A stretch of 43,377 nt of DNA, taken from assembly GCA_964422785.1 (NCBI GenBank), contig CAYRCJ010000001.1, positions 1 to 43,377 on the forward strand, in the 5' to 3' direction. Made by a program: the position numbers and the translations under genes. Every line of letters starts with the position of its first letter. The first letter of the stretch is position 1. This document shows, in pieces, positions 1 to 43,377 of the stretch. This stretch comes from an uncultured Candidatus Saccharibacteria bacterium (GTDB lineage Bacteria > Patescibacteriota > Minisyncoccia > UBA11713 > 2-01-FULL-45-33). Below the pieces are notes generated by a model. It saw nothing but the letters and a program-made list of their open reading frames with translations. It was not told where the DNA came from and did no database searches.

Positions 1-1
1 T

Positions 2-1528
2 ATCGGCGGGATGACGCTTGCTCCAGGACTCTACAAGTGGAGTACCGACGTTACAATACCAACCAATGTTACTCTCTCCGGTGGCGCAAATGACGTTTGG
101 ATATTCCAAATTGCAGGGGATCTTAGCATTGCCTCCGGCGGTAGCGTTCCCGCTGGTATCAAAGTGGTACTTTCCGGAGGAGCCCAAGCTTCTAATGTTT
201 TCTGGCAGGTTGGCGGTCCTACCGGCGCAACCCTCGGAACATATTCTACGTTCAATGGAAATATATTGAGCGCGAAACAGGTTATCATACAAACCGGCGC
301 GGTATTAAATGGCAGAGCGCTGGCACAATCTCAAGTTACGCTCGATGCCAATACTGTTTCTCTTCCCGTCGTCGCTCCTCTTCCCGCTACCCTTCATGTC
401 GAAAAAGTTGTTGTTAACTCGAGTAGCGTAGGCACAGCAGTCCCTTCCAACTTTACCTTGCATGTAAAGAGCGCCGGCGTGGATGTTTCCGGAAGCCCGG
501 CTGCCGGAACTTCATTACCGGGAACTTCTTATTCGCTTTCCGCCGGCACATACGTAGTAAGTGAAAATACCAATACCTCGTATACGCAAATATTCAGCGG
601 AGATTGCAATTCTAGCGGCAGCATAACTCTCGCTCCGGGCGACGACAAGCTTTGTACGATAATTAACACGGATATTCCGTTGCCGGTTCCTCCACCCCCT
701 CCGCCGCAGCCTTCAGGTGGCAATGGTGCCGGTAGTTATCCAGCTCCGCTTATCAATCTCACAAAAATACCCAGTCCCTTAGCCCTTCCTTCAGGACCTG
801 GTTCGGTAACCTACACATACACAGCAACCAATGTAGGACCTGTGGCTATGAATGATGTGGGTGTAACAGATAACAAATGTGATTCAGTAAAATTTGTTTC
901 AGGAGACACCAACAATGATTCAATGCTTGATAGGGGCGAATCATGGATATATACCTGTACTAAAACAGTCTCTAAAACTGAAACAAACACAGCTACCGCT
1001 CACGGCCGAGCTAATAGTTACGATGCCTACGATGTTTCTACCGCTACTATTGTTGTGGGAGTGCCCGTAGTGCCTCCGTTGATCCATGTGGTAAAGAAAC
1101 CAGACCTATTTATTCTTCCTGCCGGCGGTGGAGCAGTTACTTACTCCTACACCGTAACTAACCCAGGCACAGCTCCATTGAGCGAGGTCAGTATTACTGA
1201 TGACAAATGTACCGGTTTGCCCGGCAGAGTTGTGGGGCATCCTGGAGATCTTAACAATAATAACTTGCTTGAAAGCAACGAATCATGGTCTTTCACTTGC
1301 CAAACCAATATTAAAGAGACCACAACAAACATCGGTACTGCCACAGGTCATGCAAATGGATTGACTGCTGTCGACCTTTCACCTGTTACTGTTGTTGTAT
1401 CGGCACCCGGCCTTCCGAATACCGGAATTGGCGATGGTAGCAGTGTCCCGTGGAACGTAATTATTCCGGCCGGTGTTCTTCTTATCCTGTCCTCTCTCTA
1501 CTTAGCCAGAAAGAAATTGACAGTTTAA
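2..1528 (+). CDS. Cell-wall-anchored surface protein, 5'-truncated by the window edge. It has an ice-binding-like (DUF3494) beta-helix domain, a prealbumin/SpaA-like domain, a Pro-rich linker, two DUF11-type repeats and an LPNTG sorting signal.
   Basis: The frame is open back to nt 2. The motif series GANDVWIFQIAG / NVFWQVGG / NGRALAQ..VTLD is typical of DUF3494. A PPPPPPQP linker follows. Two ~100-aa repeats (VTYTYTATNVG.., VTYSYTVTNPG..) are present. LPNTG lies at nt 1412-1426, followed by a hydrophobic span and an RKK tail. Confidence 0.8.
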   Translation: MGGMTLAPGLYKWSTDVTIPTNVTLSGGANDVWIFQIAGDLSIASGGSVPAGIKVVLSGGAQASNVFWQVGGPTGATLGTYSTFNGNILSAKQVIIQTGAVLNGRALAQSQVTLDANTVSLPVVAPLPATLHVEKVVVNSSSVGTAVPSNFTLHVKSAGVDVSGSPAAGTSLPGTSYSLSAGTYVVSENTNTSYTQIFSGDCNSSGSITLAPGDDKLCTIINTDIPLPVPPPPPPQPSGGNGAGSYPAPLINLTKIPSPLALPSGPGSVTYTYTATNVGPVAMNDVGVTDNKCDSVKFVSGDTNNDSMLDRGESWIYTCTKTVSKTETNTATAHGRANSYDAYDVSTATIVVGVPVVPPLIHVVKKPDLFILPAGGGAVTYSYTVTNPGTAPLSEVSITDDKCTGLPGRVVGHPGDLNNNNLLESNESWSFTCQTNIKETTTNIGTATGHANGLTAVDLSPVTVVVSAPGLPNTGIGDGSSVPWNVIIPAGVLLILSSLYLARKKLTV

Positions 1529-1572
1529 CAGAAGATTGAAAATAGTTGATAAATTTTTTCGCTCTCTCAACA

Positions 1573-1615
1573 AGAGCCAGGCCAAATCTGGCCTGGCTCT
1601 TTTGACGATTTTTTT
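1573..1615 (+). terminator. Rho-independent terminator of the LPNTG protein gene
   Basis: An 11-bp perfect stem agagccaggcc (1573-1583) / ggcctggctct (1590-1600) with a 6-nt loop, followed by a T-rich tract. Confidence 0.7.
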
Positions 1616-1679
1616 CTTTTTAATAATTATTTTATTTAGAAAACCTGTTTTATTTGCGACTAATCAAACTCCAAAAAAA

Positions 1680-2081
1680 ATGAGTTACTACACCAACATA
1701 GTTAATGACGCGAAAGAGAACACAAATTTCCGCCGAGTTTTGTTTACCGGCCAGAAAAGCCAGTTGGTGGTGATGAGTATCCCGCCTGGCGGCGAAGTCG
1801 GAGAAGAAACGCATAAGTATACCGAACAAACGCTTTTTTTTCTTTCAGGAACAGGCGAGGGTGCGCTTGATGACAAAAAGTTCCCGATCGGCCCGGGAGA
1901 TGTTGTTGTTGTAGTCCCCGGCACTAAGCATAATTTTCGTAATACCGGAAAGGAAAATTTAAAAATCTACACCGTCTACGCTCCTCCAAATCACATCGAT
2001 GGCCGAGTACATAAAACCAAGGCTGACGCCGATGCCGACACGGCAGACGAAGCGGTTGGCGAATCTCCAAATTTGAAATAA
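1680..2081 (+). CDS. Cupin-domain protein
   Basis: Cupin-type motifs are present (PPGGEVGEETHKYTEQTLFFLSG ... GPGDVVVVVPGTKHNFRN). I moved the start from TTG 1536 to ATG 1680 because 1573-1600 is the upstream terminator hairpin. Confidence 0.7.
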   Translation: MSYYTNIVNDAKENTNFRRVLFTGQKSQLVVMSIPPGGEVGEETHKYTEQTLFFLSGTGEGALDDKKFPIGPGDVVVVVPGTKHNFRNTGKENLKIYTVYAPPNHIDGRVHKTKADADADTADEAVGESPNLK

Positions 2082-2086
2082 AATCT

Positions 2087-2692
2087 ATGCAATCAAAAAT
2101 CTCGTTAAAGCAAATATTGTTGGCTCTATCAGCGCTTTCTCTGGCGCTTATTTTTTATTTTACCTCAAAGAGTCCGGTTCAAAACAGCCCGGTGCAATTT
2201 GCGAAAAACACCACTGCTTTTTATGGACAAGAAAAAATAAATTCCGGGTTGCCGGTGCGTTTTAAGATTCCCAAAATAGATATTGATACTTCCGTCGAGC
2301 ATGTCGGTCTTACCTCCGGCGGGGCGATGGACATACCCAAAGGGCCGGACGATGTAGCCTGGTTTGATCTTGGCGCTCGCCCTGGAGATGTTGGCAGCGC
2401 AATTATTTCCGGGCATTACGGCTGGAAAAATGGCATACCGGCGGTATTTGATAATTTACATAAATTGCAGAAGGGAGACAAGGTATATGTTGAAGATGAA
2501 AAAGGAAAGACCAACGCTTTCGTGGTGCGAGAATTTCGGACGTATAGTCAAAATGATTACGCTCCGGAAGTTTTTAGCTTAATGGATAGAAAGGCGCACC
2601 TTAATCTGGTTACTTGCGAAGGAGTTTGGGATAAGGCTCAGAAAAGTTATTCCAATAGATTCGTAGTATTTACCGATAAAGAAATTAAATAG
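2087..2692 (+). CDS. Sortase-family transpeptidase with an N-terminal membrane anchor
   Basis: An N-terminal TM segment is followed by the catalytic His context AIISGHYG, the Cys motif LNLVTCEG and a downstream Arg (NRFVVF). Confidence 0.85.
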   Translation: MQSKISLKQILLALSALSLALIFYFTSKSPVQNSPVQFAKNTTAFYGQEKINSGLPVRFKIPKIDIDTSVEHVGLTSGGAMDIPKGPDDVAWFDLGARPGDVGSAIISGHYGWKNGIPAVFDNLHKLQKGDKVYVEDEKGKTNAFVVREFRTYSQNDYAPEVFSLMDRKAHLNLVTCEGVWDKAQKSYSNRFVVFTDKEIK

Positions 2693-3452
2693 CGTCAGTG
2701 AATATTACCAGCCTTTGGCTATAGCTTAATTTGTCCGGATTCCATGCGCCTTCACAGGTAATAAGATTAAGATGAACGCCGCCGTCTCCGGATCTAAAAA
2801 CATCAGCGGCGTCCGCCGCCGGATCGTAACTGCGGATCTCACGGACCATGAAGGTGATGAACGCTCCTTTGTCGTTTAAAATATAGAGAGTGTCCCCCGG
2901 GCGCAATTCGTTTAAATTACTAAACACACCGAGTTTTGTTAATACGCCTCCTCGTATCTGGGCAACATGTCCGGTGACGATGGCGTTGCCTTTTTCTCCG
3001 GGGTGCGGACTGCCCGTAAACCATCCCACGTCAAAAATATTGTTCGGTATTTCCATTGTTCCATCGGATTTGAGGCCATTGTATTGGAAGCTTGCGTCGA
3101 TTGCGAGCTTTGGAATTTTTAGACGCACCGGCAGGCCAGTGGGCTGGGTGGTAGATCCGTTTTCGCTCTTTAAAATGGCTATACTTGTGGGGCCGAAAAA
3201 ACCGCTTGAATAGATGCCAACTTTTGCTTGCCATACCCGAAGCGCTTCCTTCGTAAGTGGACCGAAGTAGCCGGTTGGGGCAACAATTTTTAGAAAACCG
3301 CCTTCAATTAAAAACTGCTGCAGGGCGGATACCTCATCTCCATGAATTCCGATTGTAAGATTATGCGTGAATGTAAAACTTTTGGCGCTATTTCCGGCCG
3401 CAGAAACAGAGATCAACAACCCAAAGAGCCATATTTTATTTGATATTTTCAT
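2685..3452 (-). CDS. Sortase-family transpeptidase fused to an N-terminal peptidoglycan-binding (PG_binding_1-like) domain
   Basis: A signal/anchor segment is followed by GDEVSALQQFLIEGGFL...GYFGPLTKEALRVWQ (PG_binding_1 pattern). The sortase core follows: AIVTGHV, LNLITCEG and RLVIF. The core is a clear paralog of 2087..2692. Confidence 0.85.
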   Translation of the reverse strand: MKISNKIWLFGLLISVSAAGNSAKSFTFTHNLTIGIHGDEVSALQQFLIEGGFLKIVAPTGYFGPLTKEALRVWQAKVGIYSSGFFGPTSIAILKSENGSTTQPTGLPVRLKIPKLAIDASFQYNGLKSDGTMEIPNNIFDVGWFTGSPHPGEKGNAIVTGHVAQIRGGVLTKLGVFSNLNELRPGDTLYILNDKGAFITFMVREIRSYDPAADAADVFRSGDGGVHLNLITCEGAWNPDKLSYSQRLVIFTDAI

Positions 3453-3474
3453 GACATAATAATACTATAAAAGC

Positions 3475-4089
3475 ATGGAGGATAAAAAAATTAATGCCGA
3501 TGAGTTATGGGAGATTGCCTGGACATATATTAGGACTGTCGTGGATACCGTGCGGGAGCCTTTTCTAGTTCTTGATAAAGACCTGCGGGTTCTCTCGGCC
3601 AACAAAACTTTTTATGTGACTTTCCAGACTATTCCCGAAGAAACAGAGGGGAAACTGGTCTATAACTTGGGAAACGGGCAATGGAATATTCCCAACTTAA
3701 AAATATTACTCGAAGATATTTTGCCAAAAAATACCCATTTTGAAGATTTTAAAGTTGAGCATGATTTTCCAAAAATAGGGCTTAAGATCATGATGCTTAA
3801 TGCCCGCCAGGTCCATACGATAGAGGACAAAACAAAACCGATCATGCTTCTGGCCATGGAAGATATTACCAAGCAGATACAGCTTGAGGATAGAATGAAA
3901 GAATTTACAAAAGAACTAACGGTAGAAGTTGCCAAGAGAACGGCAGAATTGGAAGAGCGCGTGGAAGAATTGGAGCGACTGAATAAAACTATGATCGGGA
4001 GGGAATTAAAAATGGTGGAGCTTAAAAAAGAAATCGAAGATTTGAAAGAACAGGTCAATAAAGGCAACGGAAATCATAAAAATGGCTGA
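3475..4089 (+). CDS. Cytoplasmic PAS-domain protein with a C-terminal coiled coil
   Basis: The PAS-like block is REPFLVLDKDLRVLSANKTFYVTF...GNGQWNIPNLKILLEDI...MLNARQV. A heptad-rich tail follows (ELEERVEELERLNK..). Its stop overlaps the kinase start by 8 nt. Confidence 0.7.
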   Translation: MEDKKINADELWEIAWTYIRTVVDTVREPFLVLDKDLRVLSANKTFYVTFQTIPEETEGKLVYNLGNGQWNIPNLKILLEDILPKNTHFEDFKVEHDFPKIGLKIMMLNARQVHTIEDKTKPIMLLAMEDITKQIQLEDRMKEFTKELTVEVAKRTAELEERVEELERLNKTMIGRELKMVELKKEIEDLKEQVNKGNGNHKNG

Positions 4090-5665
4090 TTCAAAAATTT
4101 CCGCCTGGGGAGCAATGTTGGCGGTTCTGACTGTACTTATTGTGTTTTTTGTTTTGACCCGCAAAAGCAAGCTGGGGAAGATAAAAACCAAATTAAAATT
4201 AATACTAATTGTAGTTTTTTTGGGAGGCGTAGCCGGAGCGGGGTATTATTTTCTACTGTTGCCCCCTCACAACCAAGTTAAGCTATTTGGCGTGAATTCT
4301 CCGGTACCGGAGTTTCCATCAACCGGATCCGGCCCAGTTACTCAAATTTTCATCCAATTTCTAAAAAATTTATATAAAACTCCAATATACGGGCTAATTA
4401 CCTCTTCTTTTCTATTTTTTATTATTTTTATGGCCTTTAAAATTATCAGGCCGGATAGGAGGCAAATAGAGAAAGATTTGAAAGATGCAAAGATGGCCGC
4501 CCGAAATGTCCTTGAAGATCTTCAGGCGGAGAAAATAAGGCTTGCTGAAGCGAAGGCAAAAGACGATGCACTGCTAGAGAGTATTGGAGAGGGCGTGGTT
4601 GCTACCGACCAAGCCGGCAAAATGATCATAATGAACAAGGCCGCGGAAGATCTTCTGGGATTCACAAGTCTGGAAATAATGGGGAAGTCATTTGTCGAGG
4701 CAGTTTCTTTGGAAGATGTGGAGGGCAAACAGATTCCCAATACACAGCAACCCATAACTATGGCTCTGACTTTAAGCAAGGCCACAACCGCCACTTACTA
4801 TTTTGTCCGCAAAGACGGAACAAAATTTCCTGTATCAATAACCGCCACACCGGTTCTTCTCGACGCAAAACCAACGGGAGCAATAATTGTATTTCACGAT
4901 ATTACAAAAGAAAAAGAAATTGATAAAGCCAAAACAGAATTCGTTTCTCTGGCATCGCACCAGCTCCGGACGCCGCTTACCGGTATTGAATGGACAACCG
5001 AACTTTTTGCAAAAAAAGAAAAATTAACGGAGGAAGGCAAAAGATACCTCAGTGATATTCGTTTTTCAGCGAAGCGCTTGGGCACACTGGTAAAACTTCT
5101 ATTAAATGTCTCGCGAATTGAGTCCGGGAAGCTTGCCGTTAGTCCGGAGCCGTTGGAATTGGTTGAATTTATCAATGAATACGTCCATGAGCGCCAAATG
5201 TTTTACGGGAAGAAAAAAGTATCTCTTATTTTTGAAACGCATCCCGCAGAACTTCGCATTACCACTGATAAAAATTTGCTAGGTTATATTTTAAGAAATC
5301 TTGTTTCAAACGCCATTGATTATACGCCGCCGCAGGGGAGTGTTGAGATATCGGTGAAAAAAAAGAAAGATACTGTGCTTATTACGGTTCAAGATACGGG
5401 CATCGGCATACCCAAAAAAGAGTCGGGGCGTATTTTTCAAAAATTTGTTCGCGCCTCGAACGCGGTAATTACGAAGCCCGACGGCACCGGACTCGGCCTA
5501 TATATTGCGGCGGAGGCGGTAAAACTTTTGGGTGGAAAAATTTGGTTTGAGTCCGAGGAGGGGCACGGTTCCACTTTTTTTGTTGAAGTTCCTTTTGTAT
5601 CACATGCTCGCCCGGGAGAAAGGGGGCTGGTTTTGGAGAGTCAGTTAGCTCATCCAAAGGAATAG
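4082..5665 (+). CDS. Membrane sensor histidine kinase (TM segments, PAS, HisKA, HATPase_c)
   Basis: Several N-terminal hydrophobic segments are followed by a PAS block (GEGVVATDQAGKMIIMNKAAEDLLG). The H-box is SHQLRTPLTGI, the N-box NLVSNAIDYTP, G1 DTGIGIP and G2 GTGLGL. Confidence 0.9.
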   Translation: MADSKISAWGAMLAVLTVLIVFFVLTRKSKLGKIKTKLKLILIVVFLGGVAGAGYYFLLLPPHNQVKLFGVNSPVPEFPSTGSGPVTQIFIQFLKNLYKTPIYGLITSSFLFFIIFMAFKIIRPDRRQIEKDLKDAKMAARNVLEDLQAEKIRLAEAKAKDDALLESIGEGVVATDQAGKMIIMNKAAEDLLGFTSLEIMGKSFVEAVSLEDVEGKQIPNTQQPITMALTLSKATTATYYFVRKDGTKFPVSITATPVLLDAKPTGAIIVFHDITKEKEIDKAKTEFVSLASHQLRTPLTGIEWTTELFAKKEKLTEEGKRYLSDIRFSAKRLGTLVKLLLNVSRIESGKLAVSPEPLELVEFINEYVHERQMFYGKKKVSLIFETHPAELRITTDKNLLGYILRNLVSNAIDYTPPQGSVEISVKKKKDTVLITVQDTGIGIPKKESGRIFQKFVRASNAVITKPDGTGLGLYIAAEAVKLLGGKIWFESEEGHGSTFFVEVPFVSHARPGERGLVLESQLAHPKE

Positions 5666-5683
5666 TGTATAATAGATTCATAT

Positions 5684-6091
5684 ATGAACACGCAAAAAAT
5701 AGTTTTAGTTGAAGATGATGAAATTTTATCTAAGGTATTGTGCGCCGAGCTAACTGACGCCGGCTTTGAAGTATCACAAGCATTTGACGGAGAAGCGGGC
5801 TTGGAAATGACGCGCTCCAAGCATCCGGATTTGGTACTTCTTGATCTGGTTCTTCCAAAAAAGCACGGGTTTGAAGTATTGGAGGAGCTCAAAAAATCTC
5901 CGGAAACAGAAAGTATCCCGGTGATTATTCTTACGCTTCTTGGAGAAGACGAAGATATTAAAAAGGGTTTGCGGCTCGGCGCAAATGATTATTTGGTAAA
6001 ATCAAGCCACGCGGTCGGCGAGATTATAGAGAAGATAAAAAACTTTTTTGCGAAAGAATCGCATCCAATAGGAGCGGAGCCAACTTTATGA
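5684..6091 (+). CDS. Stand-alone response-regulator receiver (CheY-like, no output domain)
   Basis: The REC signature is VLVEDDE ... DLVLLDLVLPKKHG ... PVIILT ... GANDYLVKS. At 135 aa there is no room for an effector domain. Confidence 0.9.
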   Translation: MNTQKIVLVEDDEILSKVLCAELTDAGFEVSQAFDGEAGLEMTRSKHPDLVLLDLVLPKKHGFEVLEELKKSPETESIPVIILTLLGEDEDIKKGLRLGANDYLVKSSHAVGEIIEKIKNFFAKESHPIGAEPTL

Positions 6092-6471
6092 AAAAGAAAA
6101 TAGTTTTAATTGAGGATGATAAAATACTCTCCGAGACGCTCAGTAGCGGCCTAAATGATGCCGGCTTTGATGTCTTAAGGGCGTATGACGGCGAGGAGGG
6201 GCTGAAGTTGGCAGAGAGCGAGAAGCCGGATCTTATTTTGCTGGATATCCTTCTTCCCAAAATTGACGGCTTGGCCGTTGCCAAAAAATTAAAAAGCGAT
6301 CCGTTAACAACAGATATTCCAATTATTATTCTCACTGTTCTTGAGCAAAATGAATCGGTGGCCGCGGCGCTAGATAGCGGTGTGTACGAGTATATTGTAA
6401 AATCCAATGTCAAGATTGAAGAAATTGTCGCTAGAGTGAAAGAAAAGCTCGAGAACTCCTGGGAAAGATAA
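6088..6471 (+). CDS. Stand-alone response-regulator receiver (second copy)
   Basis: The REC signature is VLIEDDK ... DLILLDILLPKIDG ... PIIILT ... YEYIVKS. It shares a 4-nt ATGA overlap with the preceding receiver gene. Confidence 0.9.
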   Translation: MKKKIVLIEDDKILSETLSSGLNDAGFDVLRAYDGEEGLKLAESEKPDLILLDILLPKIDGLAVAKKLKSDPLTTDIPIIILTVLEQNESVAAALDSGVYEYIVKSNVKIEEIVARVKEKLENSWER

Positions 6472-6478
6472 CGCCACT

Positions 6479-8251
6479 ATGAAAAAATTGTTCATAAATA
6501 TTTTTCGGGGCTTAATGGGAATCAGTCTGGTATTTGTTGCGGCCGGAATTGCTCAATATGCGTATGCGGCAGGCATGGTGGTAGTTACTCCGAGTACTCC
6601 GGACTGGTGGTTTTTTGAGGAAACTCCAACCGGCTCCGGAACTTTTGTTTACGGTCCGTCCACGCCTCCGCTTGGCGGAGGGAGCGCCCAGCTCACAGTC
6701 AACGGCACCGGAGGGGTAATTTTTGGAACATTTGCTTTTGCGGGCACCAGACTTGATGCGATCACGTCTCTTGCGTACAGCACTTACCGAGCTTCCGGCG
6801 GAAGCGCTCTTGCCGCGTCTCTTCAATTGGATATCGATACCAATGTCACGGATGCCAACACAGCATGGCAGGGGAGGCTTGTGTACGAACCATATTATAC
6901 GCACGCCGTTCAGACGGGAGTGTGGCAGACATGGAATCCGCTCGACAACGCCGGCACCGGCAATTGGTGGTTTACCGGTGCGCCTGGAAATGCGGTGTGC
7001 ACAATCAATAATCCGTGTACATGGTCAGAACTTCGCGCCGCCTTTCCAAATGCGGGCATTCGTTCTGCGGGAGTAAACACCGGGGCTCTTCAATTTAAGG
7101 CCGGCGGCGGCTGGAGTGGCGGTTTTGTAGGGAGCGTTGACGCGTTTAGTATCGGTATAAATAATGTGGCAACAACCTATGATTTTGAATTACCTTTTAC
7201 AGTCCCCACAACTACATCGGTTAGCCCTTCTTCTAAGGGCACGGGCGATTCAGCTTTTACCATTACTGTAAACGGTACAAATTTTTTTCCTTCGTCGGTA
7301 GTTCAGTGGAACGGTTCGAATCGCGTCACAACTTTTATTTCTTCTACGCAACTTACCGCGTCTATTCTTTCTTCGGATCTTTCTGCCGCCGGCACTTTTT
7401 CCATTACTGTCGTGAATCCAACCCCCGGCGGTGGTACTTCCAACACGCAGACAGTAGCTGTGACAACTCCGGCAACAACACCCAATCCGGAATCTAGTGA
7501 GGGAGGCAGCAAGGTCGCTCCAACAAGTGTAATTATTTCCGGGCGGGCGTATCCGGGAAGCACAATCGAACTTTTGAGAAAAAGCATCCAAGACGAAACA
7601 TATAGGAATACTCCGGAAGCAATTTCCACTGTATCGGCTGACGGAATTTTTAGAATACAGCTTACCGCTCTTTTGCAAGGACAGTACTTATTTGCTCTCC
7701 GAGCCGTAGATAAAGACGGAAGAAAGACCGGTGTTATCGCGTTTAACACGGATTTATCAAGTACCGATAATTTGGAAGCAAGGGATATTTTTGTCCCTCC
7801 AACCGTTGATTTTGAGAAAGCGGTTGTGGCGCTTGGCAAAGATATAAAAATTCAGGGATACGCCTTCGCTGGAGATAAGATTGATATCGATATAGATGGT
7901 ATAATGAAAGGAGCGGCCACAGCGGACAAAAATGGTTTTTGGTCATATGCGACAAGCACTCGGCCCTTCAGAATCGGAGATCATTACGCGCGCGCGAGGC
8001 AAACTGATGCGAGCGGCAAGGGAAGTGAATTTTCCATTTCTCGCACGTTTCGTGTTTCTCTACTTACTTTCCCGAAAGCGGATTTTAGCGGCGATGATAA
8101 AGTCGATATCACCGATTGGAGTATTTTTCTTTTCCGATGGAATTCAACAGACAAGGACTTAAGAAGCAAAATCGATATTAATGATGACGGAAAAATAGAT
8201 ATCTCCGATTTTAGTATTTTTTTACAAGCAATAAATAATAACAATGAATAA
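6479..8251 (+). CDS. Secreted multidomain protein: unknown ~230-aa N-domain, IPT/TIG-like domain, two Ig-like domains and a C-terminal type-I-like dockerin
   Basis: A signal peptide is present (..AQYAYAAG). The TIG-like block is VSPSSKGTGDSAFTITVNGTNF..VQWNG. The C-terminus carries duplicated Ca-binding segments DFSGDDKVDITDWSIFL and DINDDGKIDISDFSIFL (nt ~8036-8251). Confidence 0.75.
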   Translation: MKKLFINIFRGLMGISLVFVAAGIAQYAYAAGMVVVTPSTPDWWFFEETPTGSGTFVYGPSTPPLGGGSAQLTVNGTGGVIFGTFAFAGTRLDAITSLAYSTYRASGGSALAASLQLDIDTNVTDANTAWQGRLVYEPYYTHAVQTGVWQTWNPLDNAGTGNWWFTGAPGNAVCTINNPCTWSELRAAFPNAGIRSAGVNTGALQFKAGGGWSGGFVGSVDAFSIGINNVATTYDFELPFTVPTTTSVSPSSKGTGDSAFTITVNGTNFFPSSVVQWNGSNRVTTFISSTQLTASILSSDLSAAGTFSITVVNPTPGGGTSNTQTVAVTTPATTPNPESSEGGSKVAPTSVIISGRAYPGSTIELLRKSIQDETYRNTPEAISTVSADGIFRIQLTALLQGQYLFALRAVDKDGRKTGVIAFNTDLSSTDNLEARDIFVPPTVDFEKAVVALGKDIKIQGYAFAGDKIDIDIDGIMKGAATADKNGFWSYATSTRPFRIGDHYARARQTDASGKGSEFSISRTFRVSLLTFPKADFSGDDKVDITDWSIFLFRWNSTDKDLRSKIDINDDGKIDISDFSIFLQAINNNNE

Positions 8252-9977
8252 AAAAGTTTTTTTCATATTTCCGCTTCTCGCCTTTTTCTTTTTCGCGCTT
8301 GAGGCAAGCGCCGCAACCATCTCTTTGTTTCCTGAGTCAAGAAATTTTGTTGTGGGGCAAGAATTCAGTGTGGACATAAAAATTAATACTGAAGAAGTAT
8401 TTATAAACGCCAGCCAAGCGACTATCCGATTTCCTGCCGGCGTTCTTGAGTTAACCCAAGTTGATAAAACCGGTTCCGCATTTGGTTTTTGGACAGATGA
8501 ACCAAAGATATCCAATGAAGAGGGCACAATGAGTTTTACCGGAGGGGCGGGCAAGGGAATTTCCGGAGCCTCTCTCCAGATTTTAAAAATGAAATTTAGG
8601 GCCAAGGCTGCGGGTGCCGCGGATCTTGCTATTCTTGACGCGGCGGTAACTGCGCCTGACGGCAAGGGGACAAATGTACTTTCCAAACTCAATGGAGCAA
8701 ATATTAATATATCATCTGTCCAATTGCCCAATACCGGCACGGTTGTTGCTCCTCCTCCACCGGCCGAAGTAGTAAAGATAGTCCGGCAGCCGGTGCCCGC
8801 CCAAAAATTGCCTCAAAAACCGGAGCTTCGAGTGCCATTATATCCTGATCAGACACAGTGGCACAACAATTTAGGCGACACAGCGGTCCTTTGGAATGTT
8901 CCGGAGGATGTAATAGAGGTAGCCGCCGCTCTGGATAAAAATCCCAATACGATACCTGCAAATCCGGAAAAAGAATTACTCACCGGTAAAAGTTTTGGGA
9001 TTTTAAAAGAGGGCGTTTGGTATATTCATGTACGATTTAGAAATAATGTTGGTTGGGGGGAAACCGCCCACTATAGGATCGCCATTGACACTACAGTGCC
9101 TACGCCATTTGAGGTGAAAATGGATCAGCTTGTGAGCGATAACCCAAGTCCTGAAATACGATATGAGGCGCACGATGCGCTTTCCGGAATTTCTAATAAC
9201 ATTATCTTTCTCGATGGCAAAGAATTTTTGAAATCAACTACCACGTCTACTATATTACCCCCGCAACCCCCGGGCAAACACGCTCTATTGGTAAGAATTT
9301 TCGATTTGGCGGGGAACAGTGTGGAGGCTGATCTTAAGTTTGAAATTTTACCGCTCCCCATGCCGATTATTGAATTTGTAACCAGATCGGTTTCTCAAGA
9401 TGACCTTCTTTTTGCTTCCGGAAAATCAATACCAAATTCTTTTATTGATGCGCGGGCGTTTAATGCTTCACAAGAAGAAGTATTTAAGGGCACCTCACAA
9501 AGCGATGCGTCAGGAAATTGGAAAATAAGCATAGAAAAGGCTTTGCCTACCGGACAATATTTTCTTTCGGTTATAGCCAGGGATGATCGCGGAGCTACGA
9601 GCTATCCTGCCAAACAAGAATTATTTAGTGTGCGGGCTAAAATTATATTGTCGCTCGGAGGATTTATTAATCTCGGTTGGTTTGAGATTTTTATCATTGC
9701 AATGCTTGTTATTATATCCGGATCAAGTTTTATTTCTTGGCGGTACGCTTCAAAAAATAAAATGCATCAGGCCTACGGTATTATTGCGGGGAGAGATGTT
9801 GAGAAAATGGCGGCTCTACTTGAAGGCGATCTCGCGGAGCTCGAAAAACTTCTGAGCATTGGAGCGCGTCCGGAGTTTCCGGAAAAAGCTGGTTCGCTTC
9901 ATCTTTTTGCAAAGCTTCACGAAACAATCGCAAAAATGAAAAAATACCTAGGTGAAGAAGTGGGGAAAATTAAATAA
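8244..9977 (+). CDS. Membrane-anchored cohesin-domain protein (scaffoldin-like)
   Basis: A signal peptide is followed by a cohesin-like block: ISLFPESRNFVVGQEFSVDIKINT...ASQATIRFPAGVLELTQV...LQILKMKFRAKAAGAADLAI. A Pro-rich linker and Ig-like domains follow. A C-terminal TM segment (FEIFIIAMLVIISGSSFISW) precedes an ~80-aa cytoplasmic tail. The gene overlaps the dockerin gene by 8 nt. Confidence 0.75.
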   Translation: MNKKVFFIFPLLAFFFFALEASAATISLFPESRNFVVGQEFSVDIKINTEEVFINASQATIRFPAGVLELTQVDKTGSAFGFWTDEPKISNEEGTMSFTGGAGKGISGASLQILKMKFRAKAAGAADLAILDAAVTAPDGKGTNVLSKLNGANINISSVQLPNTGTVVAPPPPAEVVKIVRQPVPAQKLPQKPELRVPLYPDQTQWHNNLGDTAVLWNVPEDVIEVAAALDKNPNTIPANPEKELLTGKSFGILKEGVWYIHVRFRNNVGWGETAHYRIAIDTTVPTPFEVKMDQLVSDNPSPEIRYEAHDALSGISNNIIFLDGKEFLKSTTTSTILPPQPPGKHALLVRIFDLAGNSVEADLKFEILPLPMPIIEFVTRSVSQDDLLFASGKSIPNSFIDARAFNASQEEVFKGTSQSDASGNWKISIEKALPTGQYFLSVIARDDRGATSYPAKQELFSVRAKIILSLGGFINLGWFEIFIIAMLVIISGSSFISWRYASKNKMHQAYGIIAGRDVEKMAALLEGDLAELEKLLSIGARPEFPEKAGSLHLFAKLHETIAKMKKYLGEEVGKIK

Positions 9978-10166
9978 TCACTAATATGCTGTTATAATTT
10001 TACTGGCAATTTGAACGCCGGAAATCGCCGGGATTATATAGAAGCGGGGATGGAGCCGTTTAAGGCAAGCGAAAAACAAACACTGATCAATTATTATGAA
10101 GTGCCTCCGGATATTTTGGAAAATCCGGACGAGCTGGCCATCTGGGCCAATAAATCGATAGAGTGA
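9978..10166 (+). pseudogene. Remnant of a TfoX/Sxy N-terminal-domain gene (C-terminal ~55 codons only)
   Basis: The open frame ..FTGNLNAGNRRDYIEAGMEPFKASEKQTLINYYEVPPDILENPDELAIWANKSIE* matches the C-terminal half of TfoX_N (compare E. coli Sxy ..TLNYYRVDESLW..). There is no N-terminal half and no convincing start or SD. It begins directly after the cohesin gene stop. Confidence 0.45.
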
Positions 10167-10168
10167 GC

Positions 10169-10197
10169 TTGCTTTTTTTGTTAATATGTGTTAAACT
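10169..10197 (+). promoter_or_regulatory. Candidate sigma70-type promoter for the yqhA-like gene
   Basis: TTGCTT (10169-10174), a 17-nt spacer ending in an extended -10 TGt, then TAAACT (10192-10197). The SD aaggggggg lies upstream of ATG 10224. Confidence 0.4.
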
Positions 10198-10223
10198 AAG
10201 GGCAGATAGAAAAGGGGGGGAAT

Positions 10224-10757
10224 ATGCTGGATAAAATAGCCAGATTTATGGAAGTTGAAAATTTAATGCTTAAGTCCAGGTACCTGCTCTTGCCGATGTT
10301 GTTCGCGTTATTGCTGTTGATTTTGAAAATTACAGTTGATTTCGTCATGCTGCTGGCGGGGATGAACGAAGCGGTAAACATAAGCGAGCATACCGTGCAG
10401 GCGCTTGAGCTGCTTGATATCGCGATGATCGCAAATCTTATTTGGCTGATCAGCGCCGGAAGTTTTTACGTGTTTGTGTACACGGAACCGGCCGACGGCG
10501 TTCCTATGAAAAAACGCCCGCGATGTCTAACTCATATTTCTTCGGGCATACTCAAGGAAAAGCTGGCAGGCTCTCTTATGGGCGTTGTATCGGTTTATCT
10601 GCTCAAAATATTTTTCAAAATTGCCGAAGATAAAGAGGTGGTAAATATGCACAAGACAGCCGCGGTGATCGGAATTTACGTCGCCTTTATGATGGGCTTG
10701 CTGGCGTTTAATCATTCGAACGCGTCGGTTCACCACCAACATAACCCAGAAAAATAA
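10224..10757 (+). CDS. yqhA: UPF0114 / YqhA-family inner-membrane protein
   Basis: The N-terminus ..LMLKSRYLLLPMLFALLLLILKI.. and the overall hydrophobic pattern parallel E. coli YqhA (..[20 protein letters not shown]..). The length is similar. Confidence 0.7.
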   Translation: MLDKIARFMEVENLMLKSRYLLLPMLFALLLLILKITVDFVMLLAGMNEAVNISEHTVQALELLDIAMIANLIWLISAGSFYVFVYTEPADGVPMKKRPRCLTHISSGILKEKLAGSLMGVVSVYLLKIFFKIAEDKEVVNMHKTAAVIGIYVAFMMGLLAFNHSNASVHHQHNPEK

Positions 10758-10761
10758 CAAT

Positions 10762-10790
10762 AAAACACCCCGATTTATCGGGGTGTTTTT
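10762..10790. terminator. Bidirectional terminator between convergent genes
   Basis: A 12-bp stem aaaacaccccga / tcggggtgtttt with loop ttta, flanked by A-runs and T-runs on both sides. Confidence 0.7.
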
Positions 10791-10795
10791 ATAAA

Positions 10796-11200
10796 TTATT
10801 CCGGTTGGATTTTGCTGTACAATTTTTGCGGTTGGAGGCGATACTCCACGTCATTATCTTTTAACCACCCTCTTACATTCGCCCAGCGGATAACTGTGAC
10901 AGGTGAGTCCATTGTTATGTTCGGATAAAAACGTTTAAGATCGGCAAGCAATTCTTTTTTGTTTGCGGCTCCGTCATCTCTGCATTCTTCTTCTGTTACC
11001 TCGGAAAGCGTGCAATGACTGACTTGCGTAATATCCGCCATTACCGCCCAAGGTTCTATATGGCAGCAAAGCATCACCGGATTTCCCGCTTTATAATCTC
11101 TATGACCCTCACGGATGGAAACAGTTTTTCTGCCGTAAAGAATTTCTGTTCTGGTTTTGTGACCCGGCGCGACAAGCAATGCGTAAAGCGGCTGTTTCAT
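10796..11200 (-). CDS. ASCH (PUA-like) domain protein
   Basis: The size (~134 aa) and pattern GRKTVSIREGHRDYKAGNPVML...TLSEVTEEECRDDG are consistent with ASCH-domain proteins. This is motif-level recognition only. Confidence 0.55.
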   Translation of the reverse strand: MKQPLYALLVAPGHKTRTEILYGRKTVSIREGHRDYKAGNPVMLCCHIEPWAVMADITQVSHCTLSEVTEEECRDDGAANKKELLADLKRFYPNITMDSPVTVIRWANVRGWLKDNDVEYRLQPQKLYSKIQPE

Positions 11201-11315
11201 AATCCCACCTTTCTATTTGGAGAACCCCGGGTAGAAGACTACCAAATGCTGTTGTTGAATGCAATATCATGTTATTTTGTTTTTAGATTATTTTTAAAAG
11301 ACTTGGGGGATCTTC

Positions 11316-11852
11316 ATGATGCCGATCATCATCGTTTCTATTTTGGCTACGTTCATAGCCTGTAACTTTTTGGAATGGTTAGTTCATGGAAAATTCATGC
11401 ATGGAGAAATGCCCACCGAATATCTTCAAAAACTGGCCGCGCACCTCTTTCAAAACAAACATCGGGAACATCATCTTGAATATCCTCCTCGGAATTATCA
11501 AAATTCTGAACATGGTCAGAATGTTAATCTGCCCTGGTGGGCCGGGGCTCTTATTGTCGGAGGGCTGACTTTTCCCGGCATGCTGATCAGTTATTTTTCA
11601 GGTCATTGGGCGATATCCTGGTGTGTCGCCATCACCTCAACTTTTTATTTTTTGGCGTATAACTATGTCCATACTTGCTACCATGTTCCTGCCGGCAGAT
11701 GGCTCGAAAGAACAAGGTTCTATAACTTTATGAATTACTATCATTGGAAGCATCATGCCAGAGAAAAAGAGTGGGGGACGCTTGTAAATATTTGCCTGGT
11801 TTGCCCATTGGCCGACTGGATCATGGGTACATCCCTTAAGTCCGGAAGGTGA
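11316..11852 (+). CDS. Small membrane protein of the fatty-acid hydroxylase / sterol desaturase superfamily
   Basis: Three His boxes occur in the canonical order, HGKFMH (HxxxxH), HREHH (HxxHH) and HWKHH (HxxHH), interspersed with hydrophobic segments. Confidence 0.55.
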   Translation: MMPIIIVSILATFIACNFLEWLVHGKFMHGEMPTEYLQKLAAHLFQNKHREHHLEYPPRNYQNSEHGQNVNLPWWAGALIVGGLTFPGMLISYFSGHWAISWCVAITSTFYFLAYNYVHTCYHVPAGRWLERTRFYNFMNYYHWKHHAREKEWGTLVNICLVCPLADWIMGTSLKSGR

Positions 11853-11865
11853 AAATAACGCGACG

Positions 11866-11892
11866 GCTCCGACATTGTGTCGGGGCTTTTTT
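11866..11892 (+). terminator. Rho-independent terminator
   Basis: A 9-bp stem 11866-11874 / 11878-11886 (gctccgaca ttg tgtcggggc) followed by tttttt. Confidence 0.65.
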
Positions 11893-11966
11893 CATGTATT
11901 ATTAAACCCAACTTCGCTATTGGGTCAATATTGACGGGATTTATATACCATTTAAGCTTGGTAGTT

Positions 11967-12647
11967 ATGGAGGGTGATAAGAAAAACAATATTGAAGAGA
12001 TTAAGCAGAAAGCTTTAAAAATTACAGAGGCTTTATACCGCACTACGGATTTGTTTTACGATGTGGAGCCTCTCAAATGGTCTCTTCGCGAAACGTCGCT
12101 TTCCATATTAGAGATAGTTTCAGGCATAGAAGGAAAGTCTGAGTACGAGCGGTCCAGGGAAATAGAAAAATTAAATAACTTAGTGAAGAAGCTTTTTTTG
12201 AAGCTTGAGCTTGCCTCAAGCGGAACGTTCATTTCCAGAACAAACTTCGATGTTTTGGAGCGGGAATATATTGCCATAGGACAGTCTTTGAAGAGAAGCT
12301 TCATCCCCACGCTTTTATTGGACAAGCCTTTAACGGACATCGTATCAGACAGTTTATCGGACAATGTATCGGTCACTGATAATAGTAATGTTATCAGACA
12401 CGAAGAAGTTTCAAGGCCGGCAGAATCTGAACCAACCGGAATAATTGTTGAGCGCGGAGATCCAAAAAGGAAAGAAACGATACTGGAGGCATTAAAGACA
12501 AAAGGACCGAGCAGTGTCAGCGATTTAGCAGGATTATTCGCCGGAGCAATCAGCGAAAAGACTGTCCAAAGGGAATTGAGTTCTTTGGTTGCCGCCGGGA
12601 ATGTGAAGCAAGAGGGCGAGAAGAGATGGAGAAGGTATTTTTTATGA
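11967..12647 (+). CDS. Hypothetical protein with a helical N-domain and a C-terminal winged-helix DNA-binding-like domain
   Basis: The C-terminus ILEALKTKGPSSVSDLAGLF..ISEKTVQRELSSLVAAGNVKQEGEKRWRRY has a wHTH pattern. I moved the start from 11877 to ATG 11967 because 11866-11892 is a terminator. Confidence 0.55.
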   Translation: MEGDKKNNIEEIKQKALKITEALYRTTDLFYDVEPLKWSLRETSLSILEIVSGIEGKSEYERSREIEKLNNLVKKLFLKLELASSGTFISRTNFDVLEREYIAIGQSLKRSFIPTLLLDKPLTDIVSDSLSDNVSVTDNSNVIRHEEVSRPAESEPTGIIVERGDPKRKETILEALKTKGPSSVSDLAGLFAGAISEKTVQRELSSLVAAGNVKQEGEKRWRRYFL

Positions 12648-12666
12648 GTTATCCACATAAATGGCT

Positions 12667-12695
12667 TTGCACGTATATAAAGCGGGATTTATAAT
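12667..12695 (+). promoter_or_regulatory. Candidate promoter giving a ~380-nt leader for the large surface-protein gene (or driving a separate sRNA)
   Basis: TTGCAC (12667-12672), a 17-nt spacer, then a perfect TATAAT (12690-12695). No credible ORF lies between here and 13080. Confidence 0.4.
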
Positions 12696-13079
12696 GAAAT
12701 TAAGCTCAAATGCGAATATCTGAATTGTGTGAAATAATTAGTTAAGTAGGCCAAGGTTTTGGCCAACTTGTTGGCTTATGACGACTGGGAGTTAAATAAA
12801 AAATAGCTGCCGGTCGCCAGAAGCTAATGAAATATTTTCTGGCAAGAAAGAACTTTGAAAATTAAAAAACATCTGATTCATTCTAAGTTTAAGCGTATTT
12901 AATTTGTAATAACTGAGGAGTTTAAGTCGGGTCGAATTTGCTCCAACTAAAAAGAGCAAAAACGATTTTGCTCCATTGATCAAGTAGAATTAATTATTAG
13001 GTTTAGTTTCAAAACCAACTAAAAACGTTTTGTCGAAATTCTTTTTAGTTGGATAAATTATTAAAAGAGAATTTAAAAT

Positions 13080-16000
13080 ATGAATAGAAAAACATATAAA
13101 ACTGTAAGTAAGTTCACTTCAGTTTTATTGAGTGTTGCTACTGTAGGATTGCTTTCAGGAGGTTCGTTGATAATGCCCTTGACTGCCTCTGCTGATACAA
13201 CGTCTGATACAATCGCACAGTTGCAAGCTCAAATAGCTGCCTTAACTGCGCAGTTATCTTCCCTTGCAGGATCGAGTAAGGCATCAGCTGGCGCCTGTGG
13301 ATTTACACGGAGCCTCAGTGTAGGTGCGAAAGGTGACGATGTAACATGTTTGCAAAACTACTTGCAGTCGACAGGACACTTTAACTTTGCAGGTGGAGCA
13401 ACTGGTTACTTCGGTAATGTAACAAAAAATGCAGTAGCTGCATGGCAGGCTGCGAACGGTGTTGCACCGGCTGTAGGGTACTTCGGATCTCTTTCACGAG
13501 CCAAGTATTCTTCAACGGTTTCGGTTTCTCCGACACCAGCACCAACCCCGAACCCAACTCCAGGAACACCGGCTCCAGTACCGGCAGCTTCAGGAACATT
13601 GCGAGTTGACGCTGGAACACAGCCAAATTCAAGTCTTTTCCCAACTAACGCGACACGAGTTCCTTTTACTGTTGTGAAATTTACAGCTCCGGCTGACAAA
13701 GACATAACTGTAAACTCAGTTGTAGTTGAAAGAGATGGTTTGGCAAACGACGCCGCTTTTGCAGGAGTAGTACTCTTGGATGAGCAAGGCATACAATTAG
13801 GAGTTGCGAAAACTCTTAACTCAACCCACCAAGCTACTCTTAGCGAGCCTTTCACTGTAAAGGCCGGGCAAACTCGAACCATGACCCTCGCTGGAAATGC
13901 ACAAACATCCAACGGTGGTTACGGTGGACAGGTTGCTTACTTGAGCTTGGTTAGCGTAAACAGCAATGCTGCTAGCGTTGCAGGTTCTTTGCCAGTTTCT
14001 GGTGCAGGACACACTGTTAACGAAACCTTGACAATCGGTTCTGTTACTTTATTAAGAGGAGCTACAGATCCTGGTTCTAGCCAAACTGAAAATGTTGGCC
14101 AGATAGGATATGTATTCTCAGCTGTTAAAGTTACTGCCGGTTCAGCCGAAAAAGTTTACTTGAGATCAATCAGATGGAACCAAACAGGTTCTGCTGCCTC
14201 AGGAGACTTGGCTAATATCAAGACTTATGTAGAAGGTACAGCTTACGACACAATTGTAAGCTCTGATGGAAAATACTACACCGCGACATTCGGAGACAAC
14301 AGCGGTAAGGGAATCCTCATTGATAAAGGATTTTCTAAAGAGATTTCTATCAAGGGTGATGTTGTGGGTGGATCAGGAAGAAACATAGCATTTGACCTTG
14401 CTAAACGAACAGATATCGGCTTGGTTGGAGAAAATTTCGGTTACGGAATAACTCCTCCTCAAACTGGAGTTGCGGCTGGTACAGATGCTTCATCTTTCAC
14501 CAGCTCTGAGGACCCATGGTATGACGCTTCAGTGGTTACTGTTTCAGCGGGTACAATGAACGTTTCAACTTCAAACACTGCACCTGCTCAGAACATCGCA
14601 GTAAACTTGTCTAACCAACCGTTTGGTTCATTCCAATCCGATGTAAAGGGTGAAGCAATTTCTGTTAGCAGAATTGGTTTCAACGTTACATTGGGTTCAG
14701 AGCCGGCCGCTGGTGATGTAGACGATCTTACAAATGTCACTTTGGTAGACGAAAATGGCGCTGTAGTTGCCGGTCCAGTTGATGGATCCGCCACTGACAG
14801 CTCCAATACTACCGGATCAGGTGATGGTTCAATCGTTTTCACAGACACTGTAACCTTCCCAGTAGGTGTTCACACCTATACTTTGAAGGGTAAAGTTGGT
14901 ACTGATTTGACAAACAATGTCACAATCCAGGCTTCCACAACTCCTTCAACAGACTTCGGAGGAACAGTTCGCGGCTTGATAACTGGCAACACCATTACTC
15001 CAGCCCCGACATCTGCCATTACATTCAACACAATGACTGTAAAGACAGGAAACCTTACAGTTAGCGCATCCAGCGTTCCAATTGCTCAAACCGTTATTTC
15101 AAACGCCAAGGGCTTTACGTTTGCCAACTACATTCTTGACGCCACTGCGTCAGGAGAAGATGTGAGATTGACAACCTTGCCTGTGGTTTACGGAGTAGCA
15201 AATGGTTCCGCTTCAGATCTGACCAATTGTCAGATGTGGGATGGATCAGCTTCTGTTACAACAGGTTCAAACACCAAGAACCCGACATCTCAATCTTCAT
15301 CAACATCATTTACTTTCGATGGAACAGGATTGGTGATTCCAAAAGGATCTTCCAAAACTCTTGCTCTTAAGTGTGATGTAGCTGGAGGAGCTACAGGAGC
15401 ATACATCTGGGGTCTTGACACAGATCAGGCTTCTTCATTCACAGGCGCTACCGGTCTTACCAGCGGTCAAACAATTACCGAAACACTCAATGAGTCAAAC
15501 GGTCAATTAATGACTGCTTCATCTGGAGGATCCTTGGCTGCCACTTTGGATGCCCAAAGTGCTGGATACAAAGTTGTAAATGCCGGAGCTACCGGAGTTG
15601 AACTTTCAAGGATCAGGTTTAGTGCTTCAAATGAAGACATTAACCTTAAGCAAGTAGCCCTGCAGATTACAGGAACTGCTTCTTCAACCGGTGTTGGTTC
15701 AACTACACCAGTAGACTTGGTAGGAAGATCAGTTACTTTGTGGGATGCGGATACAATGCAACAAGTTGGTTCAGCGGTATTCCCGACAAATGCTTTCGCG
15801 ACTTCAAGCGCTATCACAAACTTCAAGATTCCAAGAGACGGCGCAAAGACCCTTATTGTTAAAGGTGATATCGCCGCGATCTCCAACTCAGGTCCTTTGA
15901 CTTCTTCCGGTGATTTGTTGATTGTCGATTACGACGGAGGCAACACCGGTCTCAATGGTACCTATGGAACAGGCGTATCTTCAGGAACCACAATCTCACC

Positions 16001-16850
16001 TACAGGTGCTGACACAGTATCTTCAGGTGTGAGAATCATGAAGGCCTACCCGACACTTACTTACATTCCTCTTACATCTTCTGACAGGACATTAACTCCG
16101 GGAACAACTGCGGATAAGACTCTGTACAGATTCTCTGTTACAGCTAATGGTGGCGATATAGCTTTGTACAAACTTACTTTCCAAGTCAGTTCTACAAGTA
16201 TGACCGCTACTACGTCTCTTTTCTCGCTCTATGCGTACACCGATTCAGCTATGAGTTCCGCGGACACAGGATTTAGCAGCAACGGTTTGCTAAACAACGG
16301 TCAAGACTTCTGTGCTGGAGCTATGGCGAACGCCGCCGGCAACAACACAGTTGGCAACGCCTCTCCTGGAGTTCAGAACCAAAACACACCAGGTCTTTGT
16401 GGAACTGCAGCAGGAAGAATAAACGGATCTCAATTCCCATTGAACATATTCATGGAGAAACTCCAGGCTACTGTTCACTCTGCGACCACGACTTATGTTG
16501 TTCCAAGCGGGACAACCAGATACTTCAGACTTGCCGCTACTGTCGCTAATGTTGAGAATGTTACTGGACAAGAATCATTCACGGTTCAATTGCAAGGCGA
16601 CGCCGCTTTCGCAAGGCCAGCCCACTTGGGTGGAACCGCGGGTAACACAACTATAGGTGAAGAAAACAGAACAGGTAATATGTTTAACGCGTCAACAACA
16701 AACCGCGATAACAACAACAGCTTTATCTGGTCTCCAAGATCAACCAGCACCACGAGTGCATTCCAAGACGTTGACTTCACTAACGGTTATCTCTTGCCAG
16801 GACTCCCGACCAACAACATGCCGATCGAGACTTTCACAAGTCCAAACTAG
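13080..16850 (+). CDS. Large secreted cell-surface protein (candidate S-layer protein): signal peptide, short coiled coil, PG_binding_1-like domain and about six beta-rich repeat domains
   Basis: A signal peptide (..IMPLTASAD) is followed by IAQLQAQIAALTAQLSSL. The PG-binding pattern is GAKGDDVTCLQNYLQ...GYFGNVTKNAVAAWQ, followed by a Pro/Thr linker. About 1000 aa of Thr/Ser/Gly/Val-rich sequence follows with a recurring domain pattern. Codon choice is visibly different (A/T-ending Thr/Ser/Gly/Ala codons). Confidence 0.8.
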   Translation: MNRKTYKTVSKFTSVLLSVATVGLLSGGSLIMPLTASADTTSDTIAQLQAQIAALTAQLSSLAGSSKASAGACGFTRSLSVGAKGDDVTCLQNYLQSTGHFNFAGGATGYFGNVTKNAVAAWQAANGVAPAVGYFGSLSRAKYSSTVSVSPTPAPTPNPTPGTPAPVPAASGTLRVDAGTQPNSSLFPTNATRVPFTVVKFTAPADKDITVNSVVVERDGLANDAAFAGVVLLDEQGIQLGVAKTLNSTHQATLSEPFTVKAGQTRTMTLAGNAQTSNGGYGGQVAYLSLVSVNSNAASVAGSLPVSGAGHTVNETLTIGSVTLLRGATDPGSSQTENVGQIGYVFSAVKVTAGSAEKVYLRSIRWNQTGSAASGDLANIKTYVEGTAYDTIVSSDGKYYTATFGDNSGKGILIDKGFSKEISIKGDVVGGSGRNIAFDLAKRTDIGLVGENFGYGITPPQTGVAAGTDASSFTSSEDPWYDASVVTVSAGTMNVSTSNTAPAQNIAVNLSNQPFGSFQSDVKGEAISVSRIGFNVTLGSEPAAGDVDDLTNVTLVDENGAVVAGPVDGSATDSSNTTGSGDGSIVFTDTVTFPVGVHTYTLKGKVGTDLTNNVTIQASTTPSTDFGGTVRGLITGNTITPAPTSAITFNTMTVKTGNLTVSASSVPIAQTVISNAKGFTFANYILDATASGEDVRLTTLPVVYGVANGSASDLTNCQMWDGSASVTTGSNTKNPTSQSSSTSFTFDGTGLVIPKGSSKTLALKCDVAGGATGAYIWGLDTDQASSFTGATGLTSGQTITETLNESNGQLMTASSGGSLAATLDAQSAGYKVVNAGATGVELSRIRFSASNEDINLKQVALQITGTASSTGVGSTTPVDLVGRSVTLWDADTMQQVGSAVFPTNAFATSSAITNFKIPRDGAKTLIVKGDIAAISNSGPLTSSGDLLIVDYDGGNTGLNGTYGTGVSSGTTISPTGADTVSSGVRIMKAYPTLTYIPLTSSDRTLTPGTTADKTLYRFSVTANGGDIALYKLTFQVSSTSMTATTSLFSLYAYTDSAMSSADTGFSSNGLLNNGQDFCAGAMANAAGNNTVGNASPGVQNQNTPGLCGTAAGRINGSQFPLNIFMEKLQATVHSATTTYVVPSGTTRYFRLAATVANVENVTGQESFTVQLQGDAAFARPAHLGGTAGNTTIGEENRTGNMFNASTTNRDNNNSFIWSPRSTSTTSAFQDVDFTNGYLLPGLPTNNMPIETFTSPN

Positions 16851-16878
16851 TACTAGTGCTTGTGACCTAGTATTAGCT

Positions 16879-16930
16879 CCTGCCTTACGGCAGGTAAACC
16901 AAAAGCCCCCTTTACGGGGGCTTTTGGTTT
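16879..16930 (+). terminator. Tandem-hairpin terminator of the surface-protein gene
   Basis: The first hairpin is cctgcc ttac ggcagg (16879-16894). The second is aaaagccccc tttac gggggctttt (16901-16925), followed by ggtttt. Confidence 0.7.
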
Positions 16931-16946
16931 TGTTAATATGTAAATC

Positions 16947-17702
16947 ATGAACGATAAATTTAAGGATTATTTTAGCATTATTTTAATTTTAGCCGCCTTA
17001 ATCGGAGCCGGAGTTTTTGTTTTCAAAGACTTTAAAAAGACATCGGCTCCCAAAGAAACAATTAATAATCAGACTGACGCGGCGCCGCTTGAAGTAACTG
17101 AAAACTCAAAAGCTGAGATAAAAAATTCCGCCCCAAATCTAAACAGGCAAATTGTCATGAAAATAGAATTGCCACCGGGCGAAGCCGGAAAAATTATCAA
17201 TGAAATTCAAGATCTTTCTTTAACCTTAAAACAGACTCCGGATTATCTTGCCGGTTGGCTCCAGCTGGGCATTTTGCGAAAATTTATTGGAGATTATGAC
17301 GGGGCGGTAGAGGCTTGGAAATACGCCAGCGTTATAAGACCTAAAGAACCTATTTCTTATAACAACCTGGGTGATATTTACGGCAATTATCTGCACGATC
17401 CAAAACAGGCGGAAATTTATATGAAAAAAGCCGTAGAACTTGAACCGGGAGCCGCGTCTGTATACAGGAATCTTCATGATCTTTATTATTTTTCATTTAA
17501 AGACAAAGATAAGGGGATGGGCGTTCTTCTTAAGGGCCTGGAAAAACTCCCAACGGATACCGGCTTAATGGTGATCTTGGCAGGGGATTATTTGGATAAG
17601 GGCGACAAAATAAACGCTAAAAAATATTACGATCAGGCTTTGGCCTTGGATCCGCCAAATAAGGATGCTATAATTCGCGAGATGCAAGGTGGCGGTCTAT
17701 GA
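16947..17702 (+). CDS. Membrane-anchored TPR-repeat protein
   Basis: An N-terminal TM segment (ILILAALIGAGVFVF) is followed by TPR-like repeats (..AVEAWKYASVIRPKEPISYNNLGDIY.., ..AEIYMKKAVELEPGAASVYRNL.., ..AKKYYDQALALDP). Confidence 0.8.
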   Translation: MNDKFKDYFSIILILAALIGAGVFVFKDFKKTSAPKETINNQTDAAPLEVTENSKAEIKNSAPNLNRQIVMKIELPPGEAGKIINEIQDLSLTLKQTPDYLAGWLQLGILRKFIGDYDGAVEAWKYASVIRPKEPISYNNLGDIYGNYLHDPKQAEIYMKKAVELEPGAASVYRNLHDLYYFSFKDKDKGMGVLLKGLEKLPTDTGLMVILAGDYLDKGDKINAKKYYDQALALDPPNKDAIIREMQGGGL

Positions 17703-17845
17703 ACCTATTAAACAAACATTTTTGGAAGTTTTTACTGGGATTTTTTACAATACTGGTTATTGGCATGGCTTGGCTTTTTGGAGCGGAGTATTATAACTAC
17801 ACTTCAAACCAAAATATCCAAACTAACCAAGCCAAAATCAAATAA
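17699..17845 (+). CDS. Possible 48-aa single-pass membrane peptide (below the ORF-track cutoff)
   Basis: ATG 17699 overlaps the TPR gene stop (ATGA). The translation is MNLLNKHFWKFLLGFFTILVIGMAWLFGAEYYNYTSNQNIQTNQAKIK*. It ends 3 nt before secF. Confidence 0.35.
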   Translation: MNLLNKHFWKFLLGFFTILVIGMAWLFGAEYYNYTSNQNIQTNQAKIK

Positions 17846-17848
17846 TAT

Positions 17849-18742
17849 ATGACTATTATCGGAGCTAGAAAAATTACTTATATCATTTCCGGGACACTGT
17901 CCTTGCTTTCTATTTTAAGCTTGTTTGTTTGGGGTCTGAAACCGGGGATCGATTTTACCGGCGGTTCTTTGATGGAAATCGAATACAAAAATGCGCGCCC
18001 CGCCAACAATCAAATTTTGGATGCGCTCCGAAGCACCGGTATTCTCAACGCCACCGTTCAGCCTTCCGGAGAGAAAGCTGACATACTGCGCTTCCGCGAT
18101 ATCGATGAAAAAACTCATCAGGATATTTTGGAGTCTTTAAAAAAACTCGGCGATCTGGATCAAAAACAGTTTAATTCCATCGGCCCTACAATAGGCAACG
18201 AACTTAAGAAAAACTCCGCTTGGGCGATAGCTATCGTATTAATAATGATAGTCGCCTATATTTCTTGGGCGTTTCGCAAAGTTTCCAGACCTATTTCATC
18301 CTGGAAATACGGCGTCGCGGCAATAATTGCTTTGATTCACGATGTTTCAATACCGGTCGGGGTATTTTCCGTTCTTGGGCATTTTTATGGCGTGGAAGTG
18401 GATACTCTTTTTGTCACCGCGCTCTTAACAATACTGGGTTTTTCCGTGCACGATACAATCGTTGTTTTTGACAGAATCCGGGAAAATTTAAATAAACTGG
18501 GTTCCCGTGAAAACTTTGAAAGTATCGTTGAGAAAAGTATCCGCAATACGATAACCCGTTCAATCAACACGTCTCTGACAGTTCTTTTGGTTATGTCGGC
18601 GCTTTATCTGTTCGGCGGCGCCAGCACTAAATTTTTCTCTTTAGCCCTGCTCATAGGCGTATTTTGCGGGACATATTCTTCAATTTTCATAGCCAGCGCT
18701 CTATTGGTCACCTCATATAAAATGTCCATTAAGAGATCTTGA
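17849..18742 (+). CDS. secF: Protein translocase subunit SecF
   Basis: GIDFTGGSLMEIEY, ..SIGPTIGNELKK.., ..FSVHDTIVVFDRIREN.. and six hydrophobic segments, at the typical ~300-aa size. Confidence 0.9.
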   Translation: MTIIGARKITYIISGTLSLLSILSLFVWGLKPGIDFTGGSLMEIEYKNARPANNQILDALRSTGILNATVQPSGEKADILRFRDIDEKTHQDILESLKKLGDLDQKQFNSIGPTIGNELKKNSAWAIAIVLIMIVAYISWAFRKVSRPISSWKYGVAAIIALIHDVSIPVGVFSVLGHFYGVEVDTLFVTALLTILGFSVHDTIVVFDRIRENLNKLGSRENFESIVEKSIRNTITRSINTSLTVLLVMSALYLFGGASTKFFSLALLIGVFCGTYSSIFIASALLVTSYKMSIKRS

Positions 18743-18767
18743 CTCACGGTGGTAAAAATGCTAAGTT
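18739..18767 (+). promoter_or_regulatory. Candidate promoter for the wHTH/coiled-coil gene pair
   Basis: TTGACT (18739-18744, overlapping the secF stop), a 17-nt spacer ending in an extended -10 TGc, then TAAGTT (18762-18767). Confidence 0.35.
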
Positions 18768-18812
18768 AAGCCTGGTTAATCAGTGGAAAATCTTTGAAAA
18801 GGAGACATCGGA

Positions 18813-19358
18813 GTGGAACAAACAGAAATTGCCGGCAAAATCATCGCTCACCTTAGGAAATATGGATACAGGGCGCTGATGAGCCCCGGACCTTTTTCTC
18901 AGAAACTAGGATGCGCTTTTGGCGAGTTGCGGGCTGTCCAATTGGTGTTGTTAGAAAATAAAGTCATAACTTGCGTAAGCTATTCCGTGAGCGCTCCCGA
19001 ATATGAGCTGCTGGGAGGTTATCAAGAAGGCGACGAGTGGCAGAAATTTTTTCCGGAAATAAAAAAAAACGAAAATTCTGACCTTGATCCCCTTTCGATT
19101 GAGCTTCATAAAGCGCTGACGAAATTAGCCAAAACTCAAGAGACTACGATTCGGCTTGCCAAAGAGGTCAGGCGCTTGGAGGAAACGTGCGCCAGAGATG
19201 AAGAACAAAAACAACGCTATAAAGATTGCATACTTCAACTCCAGATCAAGCTTGATGAAAAAAACGCCAAAGATAACTCTATTGGGCGCGCAAACCAAGA
19301 GCTTTTAGCTAAAGTTGAGAATAATGACAAGGAATTGAGCACGATAATCCTTTCCTAA
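18813..19358 (+). CDS. Hypothetical protein with an N-terminal wHTH-like domain and a C-terminal coiled coil
   Basis: GTG start 5 nt after the SD aaaggaga. The N-terminal ~70 aa resemble a winged helix. The C-terminal half is heptad-rich (LAKTQETTIRLAKEVRRLEE...LQLQIKLDEK). Confidence 0.5.
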   Translation: MEQTEIAGKIIAHLRKYGYRALMSPGPFSQKLGCAFGELRAVQLVLLENKVITCVSYSVSAPEYELLGGYQEGDEWQKFFPEIKKNENSDLDPLSIELHKALTKLAKTQETTIRLAKEVRRLEETCARDEEQKQRYKDCILQLQIKLDEKNAKDNSIGRANQELLAKVENNDKELSTIILS

Positions 19359-19415
19359 AATAAAAACAAAGGCTTCCTAGTCCCTTAAAAACAACTCCAG
19401 GAGGACAATTGGTCT

Positions 19416-19991
19416 ATGGCAGGAAGAGCACAGCGGGCAATTGTTGATTTTCTCAGTCAAAATGACGAGAAAACGGCGACTATAGTAGTGTCTGAATTTG
19501 CCAGAAGTTTAAATGTGGGCTTCGGGTCAGTTAATGCGGCGCTCCATAGTTTATTGAATAATGGCGTGATAAAGAAATCTGATGAACTTTGCGCCGCGAT
19601 GTCCACTAAATATGTTTTAATTGGAGATTTTCCGGCTACAGCTCAAAGACAAACTATGCCGCGAAGACCAAATCATAAATTAGGCGGCGACTTATTGGAA
19701 AGAGCCATGGAGCAAGTAGCTACGCTCAAAGCCACTCAAGACCGGCTAATCGAAGCTCTGGCGAAAATCAAAGAATTGGAAAAGGTAGTTTTGGAAAGAG
19801 ACAAAACTATTTTTCTTAAAGACAAGGAGATCACAGATTTAAAAGACGAACTGAATGCCACGGATGCGCAATTGGCTGGCGAGCAAAGTAAGTTTTTGGA
19901 GCTATTGCAAAGTACGGAAAGAAATAACAAAATGCTCACAAGGAAGATCGCCTTTGATGGCCAGGGAGTTCAGCGGACCGCTGACGCCTAA
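19416..19991 (+). CDS. Hypothetical protein with a wHTH-like domain and a coiled coil; paralog-like to 18813..19358
   Basis: The SD aggagg lies upstream. The architecture is the same as the neighbour (AIVDFLSQN..SEFARSLNVGFGSVNAALHSLLNNGVIKK, then LKATQDRLIEALAKIKELEK...). The shared segment L.K.TQ...I.LAK...LE is visible. Confidence 0.5.
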   Translation: MAGRAQRAIVDFLSQNDEKTATIVVSEFARSLNVGFGSVNAALHSLLNNGVIKKSDELCAAMSTKYVLIGDFPATAQRQTMPRRPNHKLGGDLLERAMEQVATLKATQDRLIEALAKIKELEKVVLERDKTIFLKDKEITDLKDELNATDAQLAGEQSKFLELLQSTERNNKMLTRKIAFDGQGVQRTADA

Positions 19992-20004
19992 AGTAAGTTA
20001 ATAC

Positions 20005-20047
20005 AACCCTGTCCCGCCGATGGCGGGGCGGGGTTGACTTTTTTTAT
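20005..20047 (+). terminator. Strong rho-independent terminator
   Basis: A 15-bp stem caaccctgtcccgcc / ggcggggcggggttg (three G-U pairs) with loop gat, followed by acttttttt. Confidence 0.75.
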
Positions 20048-20061
20048 GGGTTTGCTATACT
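20034..20061 (+). promoter_or_regulatory. Candidate rpoBC promoter, with its -35 inside the 3' arm of the preceding terminator
   Basis: TTGACT (20034-20039), a 16-nt spacer, then TATACT (20056-20061). This leaves a ~175-nt leader before the rpoB ATG at 20240. Confidence 0.5.
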
Positions 20062-20239
20062 ACCAAAACTGTCGGATTGAGGGCGTCTAAGCCTATGGAT
20101 GTGGGTGTGGATAACTCAATCTTGTGCAATTTTAAAATAGGGGGTACGATTAACCCCATCGCTTTGAATATTCGAATAAGCATCCATGGATAGGTAGCTT
20201 ATTATAAACCCTAATTTTTGATGGGGAGGGCCTTTTTTT

Positions 20240-23200
20240 ATGATTCAAAAAAAATACTTCTCTCGTTACAGAGAACCATACGCATCCTTGCCTGACTTGG
20301 CGGAGATGCAGATAGTGTCTTTTAACTGGCTTATCAAAGAGGGACTAAAGGAGATCTTCAATGAATTTTCTCCTATTTTAGATTATACGGACAAAGAACT
20401 TGCCCTGGAGTTTTTGGATTACTCAATTGACGAGCCGAGGTTTGATGAGAACCACGCCAGGATAAACAATCTTTCATACGAAGCTCCTCTTAGAATTAAA
20501 GTCCGGCTTACAAATAAAAATACCGGAGAGAAAAAAGAACAAGAAATTTTCCTGGCGGATTTTCCTTTGATGACTCCGCGCGGGACATTTATTATAAACG
20601 GGGTAGAGCGGGTTATAGTTTCTCAGCTCGCCCGTTCTCCGGGAGTTCACTTTACTCCGGCCGTAACTTCTAGGGCCAGAAAGTTATTTGGCGCAAAAAT
20701 TATTCCAACCCGCGGAGCCTGGTTGGAATTTGATACGGAATCTGACGGAGCGATTTACGTGCGTATCGACAGAAAAAGAAAAATTTCTTTTACAGCGCTT
20801 TTAAGAATTTTCGGCTTGGAAACAAATGAGGCGATCGAGAGCGCGTTTAAAGATGTAGACACAGGAGGGATTTCTTTTCTCAAAAAAACACTGGACAAAG
20901 ACCCGGCCAAAAACGCCGATGAGGCCTATTTGGAAATTTTCAAAAGAATAAGGCAGGGAGAGCTCGCTACAATAGATAATGCCAAAGAGCTTGTGGGGAC
21001 AATGTTTAAACCTGAAAGATACGATATTTCAGCGGTGGGAAGATACAAGTTAACTCAGAGACTCCCCGGGCTTCTTAAAATAAAGTCAAATAATCCCAGG
21101 GTTTTAAGCGCGGAAGATTTGATCGAAATTGTGTCTGAAATCATAAGACTAAATAACAATCCTCAAGCTCAGCCTGATGATATTGATAATCTTGGAAATC
21201 GCCGAATCAGATCTGTTGGAGAAATGCTCCAACAGCGTCTTCGGGTCGGGTTGTCCAGAATGGAAAGAACAATTAAAGATCGGATGTCCACTCTTGATGT
21301 GGAGACATTGACTCCGGTTCAGCTTATTAATGCCAGGCCATTTTCCGCGCTCATAAAAGAATTTTTCATGACCAACCAGCTTTCTCAATTTATGGATCAG
21401 ATAAACGTTTTGAGCGAATTGGAGCACAGGCGCCGCGTTTCAGCCTTAGGACCCGGAGGACTTACCCGCGAGAGAGCCGGCTTTGAAGTGAGAGACGTTC
21501 ACCCCTCTTATTATGGAAGACTTTGTCCGATTATGACCCCGGAAGGTCCGAACATCGGTCTTATCAATCATTTGGCCGGATATGCCAAGGTAAATGATTT
21601 TGGTATTTTGGAAACTCCTTACAGAAAAGTTGAGAGTGGAAAAGTAACCAATAAAATAGATTATCTTACTTCTTTTGAAGAGGTGAGGTTCAAAATTGCT
21701 CATGCCGGAATCAATATGGATTCCAAGGGAAATATTCTTGAGGAAGAAGTGGAAGGGCGGGCAAAAGGGCAGCCTTCGGTAATTCCCAAAAGTGAAATTG
21801 ACTACATCGATGTTTCTCCACAACAGGCTTTGAGTATCGCCACCTCTCTTATACCGTTTTTGGAGCACGATGACGCCACCCGCGCAATGATGGGTTCAAA
21901 CATGCAAAGACAAGCTGTCCCCTGCATCAACCCGCAAGCTCCATTGGTAGGCACGGGGATGGAAGAGCGCGCGGCCAGAGATTCCGGCAGACTTATAATC
22001 TCGGATTTAGATGGCGCTGTTTCATCTATCGATTCAACTCATATTACGGTCAAAGGAGGAGGAAAAACAAAAAATTACGAACTTTCAAATTTTGTTCGAA
22101 CCAACCAATCTTCCGTCATACATCAGAGGCCAATTGTTAAATTTGGCGACAAAATTAAAAAAGGCGATATTTTGGCAGACACCTCTCTTACCGACAGAGG
22201 TAATTTGGCGTTGGGACAAAATTTGCTGGTGGCATTTTTATCTTGGAGCGGAAACAATTTTGAGGACGCCATTATTATTTCTGAAAAACTGGTTAAAAAC
22301 GATATTTTCAGTTCAATGCACATTGAGGATTTTTCCGTTCAGGTGCGCGATACAAAATTAGGTCCTGAGATCACAACTCATGATATTCCGAATGTTGGAG
22401 AAGAGAAATTAAAGGATTTGGATGAAGACGGTGTTGTCCGCATCGGAGCCGAAGTCAGGTCCGGAGATATCTTGGTGGGTAAAATTTCTCCGAAGGGGGA
22501 ATCAGATCTTACTCCTGAAGAAAGGCTTCTTCGGGCGATTTTTGGAGAGAAGGCCAGAGATGTTAAGGATACGTCTTTGAGAATGCCTCATGGAAAACGA
22601 GGAAGAATAGTGGGTGTGAAAGTTTTCTCCAGAGAAAGAGGAGACAAATTGGAAACCGGAGTAATAAAAGAGATCCGCGTCGAGGTGGCGGAAATGAGAA
22701 AAGTATCGGTCGGCGATAAACTGGCCGGACGACACGGAAACAAAGGAGTTATTTCAAGGATTTTGCCGGAAGAAGATATGCCGTATCTTGCGGACGGAAC
22801 TCCGGTAGACATCATATTAAATCCGTTGGGTGTGGCTTCCCGTATGAACATCGGGCAGATTTTGGAGACGCACTTGGGGTGGGCCGCCCAAAAACTTGGA
22901 TATCACGCCGTAACTCCGGCTCTTCTCGGGGCGACAGAATCAGAAGTCAAAGAAGAATTAAAAAAAGCCGGATTGCCGGAAGACGGAAAGGTCAAACTTT
23001 TTGACGGAAGATCCGGCGAAGCATTTGATCAAAAAGTGACCGTTGGCCAGGTTTACATAATGAAGTTATCTCACATGGTGGAAGACAAGATCCACATGCG
23101 TTCAATCGGTCCTTATTCACTTATTACCCAACAGCCTTTGGGCGGAAAGGCCCAAGGAGGAGGCCAAAGATTCGGAGAAATGGAAGTGTGGGCGCTTGAA

Positions 23201-23530
23201 GGATATGGCGCCGCGCATACTCTCCAAGAAATGCTGACAATAAAATCAGACGATGTTTTGGGCCGGGCCGCGGCTTACGATGCGATTGTGCGCGGGGAGC
23301 CTTTCCAGATTCCCAATATTCCCGCCTCATTCCATGTTTTGGTAAATGAATTAAAGGGGCTTGGGCTTGATGTGGAAATGAAGGGAGTAGAATCTCAACC
23401 GGAAGAAGATTTGGAAGAGCGGTCAAAATTCGTCACTAAATCAAAAGAAAGAGAAAACTTCGATGAATTTATTGAGGAGGAGGAAAAGGTTGAGGCAAAA
23501 GTAAAAAAAGTAGCCGGCAAAAAATCTTAA
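20240..23530 (+). CDS. rpoB: DNA-directed RNA polymerase subunit beta
   Basis: Canonical blocks are present: GTFIINGVERVIVSQLARSPGV, RRVSALGPGGLTRERAGFEVRDVH, NMQRQAVP, AGRHGNKGVIS and GGQRFGEMEVWALEGYGAA. Confidence 0.97.
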   Translation: MIQKKYFSRYREPYASLPDLAEMQIVSFNWLIKEGLKEIFNEFSPILDYTDKELALEFLDYSIDEPRFDENHARINNLSYEAPLRIKVRLTNKNTGEKKEQEIFLADFPLMTPRGTFIINGVERVIVSQLARSPGVHFTPAVTSRARKLFGAKIIPTRGAWLEFDTESDGAIYVRIDRKRKISFTALLRIFGLETNEAIESAFKDVDTGGISFLKKTLDKDPAKNADEAYLEIFKRIRQGELATIDNAKELVGTMFKPERYDISAVGRYKLTQRLPGLLKIKSNNPRVLSAEDLIEIVSEIIRLNNNPQAQPDDIDNLGNRRIRSVGEMLQQRLRVGLSRMERTIKDRMSTLDVETLTPVQLINARPFSALIKEFFMTNQLSQFMDQINVLSELEHRRRVSALGPGGLTRERAGFEVRDVHPSYYGRLCPIMTPEGPNIGLINHLAGYAKVNDFGILETPYRKVESGKVTNKIDYLTSFEEVRFKIAHAGINMDSKGNILEEEVEGRAKGQPSVIPKSEIDYIDVSPQQALSIATSLIPFLEHDDATRAMMGSNMQRQAVPCINPQAPLVGTGMEERAARDSGRLIISDLDGAVSSIDSTHITVKGGGKTKNYELSNFVRTNQSSVIHQRPIVKFGDKIKKGDILADTSLTDRGNLALGQNLLVAFLSWSGNNFEDAIIISEKLVKNDIFSSMHIEDFSVQVRDTKLGPEITTHDIPNVGEEKLKDLDEDGVVRIGAEVRSGDILVGKISPKGESDLTPEERLLRAIFGEKARDVKDTSLRMPHGKRGRIVGVKVFSRERGDKLETGVIKEIRVEVAEMRKVSVGDKLAGRHGNKGVISRILPEEDMPYLADGTPVDIILNPLGVASRMNIGQILETHLGWAAQKLGYHAVTPALLGATESEVKEELKKAGLPEDGKVKLFDGRSGEAFDQKVTVGQVYIMKLSHMVEDKIHMRSIGPYSLITQQPLGGKAQGGGQRFGEMEVWALEGYGAAHTLQEMLTIKSDDVLGRAAAYDAIVRGEPFQIPNIPASFHVLVNELKGLGLDVEMKGVESQPEEDLEERSKFVTKSKERENFDEFIEEEEKVEAKVKKVAGKKS

Positions 23531-23541
23531 ATTTATAAATT

Positions 23542-26500
23542 ATGGAAACAAGAATCACGGATTTCAAATCATTAATGATGAAACTCGCTTCTCCCGAGAA
23601 GATTTTGATATGGTCAAAAGGGGAAGTTACAAAACCGGAAACTATAAACTACAGAACACAACGGCCTGAAAAGGACGGGCTTTTTGACGAAAGAATTTTC
23701 GGCCCTGAAAGAGATTACGAATGTTATTGTGGAAAATATAAACGCGTAAGATACAAGGGAATCGTCTGTGACAAATGTGGAGTTGAAGTGACTCGCTCAA
23801 TTGTTCGCCGCGAAAGAATGGGGCACATCGAACTTGCTTCGCCTGTTTCTCATATCTGGTTTTTACGAGGCGTGCCGTCGCACATCAGCATGCTTTTGGA
23901 TATTTCAGTTCCGGATTTGGAGAAGGTCATTTATTTTGCCGGCTACATAATCACTAAAGTATTTGAAGATAAGCGCCAGGAAGTTTTGGACGCTCTCGAC
24001 AAAGAATACAAATCAAAATTAAAAGGCGCTGATACCAAAGACAATAAAGATGTTTTAAAAGGCGCGTATGACAAAGCAAAATCCGAAATTAAAAGTTTAA
24101 CTCCGGGGGCGGTTATTTCCGAAGTTGAATACCATAGGTTAAGCATGAAATATGGGGATGCGTTTGAGGCGGACATCGGATCCGAGGCTCTCCGCAAAAT
24201 CTGCGGCGATTTGAATTTGAGGGAACTTTTACCGACGGTGGAAAAGCAACTGGTGGACGCTTCCCCGATCCAAAAAAAGAAAATCCAAAGACGTATCCGT
24301 CTGATAAGAACATTGATTCGTTCGGGAGTTCATCCGGAATGGATGTTTTTGACTGAGATCCCCGTGATCCCTCCGGCGCTTCGCCCCATGGTTCAATTGG
24401 AAGGAGGGCGTCATGCCACTTCCGACATCAACGATCTTTATAGGCGTGTAATCAACAGGAACAACCGTCTCAAAAAACTTTTGGAACTCAAGGCTCCGGA
24501 AGTTATTGTCAGAAACGAAAAAAGAATGCTTCAGGAAGCTGTTGATTCTTTGATTGACAACTCAATCAAAAGAAACCAGGGACCTGCCGCCACCTCTCAA
24601 GCTCAAAAAAGACCATTAAGATCGTTGGCTGATATGCTCAAGGGTAAGCAGGGAAGATTCAGGCAAAATCTTTTGGGAAAACGCGTGGACTATTCCGGAC
24701 GATCCGTTATTGTAGTGGGGCCTGATCTTAAATTGAGTCAATGCGGTCTGCCCAAGCACATGGCTTTGGAGCTTTTCAGGCCGTTCGTAATTCAAAAATT
24801 GATGGAGCGCACTTTGGCACATACCATAAAAGGAGCGGGCAGATTAATTGATGATTTGGTCCCTGAGGTTTGGGAAAGTTTAGAAGAAGTAATCCGGGAT
24901 AAACACGTGCTCCTCAACCGCGCGCCGACTCTTCACCGGCTGGGCATTCAAGCATTTAAACCGATATTAATAGAAGGCAACGCTATTCAACTTCATCCGC
25001 TGGTATGTTCCGCTTTCAACGCTGACTTCGATGGAGACCAGATGGCTGTGCATGTTCCGCTGACCGACGAGGCTCAAAGAGAAGCCAGAGATATTATGGC
25101 GAGCAATAAAAACTTGTTTAAGCCAGGCAATGGAGATCCTGTTGTTATTCCTACTCAGGATATTGTTATGGGAATTTCTTACCTTACCCGTATTCGCGAA
25201 GGCGCGAAAGGCGAGGGGAAATATTTCTCAAGTCCGAATGAGGCGATTTTGGCGTATGATTTCGATACTATAAGCCTTCAGGCCAAAGTCTTTGTTAAGA
25301 TAACCAAGACTCCAAAGTATCAATCGTTGGAAAAAGAAATATTGGAAACCTCAGTCGGCAGATTGATTTTCAACAGTGTGATACCCCGCGACTATTCTTA
25401 CATAAATAATGAAATGAAAAAGAAAGACCTTGAGCGTTTGGTCGCGGCTATTATTCAAAAATACGGCGTGGACGCCACTCCGCCCATTTTGGACCACATA
25501 AAAAGTTTAGGTTATCGTTACGCCACAAAATCAGGAATCAGCTGGGGAATGGATGATATCCAAATACCTCCAGAAAAAAATGCCTTTGTTGAGAAGGCAA
25601 AAGAAGAGGCCCGTGTTATAGAAAACCAATACAACATCGGGCTTTTGACGGACAAAGAAAGATACGAAAAAGTTACTTTTATTTGGGGGGATGTAAAAGC
25701 AAAAATTGATGAAAAAACTCCGGCTATTTTGGATAAATACGGCCCCATTCACTACATGGTCGGCTCAGGCGCCAGAGGACAATGGAACCAGATCAACCAG
25801 ATTGCAAGTATGAAGGGTCTTGTTGTAAACCCGTCCGGCCGCATCATCGAGCTCCCGATCATTTCAAGTTATAAAGAGGGTCTTAACGTTCTGGAATATT
25901 TCATTTCCACTCACGCCGCCAGAAAGGGTACCGCTGACACGGCTCTAAAAACCGCCGTTGCCGGTTATTTGACCAGGAGGTTGGTTGATGTCGCTCAAGA
26001 TGTGATAATCAGCGAGCCAAACTGTAAAGACGAAATCGGATTGCCAGTTTTCAAAAAAGATTATGAAAGGCTGGGCAAAAATTTCGCGTTAAGAATCTTA
26101 GGAAGAGTATTGGCGCAAGATGTTAATGATCCTGCCGGCAAAATACTATTTAAGAGCGGTCATATTTTGTCGAACATCGATGCGGAAAAAATCGCTTCGT
26201 TGGACATTCCAACGGTAGTATTAAGATCGCCTGTAACCTGTCGTTTGGCCAGGGGGATCTGCCAGCTTTGCTACGGATATGATTTGGGGTCTCACACCCC
26301 GGTTAAGTTGGGAGAAGCGGTGGGAGTAGTCGCCGCTCAAGCCATCGGAGAACCGGGAACTCAGCTTACAATGCGTACCTTCCACGTGGGAGGTATCGCG
26401 GGAGCCGCGGACATCACGATGGGTCTGCCCCGCGTGGAAGAAATTTTTGAAATCCGAGCTCCAAAACTAAAAGCCATTATTTCAAATATAGGAGGGCAGG

Positions 26501-27171
26501 TTATTGATATTTCGGAATCAAAGGATGGCGCGGCGGGGGACAAAGTAATTAAAATTTTGGGAGAAGACGGCAAGGGCGCCGAATTTACCATTCCCTTCGG
26601 GAAAACTATTCTGGTGAAAGCAAATGACAAGATAGAACCGGGCGCCAAACTCACCGAGGGCTCAGTCGACATAAAAGAGCTTTTGCCGATTGCCGGTATG
26701 AGCGCCGTACAAAATTATATTATTGCCGAAGTTCAGCAACTTTATACTTTCCAGGGCGCCGCCATCAACGACAAGCATATTGAAGTTATTGTGAGGCAGA
26801 TGTTCTCCCGGGTCAGAGTAAAAGATTCCGGATCCACTCCGCTAAGCATCGGAGAAATAATTGAGAAAGGAAAATTGCGCGAAGAAAACGTGAAAGCCAA
26901 AATGGCCGGAGGTACTCCGGCGAAAGCGGTGCAATTGGTTATGGGTATTACAAATGTCGCGCTAACCACCGAAAGTTATCTTTCCGCCGCCTCGTTTATG
27001 CAGACCATGCGCGTGCTTACCAACGCCGCGGTTGAGGCCAAAGAAGATAAACTGAGAGGTCTCAAAGAAAATGTTATCATCGGCCGATTGGTCCCGGCAG
27101 GCACAGGATACCGAAAAGAATATATGAAAAAATTGGAGGCCGCTCCTGTTACGGAAGAAAATGAAGAATAG
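23542..27171 (+). CDS. rpoC: DNA-directed RNA polymerase subunit beta'
   Basis: A zinc-finger block [14 protein letters not shown] is present. Also present are [23 protein letters not shown], the catalytic [14 protein letters not shown] and [16 protein letters not shown]. Confidence 0.97.
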   Translation: [1209 protein letters not shown]

Positions 27172-27190
27172 AAAATTTTCATCAATTTGA

Positions 27191-27220
27191 CAAAATAGCG
27201 CAAAAGCGCTATTTTGTTTT
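27191..27220 (+). terminator. rpoC terminator
   Basis: aaaatagcgc aaaa gcgctatttt (a 10-bp stem) followed by gttttt. Confidence 0.75.
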
Positions 27221-27231
27221 TGGAGGTGAAA

Positions 27232-27453
27232 ATGTCCGATTCTTTGCTTGATGAATCGCAAGTTCATGAGACAACAATTACGGAATTGATTGGGCATTAT
27301 GGAAGAGATATTGACCACGCTGAGATACGCAAAGTCTATCAGGAAACTCGCGAAAGGCACGAAGCCGAAGCCAGAATAAAAAGTTTTCTACCCGTCATAA
27401 TTAAGCGAGAGGTCAAAAAAATTCTTTCAGCCAAAAGGAGCACAAGATGTTAA
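27232..27453 (+). CDS. Small (73-aa) hypothetical protein
   Basis: The SD ggaggtg lies 5 nt upstream of ATG 27232, which I prefer over the track start at 27214. The C-terminal motif ARIKSFLPVIIKREVKKIL weakly recalls actinobacterial three-helix-bundle dimerization domain proteins (..IRDFVPLLVER..). That is memory-level similarity only. Confidence 0.45.
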   Translation: MSDSLLDESQVHETTITELIGHYGRDIDHAEIRKVYQETRERHEAEARIKSFLPVIIKREVKKILSAKRSTRC

Positions 27454-27478
27454 AAAGCCCCCGTCGGGGCTTTTTTTG
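27452..27478 (+). terminator. Rho-independent terminator
   Basis: aaaaagcccc cgtc ggggc followed by ttttttt. Confidence 0.7.
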
Positions 27479-27562
27479 CGCCTATTTTTGTCTACTTGAC
27501 GTTCTTTTTCAAGCAATATAGCCTTAAAGATAGATAAGTCTCTTCTTTGAAAAGGAACCAGT

Positions 27563-29098
27563 ATGAAAACGATTAAATGCCTTCTGATTTCTATGGTTTT
27601 GATGTCCTCAATGTTATTTATTACCTCATCGGAGGCGCAGCGCGCTCCTCAAAGGAGGGCCGCCGGCGCTCGGGTAATTCAAAATACCCAGAAAGAATTG
27701 CCTTTTTATTTTCCAGAAGGCTTGATACAAACTTCAGATCCGATTGATCAATTTTCTGAATACCAAAGATTTATTTCCTCTACTTTCAGTTGCAACCAAG
27801 GCGAACCCATGAGAGCTGTAAAATTGATAGGGGAAAATCGCGCCATTAGAGTCGAAACAGATATAGACTCTTCTTCGAGCATAACAAATCCCAAAGCGAA
27901 GCTAGTTGTCATTTTTGACAATCAGGTCCGCATTGGCGACAAAATCAGGGTTACCACTCTTTGCGGACAACAGTTCATTACCGAAGATCAATTCAAAGTT
28001 GAAAAAGATGATTTTATTGAACACGCCATTCAGGCCAGAGACGCTGACTACGAATATTATCAGGATCTTACCGAGAAAGCCATTAAGGCTCGTGCCGAAA
28101 AATTGGGAATCAAAGTTGATGAATTCAAAAAAATTCTCGATGACAAAGATCCTAATTACGGCATAACTTTCAGAGAGCTTCACCGCATTCCAAACGCGGT
28201 GAAGAGAAGCGATTTTATGCCGAGAGAACTTCATTTGGGCTATAACACCGAATTCCCCGGAATTCTCGGGGTCACCTGGTTAAATACCGGCGTTGTTTAC
28301 ATAAACCCTCAAGCCAGGATGCTGGATTATCTTTTGAGCAAGCCGGTAGTGTTTGAGCATGAATTTATTCATGCCAATTCAAACATGCAAAAGTTTCCGA
28401 TGTCCGGCGGTTTTGATGCGGAACTCTTCGCGTCTATCCCGGAAATGCTCATTCCCGATGATCAGATAAATTTATTTTTCCACGGCTACACCAGAGATCT
28501 CAGGGAACTTGCCTGGATATATTTTGGTTTTAACTATAAGCAGGTACAAAAAGAAATAACAAAGTTCAATTTCGCAGGTTCCACAAAGATTGACGAGGAT
28601 AAATACCGATACTACTTCAAGGAACAAGATCGTATCAAGAAAGAAATGTACGATTTTTTCAGAGACGTGGTTTTACCGGAATTTTATTCAGATCCTTTCT
28701 GGTGGTCCGCGATGAACGAACGGAGAAACGATCAAAATTCGATTTTCAGAATTATGATGGCCGGGTATTACGACCCCACCATTTATGGCGGGCACGCGAA
28801 TACAATGAAATGGCTTTCAACCATACCGGAAGAAAAGCTTAAAGACATTGCCAGATCTTCTTTTGAGGAGAGCGGCAATCAGGGCAACAATGGTTCTTCC
28901 GATATGATCACCTCTAAAGTTCCCCAATTTTTGATTGATCAATACAAGAATGTCTTTACCGAAAAAGAACAAAATTCTATCCGTGAATATTTCTTGAGGC
29001 ATCCGGAAGCCGGAGAACAGGTAAAGAAAATGAGTGTCCAGGAAATACTGAAATTTCTCAGGCAGATTTCCGCGTTGTCAGTTGGAGGTGTAAGATGA
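27563..29098 (+). CDS. Secreted hypothetical protein with an HExxH zinc-metalloprotease-like motif
   Basis: A signal peptide (MKTIKCLLISMVLMSSMLFITSSEAQ) is present. HEFIH lies at aa 266-270 (nt 28358-28372), with a Glu 17 residues after the second His (FDAELF), a gluzincin-like spacing. I recognise no other family. Confidence 0.7.
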   Translation: MKTIKCLLISMVLMSSMLFITSSEAQRAPQRRAAGARVIQNTQKELPFYFPEGLIQTSDPIDQFSEYQRFISSTFSCNQGEPMRAVKLIGENRAIRVETDIDSSSSITNPKAKLVVIFDNQVRIGDKIRVTTLCGQQFITEDQFKVEKDDFIEHAIQARDADYEYYQDLTEKAIKARAEKLGIKVDEFKKILDDKDPNYGITFRELHRIPNAVKRSDFMPRELHLGYNTEFPGILGVTWLNTGVVYINPQARMLDYLLSKPVVFEHEFIHANSNMQKFPMSGGFDAELFASIPEMLIPDDQINLFFHGYTRDLRELAWIYFGFNYKQVQKEITKFNFAGSTKIDEDKYRYYFKEQDRIKKEMYDFFRDVVLPEFYSDPFWWSAMNERRNDQNSIFRIMMAGYYDPTIYGGHANTMKWLSTIPEEKLKDIARSSFEESGNQGNNGSSDMITSKVPQFLIDQYKNVFTEKEQNSIREYFLRHPEAGEQVKKMSVQEILKFLRQISALSVGGVR

Positions 29099-30639
29099 AA
29101 ATTTACAAAGTTTATCTTTTAACGGCTTTGATTGTTTTGATGCTTACATCGGCCTGCGCGCCGAACTACAAAGATAAGTTTATGGACAAGGGCAAGGCGG
29201 AGGGCTGGACCGAAGAACAAAACCTGGCCGCCTTTGCCTATACCGACAGGCTCTACTTTTTATCAAAAAAACCCGTAGATAAGCAGGAGTTCGCGGTTAA
29301 CTACGGGCTTTTGAAAGCCACTGATATCCGCAAAAAACTCGAAGGGCTTACAAAGGATGTTGATGAAATTTTGGATTACAAAAATGAAGACAATGCCAAA
29401 TATCTTGAAATATTTGATCTAAGAAAAGACTTGGAACACGAAGAAAAAGTTTTGGAGGCCACTTTGGCCAGAGTCCGCGCCTACGAACTGGATAATCAGT
29501 TTCAGCAGCTTATGGGCACGGGATTTTACGGAGCCAATTCTCAGATTTCAGGCGGATACGATATTAAAAAGATTTTTCTTTCAAAAAATGTCGTGAGTAC
29601 TTTCTCTTTTAATTCCGATCAGATTGAGGACGCCAAAAAGCGGGGAGTTCTGCAATGGATCGAGCGCGGTAAATTTCTGATTGAACGCAAGTTCGACAGG
29701 AAAGAGCCGGATCCAAACGCGCTGGACGACCAAAACGCCTTTGTATGGCGCGATCACAAAGAGGAATTGGAACTTACGAACTACAAGATCTTAAACATGG
29801 AAAAGCCGGATAATAATCTCGGAAATTATATTGAAGGTTTCAGGATAATCAACAATAAGAAAGAAAGTTTGCCGGCCCTTAAGATTTTCTTCCCTCAAGG
29901 CGGAGGAACGGGCATTATGGTTTTGGATACCGATCAGGAAGGCCGGGATCCCGGATTCGGAGTGCCTGATTTGCTCGAAAAAGTTTCGGTCTCAAGCATA
30001 GGCGATATAATGAGAAACGATCAGCTGCTTCATAGGCTTTTTGAAGAAAAGAAGCAGGCAGCCAGAGTGAAACCGGTTGCCAAGCCGGTAAATGTGGAAA
30101 TAGCCAGAGTCGGGCCTCCCGCCGATGTTTGGCAGCAATCTACCGACGCTGCCGGCTGGACAGTATCGTTTAACTATAGGAACAAATTGAAAGATAATTA
30201 CAATGTCAGGATAAAGCTGGCCCGGCCGTCTCACGCGGATATGGATCCGGCGCAGATAACCGAGGTCTCGACTTCGATTGAATATATAGGAAAAGAATGG
30301 ACCGGCCAGGACAGGTATACTCCTTCTCTCGGCGCGGTAGTGGAATTTTACAGAACCGTTCCTCCCTTTGATCAGAAAAATATAAACAAGGCGGACGTTC
30401 TGCATATGGAGAATACTAAAAAGATTTCAATTGATTTTCAGGATGGAAACGAAAAGGTGGGGATTGTCACCCCCTCCGCAAATAACCAATTTATTCAAGA
30501 TGAACCTTACGCGATAGAATATACTGAAGGTCAGAAAAGATATCACATTGAAAAAGATAACGGATCGACGGTATTTAACAAAAAGAAAGAAATTTCGCTG
30601 CCCAAAAACGCCAATACCGGCGTTTACGGCCCAAATTAG
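29095..30639 (+). CDS. Putative lipoprotein of unknown function
   Basis: The start shares an ATGA overlap with the upstream stop, with the SD ggaggtg inside the upstream coding sequence. A lipobox-like LMLTSAC has its Cys at aa 21 (nt 29155-29157). I recognise no family. Confidence 0.7.
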   Translation: MKIYKVYLLTALIVLMLTSACAPNYKDKFMDKGKAEGWTEEQNLAAFAYTDRLYFLSKKPVDKQEFAVNYGLLKATDIRKKLEGLTKDVDEILDYKNEDNAKYLEIFDLRKDLEHEEKVLEATLARVRAYELDNQFQQLMGTGFYGANSQISGGYDIKKIFLSKNVVSTFSFNSDQIEDAKKRGVLQWIERGKFLIERKFDRKEPDPNALDDQNAFVWRDHKEELELTNYKILNMEKPDNNLGNYIEGFRIINNKKESLPALKIFFPQGGGTGIMVLDTDQEGRDPGFGVPDLLEKVSVSSIGDIMRNDQLLHRLFEEKKQAARVKPVAKPVNVEIARVGPPADVWQQSTDAAGWTVSFNYRNKLKDNYNVRIKLARPSHADMDPAQITEVSTSIEYIGKEWTGQDRYTPSLGAVVEFYRTVPPFDQKNINKADVLHMENTKKISIDFQDGNEKVGIVTPSANNQFIQDEPYAIEYTEGQKRYHIEKDNGSTVFNKKKEISLPKNANTGVYGPN

Positions 30640-30649
30640 AATAATAAAT

Positions 30650-30702
30650 AAAAGACCCAGTGGGTCTTTTATCGTCCCGATGGCCATCGGGACGATTTTT
30701 TG
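30650..30702 (+). terminator. Double terminator: a short hairpin plus a 26-nt perfect palindrome
   Basis: The first hairpin is aaaagaccc agt gggtctttt (30650-30670). The second is atcgtcccgatgg|ccatcgggacgat (30671-30696, a perfect palindrome), followed by tttttt. Confidence 0.7.
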
Positions 30703-30709
30703 TTATAAT
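30681..30709 (+). promoter_or_regulatory. Candidate ftsK promoter with an extended -10
   Basis: TGGCCA (30681-30686, the centre of the palindrome), a 17-nt spacer, then TGtTATAAT (30701-30709). The leader contains the hairpin caggaac ttga gttcctg, and no SD precedes ATG 30740. Confidence 0.5.
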
Positions 30710-30739
30710 GTTTGCAGGAACTTGAGTTCCTGGAATCAA

Positions 30740-32938
30740 ATGTCCAAAAACAAAAATCATAACAAAAACAAGCCTGCCGAGAAACGGATTAAGAAAGATT
30801 CTTGGCACCATAGTTTAAAGCCGGAAACAAAAAATTCGCTTCTGGCCATAATTTCTTTTGCCGCTGCTTTTATATTAACTTTGGCGGCCTTTGGAAAGGC
30901 CGGACCGTTGGGAGAAACATTGCAAAAGTTTCTTGTATTCATATTTGGCAAGGGATTTTTTTTGGCGCCTCTGGCCTTCTTTTTGGAGGGCCTGGCTTTT
31001 ATTTTGGCTCCGGGCAAGCGCCTGATAGCTTCCAATTTGATCGGCGGCGCGCTTTTTTTAGTTAGTTCATTGGGAGCGCTGGACATATTGTTTGGCCCGT
31101 ATACCGGGGGATATACCGGGTATTTGGCATCCTTTCAATTTTTAAAGTGGCTTGATTTTTGGGCCAGCATTGTGATTTTTCTGGCACTTTTTGTTTCCTC
31201 AATCATAATCATGCTTAACATTCCTTTGCGCCGGAACAAAGACAAAGAAGAAGCGGAGGAGGAAGCTGATACCGAAGAAAAAGCGCCGTCAGGATTTAAT
31301 CTGGTGGAAGAAATTAAAGCTGCAGCCATGCCGAAGCCGAAAGATGACAAAAAAATAGCTCAGCAAAATTCTGTGGACGAGGATTCTGAATCCGAGGATG
31401 AAGAAGATATTCCCAAGGCGAATATTTTCTCTAAATCGATGCCGCAAAAAAAACATTCAATGATCAAATACACTCCGCCGCCGCTTGATCTTCTGGAAAA
31501 CGACAAGGGTACGCTATCGAGCGGAGATGTAAAAGCAAATTCCAACATCATTAAAAGAACTTTGGAAAACTTCGGCATCGATGTGGAAATGGCGGAAATA
31601 AATGTCGGGCCTTCGGTAACTCAATATACTTTAAAGCCCGCCGAAGGCATCAAGCTTTCGAGAATCACCGCTCTTCATTCCGATTTGTCTTTGGCTTTGG
31701 CGGCCCATCCGATAAGGATAGAAGCCCCGATTCCTGGAAAATCTTTGGTGGGAATCGAAATCCCAAATCGTTCTATAGCTCTAGTCGGCTTGAGGACATT
31801 ATTTAGCATGGAAGATTTTCAAAATAGCTATCCCCTGACTATCGTTTTGGGGCGGGATGTTTCCGGGAAGCCGGTTTTCGCGGATATCGCCAAGATGCCC
31901 CACCTTTTAATCGCCGGAGCTACCGGGTCAGGAAAATCAATTTCCATTCATACCTTGATTACCAGCGTCCTTTATAAAAATTCTCCGGAATTCCTGCGTC
32001 TTATAATGATAGATCCGAAAAGAGTCGAACTATCTATGTATAATGAGATCCCGCATCTTTTGACCCCGGTTATTACTGACGCCAAAAAAGCGATTCAAGC
32101 TCTCCGTTGGGGAGTGAAAGAAATGGAAAGGCGTTACGAGTTGCTTTCCGGCGTGGGCGCCAGAGATATTAATTCTTACAACAGCCAGATTCTTAAGGCG
32201 GACGGCCAAGAGATAATGCCCAATATTTTGGTGATAATTGATGAGTTGGCGGATTTAATGATGTCGTTCCCGCGGGAAGTTGAGGCTTCGATTGTGCGCC
32301 TCGCGCAAATGTCCCGCGCGGTCGGTATTCATCTCGTTGTTTCCACGCAGAGGCCTTCGGTGGAGGTTATCACGGGGCTAATAAAGGCAAACATCACATC
32401 GCGCGTTGCTCTTCAGGTGGCTTCTGGAATCGATTCAAGAACAATTTTAGATATGTCCGGAGCCGAAAAATTATTGGGCAACGGAGATATGTTATTTTTG
32501 GCGGGGGACACTTCAAAGCCGAGAAGAATCCAGGGCGCTTATATTTCCGAAAAAGAAGTTAAAAAAGTCGCTTCTTTCTTGGCTAAATCCTCTACCGACT
32601 TTGAGAAAGAAGAAATTAATTTGGACGTTAAGTTGCCGCAGATTCCCAACGGCCCAAGCGATTTTATCGGGGATGATGAAGGCGGCGATGATGATGAGCT
32701 GTTTGAACAAGCTAGAGAATTGGTGATAGAGGCAGGCAAGGCCTCGGCTTCGTATCTGCAAAGGCGCCTTCGCGTCGGATATGCCAGAGCCGCGAGGCTT
32801 TTGGATATGCTTGAGGAACAAGGCGTCATAGGCCCGGGCGAGGGAGCAAAGCCGAGAGAGGTTTTGATAAAAAAGGAGGGCGGCCCTGGAGCCGAAACAT
32901 CCGAAGAAAAAAATCTGTCGGAGCTGAATAATTTTTAA
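30740..32938 (+). CDS. ftsK: DNA translocase FtsK (732 aa from ATG 30740)
   Basis: N-terminal TM segments and an acidic linker are followed by Walker A LIAGATGSGKS and Walker B ILVIIDELADL. The C-terminal gamma wHTH is ASASYLQRRLRVGYARAARLLDMLEEQGVIGP. The track start at 30548 would run through the upstream gene and both terminators. Confidence 0.9.
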   Translation: MSKNKNHNKNKPAEKRIKKDSWHHSLKPETKNSLLAIISFAAAFILTLAAFGKAGPLGETLQKFLVFIFGKGFFLAPLAFFLEGLAFILAPGKRLIASNLIGGALFLVSSLGALDILFGPYTGGYTGYLASFQFLKWLDFWASIVIFLALFVSSIIIMLNIPLRRNKDKEEAEEEADTEEKAPSGFNLVEEIKAAAMPKPKDDKKIAQQNSVDEDSESEDEEDIPKANIFSKSMPQKKHSMIKYTPPPLDLLENDKGTLSSGDVKANSNIIKRTLENFGIDVEMAEINVGPSVTQYTLKPAEGIKLSRITALHSDLSLALAAHPIRIEAPIPGKSLVGIEIPNRSIALVGLRTLFSMEDFQNSYPLTIVLGRDVSGKPVFADIAKMPHLLIAGATGSGKSISIHTLITSVLYKNSPEFLRLIMIDPKRVELSMYNEIPHLLTPVITDAKKAIQALRWGVKEMERRYELLSGVGARDINSYNSQILKADGQEIMPNILVIIDELADLMMSFPREVEASIVRLAQMSRAVGIHLVVSTQRPSVEVITGLIKANITSRVALQVASGIDSRTILDMSGAEKLLGNGDMLFLAGDTSKPRRIQGAYISEKEVKKVASFLAKSSTDFEKEEINLDVKLPQIPNGPSDFIGDDEGGDDDELFEQARELVIEAGKASASYLQRRLRVGYARAARLLDMLEEQGVIGPGEGAKPREVLIKKEGGPGAETSEEKNLSELNNF

Positions 32939-32953
32939 AACTTCACACATTGC

Positions 32954-32985
32954 CAAAATAGCATCTTTATGCTATTTTGTTTTTA
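32954..32985 (+). terminator. ftsK terminator
   Basis: aaaatagcat cttt atgctatttt (a 10-bp stem) followed by gttttt. Confidence 0.75.
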
Positions 32986-33006
32986 GATTGAAAAAGGAGG
33001 CTAGGC

Positions 33007-33288
33007 ATGGAATTTGTGGTGTGGATTTTTGCTATAATTTTAGGAGTTTTTGGCGGGTATTTTTTGTCTTCAGCTCTCATAATAGCGCTAAGTGTTTTTG
33101 CAATCGCTCTTCTGATTTACATATATCGGTGTCCAAATTGGGCCGCTTTCTTTGCGCTTCTGGCGGGAGCTCATATCGCATTGCCGATTTTTCTAATTTC
33201 CATATGGATTGTGGGGATCATTGTCCGCATACCGCCGGATGCTTTTAACTTTCACGCGGAAGCTTTGAAAAGTCTGTTTTTGAGATAA
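33007..33288 (+). CDS. Small (93-aa) polytopic membrane protein, unknown function
   Basis: A strong SD aaggagg lies 6 nt upstream. There are three hydrophobic segments. The overlapping 32988 ORF lacks an SD. Confidence 0.5.
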   Translation: MEFVVWIFAIILGVFGGYFLSSALIIALSVFAIALLIYIYRCPNWAAFFALLAGAHIALPIFLISIWIVGIIVRIPPDAFNFHAEALKSLFLR

Positions 33289-33299
33289 GGAGGCCCGAG

Positions 33300-33419
33300 A
33301 TGATTTTTAGGATTTTTCTTTTCGCGCTGGGATTTGTATTCGCCTACTTCCTTCCAATACCCATGTTGATTCTGTTGGCGTTGTCCACCCTTTTTATTTT
33401 TTTTATTATTTATCGCTAA
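33300..33419 (+). CDS. Possible 39-aa hydrophobic peptide (below the ORF-track cutoff)
   Basis: The SD aaggagg lies 6 nt upstream of ATG 33300. The translation is MIFRIFLFALGFVFAYFLPIPMLILLALSTLFIFFIIYR*. Confidence 0.35.
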   Translation: MIFRIFLFALGFVFAYFLPIPMLILLALSTLFIFFIIYR

Positions 33420-33434
33420 AACAAAGGGGGCGTG

Positions 33435-33989
33435 ATGATAAAAACTGAAGCCAGAAGGGCATTGATAGATCTTTTAAAGAGGGCGTATTCCGGAGAACGC
33501 GCGGCTATATTTGCTTATGAAGGGCATTCCAGATCGTGCTGGAACTTCAAAGAAACGCAAGAAATTATGAAAATACAGGATGACGAAGTGCGCCATCGAA
33601 AGAGAGTAAAAGAAATTTTGGTGGAGCTTGGTGAGAAGCCTGATAAATTCCTGGAGTTAAGAATGTGGGTAATCGGGAAAATGGTAAGCGCGTCTTGCAT
33701 GATAGGAGCGTTTTTGCCGTTTGGCTGGTTTTTTTCTATGTACGGCGCGGGGAAATTGGAGGCAAATAATATCTTAGAATATCAAGATGCGGCAATATAC
33801 TCTTATTTGGCGGAGTGCAACCAATTTGTTCCGGATCTTTTGGAGATGTCCAAAACGGAATGGGACCATGAAAAATATTTTCACGACAAGGCCAGATCGC
33901 ATTGGCTCTATAAATATGTTCCGGCTTGGAAAATTCCACAGCCCAAAGAAGAGCTCAGAGCCTTTCTAACACAAGCAAAGGAGGTATAA
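33435..33989 (+). CDS. Ferritin-like di-iron carboxylate protein (COQ7/rubrerythrin-like fold)
   Basis: The ligand pattern is E...ExxH / E...ExxH: SGERAAIFAYEGH, QDDEVRHRKRV, GKLEANNILEYQD and TEWDHEKYFHD. The start is ATG 33435 or GTG 33432, after the SD aaggggg. Confidence 0.6.
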   Translation: MIKTEARRALIDLLKRAYSGERAAIFAYEGHSRSCWNFKETQEIMKIQDDEVRHRKRVKEILVELGEKPDKFLELRMWVIGKMVSASCMIGAFLPFGWFFSMYGAGKLEANNILEYQDAAIYSYLAECNQFVPDLLEMSKTEWDHEKYFHDKARSHWLYKYVPAWKIPQPKEELRAFLTQAKEV

Positions 33990-33990
33990 G

Positions 33991-34311
33991 ATGCCAAAGA
34001 AGATAACTGATCAGGTAATGATTTCTGTTGACGATTTAATAAAAGTTGATGGCGAGAACGGCATTGAGGTGTATGTGGTCAGAGGGATCGAGAAATCAGC
34101 GGCTCTAGGCAATCGCATTAACTATGTGGATTATGCAGCCAGATCCAATGCGTGTTATCAGGTGGACCTTATGAATCTGGGAGCTGAAGTAATTTCTGGT
34201 CTTGAGCTGATTCGTCTTTTCATGGATACACAAGAAGAATTGCGTAAGCACGAGGCGGAAGCGATCGAGCGCGCGAGAAAAGAAGATAGTTCCGGCGGAA
34301 AATTTTCGTAA
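33991..34311 (+). CDS. Hypothetical 106-aa protein
   Basis: The SD aaggagg lies upstream, 1 nt after the previous stop. I recognise no family. Confidence 0.5.
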   Translation: MPKKITDQVMISVDDLIKVDGENGIEVYVVRGIEKSAALGNRINYVDYAARSNACYQVDLMNLGAEVISGLELIRLFMDTQEELRKHEAEAIERARKEDSSGGKFS

Positions 34312-34328
34312 ATACAAAATAAAAAACA

Positions 34329-34359
34329 GCCCTGTCTGATGACGGGGTTATTTTTTTTC
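34329..34359. terminator. Bidirectional terminator between convergent genes (it overlaps the efp stop)
   Basis: ccctgtc tgat gacgggg forms a 7-bp stem including one G-U pair. It is flanked by aaaaaa on one side and tttttttt on the other. Confidence 0.6.
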
Positions 34360-34917
34360 TACTCGCTCCGTATATTCGCCGCTTTCGGTGTTTATCCTAA
34401 TTATATCTCCTTCGTTGATGAACATAGGCACGTTCATTGAAAGGCCGTTTTCCAAGACAACGGTTTTTGATCCTCCGGTGGCCGTGTCGCCTTTGTAAGA
34501 GGGCGGAGCTTCTTTGACCGCGTAATCCATCTTTACCGGAATCTCAACATTTAATATTTTTTCTCCAAATTTAAAAGCCAACACATCCGTATTTGGTTTT
34601 AAATATTTGCCGGATTCCCCAAGACTTTCTTCGCTCAAAGAAAATCTCATTTTGGGATCTGTTTTATCTCTAAACCAATATTCTCCTCTGCTTGAATATA
34701 AAAATATAATCGGCTGTTTGTCTATTTCGGCTTCGGGAAAAGAATCGCTTTGCTGGAAAGTGCGGGTGGTGATTTTGCCCGTAATAAGATTCTTTAATTT
34801 TGTCTGCGAGGTCGGGCGGCGTTGCTGCATTCTTAAAAAGGCGTATTCTAAAACAATGTAGGGTTCGCCCTCCATTACAAATATGGTTCCTTTGGTTAAA
34901 TCCGTATATGAAAGCAT
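34348..34917 (-). CDS. efp: Elongation factor P
   Basis: The protein is 189 aa and starts MLSYTDLTKGTIFVMEGEPYIVLEY.F....QRRPTSQTKLKNLITGK. The EF-P family pattern includes the loop Lys context. Confidence 0.95.
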   Translation of the reverse strand: MLSYTDLTKGTIFVMEGEPYIVLEYAFLRMQQRRPTSQTKLKNLITGKITTRTFQQSDSFPEAEIDKQPIIFLYSSRGEYWFRDKTDPKMRFSLSEESLGESGKYLKPNTDVLAFKFGEKILNVEIPVKMDYAVKEAPPSYKGDTATGGSKTVVLENGLSMNVPMFINEGDIIRINTESGEYTERVEKK

Positions 34918-34942
34918 TTCAAATTAGTGTATCATAATTTTT
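34918..34942. promoter_or_regulatory. 25-bp divergent efp/gatB control region with overlapping opposite-strand -10 boxes and no SD on either side
   Basis: On the plus strand, CATAAT (34933-34938) lies 4 nt before the gatB ATG. On the minus strand, TATGAT (34937-34932) lies 14 nt before the efp ATG. No purine-rich SD is present in either leader. Confidence 0.4.
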
Positions 34943-36385
34943 ATGGAATATCAAGGCACAATCGGGCTTGAAATCCACTCCGAACTTCGCACAAAAACGA
35001 AGATGTTTTGCGGCTCAAAAAACGATTCCAATGAGCGTCATCCCAATATTAATATCTGCCCCGTCTGCATGGGGCATCCGGGTACGTTGCCGGTTATAAA
35101 CGAAGAGGCGGTGCGCCATGTTCAGCGTGTTGGGCTGGCGCTTGGCGGCCAGGTGCAGAAATTTTCTCAATTTGACCGCAAGAATTATTTTTATCCGGAT
35201 CTGCCCAAGGGATATCAAATTTCTCAATACCAGCATCCTTTGGTTTTTGGAGGCGAGCTTAAGGGGGTAAGAATAACCAGAGTGCATTTGGAGGAAGATA
35301 CGGCCAGACTCTCACATGAAGGAAGCTCCGACGCGAAGTCGGAGCGACCAGCTTCGCTGGTCGACTTCAACCGAGCCGGAGTTCCTTTGATGGAATTGGT
35401 TACCGAGCCTGATTTTCGGGACGCCAAAACAGCGAGAGAATTTTGCGAAGAACTTCAGCTTGTTTTGCAATATTTAGGGGCGTCATACGCGAATATGGAA
35501 AAAGGGGAGATGCGATGCGAAGCAAACATATCACTAAACATGGGAACAAAAGTTGAAATAAAAAATCTCAATTCTTTTCGGGCGGTTGAAAAAGCCATTG
35601 AATACGAGATTGAACGCCAAAAAAGATTGTTGGAGAGCGGCGAAAAAGTTCACCAGGAAACCAGGGGGTGGGACGAAGACAAAGAAATTACTTTTTCGCA
35701 GAGAAAAAAGGAATCAGCCCACGACTATCGTTATTTCCCTGAGCCGGATTTGCCCCCGTTTAATTTCGACGACAAATACATAGAGTCTCTAAGGGCGACC
35801 ATTCCCGAACTTCCCTGGCAAAAAAGAAAGAGATTGATTGAGGAATACAAAATTCCTGTTCATATGGCTGAAATTTTGGTTAGAGAAAAGGCGCTTTCTT
35901 CTTTTTGGGAGGAGACAGTTTCCGAACTTAAGGAGTGGGAAGATCCTGAAAAGTTTGAAGAAGGAATGAAGCTGGCTGTAAATTATTTTACCTCCGATCT
36001 TTTTGGTTTGATAAAAGAAAAGGAAATACCGATATCGGAACTTTTGGTGGACCCGGAAAACTTCGCGGAACTCATCAAAATGATCTCAAACAAAGAAATT
36101 TCTTCCCGCGCGGCCAAAGATGTTTTGATCCATATGGTAGAAGTCGGGGGAGACCCGTCAACCATTGTAAAAGATAAAGGACTTGCTATGGTAAGCGACG
36201 AAAAATCGCTCGAGGAAATGGCCAAACGGATAATATCCGAAAATCCTAAAGCAATTGAGGACTACAAAAAAGGAAAACAAAATTCTATCCAATTTTTGGT
36301 GGGACAAATGATGAAAGAAACCAAGGGGGCGGCGAGTCCGGAGCTTGCCCGAACCCTCTTGACAAAACTAATAGAAAGAGTATAA
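34943..36385 (+). CDS. gatB: Asp-tRNA(Asn)/Glu-tRNA(Gln) amidotransferase subunit B
   Basis: GLEIH.EL.TKTKMFC, ICPVCMGHPGTLPV, HLEEDTA..., SLVDFNRAGVPLMELVTEPD and a C-terminal GatB/YqeY domain (QFLVGQMMKETKGAASP). Confidence 0.95.
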   Translation: MEYQGTIGLEIHSELRTKTKMFCGSKNDSNERHPNINICPVCMGHPGTLPVINEEAVRHVQRVGLALGGQVQKFSQFDRKNYFYPDLPKGYQISQYQHPLVFGGELKGVRITRVHLEEDTARLSHEGSSDAKSERPASLVDFNRAGVPLMELVTEPDFRDAKTAREFCEELQLVLQYLGASYANMEKGEMRCEANISLNMGTKVEIKNLNSFRAVEKAIEYEIERQKRLLESGEKVHQETRGWDEDKEITFSQRKKESAHDYRYFPEPDLPPFNFDDKYIESLRATIPELPWQKRKRLIEEYKIPVHMAEILVREKALSSFWEETVSELKEWEDPEKFEEGMKLAVNYFTSDLFGLIKEKEIPISELLVDPENFAELIKMISNKEISSRAAKDVLIHMVEVGGDPSTIVKDKGLAMVSDEKSLEEMAKRIISENPKAIEDYKKGKQNSIQFLVGQMMKETKGAASPELARTLLTKLIERV

Positions 36386-36386
36386 T
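36359..36386 (+). promoter_or_regulatory. Perfect-consensus sigma70 promoter at the very 3' end of gatB, pointing into a noncoding region
   Basis: TTGACA (36359-36364), a 16-nt spacer, then TATAAT (36381-36386, containing the gatB TAA stop). The predicted TSS is around 36392-36394 (GG). Confidence 0.5.
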
Positions 36387-36392
36387 GAAAAG

Positions 36393-36686
36393 GCGAGATG
36401 CGCGGCTGGCGGAAGGTCCGCTATGCTGGCCATCAAACGGGGAACGCCGCAGAAGGGTGACGCCGATGACGGGTCGGCGCTTCACGGAAGCGGAGTTCCC
36501 CACCGCACTTTTAAATTCAAAAATTTTTGTCCGTATAGATTACTGAATAACTGGTTTGTAGTAGTCCATCTGTATTGGACAGTCTAATGGTGTTGGCCAG
36601 TTATGTCACAATCTAGCAGAGCTTAAAGATCCTCCTTCTAGTCTCCGATTGGAGACGGGCTCTGTTTCAAAATAAACAGCCTTAGC
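36393..36686 (+). ncRNA. Candidate structured noncoding RNA, family unassigned
   Basis: It lies in a 333-bp gap between convergent genes, bounded by the consensus promoter and a terminator. Positions 36401-36510 are 67% GC (74/110, counted), whereas 36511-36690 are 38% GC. A rod-like fold is possible: GGGGAAC/GUUCCCC, CCGC/GCGG and GUGACGCCG/CGGCG(CU)UCAC. Further hairpins are gtctcc gatt ggagac and ctgttt caaaat aaacag. A possible long-range pairing joins 36413-36432 with 36594-36624. Confidence 0.35.
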
Positions 36687-36718
36687 AAAAAAGGGCGCCG
36701 AAAACCGGCGCCCTTTTC
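36687..36718. terminator. Bidirectional terminator (miaA on the minus strand, candidate ncRNA on the plus strand)
   Basis: gggcgccg aaaac cggcgccc (an 8-bp GC stem), flanked by aaaaaa and ttttctc. Confidence 0.75.
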
Positions 36719-37729
36719 TCATATTTTTAACAACTTCATCGCTTCTTTTTCTTTCGAAACCCAGTGAATGTCTTTATTTTTTTTAAACCAAGTCATTTGC
36801 CTTTTGGCGTAGTGGTTTATTTCGGTTTCCAGTTTTTCTATCATAGTTTTTTTATCTATTTTTTTGCGGATAAATGAAGAGATATAGCGATATTCCAAAC
36901 CAAGATCATATAGACGTTTCCATGTTAGGCCAGCCCTTGGCTGGTGGGCCTTGGGCCCAAGTTTTTTTATTTCTTTAATAATCCCCGGCAGCCGTTTAAT
37001 TAATCTTTTGTGTATTCTTTTTTTGAGCCCTTCTTTGGATTTTTTGATCCCTAGCCAGAGTGCGCTCTGGCTAACCAATGAAGCCTCCTCACTCATTCTC
37101 GGCCGTCCAGCGACGGCCTCCGAGGATTTCGCGCCTTTTTGCCCCTCGCTTCGCTCGGGTACCATGCCAAAAAGGCCGAAAAACCCGTTCGGAGGCTCAT
37201 TGGTTATCCCTCCCTTCTTGCCTTTCGCAATCTCAATAGCCCTCACCAATCTCACAGGATTTTTGGCATCAATATTTTTTGCTCTTTCTGGATTTATTTT
37301 CTTTAAAATTTTAAACAGTTCTTTCACAGATTTTTTGGCCAATTTTTTCCGAAGTGCCTGATTTGGGGGAGTGCATGCGGTATCGATTTTCCCCAGCGCC
37401 ACATCGATATAAAAACCGGTACCACCGACAACAATCGGGATTTTATTTTTTTTGTATATTTTATCCGCAGCTTCATTGAAACATTTTTTGAAATCTTGGG
37501 CCGTGAAAATTTTCTCGGGATCGGCCACGTCCAGGCAATAATGCGGGATGCCGCGCATTTCCTTTTTTGTAATTTTTCCGGAGCCGATATCTAGGCCCTT
37601 GTATACCTGGCGCGAATCCGCGGAGATTATTTCCCCGCCGATTTTTTTGGCGATTTTAACAGCCAAATCAGATTTGCCCGAGGCAGTGGGTCCGACCACA
37701 ACTACCATTTTTTTATTGTTTGACAGCAT
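36719..37729 (-). CDS. miaA: tRNA dimethylallyltransferase (carrying an internal ~45-aa insertion)
   Basis: The P-loop is VVVGPTASGKSDLA. Also present are ISADSRQVYKGLDIGSGK, IPIVVGGTGFYI, LGLEYRY and AKRQMTWFKK. Confidence 0.9.
   Translation of the reverse strand: MLSNNKKMVVVVGPTASGKSDLAVKIAKKIGGEIISADSRQVYKGLDIGSGKITKKEMRGIPHYCLDVADPEKIFTAQDFKKCFNEAADKIYKKNKIPIVVGGTGFYIDVALGKIDTACTPPNQALRKKLAKKSVKELFKILKKINPERAKNIDAKNPVRLVRAIEIAKGKKGGITNEPPNGFFGLFGMVPERSEGQKGAKSSEAVAGRPRMSEEASLVSQSALWLGIKKSKEGLKKRIHKRLIKRLPGIIKEIKKLGPKAHQPRAGLTWKRLYDLGLEYRYISSFIRKKIDKKTMIEKLETEINHYAKRQMTWFKKNKDIHWVSKEKEAMKLLKI
37072..37206. repeat. 135-bp GC-rich element flanked by inverted repeats, embedded in frame in miaA
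   Basis: The terminal inverted repeat is taaccaatgaagcctcc (37072-37088) / ggaggctcattggtta (37191-37206), 16 bp with one bulge. The length is 135 nt, or 45 codons. GC is 57% (77/135, counted), and the flanking miaA is visibly AT-rich. Internal hairpins are ggccgtc cagc gacggcc, gcctttttg..caaaaaggc and ccgaa aaacccg ttcgg. Confidence 0.5.
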
Positions 37730-37780
37730 ATACTGCTTTTAATACCATTAAAGTAGATTTTTAGAAAACAGGAAAGATCT

Positions 37781-38665
37781 ATGAAATACAGAATACTCAT
37801 AGTTTTCCTTGCTTTTTTCTGTTTTGCGGCAGGCTATGCTGAAGCCGCTCCTCAAAAGGGCATATTTATCGATAAAGAAGCGGAAGCCCTTGTCAGGATA
37901 TTTGTGAATTGCAATTACTCTATTTTACTCAAATCTCCGGCAAATAAGGAGATTAAGATCAGTGTCACCAAAATGGGCAACGGTTTCTTTTCGGGAGAAG
38001 AGAAAATAGATGAATCTCTTCTCTACGGAGAGGGAGAGGCCGTTGTAACAGCCAGCCATATATTGCTTTGTGATTCCACCGTGGGCGATTTGGACAAGAG
38101 CGGAATTTTCAGCGAGTATCAAAAGAATTCCAAAGACAACATCAGTGTGGAAAACATTGCCGGGTTTAAAGATTCTAAACTTGTTTCTACCTCGGCTTTC
38201 ACCGCCAACGGTCGCAATTTGTCCGACATTCAGGAAATATTTATTTCTCCCGCGCCGCACATGCTGAATGATCCGGACAGGGCACTGCTCAAAGTCCGTG
38301 TCGATCCGTCGATTCCCCATTCTCATATTCCTCTGATGGACGATAAAGTTTTTGATGAAATTTTTCTGAAAGACGGAATTAAAAAGAGCGTTTATTTGCG
38401 CGGATTTATCAGTTTTATCGGAGGCTGGTTTGTAAGATATAAAGACGCGGAGATAGAGTGGGTGGGTGAGAACACTATCCAAATAAACGAGCATCTGGAT
38501 AAGGGGCTTTCCGGGAGTCCGTTGCTTTTTAACTATAACGGCAAAACTTACGCCCTCGGAGTCCTTTCCAGCACGCCATTGGAACAAACAGGCAGATTTT
38601 ATGATTGGTCCTGGATATCTATAACAAAAAAAAGTTTTTTGAATTCCAAACAAAAAAAGAAATAA
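37781..38665 (+). CDS. Secreted trypsin-fold (S1-like) serine protease
   Basis: A signal peptide is present (..FAAGYAEAAP). The catalytic triad contexts are VVTASHIL (His), DRALLKV (Asp) and KGLSGSPLL (Ser). Confidence 0.7.
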   Translation: MKYRILIVFLAFFCFAAGYAEAAPQKGIFIDKEAEALVRIFVNCNYSILLKSPANKEIKISVTKMGNGFFSGEEKIDESLLYGEGEAVVTASHILLCDSTVGDLDKSGIFSEYQKNSKDNISVENIAGFKDSKLVSTSAFTANGRNLSDIQEIFISPAPHMLNDPDRALLKVRVDPSIPHSHIPLMDDKVFDEIFLKDGIKKSVYLRGFISFIGGWFVRYKDAEIEWVGENTIQINEHLDKGLSGSPLLFNYNGKTYALGVLSSTPLEQTGRFYDWSWISITKKSFLNSKQKKK

Positions 38666-38696
38666 AAATCCCCCGATGGCCTCGGGGGATTTTTTC
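38665..38696. terminator. Bidirectional terminator between convergent genes
   Basis: atcccccga tggcc tcgggggat (a 9-bp stem), flanked by aaaa and tttttt. Confidence 0.75.
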
Positions 38697-40423
38697 TAAC
38701 CTGTTTTTTTGAGAAAGTCTTCAATTTTCATCTGGCCAAGATCTCCCTTGCCGCGCTCTCTAACGGCGACGGTTTGAGATTCATTTTCTTTTTCACCGAT
38801 CACCAAAAGATAAGGGATTTTTTGAAGCTCCGCTTCCCTTATTTTTTTTCCTATAGATTCATTGCGGTCATCCAGCTCCGTCCTTATATTTTTTATTTCA
38901 AGTTTTTCGCGCACGCTTTTTGCGTAGGGCGCAACCTGATCATTGATGGCCAGTATTTTCACCTGCACCGGAGACAGCCAAAATGGAAATGCTCCGCCGA
39001 AGTGTTCAATTATGACGGACAAAAATCTTTCGATGGATCCCATTATCGCGGCGTGGATCATAATAATGGTTTCTTTTTCGCCGCTCTCGTTGATGCAGGT
39101 AAGGCCAAATCTTCCAGGCATATTTACATCCAATTGTATTGTTGCCACCTGCCAACTCCGCCCCAAAGAATCTTCCGCCATGAAATCAAGCTTTGGAGCG
39201 TAAAATGCCGCTTCCCCCAATGCCTCAACATATTCGGTGTTATTTTCTTTGGCGACCTCGCGGAGTATTTCTTCTGCGCGCTCCCAATGTTCTTTGTCTC
39301 CCAGATATTTTTCGGGTTGTTCCGGATCCCGCAGAGACAGGCGGAGCCGCAATTTCATATTGAATGCTTCATAAAATGTATGGACAATTTCCCAAATTTT
39401 CTTAATTTCTTCTTTGGTCTGGGATATTCTGCAAAACACATGCGCGTCATCCTGGGTTATGGAAATAACTCTGGAAAGGCCGGAAAGTTCCCCGCTTTGC
39501 TCGTCCCGATATACTTTGGTGGTGCTTGCATATTTTTGTGGAAGTTCGCGGTAACTCCACTGTTTGCGGGCGTAAATTTGGGTGTGATGCGGGCAATTCA
39601 TCGGCTTCATTGCGAAAATATGGCCTTCGCGGGTATTTATTTTGAAAAGCTCGTCTTTAAATTTATCCCAATGACCGCTGGTTTCGTACAAATCCTTTTT
39701 GGTGATATGCGGGATATCAACGCGTTGGTATCCGTGTTTTTTGCGGAGCTGCCAGACAAAATCATCCAAAACATCGCGGAGCACCGTTCCTTTCGGGGTA
39801 AAAAGCGGAAGTCCTCCGCCGACAAGATTAGAGAAAGTGAATAAATCCAGCTCCACGCCGAGCTTTTTGTGATCCCGCTTTTTTGCTTCCTCGAGCATTG
39901 CCAAATGCGCATCCAATTCCTCTTTGGTGGAGAAAGCTAAGCCGTAAATGCGGGTAAGCATTTTATTTTTTTCATTGCCGCGCCAGTAGGCGCCGGCAAC
40001 ATGGGTCAATTTAAACGCGTTTGGGTCAATGTCTTTCGCCGGATTTTCCGCGTGTCCTCCGCGGCACAAATCTTCAAATGCGCCGGATTTGTAAAGAGTG
40101 AGTCCTTGGTCGGAATACTCATTAATAAGTTCAAGTTTGTATGGATTGTCTGAGAATATTTTTTCCGCGTCTTTCCTGGAAATTTCTGCGCGATCAAATG
40201 ATTTCCAGGCGGGTAAAATCTTCTTCATTCTTTTTTCTATTTTTGGAAGGTCGCTGTCTGAAATGGGGGATGACAATTCAAAATCGTAATAAAATCCGTT
40301 GTCTATCGCGGGGCCGATGGCGCGTTTCGCGTCCGGATATATTTCAAGTACCGCCGCCGCCAAAAGATGCGCCAAAGAATGGCGTATTTTTTCTATTTCC
40401 TTAATATTTTCTTCCGAAGACAT
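38696..40423 (-). CDS. thrS: Threonine--tRNA ligase (575 aa, starts at the editing/second additional domain; no TGS domain)
   Basis: IRHSLAHLLAAAVLEIYPDAKRAIGPAIDNGFYYDF, class-II motifs (..FRDEQSGELSGLSRV.., ..GSIERF..) and a C-terminal anticodon-binding domain. Confidence 0.95.
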   Translation of the reverse strand: MSSEENIKEIEKIRHSLAHLLAAAVLEIYPDAKRAIGPAIDNGFYYDFELSSPISDSDLPKIEKRMKKILPAWKSFDRAEISRKDAEKIFSDNPYKLELINEYSDQGLTLYKSGAFEDLCRGGHAENPAKDIDPNAFKLTHVAGAYWRGNEKNKMLTRIYGLAFSTKEELDAHLAMLEEAKKRDHKKLGVELDLFTFSNLVGGGLPLFTPKGTVLRDVLDDFVWQLRKKHGYQRVDIPHITKKDLYETSGHWDKFKDELFKINTREGHIFAMKPMNCPHHTQIYARKQWSYRELPQKYASTTKVYRDEQSGELSGLSRVISITQDDAHVFCRISQTKEEIKKIWEIVHTFYEAFNMKLRLRLSLRDPEQPEKYLGDKEHWERAEEILREVAKENNTEYVEALGEAAFYAPKLDFMAEDSLGRSWQVATIQLDVNMPGRFGLTCINESGEKETIIMIHAAIMGSIERFLSVIIEHFGGAFPFWLSPVQVKILAINDQVAPYAKSVREKLEIKNIRTELDDRNESIGKKIREAELQKIPYLLVIGEKENESQTVAVRERGKGDLGQMKIEDFLKKTG

Positions 40424-40429
40424 GAATGT

Positions 40430-40458
40430 ATAATATAGGATTTTTGCGCTAGCGGCAA
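40430..40458 (-). promoter_or_regulatory. Candidate thrS promoter giving a leaderless or near-leaderless mRNA
   Basis: On the minus strand: TTGCCG (40458-40453), a 17-nt spacer, then TATTAT (40435-40430), then 6 nt (acattc) before ATG 40423. There is no SD. Confidence 0.45.
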
Positions 40459-40465
40459 ATAATTT

Positions 40466-43377
40466 CTATATCTGTTTAATATCCTCCGCGATTATAGAGG
40501 GGATGCCGTTTCGTTCGGAAAATTTGCCGCGGACGAGGACGCAGTTGTCATCGAAAATATGCGGAGCGCATTTCTCGAGTGTCCGCGGAAATACCACCGC
40601 TTCGATTTCATCGGTAAGATCTCCCAGTTTTAAAAACATCATCGGGTCGCCATTTTTGGTGAGAATTCTTCTCGACCCCATAACTATGGCGTTTAGAGTA
40701 AACATTGTTCCGGGCTTTTTGGATTTTATTAACTCTATTGTTACTTTATTTTTTACTTTTATTTTGCTTTGGAATTTGTCCAATGGATGCCCCGAAACAT
40801 AAAGACCTAAAAGTTCCTTTTCCCAGTTTAATTTTTCTTCAAGCGTAGCGGGCTTAATTTTTTCCAATTTAAGCTGAGGCACGGTTGATTTATCGCTCAT
40901 CACGCTGAAAAGCGACGACTGATTTTGAATTTTTGCCTGATGAAAATGTCTCACATAATCCAAGATTTTATCTATATTTTTCAAAACCTCCTGGCGTTCT
41001 CCAAATTCATCCAGGGCTCCCGCTTTGGCCAGGGCTTCTATGGATTTTTTGTTGAGATCGCGCGATTCAACTCTTTCCAAAAAATCCGCCAACGATAAAT
41101 ATGGGCCGTTTTTATCCCTTTCCTCTATCAGCGCCTGAACCACATTTTCTCCGACATTTTTTATTGAAAACAAACCGAAGCGTATTTCTTTTTTGGCGCC
41201 CGGCGGAGCGGAAAATCTTTTATCGCTGGAGTTAACCGTCGGCGGGAGGACTTCCAAGCCCAAGGCCTTGCACTCTTTTATCAAAAATGAAATTCTTTCC
41301 GTGTCTTTTCTGTCTCCGTTAAGAAGTGAGATCATAAATTCCAGCGGATAGTAATATTTTAAATAAGCGGTTTGAAATCCAAGCATGGCGTAGCAGGCCG
41401 CGTGGGAACGGTTAAATCCGTATCTGGCGAACGGCTCCAAAAGTTCTCCCAATTCTTCGGCAACATGTCCGGGGATTTTATTTGCAAGCATCCGGTCTAC
41501 GAATTTCTTTTTTTGTTCCTCAAGAAGGCTCCTGATTTTTTTGCCGATGGCTTTTCTCAAGATATCCGCCTCTGACATTGTAAATCCGGCCAGGTCTCTG
41601 GCGATTTGCATCAGCTGCTCCTGGTAAACCGCGATGCCGTATGTGTTTTTTAAAATCGGCTCAAGCTGCGGATGCAGATATTTGACCTCTTCCTTGCCGT
41701 GTTTCCGTAAAATAAAACTTGGAATAAGCTCCATCGGTCCCGGACGAAAAAGGGATATCATCGCGATGATGTCCTCGATGTTTGTGGGTTTTAATTCTTT
41801 CAGGTACCTGGTCATCCCCGTGCCTTCAAGTTGGAATATGCCGACTGTTTTACCTTCGGCCAGCATTTTGAACGGATGAGGATCTTCCAGATTTAAATTT
41901 TCGATATCAATTATTTTGTCATATTTTTCTTTGATCAGTTTCAGGGTCTCTTCAATAATACTCAGGTTTTTTAAACCCAAAAAATCCATTTTCAAAAGCC
42001 CCATTGTTAAAATCGCATGCATATCGTATTGGGTGACTATCGATTCTTTTTTGTATTCATCATCGCCGGCGCGGAGAGTCGCTCTTTGAAGCGGCACGGT
42101 ATTTGAAAGCGGATCTCTCGAGATAACTATTCCGGAAGCGTGTACGGATGCATGCCGCGCCACGCCTTCCAGCTTCATCGCCGAATCTATTATCTTTTTG
42201 GCGTCGGGGTTGGTGTCGTAGGCGGCTTTTAATTCCGGGACCGCCGCAAGACATTGGGCGAGGTAGCCCTCTTTTTCGTTTTGGTTCGGGTTGAACGGTA
42301 TTGTTTTGGAAAGTTGATCGCAAAGCGCCAGGCTCATTCCCAGGGCGCGCCCTGCGTCGCGTATGGCGGCGCGGGCCGCCATTGTTCCAAAAGTTATAAT
42401 CTGGGCCACGCGGTCCCGCCCGTATTTTTTGGCGACATATTCTATGACTTCATCCCGGCGGGTGTCCGCGAAATCAAGATCAATATCCGGAGGCTCAACC
42501 CTTTCCGGATTCAGGAATCTTTCAAAAATTAAATTGTATTTTATCGGATCGATGTTTGTAATTCCCAGGGCGTACGCGATCAATGATCCGGCCGCCGATC
42601 CTCTTCCGGGGCCCACAACGATGTTATTTTTTTTGGCCCAATTCACAAAATCAGAAACTATAAGAAAATACTCTGTAAAGCCGGTTTTTTTGATAACGGA
42701 TAATTCGTAATCAAGCCTTTTTTCTATATCAGAACTTATATTTTCACCGTATCTTTTCTTGAGCCCGCTTCTGCATAAAATTTGCAGATAAGAATCAACT
42801 GTTTCTCCTTCCGGAACTTCAAATTGCGGCAACTGAATTTTTCCGAGTTCCATTTCCAAGTTGCATTTCTCGGCTATCGCCAAAGTATTTTGCGCGGCCT
42901 CCGGAGCGTCTGCAAAAAGCGCCCGCATTTCTTCCGGGCTTCTGAAAGAATAATCATCGTCTTTCATCGTCAGCCTGTCTTCGTCGTCTAGCTTGGTGTT
43001 TGTTTGCACCGCCAGTAGTACATCCTGCGCTTCAGCGTCATCCTTTTTTAAGTAATGAATATCCTGCGTGCCCACCAGCGGAGTGTTTGTTTTTTTGGCG
43101 AACTCAATCAGTTTGGTGCGAAGTGCCGGATGCCCGGGTACGTTGGGATGAGTGCTTATTTCAATATAGAAATCCCCGTCATTAAAAATATCTTTGTATT
43201 CTCTCAACAATTTTTCCGCTTTTTCTTCGTCGCCCGAGATAAGCGCCCGGGGGATTTCTCCGGACATACATCCGGAAAGCCCGATCAGCCCGGCAGAATA
43301 TTTTTTTAGAGTTTGTTTGTCAATTCTTGGTTTATAATAAAATCCGTCCAAATGAGCGATGGTGACCAGCTTTACCA
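40466..43377 (-). CDS. dnaE: DNA polymerase III alpha subunit, N-terminus cut by the window edge
   Basis: The frame stays open to nt 43377 (..VKLVTIAHLDGFYYKPR..). Canonical blocks are present: PPDIDLDF, FGTMAARAAIRDAGRALG, GVARHASVHASGIVIS, RPGPM and a C-terminal OB-fold. Confidence 0.95.
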   Translation of the reverse strand, partial: VKLVTIAHLDGFYYKPRIDKQTLKKYSAGLIGLSGCMSGEIPRALISGDEEKAEKLLREYKDIFNDGDFYIEISTHPNVPGHPALRTKLIEFAKKTNTPLVGTQDIHYLKKDDAEAQDVLLAVQTNTKLDDEDRLTMKDDDYSFRSPEEMRALFADAPEAAQNTLAIAEKCNLEMELGKIQLPQFEVPEGETVDSYLQILCRSGLKKRYGENISSDIEKRLDYELSVIKKTGFTEYFLIVSDFVNWAKKNNIVVGPGRGSAAGSLIAYALGITNIDPIKYNLIFERFLNPERVEPPDIDLDFADTRRDEVIEYVAKKYGRDRVAQIITFGTMAARAAIRDAGRALGMSLALCDQLSKTIPFNPNQNEKEGYLAQCLAAVPELKAAYDTNPDAKKIIDSAMKLEGVARHASVHASGIVISRDPLSNTVPLQRATLRAGDDEYKKESIVTQYDMHAILTMGLLKMDFLGLKNLSIIEETLKLIKEKYDKIIDIENLNLEDPHPFKMLAEGKTVGIFQLEGTGMTRYLKELKPTNIEDIIAMISLFRPGPMELIPSFILRKHGKEEVKYLHPQLEPILKNTYGIAVYQEQLMQIARDLAGFTMSEADILRKAIGKKIRSLLEEQKKKFVDRMLANKIPGHVAEELGELLEPFARYGFNRSHAACYAMLGFQTAYLKYYYPLEFMISLLNGDRKDTERISFLIKECKALGLEVLPPTVNSSDKRFSAPPGAKKEIRFGLFSIKNVGENVVQALIEERDKNGPYLSLADFLERVESRDLNKKSIEALAKAGALDEFGERQEVLKNIDKILDYVRHFHQAKIQNQSSLFSVMSDKSTVPQLKLEKIKPATLEEKLNWEKELLGLYVSGHPLDKFQSKIKVKNKVTIELIKSKKPGTMFTLNAIVMGSRRILTKNGDPMMFLKLGDLTDEIEAVVFPRTLEKCAPHIFDDNCVLVRGKFSERNGIPSIIAEDIKQI

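Follow-up and report, generated by a model that had tools for sequence, protein, structure and literature searches.

The locus studied here raises the question of what a two-component system acts upon when its only outputs are bare receivers and when the genes next to it encode a putative secreted dockerin protein and a putative membrane-anchored cohesin protein. In the window, which refers to the whole stretch of 43,377 nucleotides analyzed, the initial annotation placed six genes (g1–g6). These open reading frames were found again at 3475–4089, 4082–5665, 5684–6091, 6088–6471, 6479–8251 and 8244–9977, all on the + strand and with the same junctions of -8, +18, -4, +7 and -8 nt. No receiver or kinase other than those of this module was found in the 43-kb window. 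The features are as follows:

3440..3468, + strand: promoter-like site TTGATA-17-TACTAT, 6 nt upstream of the g1 start
3475..4089, + strand: g1, cytoplasmic PAS-like domain and coiled coil, 204 aa, without output domain (Pfam, sub-threshold)
4082..5665, + strand: g2, histidine kinase, 527 aa, three predicted transmembrane (TM) segments, PAS, HisKA and HATPase_c (Pfam/NCBIfam)
5684..6091, + strand: g3, G3-type single-domain receiver, 135 aa (Pfam Response_reg)
6088..6471, + strand: g4, G4-type single-domain receiver, 127 aa, 48% identical to g3 (Pfam Response_reg)
6479..6568, + strand: g5 signal peptide, aa 1–30, cleavage between AYA and A (translation; one N-terminal hydrophobic segment)
6569..7198, + strand: g5 variable head, aa 31–240 (homolog comparison)
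7199..8023, + strand: g5 conserved stalk, aa 241–515, PGGG repeat domain and two Ig-like domains (NF058597, 2.5e-31; Big_6, Big_13)
8024..8236, + strand: g5 C-terminal dockerin, aa 516–586, two Ca-binding F-hand repeats (Pfam PF00404, repeats)
8244..8312, + strand: g6 signal peptide, aa 1–23, cleavage between ASA and A (translation, alignment)
8313..8717, + strand: g6 cohesin module, aa 24–158 (AF2 model, Pfam matches of the family)
8811..9653, + strand: three Ig-like domains of g6, aa ~190–470, including Y_Y_Y-like and Big_13 (Pfam, AF2 model)
9672..9740, + strand: g6 TM helix, approximately aa 477–499 (TM prediction, AF2 model)
9741..9977, + strand: g6 cytoplasmic helical-hairpin tail, aa 500–577, and stop codon (alignment, AF2 model)

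The translational coupling proposed for these genes is a possibility suggested by the overlaps at the junctions. A Shine-Dalgarno sequence was recognizable only at g4 and perhaps at g5. The promoter-like site matched at 9 of 12 positions in a region without enrichment over shuffled sequences and is therefore a weak candidate. A divergent sortase gene precedes g1, separated by a gap of 22 nt that contains this site.

The assignment of g1 as a PAS protein is plausible but weak, with sub-threshold matches to PAS_8, PAS_9, PAS and PAS_4 (E ~1e-3, aa 18–133). In the loci L004 and L006 of the comparison described below, g1 orthologs were immediately 5' of the kinase gene. The identity of g2 as a histidine kinase was clear from the matches to HisKA (5.5e-15) and HATPase_c (7.7e-30) and from the H-box SHQLRTPL. 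The adjacency of the genes suggests that g2 may transfer phosphoryl groups to g3 and g4. Response_reg was the sole domain supported by Pfam/NCBIfam in g3 (2.6e-24, aa 6–118) and g4 (2.9e-24, aa 5–117), in agreement with their earlier description as bare receivers without a DNA-binding output. The phospho-acceptor residues E10, D11, D54, S/T84, Y103 and K106 were conserved in 46 G3-type receivers and in g4, and they were intact in g3, whose residue 84 is T. The alpha4-beta5-alpha5 face was also conserved in G3-type receivers. A role of g3 or g4 as a classical OmpR/PhoB DNA-binding regulator was rejected: no C-terminal winged-helix was present, and the PhoB-type matches in NCBIfam covered the receiver half and were far under the cut-offs.

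The dockerin of g5 was found to be real. Its two repeats, DFSGDDKVDITD and DINDDGKIDISD, fit the pattern DxNxDGxxxxxD. Against a Pfam cut-off of 22.9 for PF00404, the whole g5 protein scored 21.4 bits and its isolated C-terminus 24.6 bits, and 40 of 41 homologous C-termini matched the profile, with a best E-value of 4.3e-13. Moreover, the dockerin residues D17, D28, D48 and D59 were invariant among the 41 homologs. The profile of the dockerin family matched cellulosomal dockerins in PDB at 1e-6, where EF-hand proteins scored similarly. The stalk was common to ~50 homologs. The head of g5, however, was unrelated to those of other dockerin proteins in the family, and heads of this type were found in other phyla as well, as stand-alone secreted proteins of ~270 aa. 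No glycoside hydrolase domain was found in g5 with Pfam and NCBIfam.

The Cohesin profile of Pfam did not match g6 of the window at E ≤ 0.1, whereas PF00963 matched 9 of 27 members of the g6 family (best 7.2e-8). Matches of the g6 family profile to the scaffoldin cohesins of Ruminococcus flavefaciens were marginal (E 0.015–0.04). The cohesin assignment was upheld by the predicted structure. The AF2 model of aa 22–160 (pLDDT 96.2, pTM 0.89) agrees with the cohesin fold, a nine-stranded beta-sandwich of the jelly-roll kind. All top 50 PDB matches found by Foldseek were cohesins (E 1e-8 to 8.5e-7; highest TM-score 0.82). The cytoplasmic tail after the TM helix, originally given as ~80 aa, was 78 aa long with a K/R-rich start. 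Its residues Y511, R517, D518 and Y568 were invariant. In the AF2 model, whose confidence for the tail was moderate (pLDDT 56–72), the insertion found in some lineages would map to the tip of the hairpin and the conserved motifs of both helices to its base. Among 89 representatives, the tail was restricted to the C-terminus of g6-family proteins. No natural fusion of a receiver with the tail was found, and no match was found between the tail and known receiver-binding motifs or domains, including FliM-N.

Whether these genes belong together was assessed with 61 loci, consisting of that of the window and those of 60 other species-level Patescibacteria genomes. In 56 of the 61 loci, that of the window among them, a dockerin gene was immediately 5' of the g6 homolog and co-directional with it, at a median gap of 10 nt. 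Of the five exceptions, two were truly without a dockerin gene, two were cut by contig ends, and one had a frameshifted g6, with a dockerin open reading frame ~0.8 kb upstream, beyond the adjacency window. Of 50 informative loci, 45 had a receiver gene in the same orientation at a distance of no more than 1 kb, and the remaining 5 were without one. In the other genomes, the receiver commonest beside the g5–g6 pair was of the G3 type. Genes called independently reproduced the layout of the module. Each locus contained one cohesin and one dockerin, except L024, in which tandem g6 paralogs provided a second cohesin. The gene-neighborhood comparison suggested in the initial annotation thus showed that the receiver, the dockerin and the cohesin/TM/tail protein co-occur, while the flanks are not conserved. 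The refuting condition named there, a lack of conservation among relatives, was clearly contradicted.

Could this adjacency be a historical accident, inherited from shared ancestry within a small clade and devoid of functional meaning? All loci are indeed from a single phylum, and their sequences are related by descent. The module, however, was kept across many Parcubacteria lineages at 35–67% identity, with g6 identities down to ~35% over many candidate orders, and homologs of the genes flanking it in the window were present in only 0–3 of 60 loci. Moreover, the position of the receiver differed among lineages: close relatives had it 5' of g5, and Wolfe-, Colwell-, and Nomurabacteria-like genomes had it 3' of g6, so that it swaps side yet stays adjacent. 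Receiver density was 0.386 per kb near the g5–g6 pair vs. 0.039 per kb in the flanks, a difference of ~10 times. Because the flanks are unshared and the receiver switches side, the module is not mere inherited synteny, and an accidental origin of the linkage is highly improbable. The module is a self-contained, conserved unit of Parcubacteria (Paceibacteria-class Patescibacteria), and its phosphorelay and surface complex are very probably functionally coupled.

The lack of a DNA-binding output was not a peculiarity of the window, as 80 of 85 receiver open reading frames across the loci were single-domain (≤165 aa). This bears on the explanation that the two parts are merely co-regulated. According to this explanation, the relay would control transcription or be co-expressed with the surface genes via a DNA-binding partner whose gene lies elsewhere, or else the receivers would serve as phosphate sinks or shuttles, and the g6 tail would function in anchoring, oligomerization or secretion without touching the relay. 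Two-component systems beside dockerin genes are known to act transcriptionally: in Clostridium cellulolyticum, XydS/R lies upstream of the xyl-doc cluster, and XydR is a DNA-binding transcription regulator (PMC3572039). Similar to XydS/R, the two-component genes of the module adjoin a dockerin-protein gene, but different from XydR, g3 and g4 have no output domain. Operon membership alone could also explain the adjacency. In addition, of ~20 G3-like receivers from metagenomes that had sufficient flanking sequence, ~12 were in plain kinase–receiver pairs without g5 or g6, so such receivers also occur outside the module. However, only 2 of 85 receiver open reading frames across the loci had a size compatible with a DNA-binding regulator, which is thus essentially absent from the loci, and the linkage survives rearrangements and unrelated genomic contexts beyond what co-expression needs. 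Neither the invariant residues of the tail nor its conserved surface would be needed by a simple anchor. Co-regulation alone is, in our view, somewhat unlikely.

Single-domain response regulators that act by protein–protein contact include CheY with FliM, DivK with DivL/PleC, and CpdR with ClpXP. Similar to CheY, DivK and CpdR, g3 and g4 consist of a receiver alone and retain the phospho-acceptors, and protein partners are the only outputs that are plausible for them. Different from CheY and DivK, they are by sequence PhoB/OmpR-type receivers and are not orthologs. We know of no precedent for the tail of a surface-protein anchor as the partner of a response regulator.

The distances among the parts of the module also co-varied. 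With control for the Ig region, the partial Mantel r was 0.43 for tail–receiver and 0.32 for cohesin–dockerin, compared with 0.03 for tail–dockerin and 0.06 for dockerin–receiver; these values are inflated by residual phylogenetic signal, because the control pair cohesin–receiver gave 0.29. Judged from adjacency in 56 of 61 loci, near-1:1 pairing and distance co-variation, the g6 cohesin probably binds the g5 dockerin.

The most likely mechanism, which we advance tentatively and at somewhat below an even chance, is that the phosphorylated receiver acts on the g6 tail and thereby alters the surface complex. A post-translational action of this kind had been hypothesized in the initial annotation, and its support is indirect, from a tail that is conserved and private to the g6 family and from the tail–receiver co-variation. 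A two-component phosphorelay with stand-alone receivers as its sole outputs would be coupled to a surface complex of its own with 1:1 pairing. The g5 protein, with its variable head, conserved stalk and C-terminal dockerin, would be secreted and dock on the single cohesin of g6, a putative type-I membrane protein with three Ig-like domains, one TM helix and a cytoplasmic helical hairpin of 78 aa. A kinase with lineage-specific inputs would phosphorylate the PhoB-like single-domain receiver, and the phosphorylated receiver, probably a dimer formed via its alpha4-beta5-alpha5 face, would bind the membrane-proximal base of the hairpin. Binding may shift the clustering, conformation or stability of the g6 anchor, which would change the presentation of the variable head and thus adhesion to host or substrate. 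Both the receiver–tail contact and this direction of signaling are what we infer from the comparisons above.

The kinases linked to the module bear on the direction. Their input domains vary but the receiver, the g5 stalk and g6 do not, which fits many inputs leading to one conserved output. Of 37 linked kinases, 13 had no TM segment, 14 had 1–2 and 10 had at least 3. The many kinases without an extracellular domain would need an external sensor, and this speaks for signaling in the opposite direction, in which the surface complex is the sensor and not the target of the phosphorelay. As a plug-in receptor with exchangeable heads, it would bind a ligand of the host surface or the environment through the g5 head. 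Force or clustering would pass through the cohesin–dockerin link to g6, whose hairpin would recruit, sequester or release the receiver or modulate the kinase. Variable heads combined with an invariant stalk, dockerin and g6 are what a modular receptor would be expected to show, g6 is laid out like single-pass receptors with ectodomains, one TM helix and a conserved tail, and the tail–receiver co-variation fits both directions equally well. However, other linked kinases own large extracytoplasmic inputs, such as a sensor loop of ~290 aa, or multi-PAS/GAF inputs, and g6 is unneeded as a sensor there. This explanation also leaves the downstream target of the receiver unexplained, and no conserved kinase type was found that could read the tail. 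We consider the surface complex unlikely to be the sensor, and the transmission route sketched for it equally so. Apart from direction, and not far behind the action of the receiver on the tail, it is possible that the module is a modular transmembrane device. Exchangeable g5 heads would plug non-covalently into an invariant g6, whose hairpin would directly bind a phosphorylatable receiver, and the two-component system would read or write the surface adhesin without transcription.

Similar to the anchoring scaffoldins of cellulosomes, such as SdbA/OlpB of Clostridium thermocellum (PDB 6kgc, 4dh2, 2b59), g6 is predicted to be cell-anchored and has the same cohesin fold (TM-scores 0.7–0.82). Like the partners of those scaffoldins, g5 is predicted to be secreted and ends in a two-repeat Ca-binding dockerin. 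Different from cellulosomes, each locus has a single cohesin and dockerin instead of arrays, g5 has no glycoside hydrolase, g6 is anchored by a TM helix with a conserved cytoplasmic tail and not by SLH or sortase, and the pair is linked to a phosphorelay. The module was rejected as a cellulosome for want of a multi-cohesin scaffoldin (L024 being the sole locus with a second cohesin) and of a glycoside hydrolase in g5. The toxin/glycosidase complexes of Clostridium perfringens (PDB 2jh2, 2vo8, 2w1n, 2ozn) and the cohesin of Archaeoglobus fulgidus (2xdh) were among the top structural matches of g6, and there too cohesin and dockerin serve ends other than cellulose breakdown. Unlike g6, however, those proteins are secreted or wall-associated enzymes without a TM/tail transducer or a conserved two-component linkage.

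In cellulosome producers, the RsgI/SigI systems consist of RsgI, with an N-terminal cytoplasmic anti-sigma domain, and its partner sigma factor. Similar to RsgI, g6 is single-pass and joins an extracellular binding module to a cytoplasmic segment, which in RsgI is regulatory. An RsgI-type anti-sigma sensor was nevertheless rejected for g6: its topology is opposite, it has no anti-sigma domain, and no sigma-I gene was found among its neighbors. TMEM132 of animals and choanoflagellates has a cohesin homolog, three tandem bacterial-type Ig domains, a TM helix and a tail with protein-docking motifs (PMC6030884). The domain order of g6 in the AF2 model is identical, a resemblance of architecture only. 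TMEM132 belongs to eukaryotes, no dockerin partner is known for it, and its tail motifs target actin regulators (PMC6030884).

Literature searches found no published description of a signaling-linked cohesin–dockerin module, and we know of no earlier account of a two-component system tied to such a surface complex, as the initial annotation had also noted. The conserved adjacency thus suggests a previously undescribed direct wiring of signaling to a cell-surface structure. If the receiver–tail contact is true, the tail would be a new output class, or response-regulator target, in two-component signaling, and cohesin–dockerin would be a signaling joint and not an enzyme scaffold. If the module is a modular device, it would be a bacterial analog of integrin- or TMEM132-like receptors. 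With g6 invariant and the g5 heads interchangeable, the pair might also find use as a naturally occurring display system. In Parcubacteria and other CPR bacteria, genomes measure ~1 Mb and regulators are few, and these bacteria are thought to live attached to other cells. To our knowledge, little has been established on how CPR bacteria perceive and regulate this attachment. In the one Patescibacterium that is genetically tractable, an envelope protein with a dockerin domain is essential (PMC10633639). The module is a testable candidate for a system in which a host-contact structure is controlled post-translationally or serves in sensing.

The six co-directional ORFs of the module (g1–g6) are present on the plus strand of the window at the coordinates assigned by the initial annotation, and the junctions between them are −8, +18, −4, +7 and −8 nt. 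g2 is a genuine histidine kinase (HisKA and HATPase_c) that has a single PAS domain and for which three transmembrane segments are predicted. g3 (135 aa) and g4 (127 aa) contain nothing beyond the receiver domain; they share 48% identity, and every phospho-acceptor residue is intact in both. g5 begins with a signal peptide and ends in a dockerin whose two Ca-binding repeats are directly legible. The Pfam score of this dockerin was 21.4 in the whole protein, against a cut-off of 22.9, and 24.6 when the C-terminus was scanned separately; 40 of the 41 C-termini homologous to g5 matched PF00404. The earlier observation of the module is confirmed with two caveats. The designation of g1 as a PAS protein is weak, with only sub-threshold PAS matches and a coiled coil, and, as most of the genes lack a Shine-Dalgarno motif, the proposed translational coupling is indicated by the gene overlaps only.

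The following features were found next to the module:

within 11–3452: gene, truncated at the start of the window, for a surface protein (Ice_binding-like/SpaA_2/DUF7507) that carries an LPNTG sorting signal
within 11–3452, after the LPNTG surface protein and upstream of the module: a cupin gene and two sortase genes
10011–10166, plus strand: TfoX_N-like ORF of 51 aa in the 246-nt gap after g6
10224–10757: gene for a UPF0114 membrane protein, preceded by a strong ribosome-binding site of its own, downstream of the module
10762–10789: perfect 12-bp palindromic hairpin with A and T runs on its flanks, between the UPF0114 and ASCH genes
10796–11200, minus strand: ASCH gene, convergent with the UPF0114 gene

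g6 is most probably the last gene of the unit. The 51-aa ORF matched PF04993 (TfoX_N; 8.6e-11) at profile positions 41–89 of 91, which covers the C-terminal half only, and is probably the remnant of a decayed TfoX-like gene. The hairpin looks like a bidirectional terminator; a promoter and terminator scan gave no enrichment over shuffles. The LPNTG and sortase genes are a second, sortase-based surface-display system right beside the module. The two sortase genes are convergent, with an 8-nt overlap of their 3' ends (2685–2692), and one carries a PG_binding_1 domain. PG_binding_1 is also the sole recognisable domain of a secreted 1,256-aa protein encoded at 13080–16850, a homologue of which was found at just one other locus (L015).

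Pfam cohesin was matched by 9 of 27 members of the g6 family, the g6 of the window not being among those matched. A Foldseek search with the full-length g6 model returned mostly generic multi-Ig proteins and was of little use for the cohesin. The assignment was settled by modelling the N-terminal domain separately: the AF2 model of residues 22–160 had a pLDDT of 96.2, and all 50 of its best 50 PDB matches were cohesins, with TM-scores up to 0.82, in agreement with the initial annotation. The full-length model (pLDDT 83) consists of a signal peptide, the cohesin, a disordered Pro-rich linker, three Ig-like domains and one transmembrane helix, which runs on into a predicted two-helix cytoplasmic hairpin (residues 500–577), hereafter the tail. 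Members of the g6 family are full-length proteins of about 580 aa from Parcubacteria/Paceibacteria-type Patescibacteria, including Giovannoni-, Lloyd-, Magasanik-, Nealson-, Wolfe-, Colwell-, Nomura-, Harrison-, Adler- and Yonathbacteria, among others. The nearest relative, a Giovannonibacteria MAG (L004), is 62% identical in g6 and has an identical six-gene layout.

With the g6 profile, 60 loci were collected from species-representative genomes, and all their ORFs were scored with the six proteins of the window. In 56 of 61 loci, counting that of the window, the gene immediately before the g6 homologue, on the same strand, encodes a protein that ends in a g5-like dockerin; the median gap was 10 nt. 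Two of the five loci without an adjacent dockerin are cut by contig ends, and in another g6 is frameshifted and the dockerin ORF lies about 0.8 kb upstream, beyond the adjacency window; the dockerin protein is truly missing only from L043 and L063. The pairing is 1:1, with one cohesin and one dockerin per locus. A second cohesin was found only in L024 of Harrisonbacteria (7605–11113), where one dockerin protein is followed by two tandem g6 paralogues, a kinase and two receivers. Moreover, 45 of 50 informative loci had a receiver gene on the same strand at a distance of no more than 1 kb. The neighbourhood comparison proposed in the initial annotation thus bore out the association of both dockerin and receiver with g6. 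The module's layout was also recovered with the independent gene calls of public assemblies. Homologues of the window's flanking genes were found in only 0–3 of the 60 loci; the conserved entity is the module, not its neighbourhood.

The lengths of the dockerin proteins run from about 400 to over 2,700 aa. Common to them is a C-terminal stalk of about 350 aa, which comprises a PGGG repeat domain, two Ig-like domains and the dockerin, and their N-terminal heads differ from one another. The head of the window's g5 (6569–7198) had more than 100 homologues with identities of 46–67%. These are stand-alone secreted proteins of about 260–290 aa from bacteria and archaea, such as Chloroflexota, Nitrosocaldus and Halobacteriales, a few of which end in PEP-CTERM or a dockerin. 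No sequence match to this head was found in PDB. The head behaves like a 'choice-of-anchor' domain of unknown function.

Four residues of the g6 tail are invariant: Y511, R517, D518 and Y568. One conserved motif, AY-x-x-I-x-G-RD-x-x-K, directly follows the membrane and another, KMKKY-x-x-x-E-x-x-K-L-K, is at the extreme C-terminus, with lineage-specific insertions between them. In the hairpin model, the helix register would place the insertions at the tip and bring both motifs next to each other at the base, close to the membrane. A search of 1.84 billion representative proteins with the tail profile identified 89 proteins, in nearly all of which the tail was C-terminal, and the tail is therefore private to the g6 family. 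The full-length proteins carrying it are 566–682 aa long. Comparison of the tail profile with Pfam and PDB sequences gave nothing meaningful. A degenerate kinase DHp domain was considered and set aside, as the tail lacks a conserved His and no profile supports such a domain.

Receiver density was 0.386 per kb beside the dockerin–g6 pair and 0.039 per kb at distances above 3 kb. The receiver precedes g5 in close relatives. Among more distant lineages it comes directly after g6, the g6 stop and the receiver start often overlapping or nearly so, and a kinase and a second receiver usually come next. The proposed lack of a DNA-binding output extends to the other loci, as 80 of 85 receiver-containing ORFs were at most 165 aa long and only 2 were of a length that would suit a DNA-binding regulator. 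Two long receiver-containing proteins (L025, 4672–6984, 770 aa; L060, 11759–13822, 687 aa) adjoin the pair in the usual place of the single-domain receiver, and their uncharacterised extra regions might reveal an output domain. In addition, four metagenome loci (L116, L118, L129 and L131) encode proteins of 265–287 aa, scoring about 159–174 bits with g3 and about 126–132 bits with g4, which may be tandem receiver–receiver fusions related to the g3–g4 pair. Average-linkage clustering did not separate the receiver types, which were assigned by the difference between g3 and g4 scores, a rough orthology proxy. Residues that appeared specific for g3-like receivers were rejected as unique signatures of the module, as they partly coincide with the general OmpR/PhoB motif GADDY-x-x-K. 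Conversely, not every g3-like receiver is beside g5–g6; such receivers also occur in ordinary kinase–receiver pairs without g5 or g6.

The 37 linked kinases varied: 13 had no predicted transmembrane segment, 14 had one or two and 10 had three or more. Some of those with one or two contained an extracytoplasmic loop of about 290 aa. Arrays of PAS, GAF and MASE3 were among the sensor domains. At L001 of Lloydbacteria (2061–5946), a KaiC-like ATPase, a stand-alone MASE3 protein (267 aa) and a stand-alone dCache-HAMP protein (425 aa, without a kinase domain) are encoded between a large PAS/GAF kinase and the two receivers; these intervening genes encode split sensor parts. Different from the kinases, the receiver, the g5 stalk with its dockerin and the entire g6 are constant across loci. 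Functional coupling of the module is very probable. The combination of many inputs, a single conserved bare receiver and a single conserved element in the cytoplasm with no other evident role points to a receiver acting on the tail, from the inside out. The opposite direction, in which the surface complex would be the sensor, as a 'plug-in receptor', appears improbable.

In the OmpR/PhoB family, the α4-β5-α5 face mediates phosphorylation-dependent dimerisation. By sequence, the receiver is PhoB/OmpR-like, with conserved charged residues in this region (D89, K93, D102, E113 and K117), and a phospho-dimer could therefore bridge two tails. Such bridging could affect how the anchor clusters, or its conformation, and with that the presentation of the g5 head. 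Co-variation was evaluated with mirror-tree and partial Mantel tests.

Partial r from partial Mantel tests, controlled for divergence of the Ig region; the tests are liberal under shared phylogeny
Tail–receiver: 0.43
Cohesin–dockerin: 0.32
Cohesin–receiver (control pair): 0.29
Dockerin–receiver: 0.06
Tail–dockerin: 0.03

These values are in the expected direction, but not clean, and are only suggestive because the control pair was also positive. That the genes are linked purely by co-regulation is doubtful, and action of the receiver on the tail is put forward as a tentative mechanism.

The HisKA two-component system, the cohesin and the dockerin are all known parts. Different from the cellulosome, the module has a single cohesin and a transmembrane anchor instead of SLH or sortase anchoring, and the dockerin protein of the window carries no enzyme. 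The module is neither an RsgI/SigI sensor nor an XydS/R-type transcriptional system. By behaviour, g3 and g4 group with CheY, DivK, CpdR and similar single-domain regulators, without being orthologues of these. Eukaryotic TMEM132 proteins combine a cohesin, three bacterial-type Ig domains, a transmembrane helix and a docking tail (PMC6030884), an architecture that g6 mirrors in domain order only. Full-text literature searches found no description of a two-component system conserved beside a cohesin–dockerin pair in CPR bacteria, nor one of the g6 family. An envelope protein with a dockerin domain is essential in Southlakia, a Patescibacterium in culture (PMC10633639), which makes an attachment role biologically plausible. 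The module is a new combination of known parts with a plausible new output.

Follow-up and report, generated by a model that had tools for sequence, protein, structure and literature searches.

DapZ and MicL are enterobacterial small RNAs of the 3′-UTR type, each transcribed from a promoter of its own within the preceding open reading frame (ORF). RsaE/RoxS of Firmicutes are regulatory RNAs that pair with Shine–Dalgarno (SD) sequences through C-rich loops. Bacteria of the candidate phyla radiation (CPR) are uncultivated, have tiny genomes and lack many classical regulators, and to our knowledge almost nothing is known about their non-coding RNAs; literature searches on non-coding RNAs in CPR bacteria or Parcubacteria, on RNase P in Patescibacteria and on bacterial s2m returned nothing relevant. 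Here we describe a locus between the convergent genes gatB and miaA of a CPR genome, located in a window of 43,377 nucleotides, i.e., the whole stretch of DNA that was analyzed. The locus is probably a gene in its own right, which encodes a structured non-coding RNA of about 300 nt and runs on the forward strand from a promoter in gatB to a two-way terminator; the RNA presumably acts in trans. The locus has the following features.

36359–36386, forward strand: sigma-70 consensus promoter (−35 TTGACA, 16-nt spacer, −10 TATAAT) inside the last nine gatB codons plus stop
36392–36394, forward strand: predicted transcription start, a purine 6–8 nt past the −10, placed by promoter geometry
36397–36434, forward strand: 5′ hairpin GAUG..CAUC with apical GGCGGA-AGG-UCCGCU, bearing GGAAGGUCC; present in the minimum free energy (MFE) and centroid structures
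36439–36501, forward strand: GC-rich hairpin C with a 12-pair basal stem, an asymmetric purine-rich internal loop (AGAAGG / GGAA) and a CU-bulged upper stem
36503–36531, forward strand: predicted single-stranded linker CCGCACUUUUAAAU, then an A/U-rich spacer, separating the two domains
36536–36615, forward strand: 3′ domain helix H1, UAGAUU..AAUCUA plus AAUAACUGGUU..GGCCAGUUAU, including a lineage-specific apical hairpin at 36564–36580
36616–36665, forward strand: 3′ domain helix H2, GCAGAGCUU..GGGCUCUGU, enclosing two small hairpins
36629–36637, forward strand: conserved, anti-SD-like 9-nt loop AUCCUCCUU, closed by A-U/G-C pairs
36641–36656, forward strand: hairpin GUCUCC-GAUU-GGAGAC, in which 3/6 pairs change on both sides in the relative L161 (GUUCC..GGAAC)
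36666–36688, forward strand: conserved 3′ tail UUCAAAAUAAACAGCCUUAGCAA, nearly identical in L161
36689–36717, both strands: two-way intrinsic terminator common to the RNA (forward) and miaA (reverse), adjoining miaA

DapZ and MicL have the same layout, i.e., a promoter within the 3′-terminal part of the preceding coding sequence, a start close to the stop codon and the intrinsic terminator of the mRNA. At the sequence level, two of the elements that define this functional kind of RNA, the internal promoter and the shared terminator, are found in the window locus. In contrast, there is no homology in sequence or structure: the Rfam match to DapZ reached 24 bits versus a cut-off of 56, and it covered only the terminator, on the opposite strand. 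The window RNA, with about 300 nt and two domains, is also far larger and more structured than DapZ and MicL, and its host, unlike theirs, is a CPR bacterium, where Hfq-type chaperones are not established.

The promoter matches the consensus at 12/12 positions and is the sole perfect one in the window (0.02 expected; 2/100 shuffles reach one), in line with the preliminary description, which had placed it on the gatB stop. The overlapped gatB codons read L-T-K-L-I-E-R-V-stop. We compared them with 17 distinct related loci that have a GatB ..LT[KRE]xxxxV* tail (18 counting the window). TTGACA is kept in all 17, out of 24 possible synonymous Leu-Thr spellings, and GTATAAT in 15 of them (16/18 with the window), despite a GatB identity of only 60–75% among these relatives. 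Moreover, the three-residue C-terminal extension of GatB is present only where it spells a −10. This restriction of the tail, together with the retention of TTGACA and GTATAAT, argues for selection on the DNA signal. In two relatives, L002 and L174, the perfect promoter is retained and the terminator follows after only about 35 nt; a promoter alone is therefore no proof of a functional RNA. The transcription start and the 3′ end of the RNA are predicted, and its abundance is presumed.

The 12-bp stem of the terminator includes 8 G-C pairs, and either strand has a U-run; no other terminator lies between gatB and miaA. A GC-clamp terminator had been assigned to 36693–36713, which agrees with the strong two-way signal at 36689–36717. 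The 333-bp gap between gatB and miaA had been called very large for this genome; this was overstated, as the gap is the fourth largest in the window (larger ones have 493, 432, and 391 bp). Earlier estimates of the GC content, about 67% for the first part and 38% for the remainder, compare well with our recount of 67.8% (36393–36507) and 38.1% (36508–36688); the window has 43.9%.

In the related set, as in the window, the slot lies between the gatB stop and convergent miaA, downstream of an embedded TTGACA-N16-TATAAT. With nhmmer and blastn, no homologue of the region was found in the first 80 gatB loci; homologues were found by reading syntenic gaps by eye and by adding more contigs. L161 has a homologue of the 3′ domain at the same position (nhmmer E = 1.8e-13), with the promoter retained and the entire 5′ block missing. 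All 33 predicted pairs of the 3′ domain are kept in L161, with 8 two-sided and 6 one-sided changes and 100% of cells paired. In slid controls 33–48% were paired with 0–1 two-sided changes, and only 1/500 shuffles reached the conservation values of the 3′ domain. The covariation analysis draws on very few sequences, i.e., one relative for the 3′ domain and two for hairpin C.

Helix H1 keeps 16/16 pairs in L161, two via two-sided and five via one-sided changes, and its apical hairpin at 36564–36580 is missing there. Helix H2 keeps 17/17 pairs, six of them via two-sided changes. The loop AUCCUCCUU is identical in 8/9 bases and its closing pair changes from A-U to G-C. Two clean hairpins had been predicted for this part of the RNA, and they exist at 36564–36580 and 36641–36656. 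At least eight positions of the 3′ domain hold G-U pairs where the other strand would have C-A, and the 5′ domain folds with −61.3 kcal/mol on the forward strand versus −49.2 on the reverse. G-U pairs and energies thus favor the forward strand for the RNA. Folding of the whole RNA compared with shuffles gave z = −4.2 without and z = −5.9 with the terminator.

Two long-range pairings proposed earlier were not recovered. The pairing of 36413–36423 with 36614–36624 and that of 36426–36432 with 36594–36600 are found neither in the MFE nor in the comparative structure; 36594–36600 pairs locally, and the 5′ partner is missing from L161. The 3′ tail can, with ACA-GCCUU, pair with AAGGC at 36390–36394, and this closing helix is found in MFE and centroid structures. 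The 5′ strand of the closing helix lies only 4–8 nt past the −10 and may be located upstream of the start, hence it may be untranscribed.

Could the structure act in cis only, as a gatB 3′ UTR that shields the mRNA from 3′ exonucleases or insulates the convergent genes, with the promoter as a by-product of GatB codons? The gatB stop marks the start of the RNA, which has its terminator in common with miaA, and L002 and L174 have the promoter-like codons without an RNA. We nevertheless consider this reading unlikely. TTGACA occurs in 17/17 loci together with the GTATAAT stop context, and the tail is found only where a −10 is spelled. A terminator spacer, moreover, needs no 33 conserved pairs, eight compensatory changes and conserved loops, and the gaps of close relatives have just 40–75 nt.

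The GC-rich 5′ part had been described as a rod with an imperfect hairpin formed by GGGGAAC/GUUCCCC, CCGC/GCGG, and GUGA..UCAC with a CU bulge. This paper fold of hairpin C is identical to its MFE and centroid structures (−37.5 kcal/mol, z = −3.95). The hairpin is hence real, but it is one module of a two-domain RNA and not the entire RNA. L168 (blastn E = 0.002) and L165 have homologues of hairpin C at this locus, with the same architecture (z = −4.0 to −5.1) and an invariant 3′ strand GAAGCGG. Pairing in the basal stem is preserved via C-G to A-U, A-U to G-C, and wobble changes. We also considered hairpin C as a group II domain V or as a K-turn, two readings that found no support in Rfam. 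An AA(A/G)GUCC-like element at the apex of the upstream 5′ hairpin recurs in 5′ hairpins of L001, L004, L082, and L090, a similarity at the motif level only. The linker motif CGCACUUUUAAAU is invariant in the type I relatives L163, L164, L168, and L170 and reads GGCACUUUUGAAAG in L161.

GC-rich hairpins near a terminator might also be non-functional structured filler, i.e., insertions of selfish or slippage origin. A second GC-rich folding block (z = −5.0) lies in-frame within miaA, 350 nt away, and varies among relatives, and the RNA downstream of gatB is extremely plastic among relatives as well. However, the element is not repeated within the window, L165 and L168 have hairpin C at the orthologous position, where its loop sequence is conserved and changes in its stems are compensated, and the strongest covariation is found in the AT-rich 3′ domain and not in the GC-rich part. 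Filler is therefore an improbable explanation.

We searched for known RNA families in several ways. Rfam at gathering thresholds gave no match in the whole window or in eight relatives. A cmscan of 36300–36780 (481 nt) at E ≤ 10 gave 26 weak matches, all at 36641–36780 on or beside the terminator, and none in 36387–36640; STnc320, STnc40, and DapZ matched the terminator only, all far under their cut-offs. When the locus and each family type were searched at E ≤ 10, only terminator look-alikes and a sub-threshold s2m match were found. The RNase P covariance models (types A and B, archaeal, nuclear) had no match at E ≤ 10 in the window locus, L001, L086, and L168, and neither did the 5S rRNA model RF00001 in the locus, where 36439–36501 folds as a single hairpin and not as a three-way junction with a loop E. 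The Rfam models for SRP RNA, 6S RNA, and tmRNA gave no match, and ARAGORN found neither tRNA nor tmRNA in the window or in seven related loci. The Rfam result excludes RNase P, 5S, SRP, 6S, tmRNA, and group II introns.

That the locus encodes a housekeeping RNA (RNase P RNA, 5S rRNA, SRP RNA, 6S RNA or tmRNA) so divergent that the Rfam models miss it is very improbable. What speaks for it, besides the consensus-strength promoter, is a 5S-like stretch and short strings like RNase P CR-I to CR-IV in the right order (GGAAGGUCC, AAGGGUGA, CCCCACC, UAGAUUACUGAAUAACUGG); the size of the window RNA also falls within the low range of RNase P RNA (RF00010 / RF00011). These strings are, however, not conserved among homologues. 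GGAAGGUCC forms the apex of the local hairpin 36397–36434, and for a P4 helix from CR-I (GGAAAGUCC) and CR-V (ACAGAAnCCGGCUUA) the sequence offers no CR-V-like string or partner. An RNase P RNA should be retained and indispensable, but L161 keeps promoter and 3′ domain without the 5′ block that bears three of the four strings, and L002 and L174 have no RNA at this locus, a loss intolerable for an essential RNA unless a second copy exists. Sizes among the relatives, moreover, spread from 166 to 459 nt. No E ≤ 10 match was obtained even though only 481 nt were searched. The preliminary description had left the choice between a highly divergent stable RNA and a new one; the comparative evidence supports the latter, and a divergent RNase P or 5S RNA is rejected. 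6S RNA (RF00013 and relatives) is likewise promoter-driven, terminator-bounded, presumably abundant and a few hundred nt long, with ends that may pair, as may those of the window RNA. Its rod with a central bubble differs from the multi-branched fold predicted for the window RNA, and the relatives of the window RNA vary widely in length and architecture.

A small protein is also very improbable, although three ORFs are present (53 aa, 36385–36546; 54 aa, 36423–36587; 20 aa, from the ATG at 36398) and the genome uses leaderless mRNAs with an ATG few bases past the −10: the ATG at 36385 falls inside the −10 hexamer, no ORF is conserved in L161, L165, L168, L081, and L001, the indels versus L161 have 16 nt and 1 nt and are not multiples of three, and substitutions are pair-compensating and not codon-periodic.

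The preferred reading is hence a stand-alone gene for a structured RNA, and the core of the earlier view, a promoter- and terminator-bounded structured RNA, was supported by the embedded promoter at synonymous sites in 17/17 related loci, by compensatory base-pair changes in the 3′ domain and the GC-rich hairpin, by the lack of a family match to the locus even at E ≤ 10, and by the blastn and nhmmer homologues in L161 and L168. Judged from its sequence, the RNA matches no described family; it represents a new family, though the general kind of RNA is known.

Most relatives with the three-residue GatB extension have a structured RNA in the same place. Of the 60 pairs in type I RNAs at this slot, 17 show compensatory changes, as do five of the 12 pairs in the 5′ module of types I and II. 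The covariance model R1, built for this 5′ module, gave no significant match in the window, and none in the type III loci or in roughly 90 further gatB loci, and it did not detect the 5′ hairpin 36397–36434; model R2, built for hairpin C, matched only its three training sequences. Homology connects the window with L161 (E = 1.8e-13) and, through hairpin C, with L168 and L165, the linker motif is common with type I, and R1 and R2 did not cross-detect other types. As covariance models of one type miss the others, a single family rests on position, promoter and short motifs. Within the window, no repeats involve the locus, which is not multicopy there. Viral contigs scanned with conserved motifs of 14–16 nt gave scattered single matches and no recognizable family member. 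An origin from a gatB fragment was considered because the 5′ end of the RNA shares a 17-nt identity with the gatB codons MEKGEMR of other species; the similarity stops after 18 nt and was attributed to chance. The gatB-downstream RNAs form a modular, fast-evolving, lineage-specific and previously undescribed set, which belongs to a subclade of Candidatus Giovannonibacteria.

In its outer layout, the 5′ module of types I and II resembles s2m, the stem-loop II-like motif at the 3′ end of coronaviruses and astroviruses (RF00164), i.e., a 5-bp stem, CGAG, GCC...GGU, ACA, and the closing stem strand. Only the relative L086 scored, with 21.6 bits (E = 0.026) over outer stem and loop only. Membership would require at least the gathering cut-off of 50 bits and the conserved core GAGUA(C/A)GAUCGAGGGUACAG; the score lies below this cut-off. 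Moreover, the interior of types I and II has 36 unrelated nucleotides versus 18 in the model. The window has no s2m match and no local hairpin of this kind, only AAGGC-GAG and ACA-GCCUU, 280 nt apart. The resemblance is possibly a shared three-dimensional loop motif and not membership.

We propose that the sigma-70 consensus promoter within the final gatB codons drives transcription up to the two-way terminator common with miaA. The GC-rich 5′ domain (about 36393–36507) would fold into a small hairpin and a long one whose asymmetric internal loop is rich in purines. Next would come an A/U-rich single-stranded linker bearing the conserved CGCACUUUUAAAU, and then the 3′ domain (36532–36688) with two compound helices, one of which would display the conserved AUCCUCCUU loop. 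Cleavage in the A/U-rich linker may separate the two domains. With this layout the RNA would be a 3′-UTR-type small RNA with its own promoter in the upstream ORF, as are DapZ and MicL, and it would probably function in trans, either through base pairing or through protein binding. Contact would most likely be made by the exposed C/U-rich loop, which could pair with SD-like GGAGG; our best guess is a trans-acting RNA that presents AUCCUCCUU as a putative anti-SD-like loop. RsaE/RoxS are comparable in that the window RNA has a conserved, C/U-rich loop complementary to GGAGG that is predicted to be exposed. Unlike them, it has one such loop and not several, shares no homology with them, and comes from a genome where many genes have no SD. 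Many mRNAs in this genome look leaderless, so fewer targets would be available to an anti-SD-like loop.

A wider reading, which we regard as speculative and rather unlikely, takes the gatB-downstream RNAs as an abundant CPR-specific class of large structured RNAs, which are built from exchangeable modules that mimic rRNA surfaces and which target the translation apparatus or SD-led mRNAs. The modules in question would be the s2m-like kinked loop of types I and II, the purine-rich internal loops, and the anti-SD-like loop of the window type. If true, riboregulation in ultra-small bacteria would follow a new principle, in organisms with mostly leaderless mRNAs.

For the stand-alone RNA that we favor, the locus provides a concrete RNA gene whose promoter, terminator and fold are defined and for which a few homologues are available. 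It clearly illustrates how a promoter can be encoded within, and apparently lengthen, the C-terminus of the essential protein GatB, and it is an example of a structured RNA that turns over very fast, one module after another, while its genomic slot stays the same. Should groundwater metatranscriptomes show the RNA to be abundant, it would offer a good starting point for work on riboregulation in CPR bacteria, and a new RNA-database family would be justified.

The window stems from a bacterium of the candidate phyla radiation (CPR) that, judged by sequence, is close to Candidatus Giovannonibacteria: its GatB reaches at most 74–75% identity to any protein in the collections, with Giovannonibacteria MAGs as the best-named relatives. 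The RNA locus occupies the gap between gatB and miaA, whose convergent order is also present in relatives:

upstream of gatB, minus strand: efp
34943–36385, plus strand: gatB, before the gap
36719–37729, minus strand: miaA, after the gap, convergent with gatB
beyond miaA: thrS-like gene

The promoter reported at 36359–36386 (TTGACA, 16-nt spacer, TATAAT) was found as described, with 12 of 12 consensus matches. It is spelled by the final gatB codons, i.e., L-T-K-L-I-E-R-V-stop. A single perfect promoter of this kind occurs in 43 kb, where 0.02 would be expected; a count of one was attained in 2 of 100 shuffles. For comparison, gatB loci were gathered from genomes and metagenomes and through look-ups of exact proteins. 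In one subclade, GatB carries a three-residue C-terminal extension (...LT[KRE]xxxxV-stop). There, the Leu-Thr codons read TTGACA in all 17 distinct related loci (18/18 including the window), and GTATAAT, formed by the last codons and the stop, follows a 16-nt spacer in 15 of 17 (16/18). At GatB identities of only about 60–75% among these loci synonymous sites should be scrambled, and the preserved TTGACA is hence strong evidence that the embedded promoter is under selection in this subclade. Moreover, among the gatB loci collected for comparison (L001–L174), the extension (..xGV or ..xRV) is confined to loci whose codons form the -10 hexamer. This suggests that the GatB tail is a by-product of the promoter and exists on its account. 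At L002 (4579–4660) and L174 (3080–3135), a perfect embedded promoter is followed by only ~35 nt, a terminator hairpin, before miaA; here the RNA looks to have been lost and the promoter retained. L003 (4490–4750) and L005 (4420–5320), where GatB has no tail, have small ORFs instead of an RNA in this slot, preceded by TGnTATAAT-like or TTGACA/TATAAA-like promoters.

DapZ and MicL are 3′-UTR-type small RNAs that have their promoter within the upstream ORF, start at the stop codon and share the mRNA terminator. The window RNA is organised likewise: its promoter is ORF-internal, its predicted start lies at the stop codon, and it shares the mRNA terminator. That the region serves solely in cis as a 3′ UTR, a reading compatible with the shared terminator and less so with the internal promoter, is unlikely.

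At most promoter-bearing loci, the sequence up to miaA or an inserted gene is GC-rich, strongly folding and non-coding (166–459 nt). These RNAs were grouped as follows:

type I: L163, L164, L168, L170, L172
type II: L081, L086, L165, L166
type III: L001, L004, L082, L090, L173
window type: window, L161

Compensatory changes affect 17 of the 60 consensus pairs in type I and five of the 12 pairs in the 5′ module of types I and II. Covariance models built from one type did not detect the other types, so the unity of the family rests on position, promoter and short motifs; statistically, homology is supported for certain pairs of members only. In its outer layout, the 5′ module of types I and II (L086 3078–3138; L081, L163–L166, L168, L170) resembles viral s2m, i.e., stem, CGAG, GCC...GGU, ACA, stem in this order; the Rfam score in L086 is 21.6 bits, the cut-off being 50 (E=0.026 with 421 nt searched). 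In three type I loci (L164 3477–4052, L168 3570–4151, L170 3511–4128) a gene of 191–205 aa with PaaX_M matches, and in L164 and L168 also weak or faint Cas2 matches, lies between RNA and miaA. Past the RNA of L090 (3125–3185), there is a T-arm-like GUCGGUGCAAGUCCGAUACC without ARAGORN tRNA calls.

In the window, the previously noted terminator (36689–36717) has a 12-bp stem with eight G–C pairs and U-runs on both strands. The contrast in composition was likewise reproduced: GC content is 67.8% in 36393–36507 and 38.1% in 36508–36688, the window averaging 43.9%. The hairpin drawn on paper in the preliminary description is both the MFE and the centroid fold. The long-range pairings suggested there were unsupported by fold and comparative structure. 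Compared with shuffles, the RNA folds with z=-5.9 including the terminator and z=-4.2 without it; three other large gaps gave z=-0.6, -3.3 and -3.8. The 5′ domain is more stable on the plus than on the minus strand by 12 kcal/mol. The predicted closing helices are AAGGC/GCCUU and, by analogy with type I, AAAAG/CUUUU; the bases that they use, only 2–8 nt past the -10, may lie outside the transcript. The gap had been called very large but ranks just fourth by size in the window, after 12648–13079, 27172–27562 and 32939–33431. Of these, the first two fold moderately well (z=-3.3 and -3.8) and include terminators; small ORFs (<100 aa) with SD and ATG are present in the last two. The first 17 nt past the -10 (36387–36403) are identical to gatB codons for MEKGEMR of other species, with three mismatches to the window's own gatB (35499–35515), a likeness judged to be chance because similarity ends there.

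For the 3′ domain (36509–36688), nhmmer gave an alignment with L161 at the corresponding position (E=1.8e-13). RNAalifold on these two sequences gave 33 pairs, all 33 kept in both, eight by both-side and six by wobble changes. With partners slid by 1–3 columns, pairing fell to 33–48% with 0–1 both-side changes, and 1 of 500 shuffles attained the observed values; covariation for the window type covers one or two partner sequences only. As many pairs are G–U, the RNA is assigned to the plus strand. Hairpin 36564–36580 is a window-specific insertion. The GC-rich 5′ block is wholly missing in L161; block and 3′ domain are therefore separable. Homologues of hairpin C (36439–36501), the long GC-rich hairpin within the block, occur in L168 (blastn E=0.002) and L165. 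All share one architecture: the 3′ strand GAAGCGG does not vary, the asymmetric loop is similarly rich in purines, and the basal stem stays paired through its substitutions. The linker CGCACUUUUAAAU directly 3′ of hairpin C shows no variation among type I RNAs. MiaA, too, contains an in-frame GC-rich (0.60–0.63) insertion (37050–37200, minus strand), which MiaA of L165 and L166 lacks and which is longer in L161. At the mRNA level this insertion folds with z=-5.0, with an inverted repeat CCAAUGAGCCUCC / GGAGGCUUCAUUGG on its flanks; L088 and L089 have GC-rich blocks at a similar place in their sequence downstream of gatB. The RNA locus itself might be read as non-functional GC-rich filler, which we regard as improbable beside the conserved pairing.

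Rfam 15 at gathering thresholds matched nothing in the whole window, nor did ARAGORN. Permissive mode (481 nt) gave 26 hits, all within 36641–36780 on or beside the terminator, none in 36387–36640, and all far under their cut-offs; RNase P, 5S, SRP, 6S, tmRNA and introns were not among them. The RNase P and 5S resemblances proposed earlier are thus mere strings: there is no CR-V/P4 partner, and the RNase P-like GGAAGGUCC forms the tip of a local hairpin. The locus RNA is neither RNase P nor 5S, and a divergent housekeeping RNA is very improbable. No Rfam family matched the related RNAs of any type. A small protein is equally improbable: a 53-aa ORF begins within the -10, ORFs of 54 and 20 aa are conserved in no relative, and indels against L161 measure 16 nt and 1 nt.

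The locus thus has the make-up of a gene for a structured RNA, and the main reading of the preliminary description, an unassigned structured RNA gene, holds. The best candidate functional site is the conserved 9-nt loop AUCCUCCUU (36629–36637), whose closing pair changes from A–U in the window to G–C in L161. Since the sequence of this loop complements GGAGG and is similar to the 3′ tail of 16S rRNA, the RNA might act in trans by pairing with SD regions or by binding a protein that recognises SD-like sequences, a possible but doubtful role. Processing within the A/U-rich linker could yield two RNAs. As a caveat for SD targeting, many window genes have a TATAAT-like hexamer 5–8 nt before ATG and no SD, which suggests that leaderless mRNAs are widespread in this genome; a minority, e.g., the genes at 33991 and 19416, has a clear GGAGG. 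Leaderless-looking starts include:

34943: gatB
34917, minus strand: efp
40423, minus strand
3475
5684

We conclude that the RNA is a new lineage-specific family of an already known general kind. Its importance lies in the unexplored riboregulation of CPR bacteria, the arrangement of a promoter within codons and the modular turnover of the RNA.

What the first reader, a model, noticed from the sequence alone, without database searches (positions are those of the whole stretch)
37072..37206. 135-bp inverted-repeat-flanked, GC-rich, hairpin-dense element inserted in frame in miaA
A 16-bp terminal inverted repeat with one bulge (37072-37088 / 37191-37206) brackets exactly 135 nt, or 45 codons, with no stop codon in the miaA frame. 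The element is 57% GC (counted), and the flanking miaA sequence is visibly AT-rich. It contains at least three internal hairpins. The encoded segment (..TNEPPNGFFGLFGMVPERSEGQKGAKSSEAVAGRPRMSEEASLV..) lies between the conserved RAIEIA helix and the ..LGIK strand. MiaA proteins normally have only ~25-30 residues there, and here there are ~60. This is the signature of a palindromic element that colonises coding sequences and is tolerated as a surface loop, as described for Rickettsia palindromic elements. Alternatively it could be a structured RNA module within the mRNA. An additional perfect palindrome gccagag tgcg ctctggc (37054-37071) abuts the left end.
Basis: partly seen in the sequence, partly recalled or inferred. 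Interest (0 to 1): 0.7.

Follow-up and report, generated by a model that had tools for sequence, protein, structure and literature searches.

The report
Palindromic repeat element inside miaA
A 145-base hairpin-forming repeat that is scattered through the tiny genomes of CPR (Patescibacteria) bacteria sits in frame inside the tRNA-modification gene miaA and is read through as a floppy extra protein loop, much like the "selfish DNA in proteins" known from Rickettsia; I found no earlier description of it in this bacterial group.

Summary
Window 37072-37206 is 135 nt (45 stop-free codons of miaA), 57% GC against 40% for the rest of the gene, and is closed by a 16-bp bulged inverted repeat.

It is one copy of a previously unannotated repeat family. 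A strict 33-nt pattern found 74 copies in 73 stretches of 185,579 species genomes. All but one of these are from CPR/Patescibacteria MAGs, with up to 7 copies per genome. None match Rfam.

The family has a variable 15-25 bp closing stem (P1) around a conserved core with two arms:
- 32 of 38 predicted pairs show compensatory changes.
- 89% of cells are paired, against 66% in shuffles and 38-47% in slid controls.

About a quarter of copies lie deep inside real genes (miaA, UvrC, GT4 glycosyltransferases, Wzy-like ligases, YfhO-like proteins, an SLT transglycosylase). They occur in both orientations and use all five stop-free frames. The rest fill short intergenic spacers.

In MiaA the insert replaces a roughly 17-residue loop with 54 residues that AlphaFold leaves disordered, while the rest of the protein folds as MiaA.

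The mode of spread is unknown: no transposase and no clear target duplication were found. Cores are nearly identical within a genome while closing stems differ, which is unexplained.

The parts
37066..37211 (-). Whole element as matched by the family covariance model. It includes a few flanking bases and is read in the same sense as miaA.
   Evidence: cmsearch with model R1, filters off: 126.1 bits, E=1.7e-27, full model 1-145. It is the only significant hit in the window.
37191..37206 (-). P1 closing stem, 5' arm (TAACCAATGAGCCTCC)
   Evidence: Inverted repeat. P1 pairs covary across 52 copies: 16 of 17 pairs have changes on both sides.
37184..37190 (-). Conserved junction J1/2 (GAACGGG; family consensus GAGCGGA). 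Its A/G-C pairs with the U/C-G of GAGUGA or GAGCGA in J3/1.
   Evidence: Alignment A2 has CGG invariant. Columns 25/132 read GC 28, AU 15, GU 5.
37168..37183 (-). P2 stem, 5' arm (TTTTTCGGCCTTTTTG)
   Evidence: RNAalifold helix 2: 8 of 9 pairs with compensatory changes.
37161..37167 (-). Conserved asymmetric internal loop GCATGGT (family consensus GGCAUGGU)
   Evidence: Invariant or nearly invariant columns in A2.
37142..37160 (-). P2b variable tip hairpin (ACCCGAGCGAAGCGAGGGG)
   Evidence: 4 of 4 modelled pairs covary. The tip length varies and carries insertions of up to about 80 nt in other copies, for example L054.
37127..37141 (-). P2 stem, 3' arm (CAAAAAGGCGCGAAA)
   Evidence: Pairs with 37168-37183.
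37118..37126 (-). Conserved junction J2/3 (TCCTCGGAG; CCUCGGAG is invariant in the sampled copies)
   Evidence: Alignment A2. Part of this invariance comes from the search pattern used to collect the copies.
37102..37117 (-). P3 hairpin (GCCGTC-GCTG-GACGGC): variable stem, conserved GCUGG loop
   Evidence: 4 of 5 pairs covary, for example GGCCGUC/GACGGCC here against GCUCCGC/GCGGAGC in L003.
37089..37101 (-). Conserved junction J3/1 (CGAGAATGAGTGA). It holds the TGA that closes the sixth reading frame.
   Evidence: Alignment A2 and frame count.
37072..37088 (-). P1 closing stem, 3' arm (GGAGGCTTCATTGGTTA)
36719..37729 (-). Host gene miaA (tRNA dimethylallyltransferase), 336 aa. The insert is residues ~176-220, between helix 158-170 and strand 223-228.
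   Evidence: Pfam IPPT 2e-54; PDB MiaA hits; AF2 model pTM 0.82 with pLDDT below 50 only at residues 174-209; TM 0.80 to 2zm5/3foz.
37052..37073 (.). Abutting perfect 9-bp hairpin TAGCCAGAG-TGCG-CTCTGGCTA. Whether it belongs to the element is uncertain.
   Evidence: It is not part of the family model, and its gene-sense 3' arm encodes the conserved LWLG.

Best explanation
The segment is one copy of a dispersed, non-coding, palindromic repeat family of CPR/Patescibacteria genomes, mostly Paceibacteria-type lineages such as Giovannonibacteria.

Architecture. Each copy is about 145 nt. A variable 15-25 bp closing stem (P1) brings the two ends together around a conserved GC-rich core with two arms:
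[P1]-GAGCGGAUUUUGAGGCYGUUUUGGCAUGGU-[hairpin]-CAAAACRGCCGAAACCUCGGAG-[stem, GCUGG loop]-CGAGAAUGAGCGA-[P1]

Shown. The family lands at the DNA level in short intergenic spacers and in coding sequence, in either orientation. Five of its six reading frames carry no fixed stop.

Inferred. Because of this, copies that fall in frame in a structurally permissive place (a surface loop or an interdomain linker) do not destroy the gene, and selection lets them stay.

Shown for miaA. The copy sits in the loop between the RAIEIA helix and the WLGIK strand. It is transcribed and translated with the gene. It adds about 45 residues that are predicted to be disordered, and the rest of the protein keeps the MiaA fold.

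Inferred for miaA. The peptide itself has no function. What is conserved is the nucleic-acid fold.

Inferred, mechanism unknown. The fold is kept because it is what the element's spreading or copy-correction machinery recognises, as folded single-stranded DNA or RNA. Template-switch correction inside the palindrome may also contribute.

The closest behavioural analogue is the Rickettsia palindromic element.
For: Repetition. 74 exact matches to a 33-nt pattern lie in 73 stretches. All but one are CPR MAGs, and about 0.1 matches are expected by chance (my own calculation). Counts per genome are 7 in LBYG01, 5 in CAYIOQ01, and 4 each in CAYHXN01 and JBBTZM01. There are 87 covariance-model hits in 640 kb of loci.

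Fold. 32 of 38 pairs have compensatory changes. 89.4% of cells are paired, against 66.5% in shuffles (0 of 500 as high) and 38-47% in slid controls. 514 cells have double changes against 169 in shuffles.

Not a known RNA. No Rfam hit for the window copy or for 18 consensus-like copies.

In-gene copies. 19 of 79 distinct copies lie at least 60 nt deep inside ORFs of 100 aa or more, 9 sense and 10 antisense. The hosts are real genes: GT4 glycosyltransferases, Wzy_C, YfhO, SLT and UvrC, plus MiaA.

Frames. All five open frames are used. The sixth has an invariant TGA.

miaA carries it in both orientations. Sense copies are in the window, L001, L003, L005, L014 and L025. Antisense copies at the same loop are in L010, L037, L082 and L083. 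The two states are interleaved on a MiaA tree built without the loop.

Translated, not removed. Every in-gene copy is stop-free in the host frame. Length variants in miaA differ by multiples of 3: +12 nt in L014 and L025, +36 nt in L001. Tight intergenic copies separate complete, different genes (iscS|nifU, cofD|glmS, metG|tatD, uvrC|uvrA) and never split one gene.

Tolerated loop. The AF2 model has pTM 0.82 with only residues 174-209 below pLDDT 50, and TM 0.80 to E. coli MiaA-tRNA.

Peptide not conserved. An exhaustive profile search of 1.84 billion cluster representatives finds only 3 proteins. P0004 switches frame inside the element.
Against: - No mobility machinery was identified.
- There is no convincing target-site duplication. 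The best flanking repeat averages 2.9 nt against 2.6 nt in controls, and flanking repeats of 8 nt or more occur in 22% of copies against 10% in controls.
- No copy has its halves separated by a gene.
- No filled-versus-empty pair of otherwise identical sites was found, so movement is inferred from distribution and was not observed.
- Only one copy lies in the 43-kb window. The rest of this genome could not be examined.
- Within a genome, cores are up to 96-99% identical while the P1 arms are only 29-69% identical. Simple copy-and-paste of the whole element does not predict this. It needs gene conversion of cores, or separate spread of cores.
- Orthologous miaA copies (window against L001) keep P1 paired through double changes. 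This implies either continuing constraint at this locus or hairpin-templated correction.
- The strand that folds better (G-U 86 against A-C 43) is antisense to flanking co-directional genes in 29 of 39 cases. This is unexplained.
Confidence: 0.8

Rival explanations
1. The element is mainly a functional cis-acting RNA structure that the host uses wherever it occurs, including inside the miaA mRNA. Possible roles are an mRNA stabiliser, a processing site, a protein-binding platform, a translation pause, or a ribozyme. Its spread is secondary.
For: - Strong covariation and invariant junction nucleotides across several CPR classes.
- Variable-length expansions at hairpin tips, as in functional RNAs.
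- G-U exceeds A-C two to one on one strand.
- P1 pairing is kept by double changes in orthologous miaA copies.
- Many copies exactly fill spacers between co-directional genes.
- Cores are homogeneous within genomes, as expected if they co-evolve with one trans factor.
Against: - In-gene copies are antisense as often as sense.
- In 29 of 39 co-directional contexts the better-folding strand is not the one transcribed with the neighbours.
- There is no association with a particular gene class.
- No Rfam family or ribozyme match, even at E up to 10.
- No promoter-like site in the window copy.
Confidence: 0.2
2. It is a DNA-level element acting as folded single-stranded DNA, for example a recombination or transposition site for an HUH/Y1-type or other site-specific enzyme, as with REP/RAYT, IS200/IS605 ends or integron attC. 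Its orientation would be set by replication direction.
For: - It occurs in both orientations relative to genes but with a 3:1 bias, as seen for single-strand transposition systems (from my knowledge of IS608/ISDra2).
- No clear target duplication.
- The fold is conserved rather than the sequence in the stems.
- The strand asymmetry of G-T against A-C fits one active strand.
- A Y1_Tnp gene lies near miaA in L005.
Against: - The L005 Y1_Tnp is flanked by its own unrelated hairpins (ATGTTAGACGC-CGA-GCTTCTAACAT), with no similarity to the element.
- No such gene is near other copies in the loci examined.
- The element is four to five times longer than REPs.
- Its ends show no GTAG/CGTC head or attC-type boxes. 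This is from sequence inspection only.
Confidence: 0.15
3. It is a lineage-specific MiaA protein insertion with a protein-level role. The hairpin and GC content would be incidental.
For: - A homologous peptide is present at the same place in several Giovannonibacteria MiaA proteins of 55-71% identity.
- The reading frame is always kept.
Against: - The same DNA occurs in intergenic spacers and in unrelated proteins, in five frames and both orientations.
- Stem changes alter the peptide freely, for example AVAGRPR against LRAGGAR.
- The peptide is predicted to be disordered.
- The peptide profile finds almost nothing else.
Confidence: 0.03
4. It is an intervening sequence removed from the mRNA (intron-like) or from the protein (intein-like).
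For: The closing stem brings the two flanks together, and the length is a multiple of three.
Against: - Every in-gene copy is stop-free in the host frame, and indels are multiples of 3. A spliced sequence would not need either.
- No gene is split by an out-of-frame copy.
- No intron or ribozyme model matches.
- 45 residues is too short for an intein, and there are no intein motifs (one search shows only IPPT/IPT).
Confidence: 0.02

Closest known systems
Rickettsia palindromic elements (RPE-1 to RPE-10; Ogata et al., as summarised in the MITE review PMC10969869)
   Same: - Length of about 100-150 bp, with palindromic ends and a stable hairpin.
- Many dispersed copies.
- A large fraction are inserted in frame in unrelated housekeeping genes.
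- Insertions sit where the protein fold tolerates them.
- Hosts are small-genome, host-dependent bacteria.
- No transposase is known.
   Different: - Unrelated host phylum (CPR/Patescibacteria).
- No sequence relationship was tested or is expected.
- Here the conserved part is a core with two arms and heavy covariation, shared across several classes, while the closing stem is hypervariable.
- Cores are nearly identical within a genome.
- Five reading frames and both orientations are documented in real genes.
- RPEs are described as encoding a conserved peptide. Here the peptide is not conserved.
Bacterial MITEs that make in-frame fusions (for example Coxiella burnetii QMITE1, intragenic ERIC, Anabaena MITEs; PMC10969869, PMC5896051)
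   Same: - Small and non-coding.
- Terminal inverted repeat.
- Multi-copy.
- Occasionally read through as part of host proteins.
   Different: - MITEs are defined by terminal inverted repeats shared with a parent IS, and by target-site duplications. Here no parent IS was found, duplications are not evident, and the 'inverted repeats' differ between copies of one genome.
REP/BIME elements with RAYT transposases
   Same: - GC-rich palindromes.
- Multi-copy.
- Fill intergenic spacers after genes.
- Structure matters more than sequence.
   Different: - REPs are 20-40 nt and extragenic by definition.
- REPs carry a GTAG/CGTC head and go with a RAYT gene (PMC3733652 abstract).
- This element is about 145 nt, has a branched fold and enters genes.
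- The one Y1 gene seen has unrelated hairpins.
Curated structured RNA families (Rfam 15)
   Same: Covariation-supported multi-helix fold with invariant junction nucleotides.
   Different: - No family matches at gathering or at E up to 10.
- It occurs inside ORFs and antisense to genes.

Membership tests
Rickettsia palindromic elements (as a kind: in-frame palindromic repeats) | Length of about 100-150 bp with palindromic ends forming a stable hairpin | tested here: met
   135-147 nt; 16-bp bulged closing stem; -79.8 kcal/mol, z = -5.8.
Rickettsia palindromic elements (as a kind: in-frame palindromic repeats) | Many dispersed copies per genome | tested here: met
   Up to 7 strict-pattern copies per related CPR genome, and more with the covariance model. 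For the window's own genome only 1 copy in 43 kb could be seen.
Rickettsia palindromic elements (as a kind: in-frame palindromic repeats) | In-frame insertion in unrelated protein-coding genes | tested here: met
   MiaA, UvrC, GT4, Wzy_C, YfhO and SLT hosts; 19 of 79 copies are intragenic.
Rickettsia palindromic elements (as a kind: in-frame palindromic repeats) | Insertion compatible with the host protein fold (surface loop or linker) | tested here: met
   In MiaA the insert has pLDDT below 50 while the rest is confident and matches solved MiaA. GT4 copies lie between the two Pfam domains, and the UvrC copy lies between GIY-YIG and UVR.
Rickettsia palindromic elements (as a sequence family) | Sequence homology to RPE consensus sequences; Rickettsia host | not tested
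The host is a CPR bacterium, going by the best named MiaA homologues and the titles of loci carrying copies. I do not file it as an RPE family member.
Rickettsia palindromic elements (as a sequence family) | Element encodes a conserved peptide | tested here: not met
   The peptide profile finds 3 cluster representatives in 1.84 billion. Five different frames are used.
MITE | Terminal inverted repeats | tested here: met
   P1 arms of 15-25 bp are present in all full copies. However, they differ between copies of one genome.
MITE | Target-site duplication | tested here: inconclusive
   Best flanking repeat averages 2.9 nt against 2.6 nt in controls. Repeats of 8 nt or more occur in 22% against 10% of controls. 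One 16-nt case was found, in L029.
MITE | Parent autonomous IS with the same ends | tested here: inconclusive
   No separated halves or transposase-containing version in 650 kb of loci. Whole genomes were not scanned.
REP/BIME-RAYT | 20-40 nt extragenic palindrome with GTAG/CGTC head, associated with a RAYT gene | tested here: not met
   The element is about 145 nt, has a branched fold and is intragenic in 24% of copies. The Y1_Tnp in L005 has unrelated flanking hairpins.
Any Rfam 15 RNA family | Score at or above the family gathering threshold | tested here: not met
Intron / intein | Removal from the RNA or protein; catalytic core or splicing motifs | tested here: not met
   No intron or ribozyme model hit. 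Only IPPT/IPT/AAA domains in the protein. All in-gene copies are stop-free and in frame. Actual removal is not testable with these tools.

The most novel reading that the evidence does not exclude
The conserved two-arm core is a working nucleic-acid machine: a new class of mobile structured RNA or single-stranded DNA. It could be a self-processing or protein-recruiting module that is copied or corrected from a master within each genome. That would explain why cores are 96-99% identical within a genome while the closing stems are unrelated, why pairing is kept at old in-gene copies, and why one strand is favoured. Under this reading the in-frame protein insertions are by-products of an undescribed spreading mechanism peculiar to CPR bacteria.
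Probability: 0.2. Interest if true: 0.9.

Novelty: new variant of a known kind. Interest (0 to 1): 0.72.

Why it matters
CPR bacteria have some of the smallest and most streamlined genomes known, so a family of about 145-nt repeats that fills their spacers and enters essential genes is unexpected.

- It gives a second, phylogenetically independent case of the Rickettsia phenomenon of selfish DNA living inside proteins. That makes the question of how such elements spread, and why they are tolerated, open to comparison.
- It explains part of the odd length variation and low-complexity loops of CPR proteins. This matters for annotation, homology search and structure prediction.
- It flags spurious small ORFs (P0121-P0124, P0126) that are really repeat copies.
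- The covariation-supported fold, the within-genome homogeneity of the cores and the strand bias point to an unknown mechanism that could be tested with existing groundwater metatranscriptomes and strain-resolved metagenomes.

Tried and rejected
- **Second copy in the window:** none found by a 3-mismatch search, blastn, or the covariance model with filters off.
- **Known RNA:** Rfam at gathering threshold and at E up to 10 for the window, Rfam at gathering threshold for 18 other copies, and ARAGORN all gave nothing except tRNAs elsewhere.
- **Word-indexed protein search with the insert-peptide profile:** it failed to return even the MiaA positives, so it is useless as a negative. It did give the small ORFs that led to the intergenic copies L007 and L008.
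- **Exhaustive peptide search:** only 3 representatives, so the peptide is not the conserved entity.
- **Viral contigs:** no copy.
- **Target-site duplications:** two analyses, both inconclusive.
- **Core inserting into pre-existing hairpins (nested model):** no empty P1-type hairpins or juxtaposed arms in 650 kb. The same P1 type (..CCAATG../..CATTGG..) recurs at non-orthologous sites in different genomes. Not supported.
- **Link to the Y1 transposase in L005:** its flanking hairpins are unrelated.
- **In-place inversion against independent insertion, for the sense and antisense miaA copies:** the flanking loop sequences are too diverged to decide.
- **Promoter or terminator inside the window copy:** nothing above shuffles.
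- **Literature:** no paper was found that links CPR/Patescibacteria with palindromic, MITE-like or in-frame repeats, or that prints the conserved motifs. The library is incomplete, so this is not proof of novelty.
- **Source record of the window:** not retrievable.
Full report
**1. The observation**

miaA is window 36719-37729 on the minus strand: 336 aa, Pfam IPPT E=2e-54. Inside it, 37072-37206 is 135 nt with no stop in the miaA frame. This segment is 57.0% GC. The rest of the gene is 40.2% GC and the window is 43.9%.

Its ends form a 16-bp inverted repeat with one bulged base. As RNA, 37050-37215(-) folds to -79.8 kcal/mol against -57.7 +/- 3.8 for dinucleotide shuffles, giving z = -5.8.

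The abutting perfect 9-bp hairpin at 37052-37073 is also real.

Solved MiaA structures and uninserted relatives have 16-19 residues between the RAIEIA helix and the WLGIK strand. This protein has 54.

No second copy exists in the window. No Rfam family or tRNA matches.

**2. Relatives of the gene**

The best homologues are MiaA proteins of Candidatus Giovannonibacteria and other Patescibacteria. Their lengths range from 281 to 367 aa. Nearly all of this variation lies in this one loop.

Several relatives of 55-71% identity carry a homologous insert (P0002, P0004, P0005, P0008, P0010, P0011). I fetched their DNA as L001, L003 and L005.

The DNA alignment shows that stems change on both sides while junctions stay fixed:
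- The closing stem is AACCAATGA-GCCTCC/GGAGGCTTCATTGGTT here and ACTAATG-ACCCTCT/AGAGGGTGCATTAGT in L003.
- The short hairpin is GGCCGTC-GCTG-GACGGCC here and GCTCCGC-GCTG-GCGGAGC in L003.
- Length variants differ by 12 or 36 nt, so the reading frame is kept.

**3. The element is not confined to miaA**

A peptide-profile search was technically poor, because it missed the MiaA positives. It did return small hypothetical ORFs containing SEPRAGGARMSE. Their contigs hold a full copy in an intergenic spacer with a completely different closing stem (L008), and a partial copy next to glmS (L007).

From six copies I derived the pattern CTCGGAGNNNNNNGCYGGNNNNNCGAGAATGAG. I scanned one genome for each of 185,579 species with it. 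The scan gave 74 matches in 73 stretches, where I calculate about 0.1 expected by chance.

All but one of the matching stretches are from CPR MAGs: Giovannoni-, Jorgensen-, Terry-, Harrison-, Specht- and Andersenbacteria, 'Parcubacteria', and MAGs titled 'Saccharibacteria'. The MiaA proteins of two of the 'Saccharibacteria' MAGs (L010, L037) resemble the Giovannonibacteria ones. The exception is one MAG titled Omnitrophota. Several copies occur per genome: 7 in LBYG01, 5 in CAYIOQ01, and 4 each in CAYHXN01 and JBBTZM01. Viral contigs hold none.

**4. The fold**

I aligned 52 copies with MAFFT, without reference to any structure. RNAalifold then predicts 38 pairs in five helices:
- a long closing stem, P1;
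- a two-pair extension of P1 that switches between G-C and A-U;
- a long arm, P2, with a variable tip, P2b;
- a short arm, P3, with a GCUGG loop.

Of the 38 pairs, 32 show compensatory changes. On the same alignment:
- 89.4% of cells are paired, against 66.5% in column shuffles (0 of 500 shuffles as high) and 38-47% when partners are slid by 1-3 columns.
- 514 cells carry double changes, against 169 in shuffles.

The junctions are invariant or nearly so: GCGG, GGCAUGGU, CCUCGGAG and CGAGAAUGAG. Part of that invariance comes from the pattern used to collect the copies.

A covariance model built from this alignment gives 126 bits for the window copy, and no other hit in the window. It gives 87 hits in 640 kb of fetched loci, including diverged copies that the pattern missed. 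Eighteen consensus-like copies have no Rfam match.

**5. Where the copies sit**

Of 79 distinct full copies, 19 lie at least 60 nt deep inside ORFs of 100 aa or more. Nine are sense and ten antisense.

The hosts are real genes, in addition to MiaA:
- GT4 glycosyltransferases, with the copy between the two domains;
- Wzy_C O-antigen-ligase-like proteins;
- YfhO-like membrane proteins;
- an SLT transglycosylase;
- UvrC, with the copy between the GIY-YIG and UVR domains.

All five stop-free frames are used:
- Sense frame, peptide ..AGGARMSE..: MiaA, UvrC, YfhO.
- Sense frame, peptide ..RWASENE..: YfhO-like.
- Antisense frame, peptide ..LILARPA.GSE..: MiaA, SLT, GT4.
- Antisense frame, peptide ..SFSPLQR..: Wzy.
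- Antisense frame, peptide ..HSRP.S.GLRG..: Wzy, GT4.

The sixth frame has an invariant TGA.

Frames are open across whole copies in 24-57% of cases. For shuffles of the same composition the figure is 11%.

MiaA itself carries the element in the opposite orientation at the same loop in L010, L037, L082 and L083. On a MiaA tree built without the loop, sense and antisense carriers are interleaved. This means either repeated insertion or in-place inversion, and the diverged flanks do not allow a choice between them.

The remaining copies fill short spacers, often within 1-30 nt of the neighbouring stop and start codons. The flanking ORFs are complete, different genes: iscS|nifU, cofD|glmS, metG|tatD and uvrC|uvrA. 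No gene is split by a copy.

**6. Effect on MiaA**

AlphaFold2 with 69 homologues gives pTM 0.82. Only residues 174-209 (plus 1-3) fall below pLDDT 50. These lie between helix 158-170 and strand 223-228. The model matches E. coli MiaA bound to tRNA with a target-normalised TM-score of 0.80.

The insert peptide is not conserved as a protein. An exhaustive profile search of 1.84 billion cluster representatives finds three proteins. One relative changes frame inside the element.

I conclude that the copy is translated as a disordered loop. The nucleic-acid fold is what is under constraint, not the peptide.

**7. How it works: shown and inferred**

Shown:
- It is a dispersed, multi-copy family limited to CPR genomes.
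- It has a conserved fold.
- It occupies spacers and permissive protein sites, in either orientation.
- It is read through.

Inferred:
- It spreads at the DNA level as a non-autonomous element.
- Selection removes copies that break genes.
- The fold is the recognition feature for whatever moves or corrects it.

Not found:
- No transposase.
- No parent element.
- No clear target duplication.
- No filled-versus-empty site pair.

**8. Features that a plain MITE or RPE picture does not explain**

- *Cores and closing stems evolve differently within a genome.* Cores are on average 86% identical and reach 96-99%. The P1 arms of the same pairs are 29-69% identical. The same P1 type nevertheless recurs at non-orthologous sites in different genomes. 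This points to concerted evolution of cores, by gene conversion or copying from a master. A model in which cores insert into pre-existing hairpins found no support.
- *P1 stays paired at old in-gene copies.* Orthologous miaA copies keep P1 paired through double changes. This needs either continuing constraint or hairpin-templated correction, a known mutational route in quasi-palindromes (from my own knowledge, not tested here).
- *One strand is favoured, and it is usually not the transcribed one.* G-U pairs outnumber A-C 86 to 43 on the GAGCGG...GAGAAUGAG strand. Yet that strand is antisense to co-directional neighbours in 29 of 39 cases (18 against 8 under the stricter rule).

These points keep open a functional RNA or single-stranded-DNA reading.

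**9. Comparison with known elements**

In behaviour this is closest to the Rickettsia palindromic elements as summarised in PMC10969869. It shares their size, palindromic ends, dispersal, frequent in-frame insertion in unrelated genes, and compatibility with the host protein fold.

It is not filed as an RPE family member:
- The host phylum differs.
- Homology was not tested.
- The 'conserved peptide' feature is not met.

It meets the MITE criteria of small size, inverted ends and multiple copies. It does not meet the criteria of target duplication and a parent IS; both tests were inconclusive.

It is not REP/BIME-like in size, location or association with a Y1 transposase. It is not in Rfam 15.

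I found no paper describing it. The library is incomplete, so this is not proof of novelty.

**10. Verdict**

The miaA insert led to a widespread structured repeat family of CPR bacteria that I could not find described anywhere. The family behaves like RPEs but has unusual evolutionary features.

Noticed in passing
window 36385-36515: A 130-nt intergenic stretch just after the gatB stop is 60-68% GC in a 44% GC genome. It folds to -64.5 kcal/mol (z = -4.8). It has no Rfam hit and no similarity to any fetched locus. GatB is 534 aa in L003 and L005 against 480 aa here, so a related stretch may be read through there.
   Followed up: partly
L001 10517-10558 and 1215-1246; L003 miaA loop; L052 4001-4032: A second, small repeated hairpin (CCCCTCTCC-TTCGTAA-GGAGAGGGG, peptide PLSFVRRGG) has covarying stems and a conserved loop. 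It lies in frame in the same MiaA loop, next to the main element, and also in intergenic DNA.
   Followed up: partly
L082 3679-3768 (miaA), L060 2880-2913 (uvrC), L025 5408-5474, L014 6365-6403: A third in-frame repeat family (peptide ENLAQRDGASRAI(L/R)Q.ENMRV) is found in MiaA and UvrC. Its inner perfect palindrome CCTGCCTGCCGGCAGGCAGG also occurs alone elsewhere (L067, L078, L026) and nested inside a copy of the main element (L065).
   Followed up: partly
MiaA loop of relatives P0018, P0039, P0029, P0040, P0044 etc.: Further unrelated loop inserts recur among Giovannonibacteria MiaA proteins: KHAYSSAGELLCSRRRAAQGF and VDFAGFASTQPRGPLGGREESKIN. The loop appears to collect several element families. 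Their DNA was not examined, except for the related stretch in L010.
   Followed up: no
L069 2312-2453 and 6257-6401; L039; L075 (genome JBBTZM01); L028/L034; L026/L080: Copies within one genome have cores that are 93-99% identical, while their closing stems are only 29-64% identical. This suggests gene conversion of cores, or spread of cores separately from the stems.
   Followed up: partly
L029 1273-1288 and 1482-1497: A 16-nt exact direct repeat, GAGGAAATATATTTTT, flanks one copy plus about 20 nt on each side. It is the only long flanking repeat seen among 78 copies.
   Followed up: partly
L011 4224-4367: In this in-gene copy the interior of arm P2 is inverted (GG-hairpin-ACACCATGCC instead of GGCATGGT-hairpin). 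It is a small inversion between the arms of the stem.
   Followed up: no
L042 5258-5366(-) and 5388-5530(+); L007 3466-3606 and 3674-3809; L031 1994-2138 and 3089-3230: Copies occur in adjacent pairs. They are head-to-head in L042, tandem in L007, and 1 kb apart in L031.
   Followed up: no
L005 441-1103: An IS200-like Y1 transposase gene lies near the miaA locus. It is flanked on both sides by the hairpin ATGTTAGACGC-CGA-GCTTCTAACAT, with a third copy inside the gene. These hairpins are unrelated to the element.
   Followed up: yes
P0121-P0124, P0126 (public protein predictions): These small 'hypothetical proteins' of 51-150 aa look like translations of copies of the repeat (shown intergenic for P0121 and P0123, in L008 and L007), meaning spurious gene calls.
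   Followed up: partly
L032 3706-3850: The highest-scoring copy (144 bits) lies between iscS and nifU on a contig of a MAG titled Candidatus Omnitrophota. It is the only non-CPR title among the 73 loci. This may be a binning error or a transfer.
   Followed up: no
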